DNA of 64,000 nt, taken from Rhynchobatus australiae (taxonomy: Eukaryota). The stretch covers positions 74,045,139 to 74,109,138 of the forward strand of contig JAUZTB010000127.1 in NCBI GenBank assembly GCA_034780895.1, written 5' to 3'. Made by a program: the position numbers and the translations under genes. Shown here one piece after another: positions 1 through 64,000 of the stretch; the first letter of the stretch is position 1, and the number at the start of each line of letters is the position of its first letter. The notes under the pieces were generated by a model, which saw only the letters and a list, made by a program, of their open reading frames with translations, did not search any database and was not told the DNA's origin.

Positions 1-1082
1 TTCCAGAATAATTAGTGATTCATTACATTCTTGGCACTGTATTACAATCAGATTCTACACATACATTAGAGGAGCACCCATGACTGACCGCCACACTGAG
101 TAAATGACACTGTTGCCCAAACACCTGGTAGCTATGCCCCTCCACTCTTCTTGCACGTTGATCCATCATAGCAATGGGTGGTGGAGGATGTTGACAATGA
201 CAGGAATGAAATGGAGAATGAGTGAGTGACAAGCATACAGGAGTACTGACTACACTGCGCTGTGGAAGGTGAAAGCAATGATAATCTATGAATGAGACTG
301 AAGCATGTGACTGAAGCACAAGCTTCCGAATGCTTCCTGCTGTGTCCCTTAGATGCCATCCTGAAGCGGTTCCAGAATATTCTTTCAAAAATAAATTTCA
401 TTCGTAAAAATTTTACTTCCCATTGACAGTTACCACAAAACCTTCAAGGGGCATAGGTGTCAGTAAATCTTCCAGAGGCCTTGTAAGAAGAAACCCACAT
501 TAAGTGCAGGTGGCTATATTCACATTAAAAATGGTCCCCATATGCAGCAATACTCAAAGTTCTGCAGCTTCTACAGTTTCAAGAAATCCTCATTTCTGCC
601 TTGAGCAGCTGATCTTGACAGCTGCAATTTCCAACTTTGGGGAAACTCAGAGGGCCTTCAACCACTTGTGTACATTTGAATAGGTTTAAATGAGACCAGT
701 GGTGATTCACTTGGTTAAATCATAGACAAGCAGCTGAAACACAAGGTGATTAATCCACCTGACATTCCTCACAGATTAAGTTTTCTATGCCACTCCAGCA
801 AAGTAATAATTAAAATGGCAAGAGATTTGAACTATCCTACTGAAACAAAAGCACTGACAAACAGAGTGGAAAGTTTACCAAATTTGAGTCTGAAGATAAA
901 TTTTAAATGATGGTTGGAGTTTAATGTAAAGAGCATCTTAACATTTCAAAATTGATTGGAAACGAAATGAAATGAAATATGGGAGCAGGGGAGGCTTATG
1001 GGATCAGACCACGGTGGGTGGAGGAGAAGCATCAAGATTGATTGATTTAACAACATTTATCTTCAAGTTTAATTTCTACATG

Positions 1083-1412
1083 TTAGCTCAGGAACAATAG
1101 CAGCATTCTTGGCTTGGATTTAGAAAACTGAACTCAGGCCTCACTGCAGATGCCTAACCCAAAATCCAGGCTCTAATCTGAGAAACAGTACTGATGGAAG
1201 GCTGCATTGTCAAAGGAGGTATTTAATCGAAGGACCCTTCTCAATTAGGCACTATTTCAAGGAATAGCTAGGCAAGTGATCTGAACATTGTTTTTGGATA
1301 TGGGAGCTTGTTGTGTGCATATGAGCCACTGTTCCTGTAATACAACAGTGGCAATACTTCATTGGCTGTGAAGTGCTTTGAAATGATCTGAGTTCTTGAA
1401 AAGTTCTCTAAA
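1083..1412 (+). mobile_element. Old Deu-domain SINE (SacSINE1/AmnSINE-like) with L2-type tail
   Basis: Deu-like motifs CAGTACTGATGGAAGGCTGCATTGTC, GGCACTATTTCAAGGAA and TGGGAGCTTGTTGTGTGCA, plus tail TACTTCATTGGCTGTGAAGTGCTTTG; related copies at 19012 and 52785. Confidence 0.65.
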
Positions 1413-3269
1413 GTTTCAAAGTATAATTACCAAACAACATAAAGCTTAAAGTGAGATCACTTATACCTGCTCGAGGATAATACTCTATCAAAGACTAAGC
1501 TCTCAGAGGCAGTATAGTAAGCCACATAATTCACATCTTTTAGAGAAGCTACTGCAAAGTTGTGAAAGGAATTGAAGACTGGGATAAAGAATCACAAGTC
1601 AATGATAGGGATCCTATCTGTACTTGTGATGAATTAATTATGGATCGTCACAGAGAGATGAGCTCAGGAGACAGAATCAAGGATAGAGACATGGTAATTT
1701 TCCAGAGTGCACATTGATACAGGGAACCTCACTGGTTGCCAACAAAATAGAGGAAAATTGCAAGTGCACTGCCAATGATTTTCTTGTGGCAGGAAAAGGT
1801 TGCTTCCTGCCATCCTCTCCTCAGAAAATAGACAGAGCAATTTTATGGAAAGCAGATATTTCAAGGCAGGATGGGAAAGGAGTTTTTTTCTTTAAGGAAA
1901 ACAATATGTTATTCAACTACTCACTCAGAAATATTTGACTGTGAATTCATCTAAGCCATTGCTCCACATCTGCCCATTCTCCACTTGAAAAGCCACTGTG
2001 AAAAAGTTGCTATGAGAAGAGGAGGAGAGATGCTAAAGTAAAAATAATACCACAAAAGATACCAAGTGCAAAAAAAAGTTAAATCGGAGCTTGAAACAAA
2101 AAGCACGTGATTTGGCATTACTTTCTTGGGCCTAGCAGGCCTCCCTGTACTGAGGTACAAAAGAGCCATAGGAAGCTCTGCCAGGCCTGGCAACCAGCTC
2201 AGCAAACCAGTCTTCAGCTGTCAATATTCAGATTGCTTTCAATGGGCCTCATGCTGTGGGTGTAGCAGGGCCAGCTCAAAGCCCATTTTGTGAGGTGAGC
2301 AGAGCCTCTGAAAACCTACATAGTCGACTTGCACAAAGCCTCAAGGGATTGCATTATGGGACCCCCACCCCCACCCAAAAACTTCTCTCTTTTTTTCCAT
2401 TCTTCATGGACTGCAGCACATTCTATCGTTGATTTATTTAAATTTACATTACTTAACATTTCCAATGAGTGCGGCATAAGTGCATTGTTTTTCTACTCAC
2501 TCTGTGGTATTCAGGGCCTATTCACAACATCCTCTGTTCTCCTAACTGCTATTAAATACTTCTGGTGTTCAGAGGCTGCATGCACTTCTGGGTTTGATAC
2601 TGAACTATACCCTCATCATCCACAGAACAGCATGCAACAAATCGAATCAGATATCTACTTTTCCAAACCAGTTGAACATGTTAGAGAACGCAAGTGACTG
2701 AATTGTTGGAGATCTCATCAGAATATGCACTGGGCATGATTCCTGGTACTGCTCACATTGGCGTGCAGAGAGCCACATGGCTCGTTTCTGTCTGAAGGTG
2801 GCTTAGTTGTGAAGGAAGAAAGCAAAAACTTTGATTTGCATTCTTGAAAGGTGGCATCTAAGAGGTGATCCTTGGAATTCATAAATACATTGGCATGGGG
2901 GAAGAAAAACACAAAATTACCTTAAGTTAAACTGTGAGAGAAGAAATAGGTTTCAAACTAGCAAATCTGCCCAAAAGTGAAATCACAAGATATTCTTCAC
3001 TAAAAGAACTGGAAATGGGTGGAATACATTTCTACATGGAGTAGTAGAGATGGAAACTAAAGAAGCATTTAAGAAAGTGTTCAATCCTGAATAGACACCA
3101 TTCTGGAGGGGTTCGGATCTGTTCAATCCAAAGTACTCTGGGCTGGTTTCTCACTCTTCAGTCTAAACTGAACATGAGCTTGTTTGAAATTCAGCTGCCC
3201 AAGCCATAACTCACAGCAAATCCTGTCACTGCAAGCTGGCACTCAGATCAGCAACATCTGTGTTTTAGA

Positions 3270-3625
3270 ACTCTCAACTTATGTTCAAATCCCTTCTTGG
3301 TCATGGGGATCATTATATCTTTAACCTCCTCCAGCGTTACAACCAAAAAAAGCTCTTCACTTCTCCAATTAAAGTTTGGTACACATTTCCAATTTTAATC
3401 TTCTCATCAACAGCAGCAATGGCCTTCAGTGTCATTCTCCCCAAGCTCCTGAATTCCCTTGAATATTTTCTCTCCTCTTTTCAAGAAGCTCCTTAAAACT
3501 TAATTCTTTAACCAAGCTTTTGGGCATTGCATTAATACCTCTTTAACTAACTTAGTGTCAATTTGAGTCTGATATTAATGTTCCTATAAGTCCATGTTAA
3601 TGGCACAATGCAAAAGAATTTTGTT
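3270..3625 (+). mobile_element. L2 LINE 3' end remnant
   Basis: Degenerate AFS..PKL.NSL and FKKLLKT.F motifs typical of the L2 ORF2 C-terminus, followed by a 3' UTR-like stretch. Confidence 0.55.
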
Positions 3626-3846
3626 GGCACTATTCATGAAATAAAATCACCCAAATGACTTTCCTAATTCGGAGTTAGCTTGTGATCCCATGGTCATGTA
3701 ATACCCATCAATACCACCATCTGGTCAATAAAATATCCGGGAGGATTTATTTCAACCAGCCTCAGCACCTGCAGAATGAGAGGGCACAAAACTGGAAAAC
3801 ATTTTATGAATTCATTCCTCTTCTCACTGGTCAGGCATTTACATAC

Positions 3847-3954
3847 CTGTCCTCCTTCAGTGACCACAGATGTTCACTCTCACTAACACCAGATGGTTCA
3901 GCAAGAGACACATCAAGTGCAACCAGATTTTTCCTTGCCCTTTGTCCTTCCTGT
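3847..3954 (-). other. Candidate 108-nt internal exon (phase 2-2) of an unidentified minus-strand gene
   Basis: Acceptor ttcttttggaatgtgttcag and donor CAG|GTATGT; length is a multiple of 3; only one open frame (QEGQRARKNLVALDVSLAEPSGVSESEHLWSLKED); no protein recognised. Confidence 0.25.
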
Positions 3955-4640
3955 CTGAACACATTCCAAAAGAACATTGTTTTCACGTTGCATTAAATGA
4001 CAAGCTTATACTCCAGTAGCAAATTTCATTCCTTGAGAATGACCTTCCGATGCCGATGTGTAGCAAATGCCTAACCACTTTAAGATCACAGATCAGAGCC
4101 CAGAAATCACCCAAGGCAATTCAGGTCCATTGTAAATGTTTGGCAGTGTTCTGACTCTGGAAATACCTTTAATTCTAGAACAGAATCACAACCTTAACTC
4201 TGAAATGTGAATATACAATATTACTTACACATGCACCCCTTCCCAGCTTCACCCTGCCAAATTCCTAGGAGATTGTTTCAAAAATTTTGAGGGGAGAGCA
4301 GAGAGGGAGGGTCATTGTTCCTCTATTACAAAAACAATCCACCTTCCCTGCAGAGTTTTAAACTTGAGTCAATAATCGTGGGTGTTAATTGGCATTCACA
4401 ATAAGTACTTGCTATAGTACTATTCAAGTTATTCTTCTATTGATGATACACAAATAAATCTCTAAGATCTGTATTTTTTTTCTCTAAAATCTGATAAAAG
4501 CAGTTTCTCTCCAGACTTTGTGGACCCAGCCTCCTTCCCCACCATCCCCTCAACAGTATCAAATTTAATCTTCCCAAGGAATAAATTCATCGGAGGCATA
4601 AGCACCCACAGTGTTGGACTCCTTCAATCTTTGATTAGCT

Positions 4641-5392
4641 CAAGGTTGAGAGAAGGGTAGGGGTAGGTTAAAAAAAAGGAGAATATGCAAGAGGAAGAGA
4701 TAGAAGAAGAGACCGAAGGGAAATCCTTAAATTGCTGATTTAAAAATAAGTTCCTAGTTGCAATATGGTTGACTAATGAGAAGTACTGCTCCTTCAGGAA
4801 AAAACAAAATATTCTAGGTGATCGATCTTACACTAAACCTCTTCCGCAGATTAATCGTGTTACAGGGTTTACAATGTTTGTTTTGAAACAATAAACGCTA
4901 ATGAAGTGGAGAATTCGTCACTGTGTATACATGCAGTGAGACCAGTCACGGTACTATTAGATTACTCTACCACTTCATCTGCATAGCCGAAAATGTTACA
5001 CGTGGCAGATCACCAACAAGTTTCTGAGAGGTCCTGTTGAAACCATCCGAATTCCAGCCCCCATGGTAAAAGAGACCGGCACTATCACATGCATGAATGA
5101 TAGATTTACATGTTGAGATAAGTATTCACCCAAAAGTGACTAAGGTGGCAGGTGAGCACAAAAGACTTTGCAAGGGAAATGGACATCAAACAACAGGAAA
5201 ATTATTAGGAGGTGTGTTTAATAGAATATTTTGTATTTTTTTCTGGAGGAGCAGTGCTTCTCATTAGTCAACCATGTTACATCTAGGAATGTTTTCATAT
5301 TTTTAAATCCACAATTTAGGGATCTCTATTTTACTATCTCTTTCTTGCATATTCACCCTTTTTACCTACCCCTACCCCTCTCCCAACCTTTG
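4641..5392. repeat. Long imperfect inverted repeat (arms 4641-4816 and 5222-5392), MITE/foldback-like
   Basis: The reverse complement of the right arm aligns along the left arm, e.g. GGGTAGGGGTAGGT, GAATATGCAAGA, ATGGTTGACTAATGAGAAG.ACTGCTCCT, ACAAAATATTCTA. Confidence 0.85.
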
Positions 5393-7849
5393 AAGTAGGT
5401 TTTTTAAGATAGAAAAGAGCGAGAAATAAAATAGAGTTAGGAAAATATTTCCCGAGTTAGAGGGGAGAAGTTGAAAGTTATGCTGCTGATAGTGGAGTGT
5501 TCAGTAGACCAAGGTTGAAGAGCTGAGAGTGTAAACTGCAGTAGAGGGCCAAAGAAAGGAAGTGATTTGATGGGTGTCCTTGGGCAAACTATGCTCTTGT
5601 GTCACAATTGGACAAAGCAGCATGAGGCTTGAAAACCTGTTCAACAATGATATCCCATGGCGAAACAGCTAGCCAATGTTGATCCATCCACAGCCAAGAG
5701 GAATGCATCTGTGAGGTACTGGAGAGTTCTGGGTACATTGAGAATGTTCCCCAAAAAGTGTCATGCCCCAAGTACTTACAGTGACAGAAGAACGAGAATA
5801 CTGCACCTTGGAGAATGGCTCCAGATAACAAAAAAACCTCAGACCCTAATGACTTTGATAAACACTTCACCTCCTGCCCTGTGACCTCATCAATGTCACG
5901 TAATCCTGCTTGATAGCAGGCTGTTGATTGTAGGACAGCCCCTTTCCTCAGCTCAGGAGACAGCCAGTACGAATACTACTTTACAGCAGACATTTTGCAA
6001 TGTGTTGAAAAAGTATGAAGTCAGACTTGCCACTNNNNNNNNNNCAGACATTACCTGCAACTATTTTTTTTGGGGTGGGGGGGTGTTGCTGGGAGACCGC
6101 TGTTGGGGAAGGCAACCAATTCAGGCCATTTATTATTTGCTGTCACAACTTGAAACAACCATTTTGAGTTTCCAGTCACATGCAAAAGATTAATACAGCA
6201 TTATCACCTACATAGAGATATGGTAAAACTTTTAGTTGTCAGAGATTCAAAGGTATCAGGACAATGATGTACAAAGCAGGTAACACTGACGGAAGTTATG
6301 TTCTCCACTCCACCCCCCCAAAACACTGCTACTCAGTCCTTTTTCCACAATAGCCTTAGAAAACGATCCCAATGTGTTCTTGTGCAACCTGCAACAGAGG
6401 CTCAGTAGTAGGGGTTAAGTCTGATCACACTGCAGACTTTCTCATTCTGGTGTGCTTGGTGCAAACAGGAACCTGTGAGTGGAGATGGGGAGAGAGGCAG
6501 TAGTAAGCTCACATCTGTACCAAACACCAGCTCATGATTCCAGGTTTTCCACTGAGGAAAAGTTTAAAAAAAAGAACTTCAAACTACACCACCTCTAGGA
6601 GGGAATGATTTTTCCTACAAAAAGGAGCTGCCTTTTCTAACCTATCCATAGTTAAGTAAAAACAATTACTGGGTCTCACACAGCAGTAATTTTGAATTAG
6701 TTATTATGTCACAGGAAAATTTTCTCATTATAATTTTTAACCGAAAGTGTTGGCAAGGAGTAGGTAGGGCCGTTAATGTTACAGAATCCACAGAGCAAAC
6801 ATTACAATCTTTGTTCAATAGAACAAAAACAGACAGCAAATATTTGTCTTGGGTGCAGAGTAGGAAAGAATTCAAAAAGGAACTGACCCTTTCCCTTTCT
6901 ATTACCAACTGACAAATAATAATATTTCAAGCTATCTCAGTGGTAAGATCTGTTACAATGGAGCAGAAGGTATCTCAAAAGCATTGTTTAGTGAACTCAG
7001 GAGGCGGCAAGGATCCAGCAGGTTTCTAAAACCGAATCCATTCATCAGCTTTTCTCCCTTCTGTCCTATTCTGCCAATTCTGAATCTTGTCAGACATTAG
7101 TTCAATCCACCCTTCAGCACCTCACTCAGGGAGCTGAAGTATGCACAACAGACCTCACAGTACTCAACTTTGGATCATCGTGGTCAATTTGCATTTGAAG
7201 CCAGTCCCCATCATGCACAAACACCTCCTGTGCAGGTTAAGGATCAGAAGCAGGAATCAAGGCCGTGTACCCCTGTCGCTGAAGAATGGCAAGAACTACA
7301 GACAGCCCAGACAACTTCAGCTGACTCAAGGAATCAGTTCTGGGACTTTGCTGTCTTCTACCTCTCAGCATCACAATGGGAAAGATCCTCTTCACTTAAA
7401 GGAGTATCCGGAAAGTGTCTCAGAGTAATAATTCAATTTTGGTCCTGCTATCACTCCAGCACATTCCAGAAAATATCTCTGCACCATCTATTGTACAATC
7501 TTTCACCTTAAGGGTGGTTAGAATTAAGAAAGGTTTCATTGAGTGACTTGCAAGTGGCCACAAGATCAACCTCTTAGACATCTGTGATCATAGAACTTAG
7601 TGAGCATGAAACAAAGAAAAAAATGATTAACAATCCTCTCCCATCCAATTATTGATGCAACTTCAGTTCTAAACCATACTCCGTTGTGGGACAGAAAAAA
7701 AAATGCCAGTAAAGTTTGAGATTTCAATCACTTTTGACAGAAATGAAACAAGTTTCAGGAGACGCTGAAATCCTATTAACTCCTTATGCCAAGCAGCAGA
7801 TTAGAAAATTGCTCACAAGAATGGGGTTTTTAAATTTATTCATTTTTCA

Positions 7850-8198
7850 GGATCCGAGTGTCACTGGAAAGGCCAGCATTTTTTACCCATCCCTAAATGC
7901 CCATGAACTGAGTGCCTTGCTATGACTTTTCAGAGGGTGTTTAAACTCAATTACATTAATTGTCTGGAGTTACATATAGCCCATAGATCTCCTCCCCTGA
8001 AGGGCATTAGTGAACTAGATGGATTCTTCCAATGGGTAGTTCTGTGGTAACCAATACAAGGATGGTCATTTTAAAATGTTATTTTATTAACTGAATTTAA
8101 GTTCCACAACAGCCATGGTGGGATTTGAACTCAGACTGAATTGTGAAGTCCAGACTTCTGGATTAATAGTTCAGTAATTTAACTTCTATGCCTCCATC
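7850..8198 (-). mobile_element. tRNA-headed SINE with CR1-group LINE tail
   Basis: Minus-strand B-box-like GAGTTCAAATCCC; body aligns with 28815-29165(-) and 23435-23710(+); tail aligns with the LINE tail at 44360-44435. Confidence 0.75.
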
Positions 8199-8769
8199 AT
8201 ACAGAGGTTGTTCCTTTGTAAAGGACTGCTACAATACCATACACACTAATACATCTTGTTCATTTATTGCAGAGTGTATTGACGCTCCAAGAAAGGAAGT
8301 ACTTCTTTGTATCTAAGCCAAATCATTAACTAAGGAATTTTAAGGAATTTACAGCCATGACTTTAGTCCCACCAACCCTATCTTTTTCAAATAAACCGCA
8401 TTCAGACTAAATTCAAACTCATTTAAATAACTTGGTCATACTCTCCTCTAAATNNNNNNNNNNNNNNNNNNNNNNNNNNNNNNNNNNNNNNNNNNNNNNN
8501 NNNNNNNNNNNNNNNNNNNNNNNNNNNNNNNNNNNNNNNNNNNNNNNNNNNNNCTTGGTCATACTATCCTCTAAATCTACACTTTCCACAATAAATCATT
8601 GGAGAAAAATTGCCTCCAAATTGTTTCTCTTAACTAGGGTCTTTAACTTTAACTGGCAGATTTCCTGCCTACTCCAAATCAAATAAAACCCAGCCAATTT
8701 TAATGATAACCCTTCAACTCCAGCCATCTGCTTCAGGAAGGCAGAAAGTCCACAAGAACCACTGGAAAA

Positions 8770-8905
8770 TCACATGGCTGAGAACATAAATGGGAATAGA
8801 CTATTTGCCCTTTCACATCTACTCCACCGTTCAATAAAATCATGGCTCATCCTTTACCACAGCACCTCTTCCCTGCACCAACCCCTTGATTTCCTTAATA
8901 TCTAT
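8770..8905 (-). mobile_element. CR1 3' tail remnant
   Basis: Similar to the CR1 tail at 42050-42190 (CCGTTCAATAAAATCATGGCT; AACCCCTTGATTTCCTTAATATC). Confidence 0.5.
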
Positions 8906-10269
8906 TACATATAATAAGGCTTTGTTCCACATAAAATTCTTCTGAATAGAGCAGCACCCTACAAATCGCATCAGTGAAAAAAAAATCAGATGAAGGATAA
9001 AGCACTGGTGATTTTGTGGATTGGGCACAAAGCACTGCATAAAATACCCATTTCCAGACTCAAAAACAAGGATCCCATATCTACTGGACCAAGAAGCCTT
9101 CAAGTTCAAGCTAACATTTCCAACAGGAAAAGTCATCTGCTCTCTTCTCTCAAATGAGCAGAGATTTTGGCCCTTAAACTTGGCATCATATCAGACACAA
9201 ATCCCAACTGCAAAATCATTTGTTTCCAGAGACTTAGAGATAGCCCTTCTCAAGATGGCCATCTTGGAAACCAAACCACAACCCTTTCCACAGGACACAG
9301 CTACATGGGTAGAGCTGAATTGTTGGCAGCCCTACTAAGTATTTCAATCTGTGTACAGAATTCAATTCAAAGCGTACAAAAGGAAGAAGACAGCTTTCTG
9401 TTCCAAAGGATAAGATTTCATGGCCAAGGATATTGTTCATTAATTGACTATTCACAGAACTCTCCACAATAACTTGCCTTTGGAATTTCAAATGCATGCT
9501 CCTGGACACCTCAAATTATTATTCTTTCTCATCTTCTCCCATTCTCTTCTAAAGGTGCCAAGAGCTGACCTTCAATGGTGTTATAAGTAACACAACTACG
9601 TTCACCAAGTAGCTTTTCTTTTGAATGCGGCAAAAGAACCAATAAGCATTTTACCAGAATAATAAAATCTAGGTCCTTTCAGTGACTTTCTGCCATCCAC
9701 ACCTTAGGGATGGTAAAGAGTGAGCAGCAACTTGAGTTTTTCTTTTTTCTTTCTCTGATCCAAAGCCACTGAAACCCATTACAGACAATACTGCTCTCCT
9801 AGCTGAAATCAGTTGCCTTATTATAAACCAACACAGAAATATTAATGTCAAAATCATACTGACCAGAAAGGTCAAACAGGTTATCCATTTGCCAAGTCAC
9901 ATATTAACGGCCTCCATGAATATTGTCGCTCTTTCACCTACCCATTGAAAGAATGTGCTGGAAAACACTTGTATAGTTGGACACACTGCATTTACTGACT
10001 CCATGGCATAATTAAAAAAAAGCAACACATCATTACTTTCCACTTGTTTCATCACAGACAAGTTGTTGAAGCAACATTCCCCTTGAAGATTAAAAGCAAT
10101 CAATACAAAGCACAGCCTGCATTTCCATCACCTTTCTCAAGAGTCTCNNNNNNNNNNNNNNNNNNNNNTTCATAACATCATGATTTCCAAATTTCAACAA
10201 ATCATTTACATATTTATAACTATTTTTTGCTTGACATACTTTTCCAAAGATTTCATAAACACTAAATAT

Positions 10270-10345
10270 GCATGGGTAACTTGATGGTTGGCATTGCTAT
10301 GGTGGGCAGAAGGGTCTGTTTCAGTTCCGTATGACTCCATGACTC
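10270..10345 (+). mobile_element. CR1/HE1 3' tail
   Basis: GGTGGGCAGAAGGGTCTGTTTC followed by (TATGACTC)-like terminal repeats. Confidence 0.6.
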
Positions 10346-10447
10346 AATTATTCTAATACCCTCACATATTTAATGCAATAGCTAATTTTGTAACCATGTT
10401 TTCAATAAGGAGGCAGATTGTGCTGACAGTTATCGGGCATTTTCATA

Positions 10448-10800
10448 GAGAACACCATCTATAAATTCGCCAACACCATTGTTGTTGACAGAATCTCAGA
10501 CGGCGATGAGGCGGCGTACAGGAGTGAAATAGATCAGCTGGTTGAGTGGTCATGCCCTCTTTATGTTACTACCATCAGGTAGGAGGTACAGAAGCCTGAA
10601 GACCCCCACCCAGCATTTCAGGAATGGCTTCTTCTCCTCCACCATTAGATTACTGAATGGTCCATGAAGTCCTCATTATTCCTCTTTTGCACAATTTATT
10701 TTTGTGACTTATAGTCATTTTTATGTCTTGCGCTGTACTGCTGCCACAAAAGAACAAATTTCACGACATATGTCAGTGATAATAAACCTGATTCTGATTT
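10448..10800 (+). mobile_element. Rex1/Babar-type LINE fragment with internal deletion
   Basis: RT segment NTIYKFA...RISDGDEAAYRSEIDQLVEW fused at ~10550 to C-terminal HALFMLLPSGRRYRSLKT, then 3' UTR ending AATAAACCTGATTCTGATT. Confidence 0.8.
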
Positions 10801-11660
10801 TCTGCAGTGTATGCATCAGCACATGCCAGCCTTCACATCACCTACTGAGGCACAGAATACGCTGGGGGGCAAATGGAAGAGCATCCAGCACAACTTCATT
10901 CTTTTGAATGAGCATGCCACCTTCCACTGGAAAAATGAAGGCAGTGATTAATTTATTAATAAATTTCATATTGATATTTTTGATGATTTACCCACATTCA
11001 ATGCAAATTTTAGACAAACTTAATTTTTAATTTGACCATTCTATTTACTTAAACAATTTTCAGCTGACAACTAGAGACATCTGAAAACAGTGTAAAAGCC
11101 TGTTGACACCATGAGCTATCAGAAGTCCATCAGAGCGAGTCCTTTACTTCTCTTGTAATCCATTTGCCACTTGGGGACCACTCTGCTTTGTAGGTGGACT
11201 GTGGAAGCAACACCACAATGGTGTTGGGAGCCACACAGTTGTGAAAGCAAATGCAATCACTATTTTCACATGGCGAACAAACATGAGGTGGAGGCTGGGT
11301 CCAGCATGATCATGCTTAATGTACATGGGAGAGAAGTGAATTGTTTTTGCAGTAACCTCTTTAATTGTGAAAAGCAACCAGCTGTATAATTACAGGTCTG
11401 TCCTTCAAGATTTGTAACTACAAGAAGTGTTCTGACCTATCTAGCACCAGGATACACTTGATGGTCACAATTCCACCAGAATTTATAATGGAAAGAATGT
11501 GAAGCAATAAAATCAAGGGAGGAATGGGAAATTCCACAATGTGGAAGCATTTTGAAGCATTAACAGTAATTTTCTTTGATTCATCAGTGGCATATGGGAT
11601 CAAACTCTGCATAGTTCAGCACTACAACAGTGCATTTACTCATTGAAATGAAGATTCTGA

Positions 11661-11845
11661 CTCTATGACTTTCCTCTTTAAAAATTGCTATTGGAAGTTA
11701 AAATGCAACCACACTATTACTTAAGGATTAACTTTGTTATGTAGCAAGATGTGTACACTAACTAACTTCATCTGTATGGAGTTTGACCTCACTGGTGGCT
11801 GTTTGCAAAGGCATATTGGAAACCAGTAGCCTTGCAATATTATTG
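11661..11845 (+). repeat. Copy 1 of a ~185-bp direct duplication flanking a CR1 insertion
   Basis: Colinear with 14445-14632 (CTCTATGACTTTCCTCTTT ... TAACTTCATCTGTA ... GGAGTTTG.CCTCAC.GGTGGCTGTT ... AAACCAG.AGCCTTG). Confidence 0.9.
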
Positions 11846-12130
11846 AAGATCAAGGAGAGGGAGATGGTAGAGGGCTGTTTTAGTGATTGGGTGCCTATTA
11901 CAAGTGGTGTTCCTCAGGGATTAGGCTGGGACACTTGCTGCTTGATTTGGATGTGGAAGCAAGGAGGTATGATCAGCAAGTTTGCAGATGGCACGAAAAT
12001 TAGCAAAGTCATGATTAATGTGGAGAGTAGTCTTAGGCTACAGAGTGATATTAATGTGTTGGGGAAATGGGCTGATAAATGGCAGATGGAGTTCAATCCT
12101 GATAAGCGCGAAACTATGCATGTTGGATGC
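11846..12130 (+). mobile_element. CR1 LINE ORF2 (RT) fragment, 5'-truncated, left part
   Basis: MVEGCFSDWVPITSGVPQG, MISKFADGTKI and WADKWQMEFNPDK motifs of CR1 reverse transcriptase. Confidence 0.9.
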
Positions 12131-13885
12131 ATGGTCTCCATGATGGAGCTGGCCAAGTCTACAACCCTCTGCAGCCTCTCTCGATCCTGCACATTGGAAC
12201 CTCCACAGCAGGCAACAATGCAACCGGTCAGAATGCTCTCCACTGCACATCTGTAGAAATTTGCAAGAGTCTTTGGTGACATACCAAATCTCCTCAAACT
12301 CCTAATGAAGTGGAACCACTGGCGTGCCTTCTTCGTGATTGCATTAATGTGTTGGGCCCAACATAGATCCTGAGATGTTGACACCCAGAAACTTAAAAGC
12401 TGCTCACCCTTTCCACTGCTGACCCCTCAATGAGGACTGGTGTGCGTTCTCCCCCTTCCCCTTCCTGAAGTCCACAATCAATTCCTTGGTCTTGCTGACG
12501 TTGAGTACAAGGTTGTTGTTGAGACACCACTCAATCAGCCAATCTATCTCACTCCTGTATGCCTCCTCATCGCCATCTGAGATTCTGCCAACAACAGTGG
12601 TGTCGTCAGCAATTTATAGATAACATTTGAGCTGTGTCTAGCTACAGAGTCATGAGTGTAGAGAGAATAAAGCAGTGGGCTAAGCACGCATCCTTGAGGT
12701 ACGCCTGTGTTGGTTGTCAAGGAGGAGGAGACGTTACTACCGATCCACACTGACTGTTTTTTCCTGGTGAGGAAGTAGAGGATCCAGTTGCAAAGGGAGA
12801 TAGAGGCCCAGGTTCAGAAGCTTGTTGATTAGTACTGAGGGGATGATGGTGTTGAAAGCCAAGCTATAATTGATAAACAGCAGCCTGACATGTTTTGCTG
12901 CTGTCTAGGTGCTCCAGAGCCGAGTGGAGAGCCAGTGAGATTGCGTCTGCTGTAGACCTGTTGTGGTGGTAGGCAAATTGCAGCATGTCCAGGTCCTTGC
13001 TCTGACCAACCCCTTAAAGCACTTCACACAGGTGTGTGCGCTACTGGGCAATAGTCATTGCGGCAGCTCACCCTGCTCTTCTTGGGCACCAGCACCCTTT
13101 TAAAGCAGATGGGAATCTCCAACTGCAGCAGTGAGAGGTTGAAGATGTCCTTGAACACTCCAGCCAGTTGGTCGGCACAGATTTTCAGTACCTGCCAGGT
13201 ACACCACTGGGGCCTGATGCCTTGCACGGTTTCACCCACTTGAANNNNNNNNNNNNNNNNNNNNNNNNNNNNNNNNNNNNNNNNNNNNNNNNNNNNNNNN
13301 NNNNNNNNNNNNNNNNNNNNNNNNNNNNNNNNNNNNNNNNNNNNNNNNNNNNNNNNNNNNNNNNNNNNNNNNNNNNNNNNNNNNNNNNNNNNNNNNNNNN
13401 NNNNNNNNNNNNNNNNNNNNNNNNNNNNNNNNNNNNNNNNNNNNNNNNNNNNNNNNNNNNNNNNNNNNNNNNNNNNNNNNNNNNNNNNNNNNNNNNNNNN
13501 NNNNNNNNNNNNNNNNNNNNNNNNNNNNNNNNNNNNNNNNNNNNNNNNNNNNNNNNNNNNNNNNNNNNNNNNNNNNNNNNNNNNNNNNNNNNNNNNNNNN
13601 NNNNNNNNNNNNNNNNNNNNNNNNNNNNNNNNNNNNNNNNNNNNNNNNNNNNNNNNNNNNNNNNNNNNNNNNNNNNNNNNNNNNNNNNNNNNNNNNNNNN
13701 NNNNNNNNNNNNNNNNNNNNNNNNNNNNNNNNNNNNNNNNNNNNNNNNNNNNNNNNNNNNNNNNNNNNNNNNNNNNNNNNNNNNNNNNNNNNNNNNNNNN
13801 NNNNNNNNNNNNNNNNNNAAGGTTTCACCCACTTGAAGGATGTTCTGACGTCGGCCTCCAAGACAGAGATCAAGGGTCATCGCAG
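12131..13885 (-). mobile_element. Rex1/Babar-type LINE RT fragment nested in CR1 (spans an assembly gap)
   Basis: [63 protein letters not shown] (DUF1891-like); frameshifted. Confidence 0.9.
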
Positions 13886-13889
13886 GGCA

Positions 13890-14454
13890 GCTACATTCCA
13901 ATTTTATGAAACTTTGGTTAGGTCTCAAGAGGAGAACTGTGTGCAGTTCTGGATGCCACAGTGCTAGACAGGGTGCAGAGGAGATTCACCAGGATATTAC
14001 CTGGAGTGGAGCATTTCAGTTACGAGGAGAGACTGGAGAAGCTAGGTCTGTTCTCCCTGCAGAGGTGGTGAAGAAGGGACATGATCGAGGAATACAAAAT
14101 TATGATAGGTATAGAGGGGATAGAGTACCAAAAATGTTTCCCCATATGAGGGGTAGACAAAAACAAGAGGATTTAGGGGTAAGGGGGAAGAGATTCAGAG
14201 GGACATGAGGGGAAACTTTTTCACTCAGAAAGTGGTATCTGCAAATCACTGCCCAAGAGATTGGGTGAAGGTGGGATTGTGAACAGCATTTAAGTCTCTA
14301 GATGAGCACTCGAATTGCTTAGATATTTGGGCAATGTGGTATGGGGCCAAGTGCTGGATTAGTACAAGTGGGTTCCCACTGCTCAGCATGGATGTAGTGG
14401 CCTGAATGGTCTATTTCCATGGTGAATATTGCTACAAATTTATTCTCTATGACT
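13890..14454 (+). mobile_element. CR1 LINE 3' part resuming after the nested element
   Basis: QFYETLVRS..ENCVQFW, RVQRRFTRI..., SYEERLEKLGLFSL; 3' UTR ending in CTCTATGACT. Confidence 0.85.
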
Positions 14455-14632
14455 TTCCTCTTTCATAAAAAGCTATTAGAAGTCATCATTCAGTGAAACC
14501 ACACCATTGCTTTAAGGATTACTTTCGTTAAAAGCGAGATGTACACACTGATTAACTTCATCTGTAATGGAGTTTGGCCTCACAGGTGGCTGTTGCTAGG
14601 GCAGAGCACAAACCAGCAGCCTTGTATTATTG
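14445..14632 (+). repeat. Copy 2 of the ~185-bp direct duplication
   Basis: Colinear with 11661-11845. Confidence 0.9.
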
Positions 14633-14984
14633 GTTTACACACTTTCAGTCAGATTTAGTTAAAATCTCCTATTCAAAAAACAGGATCCCTGTGATCAGCT
14701 GCCAGCATTCTATTTAAAACTAAAAGTGCGTCCATTTCAGAAAGGGCGTTGCTGCATTGGAATTCCAGTCCATGGATTAGGGTATTTTTGGCATTAGAAT
14801 GATATGTTTACACTTAACCACTCCCTTCCCATTCCTAAATTCCCCCTCTCCCTCCACAGCTTCCTTGTAATCCTGAATTCATGTTGGAGGTTTGCCCGTT
14901 AAACCAGCTGGAGTAGATTTCATTCAAAATGCAAAAATAAAAGGAATGTTCCTTTCTTTCTTTGGTGTGCTACCACCCAGGGAC

Positions 14985-15770
14985 CATCATCTTCTTCTCT
15001 TTCCTCTTCGGCAGTTCCATGGGGCTGGGGCGGACTTGCTTCCACTCCAGTTCTAAGCGTTTTAAGGTGGCTGCTAGGCTAATGAGAGATGCACAGACTA
15101 TGCCACAGGTGGGGTAGGAGGTGGTTGACAGGTAGGTATGTGGGTAGTTTATGCACTGGTATGCTCCTTCAACCATTTCCATTGGGCTTCTGTGTGCTCA
15201 CAGTGCATGGACTCAAGGTTCTCAATACCACTCCAAATGCTCCTTCACTATTTTGAGCAGCCATGGCAATATTTTCCATGAGCCTGTGAGGATGAAAATC
15301 GTTCTTGAAGGGCTCTGAGAACATCCATAAATCATTTTCTCTGTCTACCTTGTGATGCAGGTCAGAGGAGTGCCTGCTTTGAGAGACTAGTGTCAGGAAC
15401 ATGAATAACTTGGCCTGCCCACTGGAGCTGACAGTGTAATGAGAGGCTTGATTCTTGGAATGTTGACCTGAGAGAGGACTCTGATTATTGATTCGCTGAT
15501 ACAGTGTTGATGGTACTTCTCCAGTGCTTTAAAGTGCTGGTTGCAGGTGGTCCATGTCTCAGAAGCTCACAGGGATCACTGCCGCAGGGCAGACCATGAG
15601 TTTTCTGCAAGGTTTGATGATCTTGATTTTCAAACATTTCCTCAGATGTCAATAGTGATTTTCAAGATCACTGCATGCCTTCAGTAGCAGGTAGCTCCAA
15701 AGATTTGGGAAGTAGTCCACATTTTCCAGAATTTCAATGTGGACCTTTATTGTTAAGAACTGGTATTGTT
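14985..15770 (-). mobile_element. RTE-clade (BovB-like) LINE 3' fragment
   Basis: Minus-strand ASETWTTCNQHFKALEKYHQHC, degenerate C-terminal zinc knuckle YPTCGIVCASLISL, and a GAA-rich tail. Confidence 0.8.
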
Positions 15771-16799
15771 CAAGTTGGTAGAGGACCTATGTTTTTCATT
15801 TGTTATGTCTAAGAGCTATTTTGTGTGCTTCATTGAACGGTGTGGAGTTTGGCCTATTAGGGAAATTAACACAGACCAACAGTAGATCAGCAGGCTGTGA
15901 GTAATAAAAAAATGATTGGCCTCAGTGCCTCCAGTTAGTAATTCCAATTGGATTTATACCCATTGCTATCAAGTGAAAATGGATGAGTTCAGAACAAGGG
16001 TCAGACTCAGCTGTGATACCATCACAGTTGAACAGACTACTGGTCATTCTTGTTTGGGTTTACACAGGAAGACCAACGATTCTGAAGTAGTATTGGCTGG
16101 CTGCTCACATCCTCAGAACTGCACCCCGCAAGAGTCTGTACCTCCGCATGTACTTTAGGAGTGAAATCCTATCCAGGATTTACAAAATGGTTGAGCAATT
16201 TAACTTTCAGCTTAATCCACCAACAAACCAACGGGCATGTTGCAACGTGCATTATTGAACCATGCAAGGGTTAACCTAGCCCAGGCTGCAGGCACAAAAA
16301 ACAAATCACAGATAATTAGCAGGTGCGTTGAGCAACTGGTGCTAGACCAAAGAACAGACTTCTCAAAACAAGATATCAAATTTTAATTTCCTGCTGCTCC
16401 TTGCTGAGAACATTGACAGGACAGGAGTTTGAAAGACGCAGCCAGACAGTAAGAAGTCTTTACATAGTCGTGGAATGCGGCAATCATTTCTCTGGAATTA
16501 AAACCTGTAATTTATTCTGAGGCGAGCTGAACAATAGGGTAAATATGCCATCATANNNNNNNNNNNNNNNNNNNNNNNNNNNNNNNNNNNNNNNNNNNNG
16601 CTTTAACTCATTTTGAGTTCAAGGGATCTAGAAGCCCTGGGAATTCAACCATGGAGTTCACTGACAGGGATTAATACAAAATGGATTCCTTCTTTGCTGA
16701 AGCATTTTTTGCATTCTTTGTTTCCAGTGGTAATTTGCTTACCTATAACAGTTCAAGCAGGGATTTGAACAAGAGGGTCAACTTCAAGAAATTATTTTT

Positions 16800-17102
16800 A
16801 AACAGAGGGGAAGTGAGACAGAGGAGACGGCAAGGAAGGAAGGCCAGGAGGAGCCAAGGCACACGGAGAGAAGGGAAAGCTGGAGACTTGGACATACCTG
16901 GAGCGAGGGAAGCCAGAAACATGAAACTGCACGTGGAAAGACATAGGTGGCAAGAAAAAAAGAGGTTGCAATGAAAAGGAAAGGTGGGAGTAGAGAGAGG
17001 TAGCAGGAAGAATGGAACAGGAAAAGACTATTAGATGGAGCAAGACTGCAGGAACCAACAAGGAAAGATGGGAGAATGGAGGGACGAGGCAAGGAGAAAG
17101 AA
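16800..17102 (+). repeat. Purine-rich (GA) low-complexity tract
   Basis: Composition; accounts for the spurious ORFs at 16681-17199. Confidence 0.7.
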
Positions 17103-17269
17103 TGTAATTTCTGATCAAGAAAGCTATGATCTTTAAAACTTCCCACTTGATTCCACGAATCAAACTACAGGTGATATAGCAGGCAGAGAAAGCACCCAAT
17201 TTTACACCATCTTACTGTGAGAAGTTGCACAAAGATACCTTGCCAAGTTCATGATGATTCAATTTTTAA

Positions 17270-17380
17270 ATCATAGAGTCATGGATCAATACAGCACAGA
17301 TACAGGCCCTTCAGCCCAACCAGTCCATGCTGACCACAGCACCCACCCAACTAGTCCTAATTTCCTGCATGTGGCCCATT
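17270..17380 (-). mobile_element. CR1/HE1 3' tail
   Basis: TCATAGAGTCAT..ACAGCACAGATACAGGCCCTTCAGCCCAAC is the reverse complement of the CR1 tail. Confidence 0.8.
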
Positions 17381-18006
17381 GTAGTAATATTCACCATCTC
17401 CCTCCCAGAGTCAGCAGTGAGATTTGTTCCGATACTTACAAAAGTTAATGCAATTGGCTCGAGTGGAATGTTATCACATAATTGATCGTCTCTCACCAAA
17501 AACATTACTCTGCAGGTTTGAGTTGAGTTCCATTAACAGATCCATTGATGTAGATTCCCTGACTGACTACTCACGAGTGATCTAAGCAGAATGCTTCTGG
17601 ACTAATGTAATGTGTGAAATCCAAAATCCATCACTGAAGAATCAAAATTAAGGCTTCACGAGGTTCTATTCACAAGAAATCTCATTACATGCAAAAGTCT
17701 GAAGCCAGGTTCAGATGAGATCAGAGTTATTTTGGAGAGTGCAAGACAATGAATGTCACAGGAATCCTGGGGTTCACTGAAATCATTACATCTCTCATTA
17801 TATTTTTGATGAAACTTAGCAATGTGTGGGAGCCACTGAGAAACCTAGCATTTAAGAACACAGAATGGTGTCAGTTACACATTCACTGAGGCACGACAAA
17901 CTGCTGGAGGAATTCACCCTGCAAACACATTCCTCATAGTAGGACGTGGAACAGCAAATGTGCAGACTGGCTGCTTGATGCCTGCATATGGAAGTTACAA
18001 ACTTAC

Positions 18007-18110
18007 AGATTCTCACACTTGGCACGCACTGATAGAAAATAAGCTCCCGATAGTTGGACTTGAATTTGAAAGCTTTCACCAAGTCAAGCAGTAACTGAAC
18101 ATAGAGGGGT
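18007..18110 (-). other. Candidate 104-nt exon
   Basis: Acceptor cctttcttatccattctaactgtcag and donor TCT|GTAAGT; one open frame PLYVQLLLDLVKAFKFKSNYRELIFYQCVPSVRI; not recognised. Confidence 0.2.
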
Positions 18111-19011
18111 CTGACAGTTAGAATGGATAAGAAAGGTATAATGCTCCATGGGCTAAAAGCAAACAACGAATCAGTATCCAATCTTCCCTTGTGCTAGAAA
18201 TACTACCTCTCCTTAATCATGTTGAATGAGAAAGGTTAAATAGTTTTAAAAGCAAATCAATTTGTCCCAGGAAAAGAGAGTGACTGCTGTATATTTTGTG
18301 AAGAAAGTTGATGGTGGAATGTTGTATAAAAGCAAGATAGAGTTATTTGGGTTCCTCCAGTTTCTAATATACTTGTTTCATGATCAAGTGCAAATATCCA
18401 TTTGAGAAGGAGAGACAATGCATGCAGTCTGGAATTCCTCCTGCTTCAGATTATTCCCTTGTAAATAGCAGAGACCTTCATCAATCAAATCTTTGCAGGA
18501 GTGCTAGGAGATTTTGTCATCTGGTCAAACTCTATCAGCACTTTTATTTGTACAACATCTTCATCTGTTCATATGATAGCAATTCAGTTGTGATTGCTAC
18601 CACAGGAACAACACTGGCAAGTGGGCCTGAAGGTTAATGGGTATGTTTTCTTCTTCTTCTTTCTGAATTAGAAAACTGATGCTCCAGAAACTGTTCCACA
18701 GTCTGCAAAGTTCTTATTGATGTTACTCGGGCAGAATCTGAAGCTGTGTGGGACAAGAGTATTTGTCAAAATAGCAGGTTTTTCCATGAACTCAAGTTGA
18801 ATGCAACTTTTCATTGACATATCCTCATCTCCACCTTGTCACTGTTTTTTTTAAGCAATGCTGTAATTTCCCAAGTCTAAAGAGGGAAAAGGACAGATCA
18901 AGGCTGGAGATGGCTGAGCCATGACTCTTTACGGCACTCTCCCTTTCACAAAGTTTTAGTTCCAAATTCCCCAGTGCAACATCTTAAAAAAAAAACTTAG
19001 TTTATGCTCCA

Positions 19012-19250
19012 AGGTAGTACAGAGGGAATGCTGCAATCTGTGTTGGAGATGCTACTTTTTATGCAAAATATCTACTCTCTCAATTTTGAAGAGTAGAGGA
19101 GTTCACCATGACATCTTAGTAATACTTACTCCTCAACAGACTGCTAAAACCTAAATGATTTATCATTTGCTGTTTGTATGAACTAAATTGGCACATAAAG
19201 CACTGGCAAAGTACCGGCATTGTGAAACGCACTATACTTGTGCAAGTCTA
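19012..19250 (+). mobile_element. Old Deu-domain SINE fragment
   Basis: GTACAGAGGGAATGCTGCA, TTTTGAAGAGTAGAGGAGTTC, TATCATTTGCTGTTTGT, L2-like end. Confidence 0.6.
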
Positions 19251-19949
19251 TCCTTCAAGTCATTTAACTTAATGACTTTTCATAAAAATATGTAACTCAT
19301 AAAACAAAGAACATATACATTCTTTTCTAAAAGTGTTTATTTCACAACAGTACACATCCTACTCAAATCCAACCACGCAGCTTCAAATTAGGCAAGTCGC
19401 ACCTATCCACCACATCCCTTGGACTTGCGCCCCAATACAATATATACTGTGCTCCCTTCAGCAAAGAGAACATTCCATTGGTTATTCATCTGAGAAGTGC
19501 ACATGTAGCAGAGCCAAGGTGGCAGTCAGTCAATGTCGCCGTTACACACAGTCAACCTGCCCTGGCCATGCAACAATGACACTACCATTAACACACCATA
19601 TGTCAATACACCAGTGATTGATAGGCCACCCGCTGTTTACAAACATCTTCCAGGAGCAAATCATTACAAAAGTATTACTTTTGTTTTAAATATGTAAACA
19701 CAGAGGAGAGTTAAATATGTGATTTATATTGTTTATTTTTACAGGAAAGCAATGTATAATGGGTCTAGTGCAAAGAGTGAATTGGTGAAAGCCCTGGGTC
19801 TCCGAGACCAGAGCACACTGAGTCTTTTGTTTCCTGCACTCCAGATGTGCTTCATCCTTACTTCACCCATTTTGAGACAGGTCCAGCAGAAACATTATCT
19901 TGAAGGGAAACTAGAGGCTAAAAGCATGAATTTTATGAAAAGCACCAAG

Positions 19950-20240
19950 CAGCAAATACAGAAAGGAAGAATCAGAGTGAGCATGCTGGAGCAAGAGCAG
20001 ACAGATGGAGGTGTGGGGCAAGAGACTGACAAACTGCAAGGAAGAGTGAAGGCAAAAGGGATAAAAAGAATAAGAGTAACACAGTTAGAGAACAAGGATG
20101 ACTGACCAGGAAAATAACAGAAGAGATAATGAGGGAGGACAAAGGGGCTCAAAAGGAGGAGTCAGAGAAGCAAACAAGAGGACAGAGATAAAGGAAAAGT
20201 CAAGAAAAGCATTTAGAAAAAGAGAGCTTCACAGGAAGAC
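19950..20240 (+). repeat. Purine-rich (GA) low-complexity tract
   Basis: Composition. Confidence 0.65.
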
Positions 20241-20734
20241 AAACCAACTCCCACCTTATCACAGACACAGCGTATATGAATTGAAATTTTATCTTCTCAT
20301 CTTCTTAAAATTATGCTAAGGAAATGTCATCAATACAAATCATATTCCCTCCCATCCAACATCCATACAGGGTTAGACTCCAGCACAAGTAACTTGATAG
20401 CAATCAGTATGGGAAATCTGGCAGGCATTTCCCCTCTGGCCCTCTAGTGCCAATTACACTATGAACTTGTCTGAGACCACTCAGTAAATCCATTTCTTAG
20501 GGTGAGCTAATGAACTAACATTAATGAACTAATGTGAAGGTTCTGTTGCTGAGATTCTTTGCACATTGGGCACTAATGTCTGGATTATGTTAATAGCTGA
20601 TCTAGCCAGGTCAAGTGGCCGCAACAAATTAAGGCTGATCATTAGCAGATAGGAACTTGCCCCAAACTTTGTATTTCTCCAGCTCTATGCATCCAAGTGC
20701 ATTCTCCACCAAAATTTCCAAATGTGCTGCATCC

Positions 20735-21101
20735 AAAGGATACAGCATACAGGATAGATCAGTTGGAAATTTGGACAGAGAATTGGCATGTGGAATTTAA
20801 TCCAGACGAGTGTGAGGTGACACATTTTGGGAGGTCAAATGCAAGAAGAAAGTACACAGTGAATGGCAGGAGCATTAGCAGCACTGATGTACAGAGGGAT
20901 CTTGGGGTGCAAGTCCACAGCTCCCTGGAAATGGCAACTCAAGCAGATATTGTGGAAAAGAAAGCATATGACATGCTTACCTTCACTGGTCAGGGCATCA
21001 AGTATAAAAGTTGGCAAGTCACGTTGCAGATGCATAAAACTTTGGTTGGGTCACATTCGGAGTATAGTGTGCACTACAAGAGGATGTAGAGCATTTGGAG
21101 A
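20735..21101 (+). mobile_element. CR1 LINE ORF2 fragment
   Basis: IDQLEIWTENWHVEFNPDECEVTHFGRSN..YTVNGR..QRDLGVQVHSSL; ends at an assembly gap. Confidence 0.9.
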
Positions 21102-23434
21102 NNNNNNNNNNNNNNNNNNNNNNNNNNNNNNNNNNNNNNNNNNNNNNNNNNNNNNNNNNNNNNNNNNNNNNNNNNNNNNNNNNNNNNNNNNNNNNNNNNN
21201 NCCACAATTTTCTACTTACTCAGTCTACAACAGAAAAGACTTCAAGACTTCAGGTCCTGTACAGCCAGAATAACTGATGGGGAGCATTCACCTGGAAACA
21301 GGATTACACTGTGCAGCTAAAGATCTACTTAATGGCTGCCCATCATGGATCAGAGTTTCCTGGACTTTTTTGGCTTCTGTAACAGAAGAGTTCTCATTTT
21401 CTGAAATACAGTGGGAGTAGTGAGTTTGAGGAGTTGGTAGGGAGAAAAGAAAGTCACTCACAGGAAAACTTAAAGCCCGTCAGGTACACTATGTTTGAAT
21501 AAATCTGAATCATCTTAATGAAGTTCAATAACTTAAATTAAATAAAGAGGAATCTTGAATCCAGTAACAAAAATCAATTGTTATTTTTGTTTAAGTTCCC
21601 TCTTTTGAAGATGGCTACAAAAGCTGCCTTGGAATCAATCTGTTCAATTGTACAGAGGCAGAACCGACACGAATGGTGATCATCCAAGCTCTTTCAGATT
21701 GTGAAATCACTGAGGTACACTGTCGATCATCAGCATAATCGATTAGAATCAGTCCAAGAGTTTTACCGAGAGGCACTCTTGGTAGCATAGCAACATGCAG
21801 TTAGAGCAGCAGGAATGGGAGGCAGAGACAGAGCAATGGTGGTTATTTCAGAAGCACACCCGAGAGTGGGAGACCAAGTGTTCAAAACCTCTGGTTCAGA
21901 ATCCTGGACTGGATTTCAGACAGACTTGAAACAGCAAAACCAGAGTTCTGTTGCATCAAAAAGCACCATCATGGCATTCTAACTTGGCCACATCAGCAAA
22001 AGTGGTGAAATCCTCAACTTTCCATTCCATCCACAACTAAACAGCCAATTTTTGAAACATTAATATTTTAAAATTATAATGAGATGTTAGTCCAGCAGCC
22101 TTTGGACTTTCACCTGGAAGTTTTATTAAAACAAGGCAAGACACAGCAGTTAAACATTTTAATCGGCACTGGTTAGCCACTGACCTCTAATTAGGGCCAA
22201 GCAGAAAAATACGAAGAACTACATTTTGACAGTGCATAGGCAGACTGCAGTTGGCTCAGTGGGGTGGGACAGAAGGTCAACAGATTTTTGTCTATTATCA
22301 AGATTTTGCACATTTTCAGATTTATTAGTGTAAATAATGATTTCTACAATGACNNNNNNNNNNNNNNNNNNNNNNNNNNNNNNNNNNNNNNNNNNNNNNN
22401 NNNNNNNNNNNNNNNNNNNCGTGGGCCAATATTTACAGAGAACCCCTCGCATTCAAAAGTTTGTACAATATTCACTTAACCGAACAGCTTAAGGAGCGGA
22501 TTTCACCATTCCAGCCAGCAAAATGCTGCTCCTTTCTTCCCTCTCTCTAACAAGTGTATTATTTGTGTGTATAAGCAGCAACAAGGCTCCTTGGACACTT
22601 CAGCTTCCACCAGTTCCACTTCATCCCTTCTTTCTTTCCTCACTGCAAGAATTCCCGGTCAGATGCAAAATGGCAAACATTATAACGGGCTTTAGAAATG
22701 TACTGGTGGGGATCCAGGATTAATGCACAGTAAATATTCTTTTTCCCTTTGCCACTGAAAGACGAAGCATGGCACACAAGAGCTGATATCAAAAGGCAAA
22801 TAAAATCTGTAGTAATATTTTTAACATGCAAACCACAGCTAAAAAATCTTGTCAGTTACCCACTGAAGTTGACCTGAACATGAAGCCTCTTTCACAGGCA
22901 CTTGGTAGTTAAATCATTTTTATTTTTAAATTCAGACTAAAAAGATAACTTTCTTGCCAAGTATTACGAGAGCAGAACTGCACATCCAAACACACCCACG
23001 CTTCTTCCATCTACTCCTTTCTCTGCTGAAGTTGACTTCCAACAGGGAGCCATTCCACAGGGGCTAGCATCTCTCCAGAACTTACCCAAATGCCCAAACC
23101 TAGGCAAATAGGAAGTGCCTGCAGTGCAGTGCTGCATTCATACATGGCTCACAATCTTTGCAACACAAGTGAATGAAAGTGTCCCCCAGAACAGTTGGTC
23201 AGAAGAGGAACAAACTGGAGGGCAATGAATATATTCCAGGAAGTAATGAACTCAGAAATAGCACTCAACACAATACAACGTCTCACGGCAACGTCACCTT
23301 GAACTTTTATATCACAAGTCACCATGGCAATGCATTCTGGAGCAAAATGATATTTTTTTAATTTTGCCACACTACCTGCAGTTTTTTTTTTAAACCGAGT
23401 TCATCCAACAGTGGACTTGCCTGTGACACCTGGA

Positions 23435-24359
23435 ATGGTAGCGCAGAGATTACGTAACTGGATTAGTAACCCAGAGGCATGGATTAATCTCAAATCACAC
23501 AACAGCTGGAGAATTTCAAATCAATTAATTAAATTTGGAATAAAATGCTAATACCAGTTATGGCAGCCTTGACACTACCACATCATTGTGAAATCCCATG
23601 TAATTCACAAATATCCTCTGGGAAAGTAAACACGCCATCTGCATCTGGTCTGCGCCAATATTCAGCCTCAAGTTGACTTTTACCTACACTCCAAAATGGC
23701 CTAGCAAGTTATATGAAGCTATTACGAACAAAAATGCAATAATAAAGAATAAAATTTGTCACATAACCTGGCATTGACCCATGCCGCAAAAGCTCAAGTA
23801 AGCCAGGTGATCCTGAAGTCTTCCTTAATAATACAAGTGCATTTGTACAAAATAGGGGTGGTTCACTACAGACAGGCAAGATGATAAGCTTGATACAGAC
23901 AGACTCAAACATCCCATACAATCTCAGAATGCCCTCTATCCCAATAGGATAGACCCTGTAGAGGTGGTGGCACTGTGGAAACAGGCAGGAAGGAGTCTTC
24001 AACATCAACTCAGGATCTCCCAAAGTCTCATTATATCACATCAGATAAAGGCACAGAATTCACCTGCTGAGTCTCATCTACTGCCCTTCTTCAGTTGATG
24101 AATTTGTACTTCTCCATGTGGAGTATCATTTGGAAGAAGGTAGGTAGAAAGAACACAATCTATTCTGGAAGGAGAACTCACCAGGAGTGGCTCGGTACCA
24201 TTACTTCTGGCCAAAGCTTGAAAGTGACAGCTACTGGATTCAGCCAACAACAGATTATGAGAGAATCAAATGGGAAATGAAAAACTTACCTGAACTCTCT
24301 TCTCACCAACCAATTACAGGCACACCAGTCCATAGCAGTGTTAATAAGATTACTCAGTA
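23435..24359 (+). mobile_element. Old CR1-group LINE, 5' part: tRNA/SINE-like head followed by APE endonuclease remnants
   Basis: Head aligns to the SINEs at 7850-8198 and 28815-29165; downstream DRPCRGGGTV, IYCPSSVDEFVLLHVEYHLEEG, HQEWLGT..., ..LTN motifs of the APE domain. Confidence 0.7.
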
Positions 24360-24950
24360 TTGGTATTGGTTATTATTGTCACTTGTACCGAGGTACAGTG
24401 AAAAGCTTGTCTTACAAATCAGTACAGGTCAATTCATTACACAGTTCAGTTACATTGAGTTAATACAGAGTGCATTGATGCAGTGCAGGTAAAAACAATA
24501 ACAGTACAGAGTAAAGTGCAGTGCAATAAGATGCAAGGTCACAACAAGGTAGATCGTGAGGTCATAGTCCAGCTCATTGTATAAGGGAACCGTTCAATAG
24601 CCTCATCACAGTGGAGTAGAAGCTGTCCTTAAGTCTGGTGGTATGTGCCCTCAGGCTCCTGTATCTTCTATCTGATAGAAGAGGAGAGGAAGAGAGAATG
24701 TCCCAGGTGGATGGGGTCTTTGATTATGCTGGCTGCTTCACCAAGACAGCGAGAGGTAAAGACAAAGTCCAAAGAGGGGAGGTTGGTGTTTGTAATGCAC
24801 TGGGCTGTGTCCACAACTCTTTGCAGTTTCTTGTGGTCCTGGGCAGAGCAGTTGCCATACCAAGCCCTGATACATCCACATAGGATGCTTTCTATGGTGC
24901 ATCTGTAAAATTTAGTGACAGTGAAAGGGGACAAACTAAATTTCTTTAGT
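24360..24950 (-). mobile_element. Rex1/Babar-type LINE 3' fragment with 6-bp TSD (TCAGTA)
   Basis: FYRCTIESILCGCIRAWYGNCSAQDHKKLQRVV; (CCAATA)n tail; TCAGTA at 24354-24359 and 24951-24956. Confidence 0.9.
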
Positions 24951-25560
24951 TCAGTACAGTTTCCATGAAGATAAAATCACTACGAGAATTTGGCTGCCTT
25001 CATGCTGTGGGCATCTGCCATCACATTGTGTAGCACTACTATTTTGCCAAATGGGATAGATTCAAAACAGATTTAGCAGCTCAAAAGAATCACCTCTGGG
25101 GACACCATGGGCCATTAACAGAGGTAGACATTTATTCCAACCTCAATATGTAATCTCTGAGCCGAATAAATTCCTCACTATACAATTACCATCAAGGCAG
25201 GTTACCAAACCTGCTTTAATGAAGTGTCTAGAAGACCATGCCAGCAGCAGCATCAGGCAGACCTAAAGAAGGTGCCAACCTCAAAGCTGAATCAAGGTAC
25301 GAACCTACAAAAGGATGGAAGCAATACTGGTAAGTGACATTTATTCACCAAATGGGACCAGCACTGTTCCCACAAGACCAAGCTGATGCAATACTTAACC
25401 CACTGCAAGAGCTGTTAAATCTTAAAACACACCACCATTTACACCTCAAGAGTACCTGCAATTATCCAACATTCCACATCAAACCTGAACACCATCAAAT
25501 AATCTGACTGGTGAAGAGAAGGACATAAATTTAACGATGCCTCAGCACTTTTGCCAGAAA
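24951..25560 (+). mobile_element. Continuation of the old CR1-group LINE
   Basis: HYYFAKWDRFKTDLAAQ and IPHYTITIKAGYQTCFNEVSRRPCQQQHQADLK, then scattered RT-region remnants. Confidence 0.7.
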
Positions 25561-26604
25561 CAGATCAAAAACTTTATATAAAATCAATTACTTTCAGATA
25601 CCTTATTTGCTATCAAATAGAAAAGTGGAATAGACATTTCTCTCTCAACGAAATCCTACAAACTCAACTGACAAGGGCAACCTGTTAATCTGTTTTATGG
25701 TGTTGGCTGAAGTGGGACCATTGACCAGCAGCATCAAAAGCTGGATAACTACATCCAAGGATAATTTCATCCAGTAATTTCCCCTTCAATATGAATGATT
25801 TAAAATCATTCAAAATCATTCCAAGCTGCAACCTTAGGTCCACGTAAACTCCTCTCCTGGAAGGTAAGGTAACTCAGTTTCATCTGCATTTATACTACGG
25901 ATTCTATTTGGTAGAGTGAACTTTACAACCATAATTTTCTGACATTTAATGGATACGTCAGTGGTCTTGCTACTTTAAATGTGATCAGGAAGAGGATTCA
26001 GACCATCCATTCTTCCTCTTCCCTTTGCACTCATCTCTCTGCTTCCCACCCAAGCACTTCATGCCCATTTCTACAGAAGCAACACAAATTCTAAGTTAGC
26101 CTTTGTTTTTAAAAAGCCTGCCTTTAAAGGAGCTGACCATCNNNNNNNNNNNNNNNNNNNNNNNNNNNNNNNNNNNNNNNNNNNNNNNNNNNNNNNNNNN
26201 NNNNNNNNNNNNNNNNNNNNNNNNNNNNNNNNNNNNNNNNNGACCATCATGGGATCTATACAACCGCAAGACATATCTACATTATATATTACGATCACTA
26301 CCTTCTACAAAACCAGGGCAAAGCGATTTCTGTAGAATCCTATGCAAGTTAAACATGCAAAGGAAAGCAACTCAAATGCCTTCATATCATTTGCTTTCCT
26401 AGAGTCAGCCATTTCATTTTTATTAAATCTGCAGAAGACCTGGCAGTGCTGGATGCCTTCTTTGAGGAGGCATTTATTATACCCAGATTAGTTGGATGAT
26501 AATAGTAGAAAATGTAGCTTAGTATCACTCATTCATTCTTATTTCCCAGCTTACAGGTGAAAGTTGCACTGGGCTAAGTCAGTGCCTTCTCAGATGGAAC
26601 TGGA

Positions 26605-26770
26605 AAATTGTCAATGGTACTGAGGTACAGTGAAAAGCTTGTTTTGCATACTGTTCATAGATCAATTTATTACACAGTGCATTGAGGTAGCACAAGGTAA
26701 AACAATACAGAATGCAGAGTAAATTATCACAGCTACAGAGAAAGTGCAGTGCAGGTAGACAAGATGGTAA
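26605..26770 (-). mobile_element. Rex1/Babar 3' UTR fragment
   Basis: Aligns with 24375-24540 (GAGGTACAGTGAAAAGCTTG). Confidence 0.8.
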
Positions 26771-27699
26771 AAGATTCCACAGCATTAAATACAGACATGG
26801 GAAATTCTCCTCCTAACATTCACCCCTCAATCAATTCTGCTAAGAATGGATTATTTGGTCACTTCCCTCATGGACTTTGAGTACAAACTCTGCCACATTT
26901 CCCTACATTGCAATTCAGTTGCATTTCAAAACTGCTGGATGCCTTTGGGACAAGCAAAGGTTGAGAAAGGTGCCATGCAAGTGCACACTATTTGTTATCC
27001 AGCAATGCACGGACTTCCCAAGAAATTACAATATCTGGCAAACTAATATTGAACTGGGCCAGTAATTAGGTAGAAGTTAAGTTCAAAGCAAGACTTTTCC
27101 TCAAAGATTCCTGAGTATATTCTGTCCAAATATTGTGTTTTATCTCCATTCTAGCTTATAAACTGAAACATTCACATCAGGAGAGCTATAGCAACTGAAA
27201 GCAAGATGACACCTTCTCATATGCTTCTCTGCCTATGTGAGGAATTCACTCCCAGTATTATGTCCCAATCAGGTTTCCATGAATTCAAGATGTAAAAGAT
27301 GTTTTTGTGTATCAGGATCCTTGCAGAGAGCAGAGAGAAGTCTTTGGGCTTGACATTAATCAAGCTTTTCTATTAACTTTTCACATGTCATTTTTTCAAT
27401 TATTTTTTTCCCTCCCTGCCCTGAAGGTGCTGATTCTTTGTTGGGTAAATTCCACTAGTGACCACAAATACATCAAATTTGCATAACAACTTCAAAAACT
27501 TAATTGCAAGCATGTGATATTTAAACATGACTAGTTCAGTAGAAATGCAAGTATTATTTACTAATTTTCATGTCTAGACAGAGATAAAATTGTTGGCCAG
27601 CACTATCATGAAACATTGCATGCAAGACATATCAAATAGGGGTCACTGGATGGGGATTGGGAGCCCAATTTTTCTCTTCTTTAAAGCAAGGCTCTGCAG

Positions 27700-28030
27700 C
27701 TAGAAAGGTAGAGTAGGGGAAGGAGAGAGATATTGGGAAGAAAGAAAGAAAAGAGGTCCAATAAACAGGCATAACAGAAAGATTGCAGGAGTACAGAAGA
27801 TTAAACATGTTGTAGAGTTGTGTAGAAATACACAGAGGAGAAAAGTGTACAAGAGGAAAAGAGAGAGGTACCCAAGAGATAATATGCAAGACAACAAAAG
27901 AAAAGTCAGAGAGCATCGGGGAGTATACACAACAAAAAACACATGCACGAGGGAAAAAGTGTCTAAGTTAGAAAACATGCAAGAACAAGCAAGATGGAAA
28001 AAGAGAATGTGCGAAAAAGTGAGATCAATG
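27700..28030 (+). repeat. Purine-rich (GA) low-complexity tract
   Basis: Composition. Confidence 0.65.
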
Positions 28031-28814
28031 CTCACAAAACCTCTAAACAACATGGAGCAAACTGAAATATAAAATGATTTGAATATCGAATGTTTTGAAA
28101 GGATGTGTGTTTCATACTGTAAAACTCAACCAACCACTTATCAAGCTGAAATCCAATCTGTTAATGCAACAATGATTAGCGTGTGTTACATACACTTATC
28201 CGTGCAGGAGTGCAGCAGAGCAGCAGCTTCTCCAATTGATAAAAGGTTTTTGAGAGCCAGACAATTGAATAACTGTCAACCCCTTCATACCAACGGTGGT
28301 TGAGAAGTCACAGACAGGAAAACATTTATTCCTTCTCCATCTCTTCAGGGGAAACAGAAATATGCAGGGGGAAATCAGTCCTTTAGAAAACTGCCACTTG
28401 CTTGTTCCTGATACAGCAATGGGCTCTCTTTATATCCCAGTTCTCCCTTTTCCCAAGAAATTAATTAGGCTTTAGTTTCTCAGGTGACTAACAGTCCCAA
28501 GTGCCTCACAAGTGTGCCAACTATTTGGGGATTGACAAGTGTTCCAGAAAATAAATGAGTGAGCAGAGTTTTAGATAGAAGAGACTATTCACGACATAAA
28601 AGAAAGTCAACTCTGGATGAAGGAAGGTTTTCCTTCAATTTCTTTTGCCATCAATTATTTTCCCTTTTCAATGGTGTGCAGTCACAACTCTGAAAAGGTC
28701 CACTTTACCAGCGATGCTAGCACATTGCTCTAGGAAGGAGGGCATAATTGGAAACAATGTGTTCTCTTATCTCTAGACATTTTGGTTTAAATGTTTACTA
28801 ATACAAGGAAAGAT

Positions 28815-29165
28815 TGTTCGTTTATTACTTCATGGGGTATAGGTTTCACTGTCAAGGACAGCTTTTATTGTGCATCCTTACCCTTAAATTGAGTGAATTG
28901 CTGGGCCTTTTCAGAGGGAAGTTAAGAATCAACCACATTCCTGTGGCTCTGAAGTGATATTAAGGCCAGACTGCCAAAAGATGGCTGTTTTAGTTAAAAG
29001 ATATTAGCAAACTAGAATGGGTTTTTACAATGATCTAACTGCATTCATGGTCTCTATTACTGATTATCTATTAACAATTTAAATTCCCTTGAGGCATTGG
29101 TGGAATGTGAACTCATAACTCTGGACTACTAAATGAGATTGTATTACTAGGCTAGCAATTATATT
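28815..29165 (-). mobile_element. tRNA-headed SINE, same family as 7850-8198
   Basis: Colinear similarity (TTTTCAGAGGG..GTTAAGAATCAACCACATT; GGTGGAATGTGAACTCA). Confidence 0.75.
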
Positions 29166-32100
29166 TATGTAGACTACAAGGTACTGAACTTTAATGACTA
29201 AGATCTTGTGCAAGTTTATGATCTGTAAATCTTTGCTAAAAGCACATGGTATTTGTACAAAAGAAATGGGTGAAAATACGATCAGCAAAATGCCAGTCTC
29301 AATCACGGAACATTAGCCATCTAGCCCATGTCTGTATATGGTGCCTTTGGGTGAGCTATCAAGCCAACAAGTACTTCACCACCAAAAAGGGGTTTCAAGA
29401 GTAGAGCAGAGAAACTTATAAGAATGAGGAAGTCAAACAAAATTAAATCAGCCTGGTATTTATCAGCAATATAGCACAACACCCTCCAGCTCATTAATTG
29501 ATGCATTTTTAAAACATTAAAAAAAAGTTTGTTCCCATCACACATTACTGGAATCTAAANNNNNNNNNNNNNNNNNNNNNNNNNNNNNNNNNNNNNNNNN
29601 NNNNNNNNNNNNNNNCCAGTGATTGTCACAATCTCAACTAAAATATTGGGATGAAATTATTTTTAAAAATAGAGGGTCATGGTGAACCGCTGGTATTATG
29701 TGGTGCTTTAAGGAGCACAAGGAAGCTAGATAATTCAGAGTCCAAGAGACTGATAAATCACAAAACACATGGCCAAGAAGCAACTCTCATTGCAATTCTC
29801 CACGCCTTTCTTTCATTCCAATATTAACTTCTGTTGAATTGCAGTTTCACAAGCCCCAGATTTCATACACCAATAGATCACCCAGTGCCCAAATCTACCA
29901 AGAGCATCAACAGATTATCTGATCACATAATTACAGCAACTGAGTCCTATCTTATCCCATTTATGGATGTCGATGAAGACATTTCACAACCAGGGTGAAT
30001 AGATACTAACTGGATTTAGGAACCCTCATGATTTTTAATCTTCCTTTACCAAGACCAAGCATGTGAAATGCATCAACTAACAGACTGTACTCATTTTACA
30101 TGACTTACAGCTTCCTGTATGATACACATTGGTAGACTGCCTTCTCACAGGGGTCTCATTTTGTTTTTTTTTAAACTTCAAACTATTATCATACTTTTGC
30201 TGTCTTTCATTCTCTAAAAATATATCTCCTCATCCTCCTTGTATTTTTTTTGTGCAAAACACCAGACCAAATCAGACAATTTTATTATCACAGTAGAGCC
30301 ACCTTAAACACTACTTCCCAAGATACCCTGGNNNNNNNCCCCCCCCCCCCCCCCCCCCGGAAACAATCAGCTTCCCAATGAAAAATGAAAGTCCCACTGC
30401 AGAAACTGCACAGAGTCCATTGGATGCCTTTGGAAACATGGCTGATTAAAGTTTCCTTGAATTTTTCCCCTCACCTCATAAATTCTGTGATAATTAATTG
30501 ATTCAGATCTTCTCCAATTCACTTTGCCCATACATAGAGGATAGCCATATGGTAGAGATACATCAGTCATGGATAATTGAAGTCACAGTATGCAACAGTG
30601 GTTAGGTCAAAAAATAGTTTGGATCATGATAGGAACATGTCATAATAGACTGGCTTTGAAGACACTTGACATTTATTGGTGATTCAGTAGTAATGCCCCT
30701 GTATTGATAACTCCTTCAAAAGTGTGAGAGACTTATGAATGTATCCCTGCAGGCACAATAAGCAAAGAGCTACAACCTATTCTGAACTCTCAAGAACTTC
30801 AACCTGATCACTATATACACCCTGCCTAATGGCTGCAGGAAATCAAACCAGCTTCAAACTACAAAAATAAAACAATATCATTTAGATTGTGGGAAACTGT
30901 GACAAAGACAGCAAGCAACAAAGCAGGGATTCAGAGCTGAAACCAGAGCCATTACGCCCTATAGCACAATCTCTCAAATATCTTTCGTGCCTTTTTTGAA
31001 AGGAAGAACAAAGAATTGGCAGCTTTCTTCATCCCATGTTTTAATACTTTTTCTTAAACGGCAATTATTTCCTTCAAGACAACACATGTGCTTTCTCCAA
31101 TTGCTGTTTCTGTTCCTTTCAATAGCTCCAAATGGTCTGAACCTTTAACAAAAATACAGCTCACGAGTCAATCACCTGTCAAGGTTGTAAAAGGTAGATC
31201 CTGGGTAATGGCAAGAAATACATCAACGTCCAATGGCACCAGTGAACTCTCTCAGCTCAGGTTTCATGCTGGGATAGAAATGCGTCAGGTGAAATCCCCA
31301 ATTTTCTATATCTGCCTTAGCAATATTTTGCATACACAGATGAGAGTCAGTTAGGAAGTTAGGAAAAGACTTTATGATAATGCCCCATAGTGTTGAATGA
31401 ATGCTCTACTTGAAGTTACTATCTGGATTCACACATTCAGAATGGCCACTTGGGTGAGGTGGTAGGAGCTGGTACCTGCAGAAGGACTGCCACTTCCAGG
31501 TAAAGCAAAGACTAGATGGAAGCTGTGTAATATGTGTGCATGTGGCCGAGAGGAAAGTTTATGTCAGAGTGAGGCCTCTGTGGAATTAAATTACCAAACG
31601 ATGAAAGATGCTACATTTTCGATAATTTTCCAAAGTGCACAGCCAACAAAATTGTCGGGCAAAGAGTAAGAACATTTGAAACAGGGTTCAACTCACCAAC
31701 TCTGCCTTTTGAGTTGTGCACTGTTACCTCCAATATATCCCCTTTCCTCACCATTTGACTGCTTAACATGGCAGTGACATCGATATTCTCAACACCTTCA
31801 AACTGGTCTCACTGCAGCTCCCAGCCATAACTCCTACCCAATGCCAGGCTGAGAACAGGAATTTCTGATTTACCAGACATCCAAAGCACATTCCTGCCGT
31901 GTGAACCACACCAATTTACAGCCAGGACTGAACAAAGTGGCAATGATTTACTGGGCAGATCTGCTGATGCAAAGCAGCTGGTGGATCACTTATTCCTGTG
32001 AGAGCAATAAAAGGCCTACAGATTCTTGGCCTGTCTATGCCAGTGTTGCACATTTGCGCTAGCCAAGGAATGGAAGATGGGATGGAAAATAGTTTCCAAC

Positions 32101-32955
32101 TCCAGACTTGTGAATTTTTCTCGAATACACAAGTCATATTGCTGCTGCCAGTCCTAAGAAACACAGAAGTGTCAAAAGGCACTTCAACATAAATGACTGT
32201 TACTGATATCAGACAGTAGGAGAACTACAATATCAGCTGCTCTTCTAATTGCAAGAGCCCAGCCTACTGAAACCTGACATCACCATATGTCCATTAATGC
32301 GTGGCTCTATAAATCATTGTAGGATTAAGACAAGTCAAAAAAAAAATCAAGCCAGTCAAGTGTGCCTGCGCTTATAGGGCAATTGGTTCCAACAATATTC
32401 ATTCCCTGGGCCTCTGGAATCTGTCCAAGTGACATTATAAAGTAAATGGAAGATCAGGACATTTGAATTCATAGGGCTCTGAAGTTTCTCTCTCTAGTAT
32501 TTCCCATTTCTTTCTTAGATGCGTCCTGACCAAGGGAGCATTTGTTTCCTGTTCTTATTTCCAGAATCCACAGCATTCTACTTTTGTGTTACAAGATTCA
32601 CTCTCCTGGTACAAAAATGAGGAAGGTAAACAAAAAGTCAGTGTCTTAAGGGCACAATCCCTGAAAGCTCAGGTGGCAATTATCTCCAGGGATTGGAGTA
32701 GAGAACTGAGATCACTCCAAACAGCAGGTGCACTTACGTTTTGGTTCAACAAGAAAATCTACNNNNNNNNNNNNNNNNNNNNNNNNNNNNNNNNNNNNNN
32801 NNNNNNNNNNNNNNNNNNNNNNNNNNNNNNNNNNNNNNNNNNNNNNNNNNNNNNNNNNNNNNNNNNNNNNNNNNNNNNNNNNNNNNNNNNNNNNNNNNNN
32901 NNNNNNNNNNNNNNNNNNNNNNNNNNNNNNNNNNNNNNNNNNNNNNNNNNNNNNT

Positions 32956-33365
32956 TGCCTTACTAAATGTATATGTTCTTTGAAGAAGAATGAGGGGTGA
33001 TCTTTTGAAGCCTACAAGATCCTTCAGCGGCATGACAGGATAGACGGTGATGTGTTTCCACTATCGGGAGAATCTCAAACGAGGGCACATGGATACAAGA
33101 TCACAGGACAGTCATTTAAGACAGAGTTGTGCAGTAACTTCTTGCCGAGAGTGTTGAATCTATGGATTTCTCCACCCTAGAAGGTTGTGGAGACTGGATC
33201 AGAGGGGCTATTAAAGAACAAGTAGACAATTTTTCAAAAGATCAGAGAACAGAGGGGAACTTGCATTGAAATTTCATGGCTTCTTCAATCAGCTCACCCA
33301 TCATCATATTGAATGGTGGGGTAGGCTGGAGAAGCCGAGTGGCCGGCTGTGGTTCCTATTTTCTT
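32956..33365 (+). mobile_element. CR1 3' end
   Basis: RRMRGDLLKPTR-like ORF2 terminus and 3' UTR ending CCTATTTTCTT. Confidence 0.75.
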
Positions 33366-33674
33366 AGGTTTTTAAAGCAGTGATTATGACTCTGTGCACC
33401 TTTAAGAACTCATTTATACCTCCTGTATCGATGTACAATACCTTCTTGACAGTGGGAGATGCAGCGGCAGCACAAATGTACACCACCATAATCTGTAATC
33501 TCACTGTCCAACACATTTTCATTCTGTTATTAAAATCAAGACAGATTAACCCTGATTCAATGAGTGTATGAAAAGTAGTGGGGAATTAAACACCTAACAG
33601 AAGGAGAGGCCTTTAGTCAGACCACACTGCTTCCATTTGTTTACAACACTGGCATCTACCTCATAATGAGGAAT

Positions 33675-34450
33675 ATTGTCCAGGTTTGTCTAATTCTCAA
33701 AAGGCAGGCCAAATCCAATCTGTCTAATTACTGCCCAGTCAGTATACTCTCAATCATCAGTGAAGTGAGGAAAGGTGTCATTGACAGTGCTCTCAAGCTG
33801 TACTTGCCAATAACTTCATCACAATGAAAATCTTAAAATAAATGCTGGAATGTGTAAAAAAAATGCTACAAACACTCAACATGTCAGGCAGCATCTGTGG
33901 AGAGAGAAATAGAATTAACATGCATTCTGTGGCGAGTGCTCAACCCTTTTCTCCCTGAAGTCTTCCCATGGTCCACAAGTAACAAGTCAGGTCTGTGAAT
34001 TAATAATCTCTGCTTGCCTGGATGAGCACAGCTCCAACACTCCAACAACACCAAAGGAGCTCAATACCATCCAGGACAAAGCAGCCTGCTTGATTAGCAC
34101 TTCACACACTACAAATTCATTCTCTCCACCACCAGTGCATCTTGGCTGCAGGGTGTACCATCTACCAAATGTACTTAAGCAACTCAGCAAGGCTTCTCTG
34201 GGAGCATTTCCCAAACTCACAATGTCAACCACCAAGGAAAAGGGCTTCAGGAACACGACTGCCTGCAAGTTCTCTTCCAGGTCGAAAACATCCCGACTTG
34301 GAAATACATTTTCATTTTTTCATCACTGCTGGGTCTAAATCCTAGAACTTTCCAATCAAAAGAATGTGGGAGCACTTTCATCAAAAGTACTGCAGTGATT
34401 AAAGGTGGTGGCCAAAAATGCTGAAGAGTCCAGGATGGGGTCAATAAATC
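33675..34450 (+). mobile_element. CR1-group LINE RT and 3' fragments interrupted by a Penelope end (33840-33925, minus)
   Basis: KRQAKSNLSNYCPVSILSIISEV (NYRPISL motif); SACLDE..PKELNTIQDKAACLI; 3' UTR. Confidence 0.75.
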
Positions 34451-35620
34451 ATTATTTGTAAAATAGAGCCTTGATTCTATCAGTTAAGTTTTGTAAAAAC
34501 TNNNNNNNNNNCCACAGATTCATAAATCATTTTTCCCCCCAGCATTCAACACAATTACAAACTCTTGGGGTGAAATTGTATCATTCCAGAAATTCAGATG
34601 ATCACAAATCACAATGGTGGTTCTGATACAACTGTCATGTCAGAAGTACATCAGTGATACAACACCCTATGCAACTCTCCTTTTGTAGTAATGCTCAGAA
34701 AATTAATGCACATTGTTCCAAACTGAGTCCACTGTACATCACTGGCATTCCTGGGACAACTAAAGTTTAATAATGCTCTTACAGGCTGAGCCCTACTCAA
34801 GTAAAGTTCCATTATTTAACTTACCTCCTTTGATTCACTTTCCACCCATGGACCCACAGGTTTCACCCTTGGTGGAGCCAGACTGGACCTGCTTCCCAAA
34901 TCCATCATCTCACCAATGCCTTCCATGCAACAACATTGCTCTCCAGTCAACTACCACCATCCACTTCCCTGTACACGGTGAGGGTAACCATTAATGCCCT
35001 TCACCATACATCCCAATTGTCCCTTAACATCTCTCCCCCAAATTTTCATTTTCTCTCTCCAATGTGAGGAAGCAAGCTTCGAGCATGTCTGGAGTTTGTT
35101 ACAGTGATCTCTTGATTGTGACAGTTGTCGGCACACCAAACCACCTCCCTACCATGGCTTTCAAAGGCACATAATTTCTTTGCCATAACTGAAGTCAGGC
35201 ACAATTTTTCCAGTTCTGCAAATGATCTCAGGAATGAAACAAGTTGGATGCTGCAGCGAGCTGGCAAACACAAATGCTAATTGAGAGGACCACGAGTCAA
35301 ACTTACTGTTTTGTTTGGCGATTATGTCTGGAATTCTGCAAGCTGAATCATTCTAACCATGCATCACTCAGCTGGTCCCAGATGCACGAGATCAGGGGTC
35401 CCCAAAGTTCACAAGGCCATGTCTAAGATACTCATTGATCAGTTCAACATGGTGTCCATTGGGAGTGCTGGGTGTGGGGTAGATTCCATGAAAGGTCAAC
35501 AACTCTAATCTGACATTTCAAAAGGAACAGCTGGCCCTCTGAAGTGCAGCAAACACAACTCATTTCCGGTAGTTGTCCAAGGACTAGTTCTTTTATTTAT
35601 TTTCACTTCTGTCCTCCCCA

Positions 35621-35915
35621 ATCCACTGTGGATGGCTCCAGTTGGAGAGGATCCAAATGTTACTAGTGAGCTGCCATTGGCAAGGAACTGGGAGAGCAGC
35701 TGCTGAATTCAAAGCTGTTTGTGTCTTCCAGATAGGCAGCTCTATTATCCTCCAGTTGTCTCCTGGACCAGTCCTTCATGGAGTAATGATCGCAAGGAGC
35801 ACAGTCCAAATTACAGGAAACAAAGTGCAAGGCCCAGTAATTAAAAAGAAACCAGCCAATGGCAGCTCACAAGTAACATCTGAATCCTCTCCAACTGGAG
35901 CCATCCACAGTGGAT
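35621..35915. repeat. 295-bp element with 61-bp inverted repeats (35621-35681 and 35855-35915)
   Basis: Arms match at 58 of 61 positions by manual comparison. Confidence 0.95.
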
Positions 35916-37779
35916 CAGGGATCCAAGTCAATGAAGTAACCAAGTGTCATTAGTCTGACAACATACAGGAAGCAAACAAGTCAGGAAAAAAAGTGGAGGA
36001 GATCCAATAGCATACATTCTTTGTCTGTGGGTGATAATCTTAAATTGACACCTGCAAATCAGGCTGGGCATTTCTTACCTGACCCACACAAAGAAACAGT
36101 CAGAAAGAATATTTTAAAACCATTTGTGTGTTGCATTGAACCATTTTCAAATTACATGCATCATGAAGCCAACTACTACTGGACAANNNNNNNNNNNNNN
36201 NNNNNNNNNNNNNNNNNNNNNNNNNNNNNNNNNNNNNNNNNNNNNNNNNNNNNNNNNNNNNNNNNNNNNNNNNNNNNNNNNNNNNNGACAACAAATCTTC
36301 CAGAATACACCACAATCACAGGTTTGGATGATCAGGTAGAAACAAACTTTCCTGCTTCTGCCCTGATTGAATCTGGCAAGTTAATTCCATGGGCTACAGC
36401 TGGCTGCATGAAGCTAGTATCTAGAGATTAAACAAAAGCATTGATTTTAGTGCAACACAAAAGCATCTTTAAAAATGTTACAATACAAGCAAGCTACAAT
36501 TTCTAAGAAAATACAGAGTATAAATAGAAGTTATGGTTTTAAACAGGACGAAGCTTTGTGTCAGTCACAGAACACTATGCTACTAGTGCTGGCCAAGTCC
36601 CAGCAAAGACACAAAGCAAAATGCTGCTGTGGATTATACTCGCAGCCAAAACACTACAATTAAAATTAAGTTCCATTGTCAACACTGATCCATCAAATGT
36701 CTGTGTATTCTCCAGTTGCAAAATGTCAATATATCTAAATTCACCATTAGTGCCAGCATTCTCCTGGGGTTCAGATGCATCATATGTAGTATTACATCCC
36801 ACACATCTCTTAAGTGTGAGGACTAACATCAGATGAACAAACAAATCTTGCTCATAAAAACTACATTGGATTCTTTATATCCCAAGAGGAGTTTATGGCT
36901 GAAGGCGTCAACAGGCTTAGTTAGTATATTAGCACCATTAAAAATAATCACAGCATTCTGCTTTCTGTGTGACACTTCATTCATCACCTGAAACTACTTC
37001 AACTTCTAGTGACAGTACTGTAACCATCAATACTTCACCCCAGTGCTATATAGCTTAAAATGTTCTCTATAAACATGTGCTAAGTATAGAAGGAGGCAAC
37101 TGATAATTGTACTGTTGGGTTTTCACTCCTAGTTCAAGTGAATAAAGAAAGAAAATTTCACACATGGACCAGTGACAGTCTGTAGCAGTAAATCAGCCTC
37201 CAGCCATGGTGACAAGTACCTCAGAAACTTCCTTCTCTCATCCTATATATTTGAAGAACTAATATGGAATTGATCTGTGACAGAACTTGTTCTCTCTTAA
37301 CTCCTTCATTCCCTGCCACATTGTGCCGTCTCCCTTGATAATTGCCAAAAAGAAGCACATTGTTAAGGAATGCACTGCCCCATTTTTAATTCATTTAGAA
37401 GTACATAAAACTGTACTGAGCATAAAAACAGCACAAAATGATCTCACCACAATTGACCCTAACACAGAATTATTACTGCCCTGGGTAAAGTACAGAAACA
37501 GACATTTCCTGTATTGGACATGGCCCAAAAATGTGTCCCTGGTCACATACATCATGATGGTCTCTTTCTGCAGAACCCATACAATAATCACAGTAATTGG
37601 CTTCCTTTTTCAAAGCATCTAATCAGTCTACACATTCAAGTGAATGCTTGAGCCGATCCTTTCTTCCCCTGTGCATATGNNNNNNNNNNNNNNNNNNNNN
37701 NNNNNNNNNNNNNNNNNNNNNNNNNNNNNNNNNNNNNNNNNNNNNNNNNNNNNNNNNNNNNNNNNNNNNNNNNNNNNNN

Positions 37780-37879
37780 ACGGGTCCCACACACACACAC
37801 ACTGACCCTCACTGGGGGACGGGTCCCCCTCACACACACACTGACCCTCACTGGGGGACGGGTCCCCCTCACACACACC
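37780..37879. repeat. ~39-bp minisatellite (ACGGGTCCCCCTCACACACACACTGACCCTCACTGGGGG), ~2.5 visible units, truncated by a gap
   Basis: Direct tandem copies. Confidence 0.9.
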
Positions 37880-38804
37880 ACTACTCTACTGTCCCTTGAG
37901 GTGCCTTAAAGGGACATTCAACAAGTAGCAATCTGGCTCGTAACAGCACACAACCCACAGGTGTTGCGGGGGGGGGGGAGGGGGGCATTGCAGAGACCAG
38001 CTTTCAGTCAACGGTGTAGTTAAGTAACTGGCGTCGTTTAGGATTTTAAATCAAATCAATTCAGGACCCTGACAAAATCTGCTAATTCCCAAGAATCATG
38101 ATTTATAGAGGAATTCCTGGATTAAAAGGCATCTATTCCAGCAGGGGCTCACTGATTCTTCCTTTTTGCAGAAAATGCAGCTTCGTTCCTACAAATCTAA
38201 TGGCCCACCACGGCTTGTGCATAAGTGGACTATCCAACAGCAGCAATATACATTCCTATAGAGGCATGTCACTGCAATTTACAAGCAAATGAATGCTGGG
38301 GGAAATGAGAAAGTGGGAAGAGGGTAAAAGCACAGATGAAGAGATGTGCCTCAGAGTGATGCAGATATGCTGAAGAAGGGGCTACAATAGGTGGGAGCAA
38401 GAGCAGCAACATGGGAGAGAAGAAAACAAATCCAAGAGTAGAGAATGCACAAGGACAGCACTGAATATCAGCAAAGCTGAAGAGTCAAGACAATACAAAC
38501 TCTGAAGGTCAGGGCAGGAATCTTGAAACAATTCCCTGATATACAAGGTATTAATGGAACAAAGCAGGGACAATGAGGACACAGACTTTAGAAACTTTGG
38601 CAATGTGACCATTAGCCTGTGCCATTCTCAGTGACTTGTATGTGTGTGTTGTATCCACGAGGAAAGCTGGGAGACCAGCAACAAAAAAAAACATGGGAGG
38701 CATTAGCCACCAGACAATAAAATTTCAATGGCAGAGGGGGAGCAAAAGTAGGCAATTTCATAAAGGAAAGTGGCTTTGGAAACAAATTGATAATGAAGTG
38801 GAGA

Positions 38805-39155
38805 AACAAAAGGACTGCAGATGCTGAGGTCTAGATGAAAAACACTGATGCTGGAGGAACTCAGCAGGCCAGGCAGCATCTGTGGAGAAAAGCAGGGTCA
38901 GGACCCTTCTTCAGGAAGGTCCAATATGAGGGAAAATCAGAGCAGTGATAGGTGGACAAAAAAAAGAGTGGAGGTGGGGTGGGCACAGGGAGGTGATAGG
39001 TAGATGCAGGTAAGAGATAGTGATGGGCAGGTGCGGGGAGCAGATCCAGTGGGGGATGGGTCAAAGGTAAGGACAGAAAGAAAAAAAGAAAGGCTAGGAA
39101 AGGGAAGAAGCATGGTTCAGGGTGGGGGTTATTACTTAAAGTGGGAGAAGCCGAG
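38805..39155 (-). mobile_element. Penelope-like element 3' end
   Basis: GCTGGAGGAACTCAGCAGGCCAGGCAGCATCTGTGGAG is the reverse complement of the end of the element at 41000-41090. Confidence 0.8.
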
Positions 39156-39349
39156 CTTGTGGATACAAAATACACCAAGGAATGCACATGCTGAAAAAGG
39201 TGACAGCTTGGTGGGAAGCAACAGGCTTGCGCCTATCAAGGTGTGCAGGAACGGAAGAATTTAAGTTCAGTTTTGCCCAGTTTAGGCTCCAAAAATTTCG
39301 ACACACTCAGTCTTAATGTTGATTAATACAAAATATCCATGGTGTTAAC

Positions 39350-39850
39350 AAAGGAGATATCAAACTTTAGCCAAGTGAGATCAGGGCACAAGTGCATCAA
39401 TACATCATACAATTTAATATTGAGCCATTTACACTGGAAAGACCTGGGTACTATAGAGACTGAGTAAAATTGGCTAATATTCACCCATTTAGAAGATAGA
39501 GGCAATTTAATTGCAACATACACGATCGTAAGAGAAATTGGAAGAGTAAATTCTGAAAGGCCGTTTCCTGAGGCTGAAGAATCTAATACCAGGGCAGAGA
39601 CACAAGATAAAGGATCAACCAGTGAGAGCTCAGATGAGGAGGAGAAATTACTTCAGAATTCTGCAGGTTTTTGGAATTTTCTATCCTAGGGGACTGTGGG
39701 TGATCAATTTCTGAGTATAAGGCAGGCAGTTTTGGATACAAAGAGAAAATAGGAGTTGGACAGGAAAGTAGATGAGATGCAAGATCTTAAGTGGATCACA
39801 TTGAATGTTGGGCAGATGAGGTATCATACTCCGGTTTTTATTTCCTGTAC
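39350..39850 (+). mobile_element. Old CR1 3' fragment
   Basis: RRLRGDLI-like AGAAGATAGAGGCAATTTAATTG; WNFL; 3' UTR similar to 32956-33365. Confidence 0.6.
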
Positions 39851-40039
39851 ACACATCTCTTTTCTTGTCTTTGGGCTATACTGTATTAACTGAACTCAGC
39901 TAGTTGGGATGCTACAATTAGCTGCAACATGCTACATCAGCCAGAGCTTCCACTCCTTATCACAATCCAGTTATTCCTGTTGAAAAGTGAAAGGGTCAGT
40001 GTTAATTTAGTAATGATCAAGTACCCCGCAACCAGGACC

Positions 40040-41092
40040 AGGCACATCTTCCTCTCGCCCCCCTCTCTCTGCCTTCTGCAGGGACTGCTCTCTCCGCGAC
40101 TCCCTTGTCCATTCATAATCCTGCTGGCAATTATGCCTGCNNNNNNNNNNNNNNNNNNNNNNNNNNNNNNNNNNNNNNNNNNNNNNNNNNNNNNNNNNNN
40201 NNNNNNNNNNNNNNNNNNNNNNNNNNNNNNNNNNNNNNNNCGCGACTCCCTTGTCCATTCATAATCCTGCTGGCAATTATGCCTGCAACCGCACCAAGTG
40301 CTACACCTGTCCCTACACCTTCTCCCTCACCACATTCTGGGTCCCAGACAATCCTTCCAGGTGAGGGAGTGCTTCAGCTGCGAGTCAGAGGGTGTCATTT
40401 ATTGCATCCAGTGTGGCCTCCTGTACATTGGTCAGACCCGACGCAGATTGGACAACCGCTTCGTCAAGCACCTTCACTCCATCTGTCGCAACAGCCAGTG
40501 GCCACCCACTTCACCTCCACATCCCATTCCCATACTGACCTGTCTATCCATGGCCTTCTCTACTGCCACATTGAGAAGCAGGTTGGAGGAAGAACACCTC
40601 ATTTCTGCCTTGGGAGTCTCCAACCTGATGGCCTCAATATCGATTTCTCTAACCTGGTAACCCCACCCCTTTTTTTTCTTCCCCACCCGACTCCTTTGGC
40701 TTCCCTTCTTCCTGTGGCTCCCTTTCCCCTCCTTGATGACCTGCCCATCTCCCCTCCTCCATTCTTTATGCCATGGTCCACTGCCCTCTCTTACCGACTC
40801 CTTCTTCAGCCCTTTGCCTCTTCTACCTCTCACCTTATTACATCTTCCCCCCCCCTCCACTTACCTTACCCCTCACCTGGACTCACCTATCACCTGAACT
40901 AACCCATCTGGGTGTGCTCCTCCCCCTCCCTCTTATTCTGGCTTCTGCCCTCTTCCTTTCCAGTCCAGATGAAGGGTCTCAATCCAAAATGTTGACTGTT
41001 TATTTCCCTCCATAGATGCTGCCTGACCTACTGAGTTGCTCCAGTACTTTTTGTGTATTGCTCCAGATTCCAGCATCCGCAGAATTTCTTGT
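40040..41092 (+). mobile_element. Penelope-like element: GIY-YIG endonuclease remnant plus terminal repeat region
   Basis: GPRQSFQVRECFSCESEGVIYCIQCGLLYIGQTRRRLDNRFVKHLHSI; RLEEEHLI..LGSLQPDGLNIDFSN; decayed hammerhead motif at 40961-40998. Confidence 0.9.
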
Positions 41093-42049
41093 GACCCTGC
41101 AACACTATCTAGGATCATGTACAAAGGAAAACCACAGGTACAATAGTGGGAATTGGATAAAACACAAACCATGACAACAGTATGCACCAGAAACTGATTG
41201 GCGAGGGTATTGGGAGTGGTGAGCCACCAGTATTTTCAGACTATAAAGGCTCCGCCTTATCGTGCTGTGCAGTTCATTGTATAAAGATTGTACTCTTAGA
41301 AAACAATGCACATGAGGCTCACCATTTTGCATCAAGAATTCAAAGAACAAGACAGGTCACAGCATATTACTAAGTATTGACTCAATGGTATGAACAACTT
41401 CACCAAGGTTGCAGATAGACAAGGCATATCATTTGCACAGAGGGGGAGAGGAATGCAGAGGGCTGGAGAAACTATTCATAAGCACTGCAATCCAACACCT
41501 CTAATATTCAAAATAAGCTTTAAAAAAAACAACCACCAGTTTTCTTCTAGTATGTCAAGCAGAGCATAAACAGTGACCTGACATTTAAGATTTCTGTGCT
41601 GAATTTAAGCACTCATCAAAACAGAATTGAATTCTAGTGGTATTATCTCATTTCATTGTTACAAAGATTCCTCTATTAAAGCCATTACAGTGATGGNNNN
41701 NNNNNAAAATCATGAGGATTATTAACATGATGTGAAGGATCCTGTATAAGAGATGTAGACAATCATTACAGACTTGACTTTTCCCTATGGGTATTTATGC
41801 TCTTCAAGTACCTGATTTTTTGCCAACAGTTGCATGCTGTCTGGTCCTTTACAACAACAATGTCACTCTAACAGAAAGTTGTCAATTATGCACCAAGAAC
41901 AAGTTCGAACAGAGGCTGCAGCATTAAGAATGAAGTAGGTATAGGATGAATCAAAAAAGTGTAAAACATGGAGTGTCAATGAGGAATGCAAAGAAGCCAA
42001 ATTTCCATCAACTAGTTTTCTTTACTCATTGTGTGAGCAAACACACAAA

Positions 42050-42190
42050 CATATAAAATGGAAGCAGTAGGAGGCCCTTTCAAGCCTGTTCCTTCATTCA
42101 ATAGGATCAAGGCTGAAGTGATTGAAACCTCAATGCTACATTCTCAACTTCCTCCTGTAACTTTTCATCCCTTTATCCCCTTATCATCAG
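42050..42190 (-). mobile_element. CR1 3' tail remnant
   Basis: GGAAGCAGTAGGAGGCCCTTTCAAGCCTGTTCCTTCATTCAATAGGATCAAGGCTGA. Confidence 0.6.
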
Positions 42191-44319
42191 GGAGAATTCC
42201 CTCCTTGAAGGCACTGATATGTCCTGAGGGACAGTTTTGCAGAAACTGGCCATGTTCAGATTTCTCACCCATGTTCTTTCTTCATTTGCTAGACAGGGAG
42301 CACATTGAGGGGGGTTGGAAAATTTGCTGGAAATAATTCAATTCTTGAGCCAATTATTCTCCCCGACCTCTCATTTCAAACATACACCTGAAAAACAGCT
42401 GGTTTTAGGTGATACCATCAGCACTAAGAATCAACATCCAGCAAGAGTTAGCACCACTACGGGAAAACAAAATCAAGGAGGAAATTTGGGGTTTAGAGGG
42501 AGTTGAAGAGGATGGAAGTATGAAGGAGGGAGAAAAATGGAGATGATGCTTTCCTACTTCAGTCAAAGTCAAAGCAAACACTCGCAACTATTTGTTCCTC
42601 ACTGGGTACAATATTCAAAAGCAAATGTTGTCAGAAGAAATAATGCAATGATTGTTCTATCTGCGTGCAATCCTCCTTCAAAACAAAACACAATGAACAG
42701 AGCCTCTAATAAAGGATTTGGCTAAAATATTTAGCAGATCAAAGACAGACAAGCAATGCATTTGCCAACCGCATCTCAACTCATTGAGTCATACTTAAGA
42801 TTTCTTTTTAAGTTTTCCCGACAAGACGAATTATAACAGCGCCAACTGCTGTGGTAGTCAAAATTAGTGAACAGTGCTAACCTGAGATAATGCCTTCAGC
42901 GAGATAAAAACCATCAGTGGCTCCCTTGACCCCTCCCCCACCAATTCCCCCACTTCCCCACAGTTTTATAGACAAAATGAATTATTTCAGTGTAGACAAC
43001 ATGATTCATGCCAGATATTAAAAACCAAGATCAAAGCCATATCCCATTGCTCTATGCTACAATAATAACAACAAATACCTTCATATTAAGATACTTTAGG
43101 GCCTTGGGTCACACCTCCACAAATCTATCTTATTCCCTGGATTTATGGGGTATTTTGACAGAACATACTGCTAAGCATAGTTCACATAATAACCACATAG
43201 TAGGCCAGAAGACATCAAAGTGGTGATGCCAGACTCTATCAAAAACTGACTCATCCCTTTAAGAAACTTAAAAGCTGGATTTTATCTCTAACGTAGGCGT
43301 TTGAGAAATTGTGGAAGCAGGCAGCACTGAAGGAAGAGTAGCTATTCCTGCATTGCTCACACCAGCACAGGAGAAAAACGATCCAATGTTTATGACTACA
43401 CTCAACATCAGTGTCTGATCTTTTGCTGAGTGATCACAATCTTTTCACCAACAGCAGTCAACTTCTGATAAGAGCTTTTGTTGATGAAAAGGTGCTCTGG
43501 GGACTCGATAATGAACAACATTCCCACCTTTTCACCGATAGACCATCTCTATAATGCTACAGCTTGCAGTAATCACAATCAAAACATTTTGCACATCAGT
43601 TGATATCTCTGCAGTTTTCTTTCTACTTGCAGAATTAGTCACTAACCCACTGCAGCTCCAAAAGCTTTTTCTCTTTTTAAAAAAAAGCATAAATCCATTT
43701 GCTTTCCAAACCTTGTGTTTAAGGGCTTGGCCAACTCTCAACCTACATTGTTGGATTGCGAGACTTATATTCCATTAGTAAAGGAGGAATTTAGATAGTG
43801 CTCCAAAGGGGAGTGCTCAAAACAGATTACTGGGGATACTATTATTCAGCACAGCTCATCAGAAAGGACACATCTCATCCAGATGTTTAGCAGAAAGCCC
43901 AACCTCTCATATACTTTAGTGAAGTAATCTATAATGGTTTATTCAGCCTCTAAGCGTGCACATTTGCATGTGTCTTCTGCACTCTGTAGTGGATGACTGA
44001 AGTTGATGTGATATTGATTTTGGAGTGAAGATAATGAAATCTCAAGTTTCCAGGTCATCCTGTATTAACTCCACTCTCGCATACTATGGTCACTAACTTG
44101 TTGCTGGTTCTCCCACATTCTTTCCACCCACCACCTGTTCTTTAAGTCACAAGTTTAAGAATGGTCTTCAGATGACTATAGATCTCTCCCCACTCCCCTT
44201 TGGGGACTTGATGCATTTCTAGTCCAAGAAAATCTTGTGTTTATGATTAATCAGCTGCTATTTCTCCCAGTTATTCCCACGAACCAAACTTGGCTTTTTC
44301 CTGAGGTAATTAGCTTGTT

Positions 44320-44435
44320 CATCATCACTGGGTCTAAATCCTGGAACTCATTACTGACCAGCACCTTCTCAAGGACAATTAGGAACAGGCAGTAAATGCC
44401 AGCCTTGCCAGAGATCCCCATATCCCATAAATAGT
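44320..44435 (+). mobile_element. 3' tail of the CR1-group LINE
   Basis: CATCACTGGGTCTAAATCCTGGAACT matches 34321-34350; CACCTTCTCAAGGACAATTAGG..TAAATGCCAGCCTTGCCAG. Confidence 0.7.
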
Positions 44436-44634
44436 AAGTACAATGTTCTAGTGTATGCAGATTCTGAATGAAAAATAGTGCTTAGCAGAGAATTGTGTAC
44501 TCACTGAAATAAGAGCATGAAGGTAACATGAACATTCAAATTTAATGCAACCAGAATACCCACCCATTAACTTAGATTCAGACTTTTCCCGCAACGATAT
44601 GCATTGAGGTGTTACAGAAATAATATTAACAACA

Positions 44635-44884
44635 GGGCGGCACGGTAGCGTAGCGGTTAGCGCAACGCTATTACAGCGCCAGCGATCGGGGTTCGATTCC
44701 CGTCACCGTCTGTAAGGAGTTTGTACATTCGCCTATGCCTGCGTGGGTTTCCTCCAGGTGCTCTGGTTTCCCCCCACATTCTAAAGACGTACAGGTAGGT
44801 TAATTTAGAGTTTAAAATGGGCAGCGTGGACTCGTTGGCCTGGAAGGGCCTGTTCCCACACTGTAAATAAAAATTTAAATTTAA
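44635..44884 (+). mobile_element. Young tRNA-derived V-SINE-type element with CR1-type tail
   Basis: A box TAGCGTAGCGG (44646-44656), B box GGTTCGATTCC (44690-44700), V-domain GCGTGGGTTTCCTCCAGGTGCTCTGGTTTCC, tail GGAAGGGCCTGTT and (AAATTT)n. Confidence 0.92.
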
Positions 44885-45389
44885 CAAAAAAACATCCCAA
44901 TTGCAAGCTGATAGGATCAGGTCAATTTTACAACAGCCCAACTTTAGTTTCACTCACTTCAATGGAGGGTGAAATTAGCTGGATGTAAAACAGAAGGCTG
45001 ACCCAATCATAAGAGTTCTCCACAGGTTGGCTTAGGTCTAAATCACCCCATATACCTCCCTGTTCCTTGATGAACCTGGAATATATACAATTATTCATTG
45101 TTCAGCTGATGAGGTAATTTATACTAAGTCTCCAGGCTAAGTACTTGGGGCTTTGTGAAGCAGCGAGGAACCAATGGAACATGAAAAGTCAAAAGATTGT
45201 AGAGTTTTGCATCAGTGGGAGTTCAGTTAATCTGCAATTATATTTAAGAACTTAAACCATAATACTGTTGTGTTTGATTTTATTGAACCAGTGGGGAAAA
45301 AAGTCTGTGAATTGTAACATATGATGTAAATGCTCTTGGATACTCACCACACCTGGTAAGTGGGTCAACTTTTTTTTCTGGTGATGCAT

Positions 45390-45590
45390 GAGACTGAAGC
45401 TGCTGGAACTTGGAGCAAAAAGTAAACTGCTGGAAGAACTCAGCAGGTCAAGCAGCTTCTGTGGAAGCAAAGGCATGGTCGATCTTTCAGGACAAGACTC
45501 TGCGTCACTCGTCTGCCGTACCTTTGCCTCCACAGATGTTTCTTGACCCAATGACTTCTTCCAGCAGTTTACTTGATGCTCCAACTTTAA
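45390..45590. mobile_element. Palindromic Penelope-end derivative (arms ~45410-45478 and ~45516-45584)
   Basis: Two Penelope terminal segments in inverted orientation. Confidence 0.8.
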
Positions 45591-46084
45591 AAAAAATGGA
45601 TTTCCAAGCACTGCAAAGAAGTACAGTATTTATTTAACTGCCCTCAAGAAGGTGGTAGTGAACAACCTGTTTGAACAGCTACAGTCTAAGTGGTGAAGGT
45701 ACTCCCACAATGCTGTCCTGTGGGGTGTTCCAGAATTTGCATTTGGTGGAGAATCTGATGGTGTTACCATGCACCTGCTGTCCTTGTCATTCTTCATGGC
45801 AGAGGTTGCAGATTTAGGAGGTGCTATTGGAGAAGCCTCAGTGAGTAAATGCATGCATTTGGTAGTGGGGATACACTGCAGCCACACTTCACCAGAGGAA
45901 AGGAAACTGAATGCTTAGGATAGCAGATGGGGTGCAATTAAATAGGCTACTTCATTCTGAATGGTGCCAACATCCTTGAGCTGTACTCTCACAAGCAAGT
46001 GGAGAGTACTGCATCACACTCCTGACTTGTGATTTGTAGACGTTGGAATAGCTTGATGAGTCACCCCTACAGGATATCCAGACT

Positions 46085-46370
46085 CGGAAATAAAAAGATA
46101 CTGTAGAAAATACTCAGCAGATCAGGTAGCATTCCAAAGACAGTTAAATGTTTCAGGTCAAGGACACCTGATCGGAACTCGAGAAGTGAAAAAAAAACAA
46201 TAATTTAAGATGCAAAGCTGGAGAGAAGCAAGAGAATGTCTGTGATACAGTGGAGAGCAAGGTTGTAAACATAGCACTTTTCAAACATCTAGTTAACAGA
46301 AGAATATGAGCAATTAGAGAGAATAAGAGTTAAAAGGACTTGCTAGAACTATGAGAGAGAGGACAATGAA
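46085..46370 (-). mobile_element. Penelope-like end fragment
   Basis: AAAATACTCAGCAGATCAGGTAGCAT..CAGTTAAATGTTTCAGGTC. Confidence 0.6.
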
Positions 46371-46836
46371 GCTGCACATACCCTCTGGCCTGTTTCTGTG
46401 GTCAGTTATTATGTGGCTTGTCCAGTTGAGTTTATAGTCAAAATTGATCCTCAAGATGTCAATGGTGAGAAACATGAATGATAATGCAAGTGGATGTCAA
46501 GGATAGATTACTCTCTCTCGTTGGACATATTATTCACTACTTCTCTGTCCAAGCCTACATGTTGTCTTGGGTTTGATGCACAACAGGGATGAATTGCTTT
46601 ATTGCTGAGGCATTGGTAATGAAATTGAATATTGTGCAACCATCTCCACTTCAGATCTTATGAAAGAAAATGGTTGGACCTGGGACATTGCCCTAAGGAA
46701 TTCTGCTGTGATGTCCTGGGCCTGGAACGATTCGTTAATGACTTTCTAAGTGCGAGGTATAACTCAAGCCAATGAATTGTTTTGCCCATAATGCCCATTG
46801 ACTTCAGTTTGACCAGGGCTCCTCAATGCCACATTC

Positions 46837-47087
46837 GGGCAGCACGGTAGTGTAGTGGTTAGCACGAAGCTATTACAGTGCCAGTGACCCAGGTTCAATT
46901 CCCGCTGCTGCCTGTAAGGAGTTTGTACATTCTCCCGTGTCTGCGTGGGTTTCTTCCAGGTGCTCCGGTTTCCTTTCGCATTTCAAAGATGTACGGGTAG
47001 GTTAACTTGGGTTTAAAAAAATGGGCGGCGTGGACTCGTTGGGCCAGAATGGCCTGTTACCACGCTGTAAATAAAATTTGAAAAAAA
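46837..47087 (+). mobile_element. Young V-SINE copy, same subfamily as 44635
   Basis: Full-length colinear similarity with 44635-44884. Confidence 0.92.
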
Positions 47088-50000
47088 CTAAAACCTGCTT
47101 GGTGTCAAGGGCAGTCACTTTCACCTCACCCCTCAAATTTAGCTCTGAGTCCTATTTGAACCAAGGCTGTGATAAAGTGGAGCTGAGTGGTCCTGGCAAA
47201 ACCCAAGCTGGGCATTGGCAAGCAGATTACTGCACAGCAAGTACTGCTGGCCAGTACAATGGACAACACATACCAACATTTTGCTGATGACAGAGTATAG
47301 ACTGCATGGGTGGTGATTACTTGGACTGAATTTATTCTGCTTTTGGTGAACAGGATATGACTGGGCAATTATCCACATTATCAAGTAAATGTCAATGTCA
47401 TAACTGTACTGGAATAACTTTACTGGAGTCACGGCTCAGGTTCAGGAGCCCAAATCAGAGAACTCCAGCTGGGATGTTGTTTGACTCAACAGCCTTTGCT
47501 CTATCATGTGCTCCCAACCATTTTTTGTATTTTAAGTTCCACATTTCTGGGTTTGAGAAGCAGTAGTACCACCCCATTGCATAAGGGAGACCGTAAAGCT
47601 TGCACATTCCAGAAGATGATAGTCTTGTCAAGAGATCAATTTAATGGATAGTGAAGGAATAATAATAATTTTGTGCATGGGAACATTTTCAGCACAGTTA
47701 GGAATATTGTGTTCAACTTAAGTGCCCCTTTAGGGAGAAGATGTGAGACAGCACAAAGCAAAGAAAAACAGGACAATCGTGATAGCTGCAATAGTCACAT
47801 GAAGATTAGAAATGCAAGGCCTACATCTTTGGAGCAGGAAGCTATGAAACCTTTACAACTTTGGACAGGTGAAATACAGAAAAATTGGTTGAAAGGCCAT
47901 CAATTTAAAACTGTCAAAAGACCAGAGATATTTTTTCTTTAAATGGGAGATGTTAGAGCCTCAAATCCTTGGCAACAAATACTGCCTGAGGAAAGAAAGA
48001 AATGCCACAGCTTAAGGGAAAGTCAGTAAATATTTAAAGCACAAAAACTGCAGGACTTCATTCGCACTCTACCAAAATGTCAGTTGCTTAAGATTCTGGA
48101 GTACTTTTGACCTATAACCATCTAATTCGGAGGAGAGAGGCCGAAGGATGCCAGCATGAAACAGAAGTAGGGAGAAAAACATGTTGCCAGAAGAGGGAGA
48201 GGGAATGAAAGGGAGAAACATTCTTTAGTCACTGCAACAACTGCAAAACAATTTAATAACTAGATTCAGACATAGAGATTATCGCTGCATATCCACAATA
48301 GCAATTTCTTGGCAAGAAATCAAGGACAACTTGCAACTTCTGTTACAATCAACCACTGTACAAGTTATAGAATGATAGCTTAATCTGATGTGCAAGTTAT
48401 GACAAACCTATGCCCAGCTGTGTTTTCAATGCAATTGCATTTGTAATTCCAAATTTTCAGTTCTTAAAAACTTTTGTTGAGACTAGCTGTCTTTTTTTTT
48501 GCTAATTTTTTTTTGAATTGACGTATTCTTTGTTCTCAATTTCTACTGGCCTCTCATCAGTGAAAATAATCTCTCCCCACCCCCAATTTACCTCACCAAT
48601 TCCATTCATTTCCCACCCCCGCCACTGGATCCCTCCACACTCATTTATGGCTCATTCGTTATTGTTTGCTCTGTGGTGTCACCCTGCTGCCGTGCAGGTC
48701 ACCCACGCTCAATAACAAAAACTCAAATGGTTCAAACTTTATTGAATCTACGTAACCTCTACTCAATCATCCAGACAGGAGATAACCACATTACTCTGCA
48801 GGATGACACCAGGAGAGCAAACTAATCTGGCAGACAGCCAGTACTCTGTAACTCAACAGATCCATTCAACCCCCACCCTCTCCAAAACTGCACATTCCAC
48901 TTGCACTGTAGAATGGTCTCCAATGAATGTGGTTGAGCAATGTGGTTCAGTGATTTGAATGCTTATGTTTGCCTTAAAAGGTCAGAATTGGAGCAATAGC
49001 CAGAGAAACAGCAAATGGGACTGCAAACACAGAACGGAACACAAGAGCAAACCGGTACCTGAAATTAAAAAAACTCAATTTGACAAGCCTGTGGCTTGGC
49101 CATCTTTATTGAACATAATCAAGATCACTAACTCTCCAAGTTTGCCACAAAGCTCCCAACATGTTATACTTATTCTCTGGACTCGGCTTCAAACAACTCA
49201 TAGGGACATTAAAAATATGCTAATTTTAATTTCCTTTGAATGAAGCTTACAAGTTATAAACAGATTGGAGTTGGCAAAAACAGCTGCCTCATAGATAGGA
49301 AAGTTGATGAGGGAGGTCATGTGATAAAAACATCAGGAATTTTGTAAATGAGAATTGAGTACCTGTTCCTCAAACCATCTGAGATCAGTGGACCTCCTAA
49401 ATTCTATGTGATTCAAACAGATGTTATGACATAATCCTCAGTTTCCTTTATTCAGGTATCATGTTTGTAACNNNNNNNNNNNNNNNNNNNNNNNNNNNNN
49501 NNNNNNNNNNNNNNNNNNNNNNNNNNNNNNNNNNNNNNNNNNNNNNNNNNNNNNNNNNNNNNNNNNNNNNNNNNNNNNNNNNNNNNNNNNNNNNNNNNNN
49601 NNNNNNNNNNNNNNNNNNNNNNNNNNNNNNNNNNNNNNNNNNNNNNNNNNNNNNNNNNNNNNNNNNNNNNNNNNNNNNNNNGCCAGCATTGTCAGTGATG
49701 TCCACTTGCTTTGAACTGATAATAAAAATACAAACAAAGTTTTACAAAATCAGGTAAGTAGGGCAAAGGTAAGTGCTTCTCATAATTTATAGTGTAATTA
49801 TAAAGGGAAGAATTAACATAAAACTCTGTGACATCAGTGTTGGGTAGAAACAAAGTGCAAAATTCTTTCCAACCATCAACCAGGAGGAAAATGGATTCAC
49901 ATGAGGATGGTATTTGAGAGAGAGAGAAAGTTACCAAAATAGAAAGGCAAAATTTTGAAGTATTACAGAGAAAAATGAGAAGAACAATTATAAGGAGAAC

Positions 50001-52784
50001 AATTGGCAAAATTTAGATGCAAGTTTTGGTGGACATTTTGCAAGTTAAACTCAAAATTTAAAATTATATTTAACTGCACAAATACCATTCTCTCAAGAAG
50101 TAGTAATAAAATTCCTCATGCATGGAGTTCTGATTAATAATTATTAATAATTTGAAACTGGTGTCAGTTTTCTAATGCTATTGCTTCCAAGGGGGATGAG
50201 AACAAATTTAATTATANNNNNNNNNNNNNNNNNNNNNNNNNNNNNNNNNNNNNNNNNNNNNNNNNNNNNNNNNNNNNNNNNNNNNNNNNNNNNNNNNNNN
50301 NNNNNNNNNNNNNNNNNNNNNNNNNNNNNNNNNNNNNNNNNNNNNNNNNNNNNNNCAACAATCCTTCACACAAGCTATATCAAAGCTGAGACAATTGCAG
50401 AATTTCATACCTTTAAAAATAACTTCTCCCTTCACCACCATCATACAAACCACATTAACTCCTTCACGCTCCAAAAGGCCTGAAAATCCACACTCAAATA
50501 AGCACAAGAGCAAGAAACAGTTTCCTTCATTCTAACAGCATCTGAAATTCCATCAGGAGCAGCACTTATACACAAACTAAATTAATCCCGGTGGTATTCT
50601 GACTGATACTGAATTTTTATACTCCAACAATTTAGCTCATTTAATCCACCCTCAACTATAAATGTTATGGTCTCTGGATCAGAAATAATTATGAGAAATT
50701 AGGCTCCAATACTTTTTATCTTTTAACTGCAATTAGAGAATATTCATTTTCCAGAGAAAGCATTAGAACTACCAGGCATCTTGTGTGAAGTTGCCCATGC
50801 AAATAGCAGGCATCTTAACTCCTAGTCTTATACATTCAGCATAGGATCCAAAATAATCTCTCCTACGGCCCCCAACCAAAAGTATTTGTTCCCTCTTCCT
50901 TAAAAGCTTGCCTTTGACTCTAAATTGCCAGGGCTGTGCAGAAGTCCTTGTTGGTTCCTTCCACTTAATGCCCAGGAGATTGTAGGTTCTCACAGTCAAT
51001 TCTGGGCATAACTCAAGTTAGTTTTCGTTTGGAACCAATGATAGGAACCTAATAGAGAATAATTTTTTTTGAAAACATACAATTCTTTAATGCTTAGAAT
51101 GGTCTTGGAAATGCTTACATGTCAATGTATTCAGCACAATATTATCCTAGAACACAGGGATTAAACTAGTTGATGCTGATTTGAAAACTGACTGGGCTTC
51201 ACTGACTACAGTGATATACAAGTCAATTGCTTCATGACAACAAAACCATTACAATTGGGTGCTTTTTTCTTTAAATAAAATAAGCAAATTTAATTGATTA
51301 TGGTAATTAAATCTTAGAAGTATGTGCAATGAAAAACAATATTGAAGTTGCTTTTATCCACTACTATAGAGCTCACATCAAACTGGTTCACTTTATATAC
51401 AATGGTGTCATTTTAGTTCCATTATCTTACTAGTTCAAAGTAATTAAAAAATTTACAGCAAGTACTGTAGTCAGTCCACTTGTTGACTATTTGACCAAGA
51501 TAATGCTGAAGAATGAGAGTGAAGACTTATCTACCAAGTCATCAGTTGGGTGATATTTTACCCATTTATTTTATTAATGAGTTGGTTTTCAAGTTTAACC
51601 AAGATTAACATGGGCTCGAGGACCTGAGTTATAGGGAGAGGNNNNNNNNNNTTCACTCAAAATTATTCCTTTTTTTTCTGCTGAGCACATTTATTGTTTT
51701 GGGGAAGATGTCTGATTATCTACAGCTTTTCCACAAACAGATACTGAACCTTATAGGAGATTCCAGATAGTGTTTTTTTCCGCTGGAGTTTCCTGTCATT
51801 CTGCATAGGATTAGCTAAGACTGGATAAACTCCAAGACTCAGACCCAATTCTGCAGCTGGAGACATTTTTCATGTGCATATATAACCCAGGGAACCAGAA
51901 ATCCTATGTTGAACAACTGGTAAATTCAACACTTTCCCTATGGAATATGATCCCATGTCAAAAACAGATTGATCAAATTGATAGATTTTGATCAAATTAT
52001 CTAAAACATGATTTTTTTAAAATGTATAACAATGACTTTGAGAATTAACAATTGTTACTATTTGTCAGTGTCTAACATCAACGAGTGCTTGCTGAAGGAT
52101 TGTAGTCACCTCCTTTATCTGTACCCAGCTTCTCCTGGACAAACCCAAGCGCTGTCGCCAGTTGCATTGAAAATCACTAACTTTGACCAGCAATACACTG
52201 AGTAAAATGAATTATAAAAATATAGTTGCAGCCATTTTTCTACCATATATAAATGGTTGTTCAAATCCAAGTATTCTACATGGCTATAAATTTGTTTCTC
52301 CTCTTTTGGAGGATGTGACCCAATGAAGAGAGCCAGTAACAAATTGGACTGAAATAAATTGTGGCTTCAGAAAGGAAAATTGGTGGAAAATTTGCCCCAA
52401 AGCATCAAATAACAAAATTTACAGTCACTTTGAAAGACTGCTTTCATATGAAACCACACAGCCACTAACTCAATGAAGTTCAGGGTAAACATGGGTTGCA
52501 GGAGGGCCTCCCAGTGTTAAGTCTTGCCAAGCAGTTAGTAGAGACAGACCACACATTATTTTCTCATTCATAAATATGACTGATCAATAACTGATATGTT
52601 TTATTTTAAATGGATAGAAACAAAGAACAACCTGACCCTGCAGACCGCTCAACAGGCAGATGCATTGCTTGCCACTTTTCAAAGAAATCAGGGACTCTCC
52701 AGATTTGGCTCATTTGTAACAAATTAGTTGATGTCAGCCAAAGCAGAATTTAGGTTATATATACATCTGTGGCTATATTAAAAA

Positions 52785-53092
52785 AAACAAAGGCTTTCAC
52801 GATCTCAAAACGTCATGACACTTCAGAAAGTCTCTTTACAGCTAATGAATTGCATCTAACATGCTCAGACCTGCAAAGTAACACAAGCTCCTAAGGCAAC
52901 ATCGTAATGACCAGAAGATGTTTTAGCGATATTTATTAGAGATAAATATTAGCTAGGAAACTGGGGATAATACCTATGCTGTTCTTTGTCATGATGCAGT
53001 AGGAGTTTGTACGTCCTGTTGGGAGAGGGACGCAATCTTGATTTTAAGATGGCAGTTGAAAGACTGCATAATCAAAAGTACAGCAGTACCGA
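52785..53092 (-). mobile_element. Old Deu-domain SINE
   Basis: Reverse complement of the tail (CTTTCACGA..CTTTACAGCTAATGAA) and Deu motif GATAAATATTAGCTAGGAAACTGGGGATAA. Confidence 0.6.
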
Positions 53093-54464
53093 AATTTCAC
53101 AGGCAATTGACCAGAGGCGAGGTACTGGAAGCAGCTGTGGAATTCTGCCAGTAAAAGCCAGCACCTTCTGAGGAATGGGGAGTAAAACGCAAGGAGAGAA
53201 GCCAGAAAAAAAGCTACATTAAAGGATTTCAAAGCATTTCCAACATGTTCTTTGTTGTACAGATTCCAACAGCTCCAGTTGCCTTGCATTTTACTTCTTA
53301 TTTAACCTATCGACACTGACAAGGCTCACTTGAAGAATGCAAGGTAGGAACAAGTCAGGAGTGGAAGTGGTCGGACACAGGGAGGTCCACAAAATGAGTG
53401 TGATGAGAGATTATGCAAAAGAGTAAAGCTGCTGGCACAAGGATCTGGAAAACCGCATCACACCAGCACCAAAGCATGGTCGTAAAAAGTTATCTATAAA
53501 TCTTCCTCTGGCACGGTATTCCAAATATTCATTTAATTGACAGGTTTGGTGTTTGGTTTTGCCTTTAGTAAATAAACTCACAGCCGGAACATGGGTTTTG
53601 CTTGCTTTCTGAGTAAGGACATTAAATGGGGCCTGTCCCAGGGCTCCAGCTAGAAGAATGGTTGCTCAGTCAGGAAGGAGACCGAGTTTGCTTTAGTGGC
53701 AAACCTGGAAGTTGGATAAGCCATTTGTAAAACTTGAATTTAAAAATTGCAGTCAGAATTCTCCACAAGTCACACAATTCTCCTCCCTGTAAATGAAGCT
53801 ATGGTGTGGACTGGTGAAAGTACATTTAATGAAAAACTCCAATGAAAAAAATAACTGGGTTGCAATGCAAAACAATACTTTACACAATGAATGACTGCAT
53901 ATCATCCTGCATTTCATTCATTAAGGAATTTTACCTGTGGATCCTGGTTCTGGTAGGAGGTAACAATGTCTTCTCATTCTCCATTCTGTTCAAAAGATTG
54001 CTTGGCTTTCACAGGAAGGACACGCTGCTCATGCTCCCATTCCAACTCAACTTCCCACTTCTCCCACTGACATTCAATTGTAGGGGGAGCCATCTCATTT
54101 TCACTGTTGCACAGCATAGAAGCCTACTTGCAGAATACTTATGACCCAGCAATGTAACAAGTTTTATAAAAATTGNNNNNNNNNNNNNNNNNNNNNNNNN
54201 NNNNNNNNNNNNNNNNNNNNNNNNNNNNNNNNNNNNNNNNNNNNNNNNNNNNNNNNNNNNNNNNNNNNNNNNNNNCTGATATTTAAAAAAAACACAAGAA
54301 AACAAAACAGGCTTGTCACTGACCTGTTGGCCACCAACTTACTGAATTATCAAAAACAGCCCTAAATACCAGCTCATGGGAAGGCTTACTTAAGAATGTC
54401 CACAGAATGCTATACAAGCTACTAGAAAAATATAATTACACAATGAATACTGTGATTAACTCCT

Positions 54465-55175
54465 TAATCCTTACCCTGCTGAATAAACAGCAACTCCATC
54501 CAGTTAAATGGCGAGTAACCCACTTGCTGAATAAACATGTACAACTGGAATGAGTAACCCTTATCCTGCTGATCCACTTCATCCAGTTACAGTGAATAAT
54601 CCTTACCATGTCGAATAAATGCCAACTCTGTTTGGGTTCTCAGCGAGCAATTGCATCCCTGCTGAAGCAGCAATTCTAAACAGTTTGTGAGTTATCACGT
54701 TCCTATTGAAAAATTCCATTTCACTATATACCAAAAATCCTAACAACAACTCTGTTCAGTTATGCAGAGAATACACTTTTCCAGTTGATACATCAGCGTG
54801 GCAGGCATGGTAGTGTAGTGGTTAGCATAACGTTATTACAGCGCCAGCGACCCGGGTTCAATTCCAGCCGCCGTCTGTAAGGAGTTTGTACGTTCTTCCC
54901 CGTGTCTGCGTGTTTCCTCCGGGTGCTCCTGTTTCCTCGCACATTCCAAAGATATACGGGTTAGGAAGTTGTGGGCATGCTACGTTGGCGGGAACGTGGC
55001 GACACTTGCGGGCTGCTCCCACAACACTCCGCGCAAAAGATGTATTTCACTGTGTTTCGATGTACATGTGACTATAAAGATATCTTATCTCAAAGCAAAT
55101 AACCCCTTCTGTGTTGGTCAGTTCTGTTTAGTTATATCAGTAACTCTTACTGTTGAATTAACAGAAATTCCTTAC
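54465..55175. repeat. Degenerate ~45-50-bp tandem array split by a SINE
   Basis: Recurring AGTAACCCTTACCCTGCTGAATAAACAGCAACTCCATCCAGTTA-like units at 54469, 54515, 54552, 54595, 54645 and after the SINE at ~55138. Confidence 0.7.
54800..55090 (+). mobile_element. Young V-SINE with Rex1/Babar-type tail
   Basis: 5' ~160 bp match 44635/46837; 3' part differs and ends TATTTCACTGTGTTTCGATGTACATGTGACTATAAAGATATCTTATCT. Confidence 0.88.
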
Positions 55176-56389
55176 AGAAATACATGCTGAGATCAAAAAA
55201 AACTTTTGATGGAAATACTTCACATTTAATTATTTTTAATTCAAATATACAGCAGGTGGTGGTCCATGCCCGTCATTTTTGGGATGCCTTTTATATCATG
55301 TGACTGGTAAGACAGTAATTGCTCCCCTTATTTTAATGCTCAAGTATCTGAATAGTTCAAAATAAACACTGAGCAAAATAGGTACTAGAAATGGAGAAGT
55401 CCTTAATACATAATTTTCCATTTTATTGATGAGTGGAAAGAAAATAGGCTTGCAATTAGGCGAGACCTCTCAAGGCTTCAGGACATACTAATGTGTTTAA
55501 AAAGCACCAGCAAGACCTGATTGATTTTCAGTCTTTCTTGAATTAGACAAGTTGGGCAAGGATAGTGGGCTATAGTGGTACGATTGTCCTCAGTGCTCCT
55601 CGGAATAGGGACAGAAGAGTTAATTTCAACGACCAGGTAGTGAATCATCCTGGTTGTCATGTGAGAACCAGAATCTGTTTGTTTGAAGCACATGCCTCCC
55701 CTCTGCCCTGCAGTGTGACCGTACTGGTCAGACTTGCATGAAAAATGGTCACTTCAGCAACATAACATATTGTCAATGGAACTCAGCCAAACCTAAGCAA
55801 ATGTCATCACCTCCAAAACAAATAGTTCAAAAAACCAGCGAGGATAGGAAAATAAATTCTTCAATGATTTTTAACAAACTGGTTACATAACTTTTAAAAA
55901 CTTGCCAAAAAAATCACAATTAAATCATAATTGTCAAAAACTACAGAGAAAAACCTGGGGACTAAATTTAATTGTCCTCAAAAATGGGCAGAGGGACCCT
56001 GACGTGCAAGTAATCTACACTCATTGACTGTAATGCACGTGGCATACAAGCATTATGCTGCGTGCTCATTATAATGTTTGCTACATGCAGTCAGTAATAA
56101 ATATGGATGTAGGCAAGATCAGGTGCCCAGAACATTAATTTGTCAACACCAGTTAAAGATAGATTGCACCTAAAGGATGAGGTGTATTGGGGCTGCAGGT
56201 GCAAGGCATCACACAGGAAATAAATCCAACCTGGAAGAAATAAACAGTATGACACAAGATGAGAGATGCAAGATCTAAAGTGTTCCGTCTCTGCACAGTA
56301 GACCTTGGCACAGGGGATGGAGAGTAGCGCATGAGGCCTAGATGCCCTCCTAACATCCTTAAAAAGTAGCCATAGAAAACAACAGGCCA

Positions 56390-56725
56390 GAAGAGTGACG
56401 CAGCTGGTAGGGCTTCTACCTCACAGTTTCAGCCACCCAGGTTCATTTCTGACCTCTGGTGCTGTCTGCATGAAGTTTCCAAATTTTCCTTGTGACCACA
56501 TGCATTTCCTCTGGGTGCTCTGGTTTCCCTCCAGATACCAAGTGTGGGTTGTTAGGTTAATTCGCCAGTGCAAATTGCACCTATTGTGGAGGTGAGTGGT
56601 AGAATCTGAGCAATGATGGGAAACTGGGAAGAATAGAATGGGATTGATATAAGATTAATGAAAGTGGGTGCTTGATGTTTGAGGTGGACTTGATGAGCCG
56701 AAGGGCCTGTTTCCATACTGTACAG
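56390..56725 (+). mobile_element. Older HE1-like V-SINE with CR1 tail
   Basis: tRNA-like head, V-domain TTTCCTCTGGGTGCTCTGGTTTCC, GTTAGGTTAATT..AAATTGCACCTA, tail GAGCCGAAGGGCCTGTTTCCATACTGTA. Confidence 0.85.
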
Positions 56726-59700
56726 CTCACTAGCTATGACAATGCTAGGAGGACCTGGATAGCATGTTGCACTGAATACAATTTAATGAATCACATCCAG
56801 ATACCATCTCACAACTCCACCACTAGAACAGATATTGCTCAATTCACCACACCTCCATCACTTACTTACAATTTCTATCAAGCTGGACTGAACCAACATT
56901 CACTTGTTCCAATGCTCCCCCATACACCTCATACAGCTGAAAGCTTCATTCCCATAATAACAAGTACCAATTATTCAATCATGGCGGACACATCACTCAA
57001 TATACTGTAGGTGAAACACAAGTTTTTATTGCAAGAGGTAATGCATAGAGGACATCAACAGATGGGCACAAATGCTGTACTTGCCATCAATACCCACAGT
57101 CCATGAACATTTTTGTTTTAAAAAGCAGGATCCAAGATCACAGCATTTCAATAAGCGCAGTTTAGACAACGGTTTATAATTCAATGTCTATAATGATCCC
57201 AAGTATTACCATGATGAAATCAGTTGACCAGAAAAAAAATAAGGAATACAAGCCTCAAGGAGTCAGGTAACAGAGCAGTTACCTTTTTGAGTGATGCAGC
57301 ACTTCAGCACCAAGATCTGAGCAAACATTCTTAGAACCCANNNNNNNNNNNNNNNNNNNNNNNNNNNNNNNNNNNNNNNNNNNNNNNNNNNNNNNNNNNN
57401 NNNNNNNNNNNNNNNNNNNNNNNNNNNNNNNNNNNNNNNNNNNNNNNNNNNNNNNNNNNNNNNNNNNNNNNNNNNNNNNNNNNNNNNNNNNNNNNNNNNN
57501 NNNNNNNNNNNNNNNNNNNNNNNNNNNNNNNNNNNNNNNNNNNNNNNNNNNNNNNNNNNNNNNNNNNNNNNNNNNNNNNNNNNNNNNNNNNNNNNNNNNN
57601 NNNNNNNNNNNNNNNNNAAAACATTATAACACATTAACTTAAGTGCAATTCTCCATTTGACATAGGTATCTTTAGCATATTGGTAGAAACAATCGGAATT
57701 TAGTACTTTTAACACATCTTGGCTTGCTGATCATGATGGTGAAGCATACAAGCTTTACGTTTCTTGAACCCATTTCTACATTGTTGTTGTGTCATTGATC
57801 ATCTATGAAATTTGTGATAAATGAGAGTACACCACCATCACTTCTTTCCACACACACGAGTCTCCTTTCCCTGAATTTTCCCCTTCTAATTCTGTGTGAG
57901 ATTTATTTGAATCACAGAGAGTAAGAGATTATTCAAGCAAGGGCTGCATCACCACTAAGCCCAATTATATCCTCATCCCACATTGCATTTATATACATTT
58001 CTCATCAGTATTTGCTGCAATCAGATCAAGAATACTGCCTAACCTTATAATGCTAGTCTGAGTAGAAATAATCTGCTATGCTAGTGGATATTCTGTTTTT
58101 GTGTGTTCTACCAATGCCCAGTCTCACTAAACCTGTCCTTCCTCAAATGAAAGCACAATTAATAAAATACAAATATAAAATCAATGTTCAACACTTGTCA
58201 TTAATAAATTGATAGTGGTTAATGGTATTTCCTCTCCTTACTTTAATGAAGTAGTTTTGCTGACTATGCAAGTTTCATAACAATCCAAATGTGTATTGTT
58301 TTTATATACATGTCCCTTTAATGATGAATACCTAACAACACAATTGTCAAACAACCAGTATTGGTTTCATCAGAAGGTGTAGCTTGCACGCATAGGCCAA
58401 ATAATACAATATATATTCTTTTAAATTTTAGCAGTCGTGGATTACAAAGATCACTGAAACAAACCTACAATAACTTGTGTTTCTTTCTCATCTACAGTTC
58501 AGAAGCAGGCTAGCAAAACAGCAGAGCAACGATTGAAGTTGGGATAAAAGGCACTAACTGTTTTACTTCAACTATAATGATAGAGAACTTATCACAAACT
58601 CTGTGATCAGCTGCAGGTAACCACATCCCACAATCCAAACATAACTCCAGCCCAGTGCAGGATTCCAAACAAAGGCCTTCCACTCCGACTGCAGAGCGCT
58701 TCTGATCCAAGCACAATATTTAAATACAAACTCATGAGGCAAGCAAAAGCAATCTGCTCTAATTATCCAGCAATTAATACTCGGCACCATGAAATGCAGC
58801 CCATCCCCAGCCAAGCTTCACCTGGAGACTGCACACACTTTGCAACTCTAATCACTTTTATGCTAAATTTGTAGTGTGCTGCTGAGTGAACAGTTAAATC
58901 GGGTAGTGGAACAAAGATTTGCAAAATGTGCTTTTTGATCTGTTCTGTATTAGGAACTCTGATTTCTTGGCAAACATTGTTAATGTATCAAGAGATCAAA
59001 ATAACAGAAACCTACAGGATATCACTGGGTGTGGTGCATTTTTGCTACATTTATGATTAAATGCAAGCTACTGGTTCTTTCAGTCACTCAGTTACTTTTT
59101 AAATGGACTTACCTGAATAAATTTATTTTAAAAATCTGTTTTATTCAGTTTTCATTACAGAATAATTGTGGAGATATTTAATTGGACCCATTAGCTTAAA
59201 AAATCTCAAACCCTCTCTTAAGCTGCCAACCATGATGGAAACTTGGTTGCATAAAGATCACTCATTCTCCAGAAATGAACCCAAACAGCCATAATTCATG
59301 CATAAACTCAATCAGGGTGTAGTGGTTGGCCATTCAAAACTCAATCATGCATACATCCAATATTTAAGGGGATGCTTTCTACAGGGATTGCTATATTACA
59401 ATCACAACAAAATGTCTGATTCCTTTAACACACCACCCCAATCTCATTGCACCTCTCTGCTCTCAACCTACTTCTGTCTTTGCTTTCCTATCACAGGGAA
59501 TCAAAAACTGTCGCAATTCCAGCTCCATGTAACCTTGTCTTAGATTAACTCACTCCATAAACTGACAGTGCATTTAACCAATGAGCCACTAGATGCACAG
59601 GCAATCTTTACAAAGCATCTTCTGGACCGTTCCTCAATATCCAATGAAGAAAACAGATAGATCCACTTACTCTTTCCTCATCTCTTCCTAAACATAATCA

Positions 59701-60334
59701 TAGCATAGCTAGACAGGGCCTCTATAGCACTGAAGTTTTTTTTAAGATGTGAAGGTCATTACAAGGAGGAAAAGGAGAATGTACAAATTGACCCAGCAAA
59801 AGACCATATTTAGTCATAACTTTAGATACCGTAACAACCTCCCCATAAATTCATGAGTATAAAAAGGGCAAAAGTGATAAGGAGTACACCAATATCCAAA
59901 CTTTGTTGGGATGTGTGTTTAATTAAGGGGAGCACTGTCTAAATAACTAGACATGTTCTTATTTTTATTTGGTTGTTACTTTGATCTTTTCAAAAATTAG
60001 AGTGCTGATCTTTTAGAAGGGCCTTACTTAGGTCATTTTTTGCTCCTTTCAACATTTAGTCAGAACTGAAGCACAATCATCATTTGATGAGACACCAAGT
60101 CATGGCCCCAAATGACAATTCCGGTTAATCTTCAAAACACTGTTCAAGCATAATCCAGATAATGTTCAGTTCATAGAATGGGATCCCAACATCGAGGAGC
60201 TGTTTTCTGAGACATGCTCAATTGCATTCTAGCAACAAATCTGCAGAACTCAATTTTGTGGCTGGGATATTCATAGAGTATAATAATAGCTCTCACCCCA
60301 ATTTTAAAATGAAACCAATATAAAAACAGCTCAT

Positions 60335-60460
60335 GAGGACTTCTCCAAGTGCTTGAATAACATTTCTCCCACAGCCAACAGCATCAAATAAAATACAGAT
60401 TGGTTATCTCATTGCTGTTTGCTGATGCAACATGAGTGTTTGCTTACACAAGTCATTATA
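60335..60460 (+). mobile_element. Deu-domain SINE fragment
   Basis: AACATTTCTCCCACAGCCAACAGCATC..CAGATTGGTTATCTCATTGCTGTTTG. Confidence 0.5.
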
Positions 60461-60461
60461 A

Positions 60462-60725
60462 TTTTTAAATTTTAAAATTTTTTTATTTACAGCGTGCTGT
60501 GGTAACAGGCCCTTCCAGCCCAACAAGTCCACGCTGCCCATTTTAAACGCCAAATTAACCTACCCGTACATCTTTAGATTGTGGGAGGACACCGGAGCAC
60601 CTGGAGGAAACCCACACAGACACAGGAGAACGTACAAACTCCTTACAGACAGCGATGGGAATTGAACCCCCGATCGCTGGCGCTGTAATAGCATTGCACT
60701 AACCGCTACGCTACCGTGCCGCCCC
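60462..60725 (-). mobile_element. Young V-SINE copy, same subfamily as 44635
   Basis: Reverse complement of 44635-44884 over its full length. Confidence 0.92.
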
Positions 60726-63044
60726 TAATNNNNNNNNNNNNNNNNNNNNNNNNNNNNNNNNNNNNNNNNNNNNNNNNNNNNNNNNNNNNNNNNNNNNNNN
60801 NNNNNNNNNNNNNNNNNNNNNNNNNNNNNNNNNNNNNNNNNNNNNNNNNNNNNNNNNNNNNNNNNNNNNNNNNNGTCAGCAGGATATCCAAGTAGATGTG
60901 CCATCAATACCAAGCCCATTCCTGCCTCAGAAATGTTCCAAGAGATCTGGTTTAGCAATCACAGGTTGCCTTCTCCCCTTCCTGACCCAAGAGGACTGAA
61001 GTCTACTGTTGAATCTCTAACAACACCTTGGGTTCAAAGTCTATTTTGGCCCAAATACTCCCTATGAAATTGCTGACCTATCAAGATTTTTTCTTCATTG
61101 TTTGGATACTATCTGTTAATAACATTATCCATGAGAGTGCAAGACGACAATGGCTTTGAAAATAGGGAACAAAAGATGAAAGATCAATGCAATAATGAGC
61201 ATACACGAGATGCCAAGTTTGCTTTATATTACTTAGTGTAACTATAATATGAGAGATTCTCACTGATTATATTTAAATCAATACAGGAGAGGTGTGTCTT
61301 TGATTCTCAATAATTTAAAGCTGTTTTTTTATATAAAGCTATACTGTTACTGTGATCTTACACCTTCAATCACAGACCCTGGCTGACCCAGGCATCAAAA
61401 GTGATTCTTCATGTTAATGCCCCAAGGCTAAAACTGTAATCTTGGTCCAAAATGCCTCAAAGTAATTAAATATCAACAATGCTGCAGCTTGAAGGGGCCC
61501 TGCAGTTCAATTTTGGCTGAATGCTAGAACTTAAATTTAAAATGGCATTTAAAAATAATATAACTTGCATTCAGAATAAAGAGCATGTGATATTTTGACA
61601 AAACTCTTGAGATGAATGACACATTTGCTTAACTTTAGTCCAACAGCTCTTCAACATAAAAACGTGCAAAACATCTTAGCAACTCAGAAATTAATTTTCA
61701 GTCTGGATTTACCACCCTAGGCAAATTGAGAGACCCTTAATACCCTTTCAAGTGTCCCATTTTATAAGGCACCCTGACATTAAATTGCACTGTGGGAAAA
61801 CAGGATTTTCAAAAGATTTTGTTTTGTTGACTATCCAGAATTTTCACTGCACTTTTCTCCGAGTGACAACCCACACTTCACATTTTTAAATTGCCTACTG
61901 AATTAATTTTCGTCTACTGCCCTGATTCTGGCAGGGATAAATGAGTTTTTTTTTAAAAACAGGATCCATTTAATAGGACCTCTACTGAAGAAATGCAAGA
62001 TTTCCTAATTGAGAGTCCAACTCTATTATGGTTCAGCATCTCCTGAAAGGCAAGACAACTTTGTCATAATAAAAGTTCTTTAATTCCTCATCTGTGACTT
62101 TGGGGGTTATGCTGCATTATCTCTCCTTATATCACTCAACCCATGGTGCAGCATTATAGATCTATTGTCCTCCATATTTCTCTACTGTTTTTGCAACTCA
62201 GTGCAATCTCCTTTTCTATTTATCTGGATGATATCAGCAATGGTCTCTTTTTGTCCACTGGACCGGTTTCTCCAAAGACCTTTGCTTGGCCCTTTCTCAT
62301 TCTTTATCTAAATGCTAGCCTTCAATATTCAAATCTGAAAGCCATGAACCAGTTTCGATAGGTACACTGATGACTTGTCAAAACGTTTCATAATACCACA
62401 ACAACAGATGTGATTTCTGTGCCTATCCAATATAATGCCGAGGATAAGCCATATTTCCCAATCTTATCATGAAACCTGAAGTCATTGTTTAAGTTCCTTC
62501 TATAAAATCAACACTCTCCACTTAAAAACAAAGCTCCTCCCCTGAAGTGACAAAGATAAATGGTGCCCATCTGAAGTGTAGCCAAAAAATGAGGAGTAAT
62601 CCTTTCAAAACATGGAAGGTGGCTGCAAACACTCTGCAACTCTAAAATACAGACCCATCACATCACTGAACTTGCATACACCCTGAGAATTAGTGAATCT
62701 GTTTACAAACTATTGGACAGGATTGCTCTATGTTACATTCTCCATGCCAGATCCCCAATGGTTAGTTGCCTCTTCTAATTTCTCACTGTATGGTTCAAAT
62801 CTGTTTCCATTTGTCACGCACCTTGAAATTTTGTTTTGCATTAAAGATGCCACAAACTGAGTTCTTGTATTTCAGGAATGTGGCCCCAACTCTGTGATGG
62901 TGCAGGATCTGAAGAGGTAAATTAAAGGAGATTGAATTTCAACAATATGAGTGATTAGAGTAGTATGCTTAAAAATCAGAAGGAAATAGAAGTAAAGCAA
63001 CTATCTGCCTCTCAAAAGACATTGATGAACTTGCAACAGCAAAG

Positions 63045-63270
63045 TTACAGAGAGTGATAGCACCATACAGCACAGAAACATGCTCGGTCAACCATGTCTT
63101 GTGAAGACCGTTAATCCAATTTACCAGCATTTGGTCTGTAGACCTGTGCCTTCGCAATTCAAGTGCTTGTCTAGATACTTCTTAAATGTTGTGAGGGTAT
63201 CCACTTGCACCACTCACTCACGCAATGCATTCCAGATTTCAACTACTCTCTTCTTCCTCAGATCCTCTCT
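63045..63270 (-). mobile_element. CR1 3' end
   Basis: ATACAGCACAGAAACA..; AAGTGCTTGTCTAGATACTTCTTAAATGTTGTGAGGGTATCCAC..GCATTCCAGAT. Confidence 0.75.
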
Positions 63271-63785
63271 GACCATACACCTACGGCCTGACACCAAGTA
63301 GTATTTTATATTAAAGGATGGCAGTTGCCAGTTGGCATGAAGTTCTCCTGAAACTGACTACAGAGAATCAATTATATCAAAGAAAACTCTCTCAGACTAA
63401 CCATGTACATCAAAGTCCATGTATTTTAACTTCTAAAATGTTCTGACAATTGTCTGATCATATTACAGCAGATGCACATGACTATCCATCTGTAATATAA
63501 ATGGGAGAGAGTGACATGGGGAACATGTAACCCAGAGTAGAACAAGTAAATATTGAGGTGGAAGCATTCCTTGGAACTTTGGCTGACTATCTTGTCCAGC
63601 TGGAGTTGAATGAGCTCCAGCGGGGAAACTGGATACTGCACTACACAAAGAAAACTTCTTCCCCAAACTCAAGTCATCCTTTCAGATTGTCCTCTAGGAG
63701 GAAGATAGGGCGAAAGAAGTTTAAGCAGGATGAAGTTGGGGCAGGAGATGGGGGTAACATTGTCCAACCTATGGGTAGCTGCATC

Positions 63786-63799
63786 ACGCCACCTGCTGG
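63786..63799 (-). promoter_or_regulatory. Candidate CTCF core motif
   Basis: CCAGCAGGTGGCGT matches CCASYAGRKGGCRS at 13 of 14 positions; motif only, no binding evidence. Confidence 0.35.
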
Positions 63800-64000
63800 A
63801 AAGATCACCCTTTTATTCCAAGGCTCAGCCAGGATGGGACATAAAGGCAAAATTGCTGGGCAAGAGAATTTCTCCCACCTTCAAGCCATCGTCAAATATT
63901 TGTCCAAACAAAGAGTTAAAAACTAAAGAATGAGTATGATATTTCCAGCAAAGCAAATAGTCAGTGCGAGAGCAGTGAGTGAAGGAGAGAGGGTGAGAAA

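Follow-up and report, generated by a model that had tools for sequence, protein, structure and literature searches.

Retrotransposons are usually split into LINEs, which are Pol II messages, and SINEs, which are Pol III non-coding RNAs that borrow only a tail. Among the described systems, the closest to the locus studied here is the elasmobranch CR1-Zenon LINE family, which is itself already catalogued (PMC13343379, 2026), the absence of ORF1 and the existence of Zenon deletion derivatives having been published as well. According to the sections of PMC13343379 considered here, Zenon elements are without ORF1 and have a poly-A tail, and those of elasmobranchs group with crustacean elements; the endonuclease coverage is 92-99% in three elasmobranch Zenon rows and an intact ORF is listed for 3 of 612 stingray Zenon copies. 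Sections of PMC6740152 describe Zenon LINEs as repeatedly giving deletion derivatives, which we count in favour of a deletion origin below. Persaeus originated on at least four occasions in Lepidoptera and, in those sections, has neither homology to tRNA nor a Pol III promoter. Other shark SINEs, bivalve SINEs with Zenon tails, and ZenoSINEs, the origin of whose heads is unknown, are treated in parts of PMC5499810, PMC7245038, PMC4824008, PMC3747384, PMC10886601, PMC2746220, PMC6685494, PMC11481361, PMC10468316 and a whale-shark preprint.

The window, i.e. the whole 64-kb stretch of DNA that was analysed, contains at 23432-25560 (+) a LINE which is, judged from its sequence, an old decayed elasmobranch CR1-Zenon copy, 5'-complete, 3'-truncated, without the RT half, interrupted by another LINE and ~ 25-30% diverged from the consensus. 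Its tRNA-like head spans 23432-23510, and the ungapped match of 23432-23488 to nt 2-58 of SquAca_Zenon-1 (45 of 57 positions, by eye) indicates a 5'-complete copy. A previous reading of this DNA from the sequence only had the element start at 23435; the colinearity it described holds but the exact start does not, the true one being 23432. A box scan finds an A-box remnant at 23439-23449, and the B box is broken by a ~ 16-nt deletion immediately 5' of 23489. The head is followed by the remaining 5' UTR, a body common to LINE and SINE (23511-23709, from alignment, profile and consensus block), and a LINE-only linker then leads from this shared block to the endonuclease (23710-23814). Within the linker, 23738-23779 equals HypSab_Zenon-1 at 30 of 42 positions (by eye), and a 14-nt consensus-linker motif has a single match in the 64-kb window, at 23766-23779 with 2 mismatches (0.03 expected; 3 of 100 shuffles). 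Since 106 nt separate the end of the shared block (23709) from the start of the endonuclease (23815), the linker is too short and leaves no room for an ORF1.

The first part of a decayed APE endonuclease region, with stops and frameshifts, extends over 23815-24359. Its start was placed by eye, 23815-23833 agreeing at 15 of 19 positions with the endonuclease start of HypSab_Zenon-1 at the end of the first 400 nt of that consensus, while the remainder is presumably endonuclease on account of the APE motifs in its translations. With single decayed frames as queries, no endonuclease was found in the window LINE by Pfam (9 frames), PDB or homologue search. Hence, the earlier claim that the element runs within ~ 100 bp into endonuclease remnants without an ORF1 is borne out as to spacing; the remnant itself has by-eye colinearity and one motif test behind it, the tool searches being negative. 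The ORF is split by a later insertion of ~ 590 nt, the 3' end of a LINE from another family (24360-24956, (-)), with a 6-bp TSD at 24354 and 24951; relatives of the inserted piece (24360-24950) are found at 26609-26759, 12124-12294 and 10548-10663. Past the insertion, the LINE ORF resumes at 24957-25560 with the endonuclease end and a linker and stops before the RT, the 3' limit being approximate; besides what the TSD implies, a resemblance in its translation leads us to take this stretch as the probable continuation of the ORF. The whole of 23860-25560 would be continued Zenon ORF, the consensus comparison covering the first 400 nt only. No convincing TSD was found that would pair 23432 with either 25560 or the 3' fragment at 34450. 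In all, 3' ends of this other LINE family lie at 24360-24950 (-), 11914-12426 (-), 26609-26759 (-) and 10548-10663 (+), the 11.9-kb piece being a match to Pfam ALKBH8_N (E = 2e-8).

The colinearity of 23435-23710 with two SINE-like elements of the window, as first read from the letters, was confirmed by alignment and by profile. With 23350-23900 as query, 23435-23708 aligns locally to 8197-7916 (-) over 175 of 300 columns with a score of 84 against a shuffled best of 42 (n = 100), and the same query scores 103 against 28700-29300 (-), where the shuffled best is 45. Furthermore, when only the two SINEs go into a profile (394 positions), its positions 5-307 find 23436-23710 (E = 1.6e-13) and its positions 314-378 the LINE tail at 44368-44432 (E = 1.5e-5). 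The two short elements, defined by alignment and profile as head, body and LINE tail, lie at 7840-8199 (-) and 28813-29170 (-) and have the same breakpoint. Their tails align to 44300-44450 at 48 of 71 and 43 of 61 positions, with 0 of 500 shuffles reaching the scores. With the sequence following the head in the window LINE no alignment is obtained, the score being attained by 104 and 23 of 500 shuffles, and the match of a SINE tail falls short of significance for the fragments at 34.3-34.5 kb (65 of 500 shuffles) and 45.6 kb (29 of 500). The proposed identity of SINE tails and LINE tail is thus retained for 44300-44450 and lacks significance for the piece at 45628, which matches the ORF end.

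Both copies exit the LINE 5' sequence at one point and enter the last ORF codons and the tail with nothing between. This switch had been placed at ..GCAAG; it is indeed the same in both copies but really lies ~ 10 bases further (by eye), the SINEs and the LINE consensus agreeing ~ 10 bases beyond ..GCAAG, of which the window copy lost ~ 8 (by eye). The short element, ~ 360 nt in total, is made of the LINE's first ~ 320 nt flush-joined to ~ 75 nt of the LINE 3' end, and the LINE 5' region contains no tail sequence. One flush switch point in both SINE copies matches the outcome of an internal deletion, and the short element is best read as an internal-deletion derivative of the LINE. Regarding its class, it has a 3' tail in common with a LINE, as a SINE2 does, and the 5' and 3' ends of its partner LINE, as a SIDE does; a SIDE, however, has by definition neither a small-RNA head nor a Pol III promoter, and A and B boxes are present here. 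Weak matches at 57049-57107 (+) to the tail (E = 0.045) and at 18389-18450 (+) to the body (E = 0.016) are possible further pieces of the short element.

Among known SINE modules, an identity with SacSINE1/Deu was rejected, the head being unlike SacSINE1 nt 2-78 and the body unlike the partial Deu sequences in print (both by eye), and so was the UCON3 body, unlike by eye against three printed rows. The V body was discarded as well, a profile of the window's V-SINE-like copies missing all three loci at E <= 1. The comparison of the CORE domain with the shared body consisted of one printed example only.

The family of the LINE was examined with the consensus rows in the supplement of PMC13343379, of which the first 400 nt each were compared and 10 sequence rows stand among the matches listed. 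In this part of the supplement there are at least seven elasmobranch CR1-Zenon consensuses, from five species and of 2.9-3.3 kb, and among the matches listed 7/7 have this head, body and linker at their start. The shared body block is likewise seen in all seven listed, one of which (the seventh) carries small deletions in the head, body and linker region, while the three hagfish and coelacanth Zenon consensuses among the matches listed all begin differently in the part covered. An 11-nt motif of the window junction is present in 6 rows of that part, all of them elasmobranch Zenon consensuses; five motifs from downstream window sequence gave 0 matches in the supplement, where the first 400 nt per consensus were searched. 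The head-to-ORF junction, as these sequences have it, is a family trait, in consensuses and genomic DNA alike: its presence in the real DNA of the window means that it is not an artefact of consensus extension. Hence, the junction is not unique to the locus but recurs in 7/7 consensuses from five species among the matches listed, and none of these seven is a full-length LINE with another 5' UTR and an ORF1, Zenon elements lacking the latter. This supports the first of the two readings proposed from the sequence alone, a CR1-group LINE of one ORF that has a tRNA-like 5' end, with the SINE as its deletion derivative.

At the other end, the tails at 7840, 28813 and 44435 finish in short A-rich stretches and the window LINE copy itself is without a 3' end; the window's LINE tail would be that of the headed Zenon family, the consensus 3' ends lying outside the compared sequence. 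In HypSab-1, the one consensus whose compared part reaches the endonuclease, the frame is open for 41 codons upstream of it, Arg-rich and without ATG (by eye; one consensus). An ORF start at an ATG within the shared body was rejected on two grounds, both by eye: the spacing from body to linker falls in different frames across the first consensuses of five species, and a stop in the endonuclease frame lies inside the shared block. Protein searches for junction-spanning ORFs returned 0 of 100 candidates (poor frame), 4 of 293, none with endonuclease, and 0 of 6, and scans of GTDB for contaminant copies returned 0 loci.

A tRNA-derived A/B-box module very probably opens the ~ 330-nt 5' region of this one-ORF (endonuclease and RT) LINE throughout the family. 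By eye, and among the matches listed, the A box is canonical in all seven elasmobranch consensuses and the B box in six of them, and the A box is 6-11 nt from the consensus 5' end, as in tRNA genes (by eye). Between the two boxes is a hairpin resembling an anticodon arm, with AGT at the anticodon position (by eye), and the putative assignment of the head to tRNA-Thr comes from that position only. A second copy of the arm, of ~ 21 nt, follows in tandem in most consensuses and lengthens the A-to-B spacing, the HypSab-1 form being shorter (by eye); in the window head the duplication (23455-23495) appears as a best self-match at 21 nt (10/20). Tools found no tRNA in the three window heads, which are decayed copies (ARAGORN 0, Rfam none), a V-SINE head taken as Rfam control reaching only E = 1.3. 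These heads fold no better than shuffles (z of 1.16, 0.04 and 0.16), and an exact B box is found in one of the three, at 8130. As no tool detects a tRNA in the window heads, the tRNA origin rests on the consensus motifs. The earlier term "tRNA-like" is therefore kept for the A and B boxes seen by eye in the consensuses and finds no echo from Rfam or ARAGORN in the window. RNase P-type processing of the head is disfavoured, an acceptor stem being not evident in two consensuses (by eye).

Further LINE fragments are scattered over the window. The 3' fragment at 44250-44435 (+) goes from the ORF end into the tail used by the SINEs (tblastn with P0002, E = 0.006 at 44249-44362; tail alignments). 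The one at 33660-34450 (+) contains the RT start (33660-33830, by eye) and the C-terminal part (33947-34450; phmmer and tblastn), and 33962-34435 gives 9 protein matches to the RT C-terminus at E <= 0.001, the best at 6e-15. A search with one of these RT proteins brought up three horn-shark proteins with LINE pieces and, at 32% identity, one protein with an RT; in the Atlas, the clusters closest to the query contain an RT and are arthropod, in line with the grouping of elasmobranch and crustacean Zenon elements. Judged from these matches, the host is most probably a shark or ray. The three horn-shark proteins, P0005, P0010 and P0011, are isoforms (JMJD8, prostacyclin receptor and cationic amino acid transporter 4) containing translated pieces of the LINE ORF end, for which exonisation is predicted. 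An interrupted stretch of RT and ORF end is located at 45637-46830 (-) (nhmmer to the 33956 fragment, E = 2.7e-22; tblastn for 46054-45637; by eye above 46250). The RT start and 3' end at 33660-34450 (+) are on the same strand as the truncated copy and 8 kb downstream of it, with assembly gaps between, and may represent the 3' half that this copy lost, broken up by insertions; no TSD was found. A younger tRNA-headed SINE family, 81-87% alike, is present at 44635-44886 (+), 46837-47083 (+), 54804-55041 (+), 60463-60724 (-) and 56392-56566 (+), and we take it to resemble HE1-type V-SINEs. The translation of 40265-40660 (+) presumably resembles a Penelope-type GIY-YIG endonuclease, for which Pfam gave no match, and ~ 32500-32700 (-) seems to us to resemble a dynamin PH-domain exon, which would set the repeats in a long intron.

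Taken as a whole, the explanation that we find fairly probable is that of a headed one-ORF Zenon LINE, the head being its putative internal promoter, with the SINE derived from it by internal deletion. An ancestral elasmobranch Zenon would have swapped its 5' end for a tRNA-derived module, and this module would be an internal promoter whose boxes are bound by TFIIIC, with a Pol III start at the element's first base, so that the promoter would travel with each new insertion. An internal deletion during or after reverse transcription would then join the first ~ 320 nt and the last ~ 75 nt, and the resulting ~ 360-nt element, in possession of both promoter and RT-recognition tail, could spread as a SINE. 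That the LINE came first and the SINE arose by deletion is on balance likely. To transmit its promoter, a non-LTR element must have an RNA that begins with the element's very first base; a type-2 promoter at that base meets this need, and for this reason Pol III is put first. However, Pol III stops at T runs and its RNA is uncapped, and a 3.3-kb message is thus hard to reconcile with this polymerase. We accordingly place transcription of the whole LINE by Pol III from the head a shade below an even chance, while the complete scenario, in which a Pol III-made 3.3-kb coding RNA is translated uncapped from a non-AUG start across sharks and rays and yields SINEs in one step by internal deletion, is doubtful.

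Pol II is a close rival for the LINE RNA and quite possible, if short of probable. Under the same architecture, the LINE RNA would come from a Pol II promoter in the body or from host read-through, with the boxes active only in the short element or as a TFIIIC-bound helper. PMC5786205 and parts of PMC10886601 present LINEs as transcription units of Pol II, and capping would settle translation. As to T runs, a T4 run occurs within the first 400 nt in 0/7 elasmobranch versus 3/3 non-elasmobranch consensuses (by eye), most of this stretch being shared with the SINE. The depletion expected under Pol III is not seen in seven LINE fragments of the window, which have 9 T4+ runs where 10.7 are expected (170 of 500 shuffles as low), but two SINE controls are equally undepleted (3 against 3.4 expected), hence the test is without power. 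Against Pol II, the consensus 5' ends coincide with the position of a tRNA gene's first base (by eye), and the boxes are retained in five shark and ray species (by eye).

The order of events could also be reversed, which is unlikely: a headless Zenon would first give a deletion derivative, this would gain a tRNA head by the Bov-tA route, and the LINE would take the head over from it through recombination within the body that both contain. For every step there is a precedent, in parts of PMC6740152 for Persaeus and in PMC5786205 for the addition of heads to bipartite LINEs, and the flush junction is predicted too, but one extra event is required and neither a headless LINE nor a headless short element with the body is found in the window or among the 7 consensuses listed as matches. 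Capture of an unrelated pre-existing SINE (head, body and Zenon tail) as a new 5' UTR via template switching is more improbable still. SINEs often switch templates and exchange modules according to parts of PMC5499810, and Zenon tails are, in the sources considered, used by bivalve SINEs of several superfamilies; the switch, however, would need to hit the body/tail border exactly, and the body is unlike Deu, V and UCON3 (from partial sequences and by eye for Deu and UCON3). Finally, it is scarcely credible that the junction is a chance adjacency or, as in the second of the earlier readings, a SINE-LINE chimera formed once at this locus, since the window does have a single such junction in a copy ~ 25-30% diverged from the consensus but the identical junction in 7/7 consensuses of five species (among the matches listed) rules out the one-off, and the 14-nt linker motif (0.03 expected) also speaks against it.

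If the headed LINE with its deletion-derived SINE is accepted, a LINE family of high copy number that itself carries a tRNA promoter on its 5' end would blur the LINE/SINE split. It would offer a one-step route to a new SINE, reveal where a SINE body came from, and suggests that the polymerase that makes tRNA may start a protein-coding retrotransposon. Repeat annotation is affected as well, as the 5' ends of such LINEs will be masked as SINEs. The proposal is directly testable, given that the full consensuses are deposited and intact-ORF stingray copies are listed in the sections of PMC13343379 considered.

In the literature search, the titles and abstract starts contained no tRNA-headed CR1-group LINE and not this SINE; the short element may nonetheless have an entry under a different name in Repbase, Dfam or SINEBase. 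The main text of PMC13343379 has 0 occurrences of tRNA, promoter and polymerase and one of SINE (a reference), and the short derivative is not described there; the main text of its preprint has 0 of tRNA and promoter. The window junction motif gave 0 hits in paper full texts and none in the supplements of PMC5804259, PMC5786205, PMC7245038 and PMC4824008 (the last in part).

Compared with known systems, SacSINE1 (a Deu-SINE) and the HE1-type V-SINE are tRNA-derived and live in the same hosts, but head, body and partner (L2-2_CM and HER1, respectively) differ. Bov-tA, CoeSINE4 and SINE2_Gav also combine a tRNA head with LINE 5' and LINE 3' parts (PMC5786205); in these, whose partners belong to RTE or Vingi, only the SINE is headed, whereas here a CR1-group autonomous LINE is headed too. 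RTE-1_DAn and relatives are, in one sentence of PMC5786205, autonomous LINEs said to contain tRNA-like sequence, as here, but they belong to the RTE clade and not to the CR1 group, and are likened by that description only. The Persaeus SIDE and lepidopteran Zenon, in the sections of PMC6740152 considered, likewise pair Zenon 5' and 3' ends with a single-ORF partner; A and B boxes are found here on both LINE and short element, whereas Persaeus, in those sections, is devoid of a Pol III promoter. Closest of all, the elasmobranch CR1-Zenon consensuses (CarCar, HypSab, RhiTyp, ScyCan and SquAca), in the part of PMC13343379 covered, share with the window copy the 5' end, body, linker, endonuclease start and absence of ORF1, the window copy differing in being decayed, 3'-truncated and interrupted. 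What is seen here is thus a tRNA-promoter-like 5' end, apparently unremarked, and a SINE-like deletion derivative of a known LINE family.
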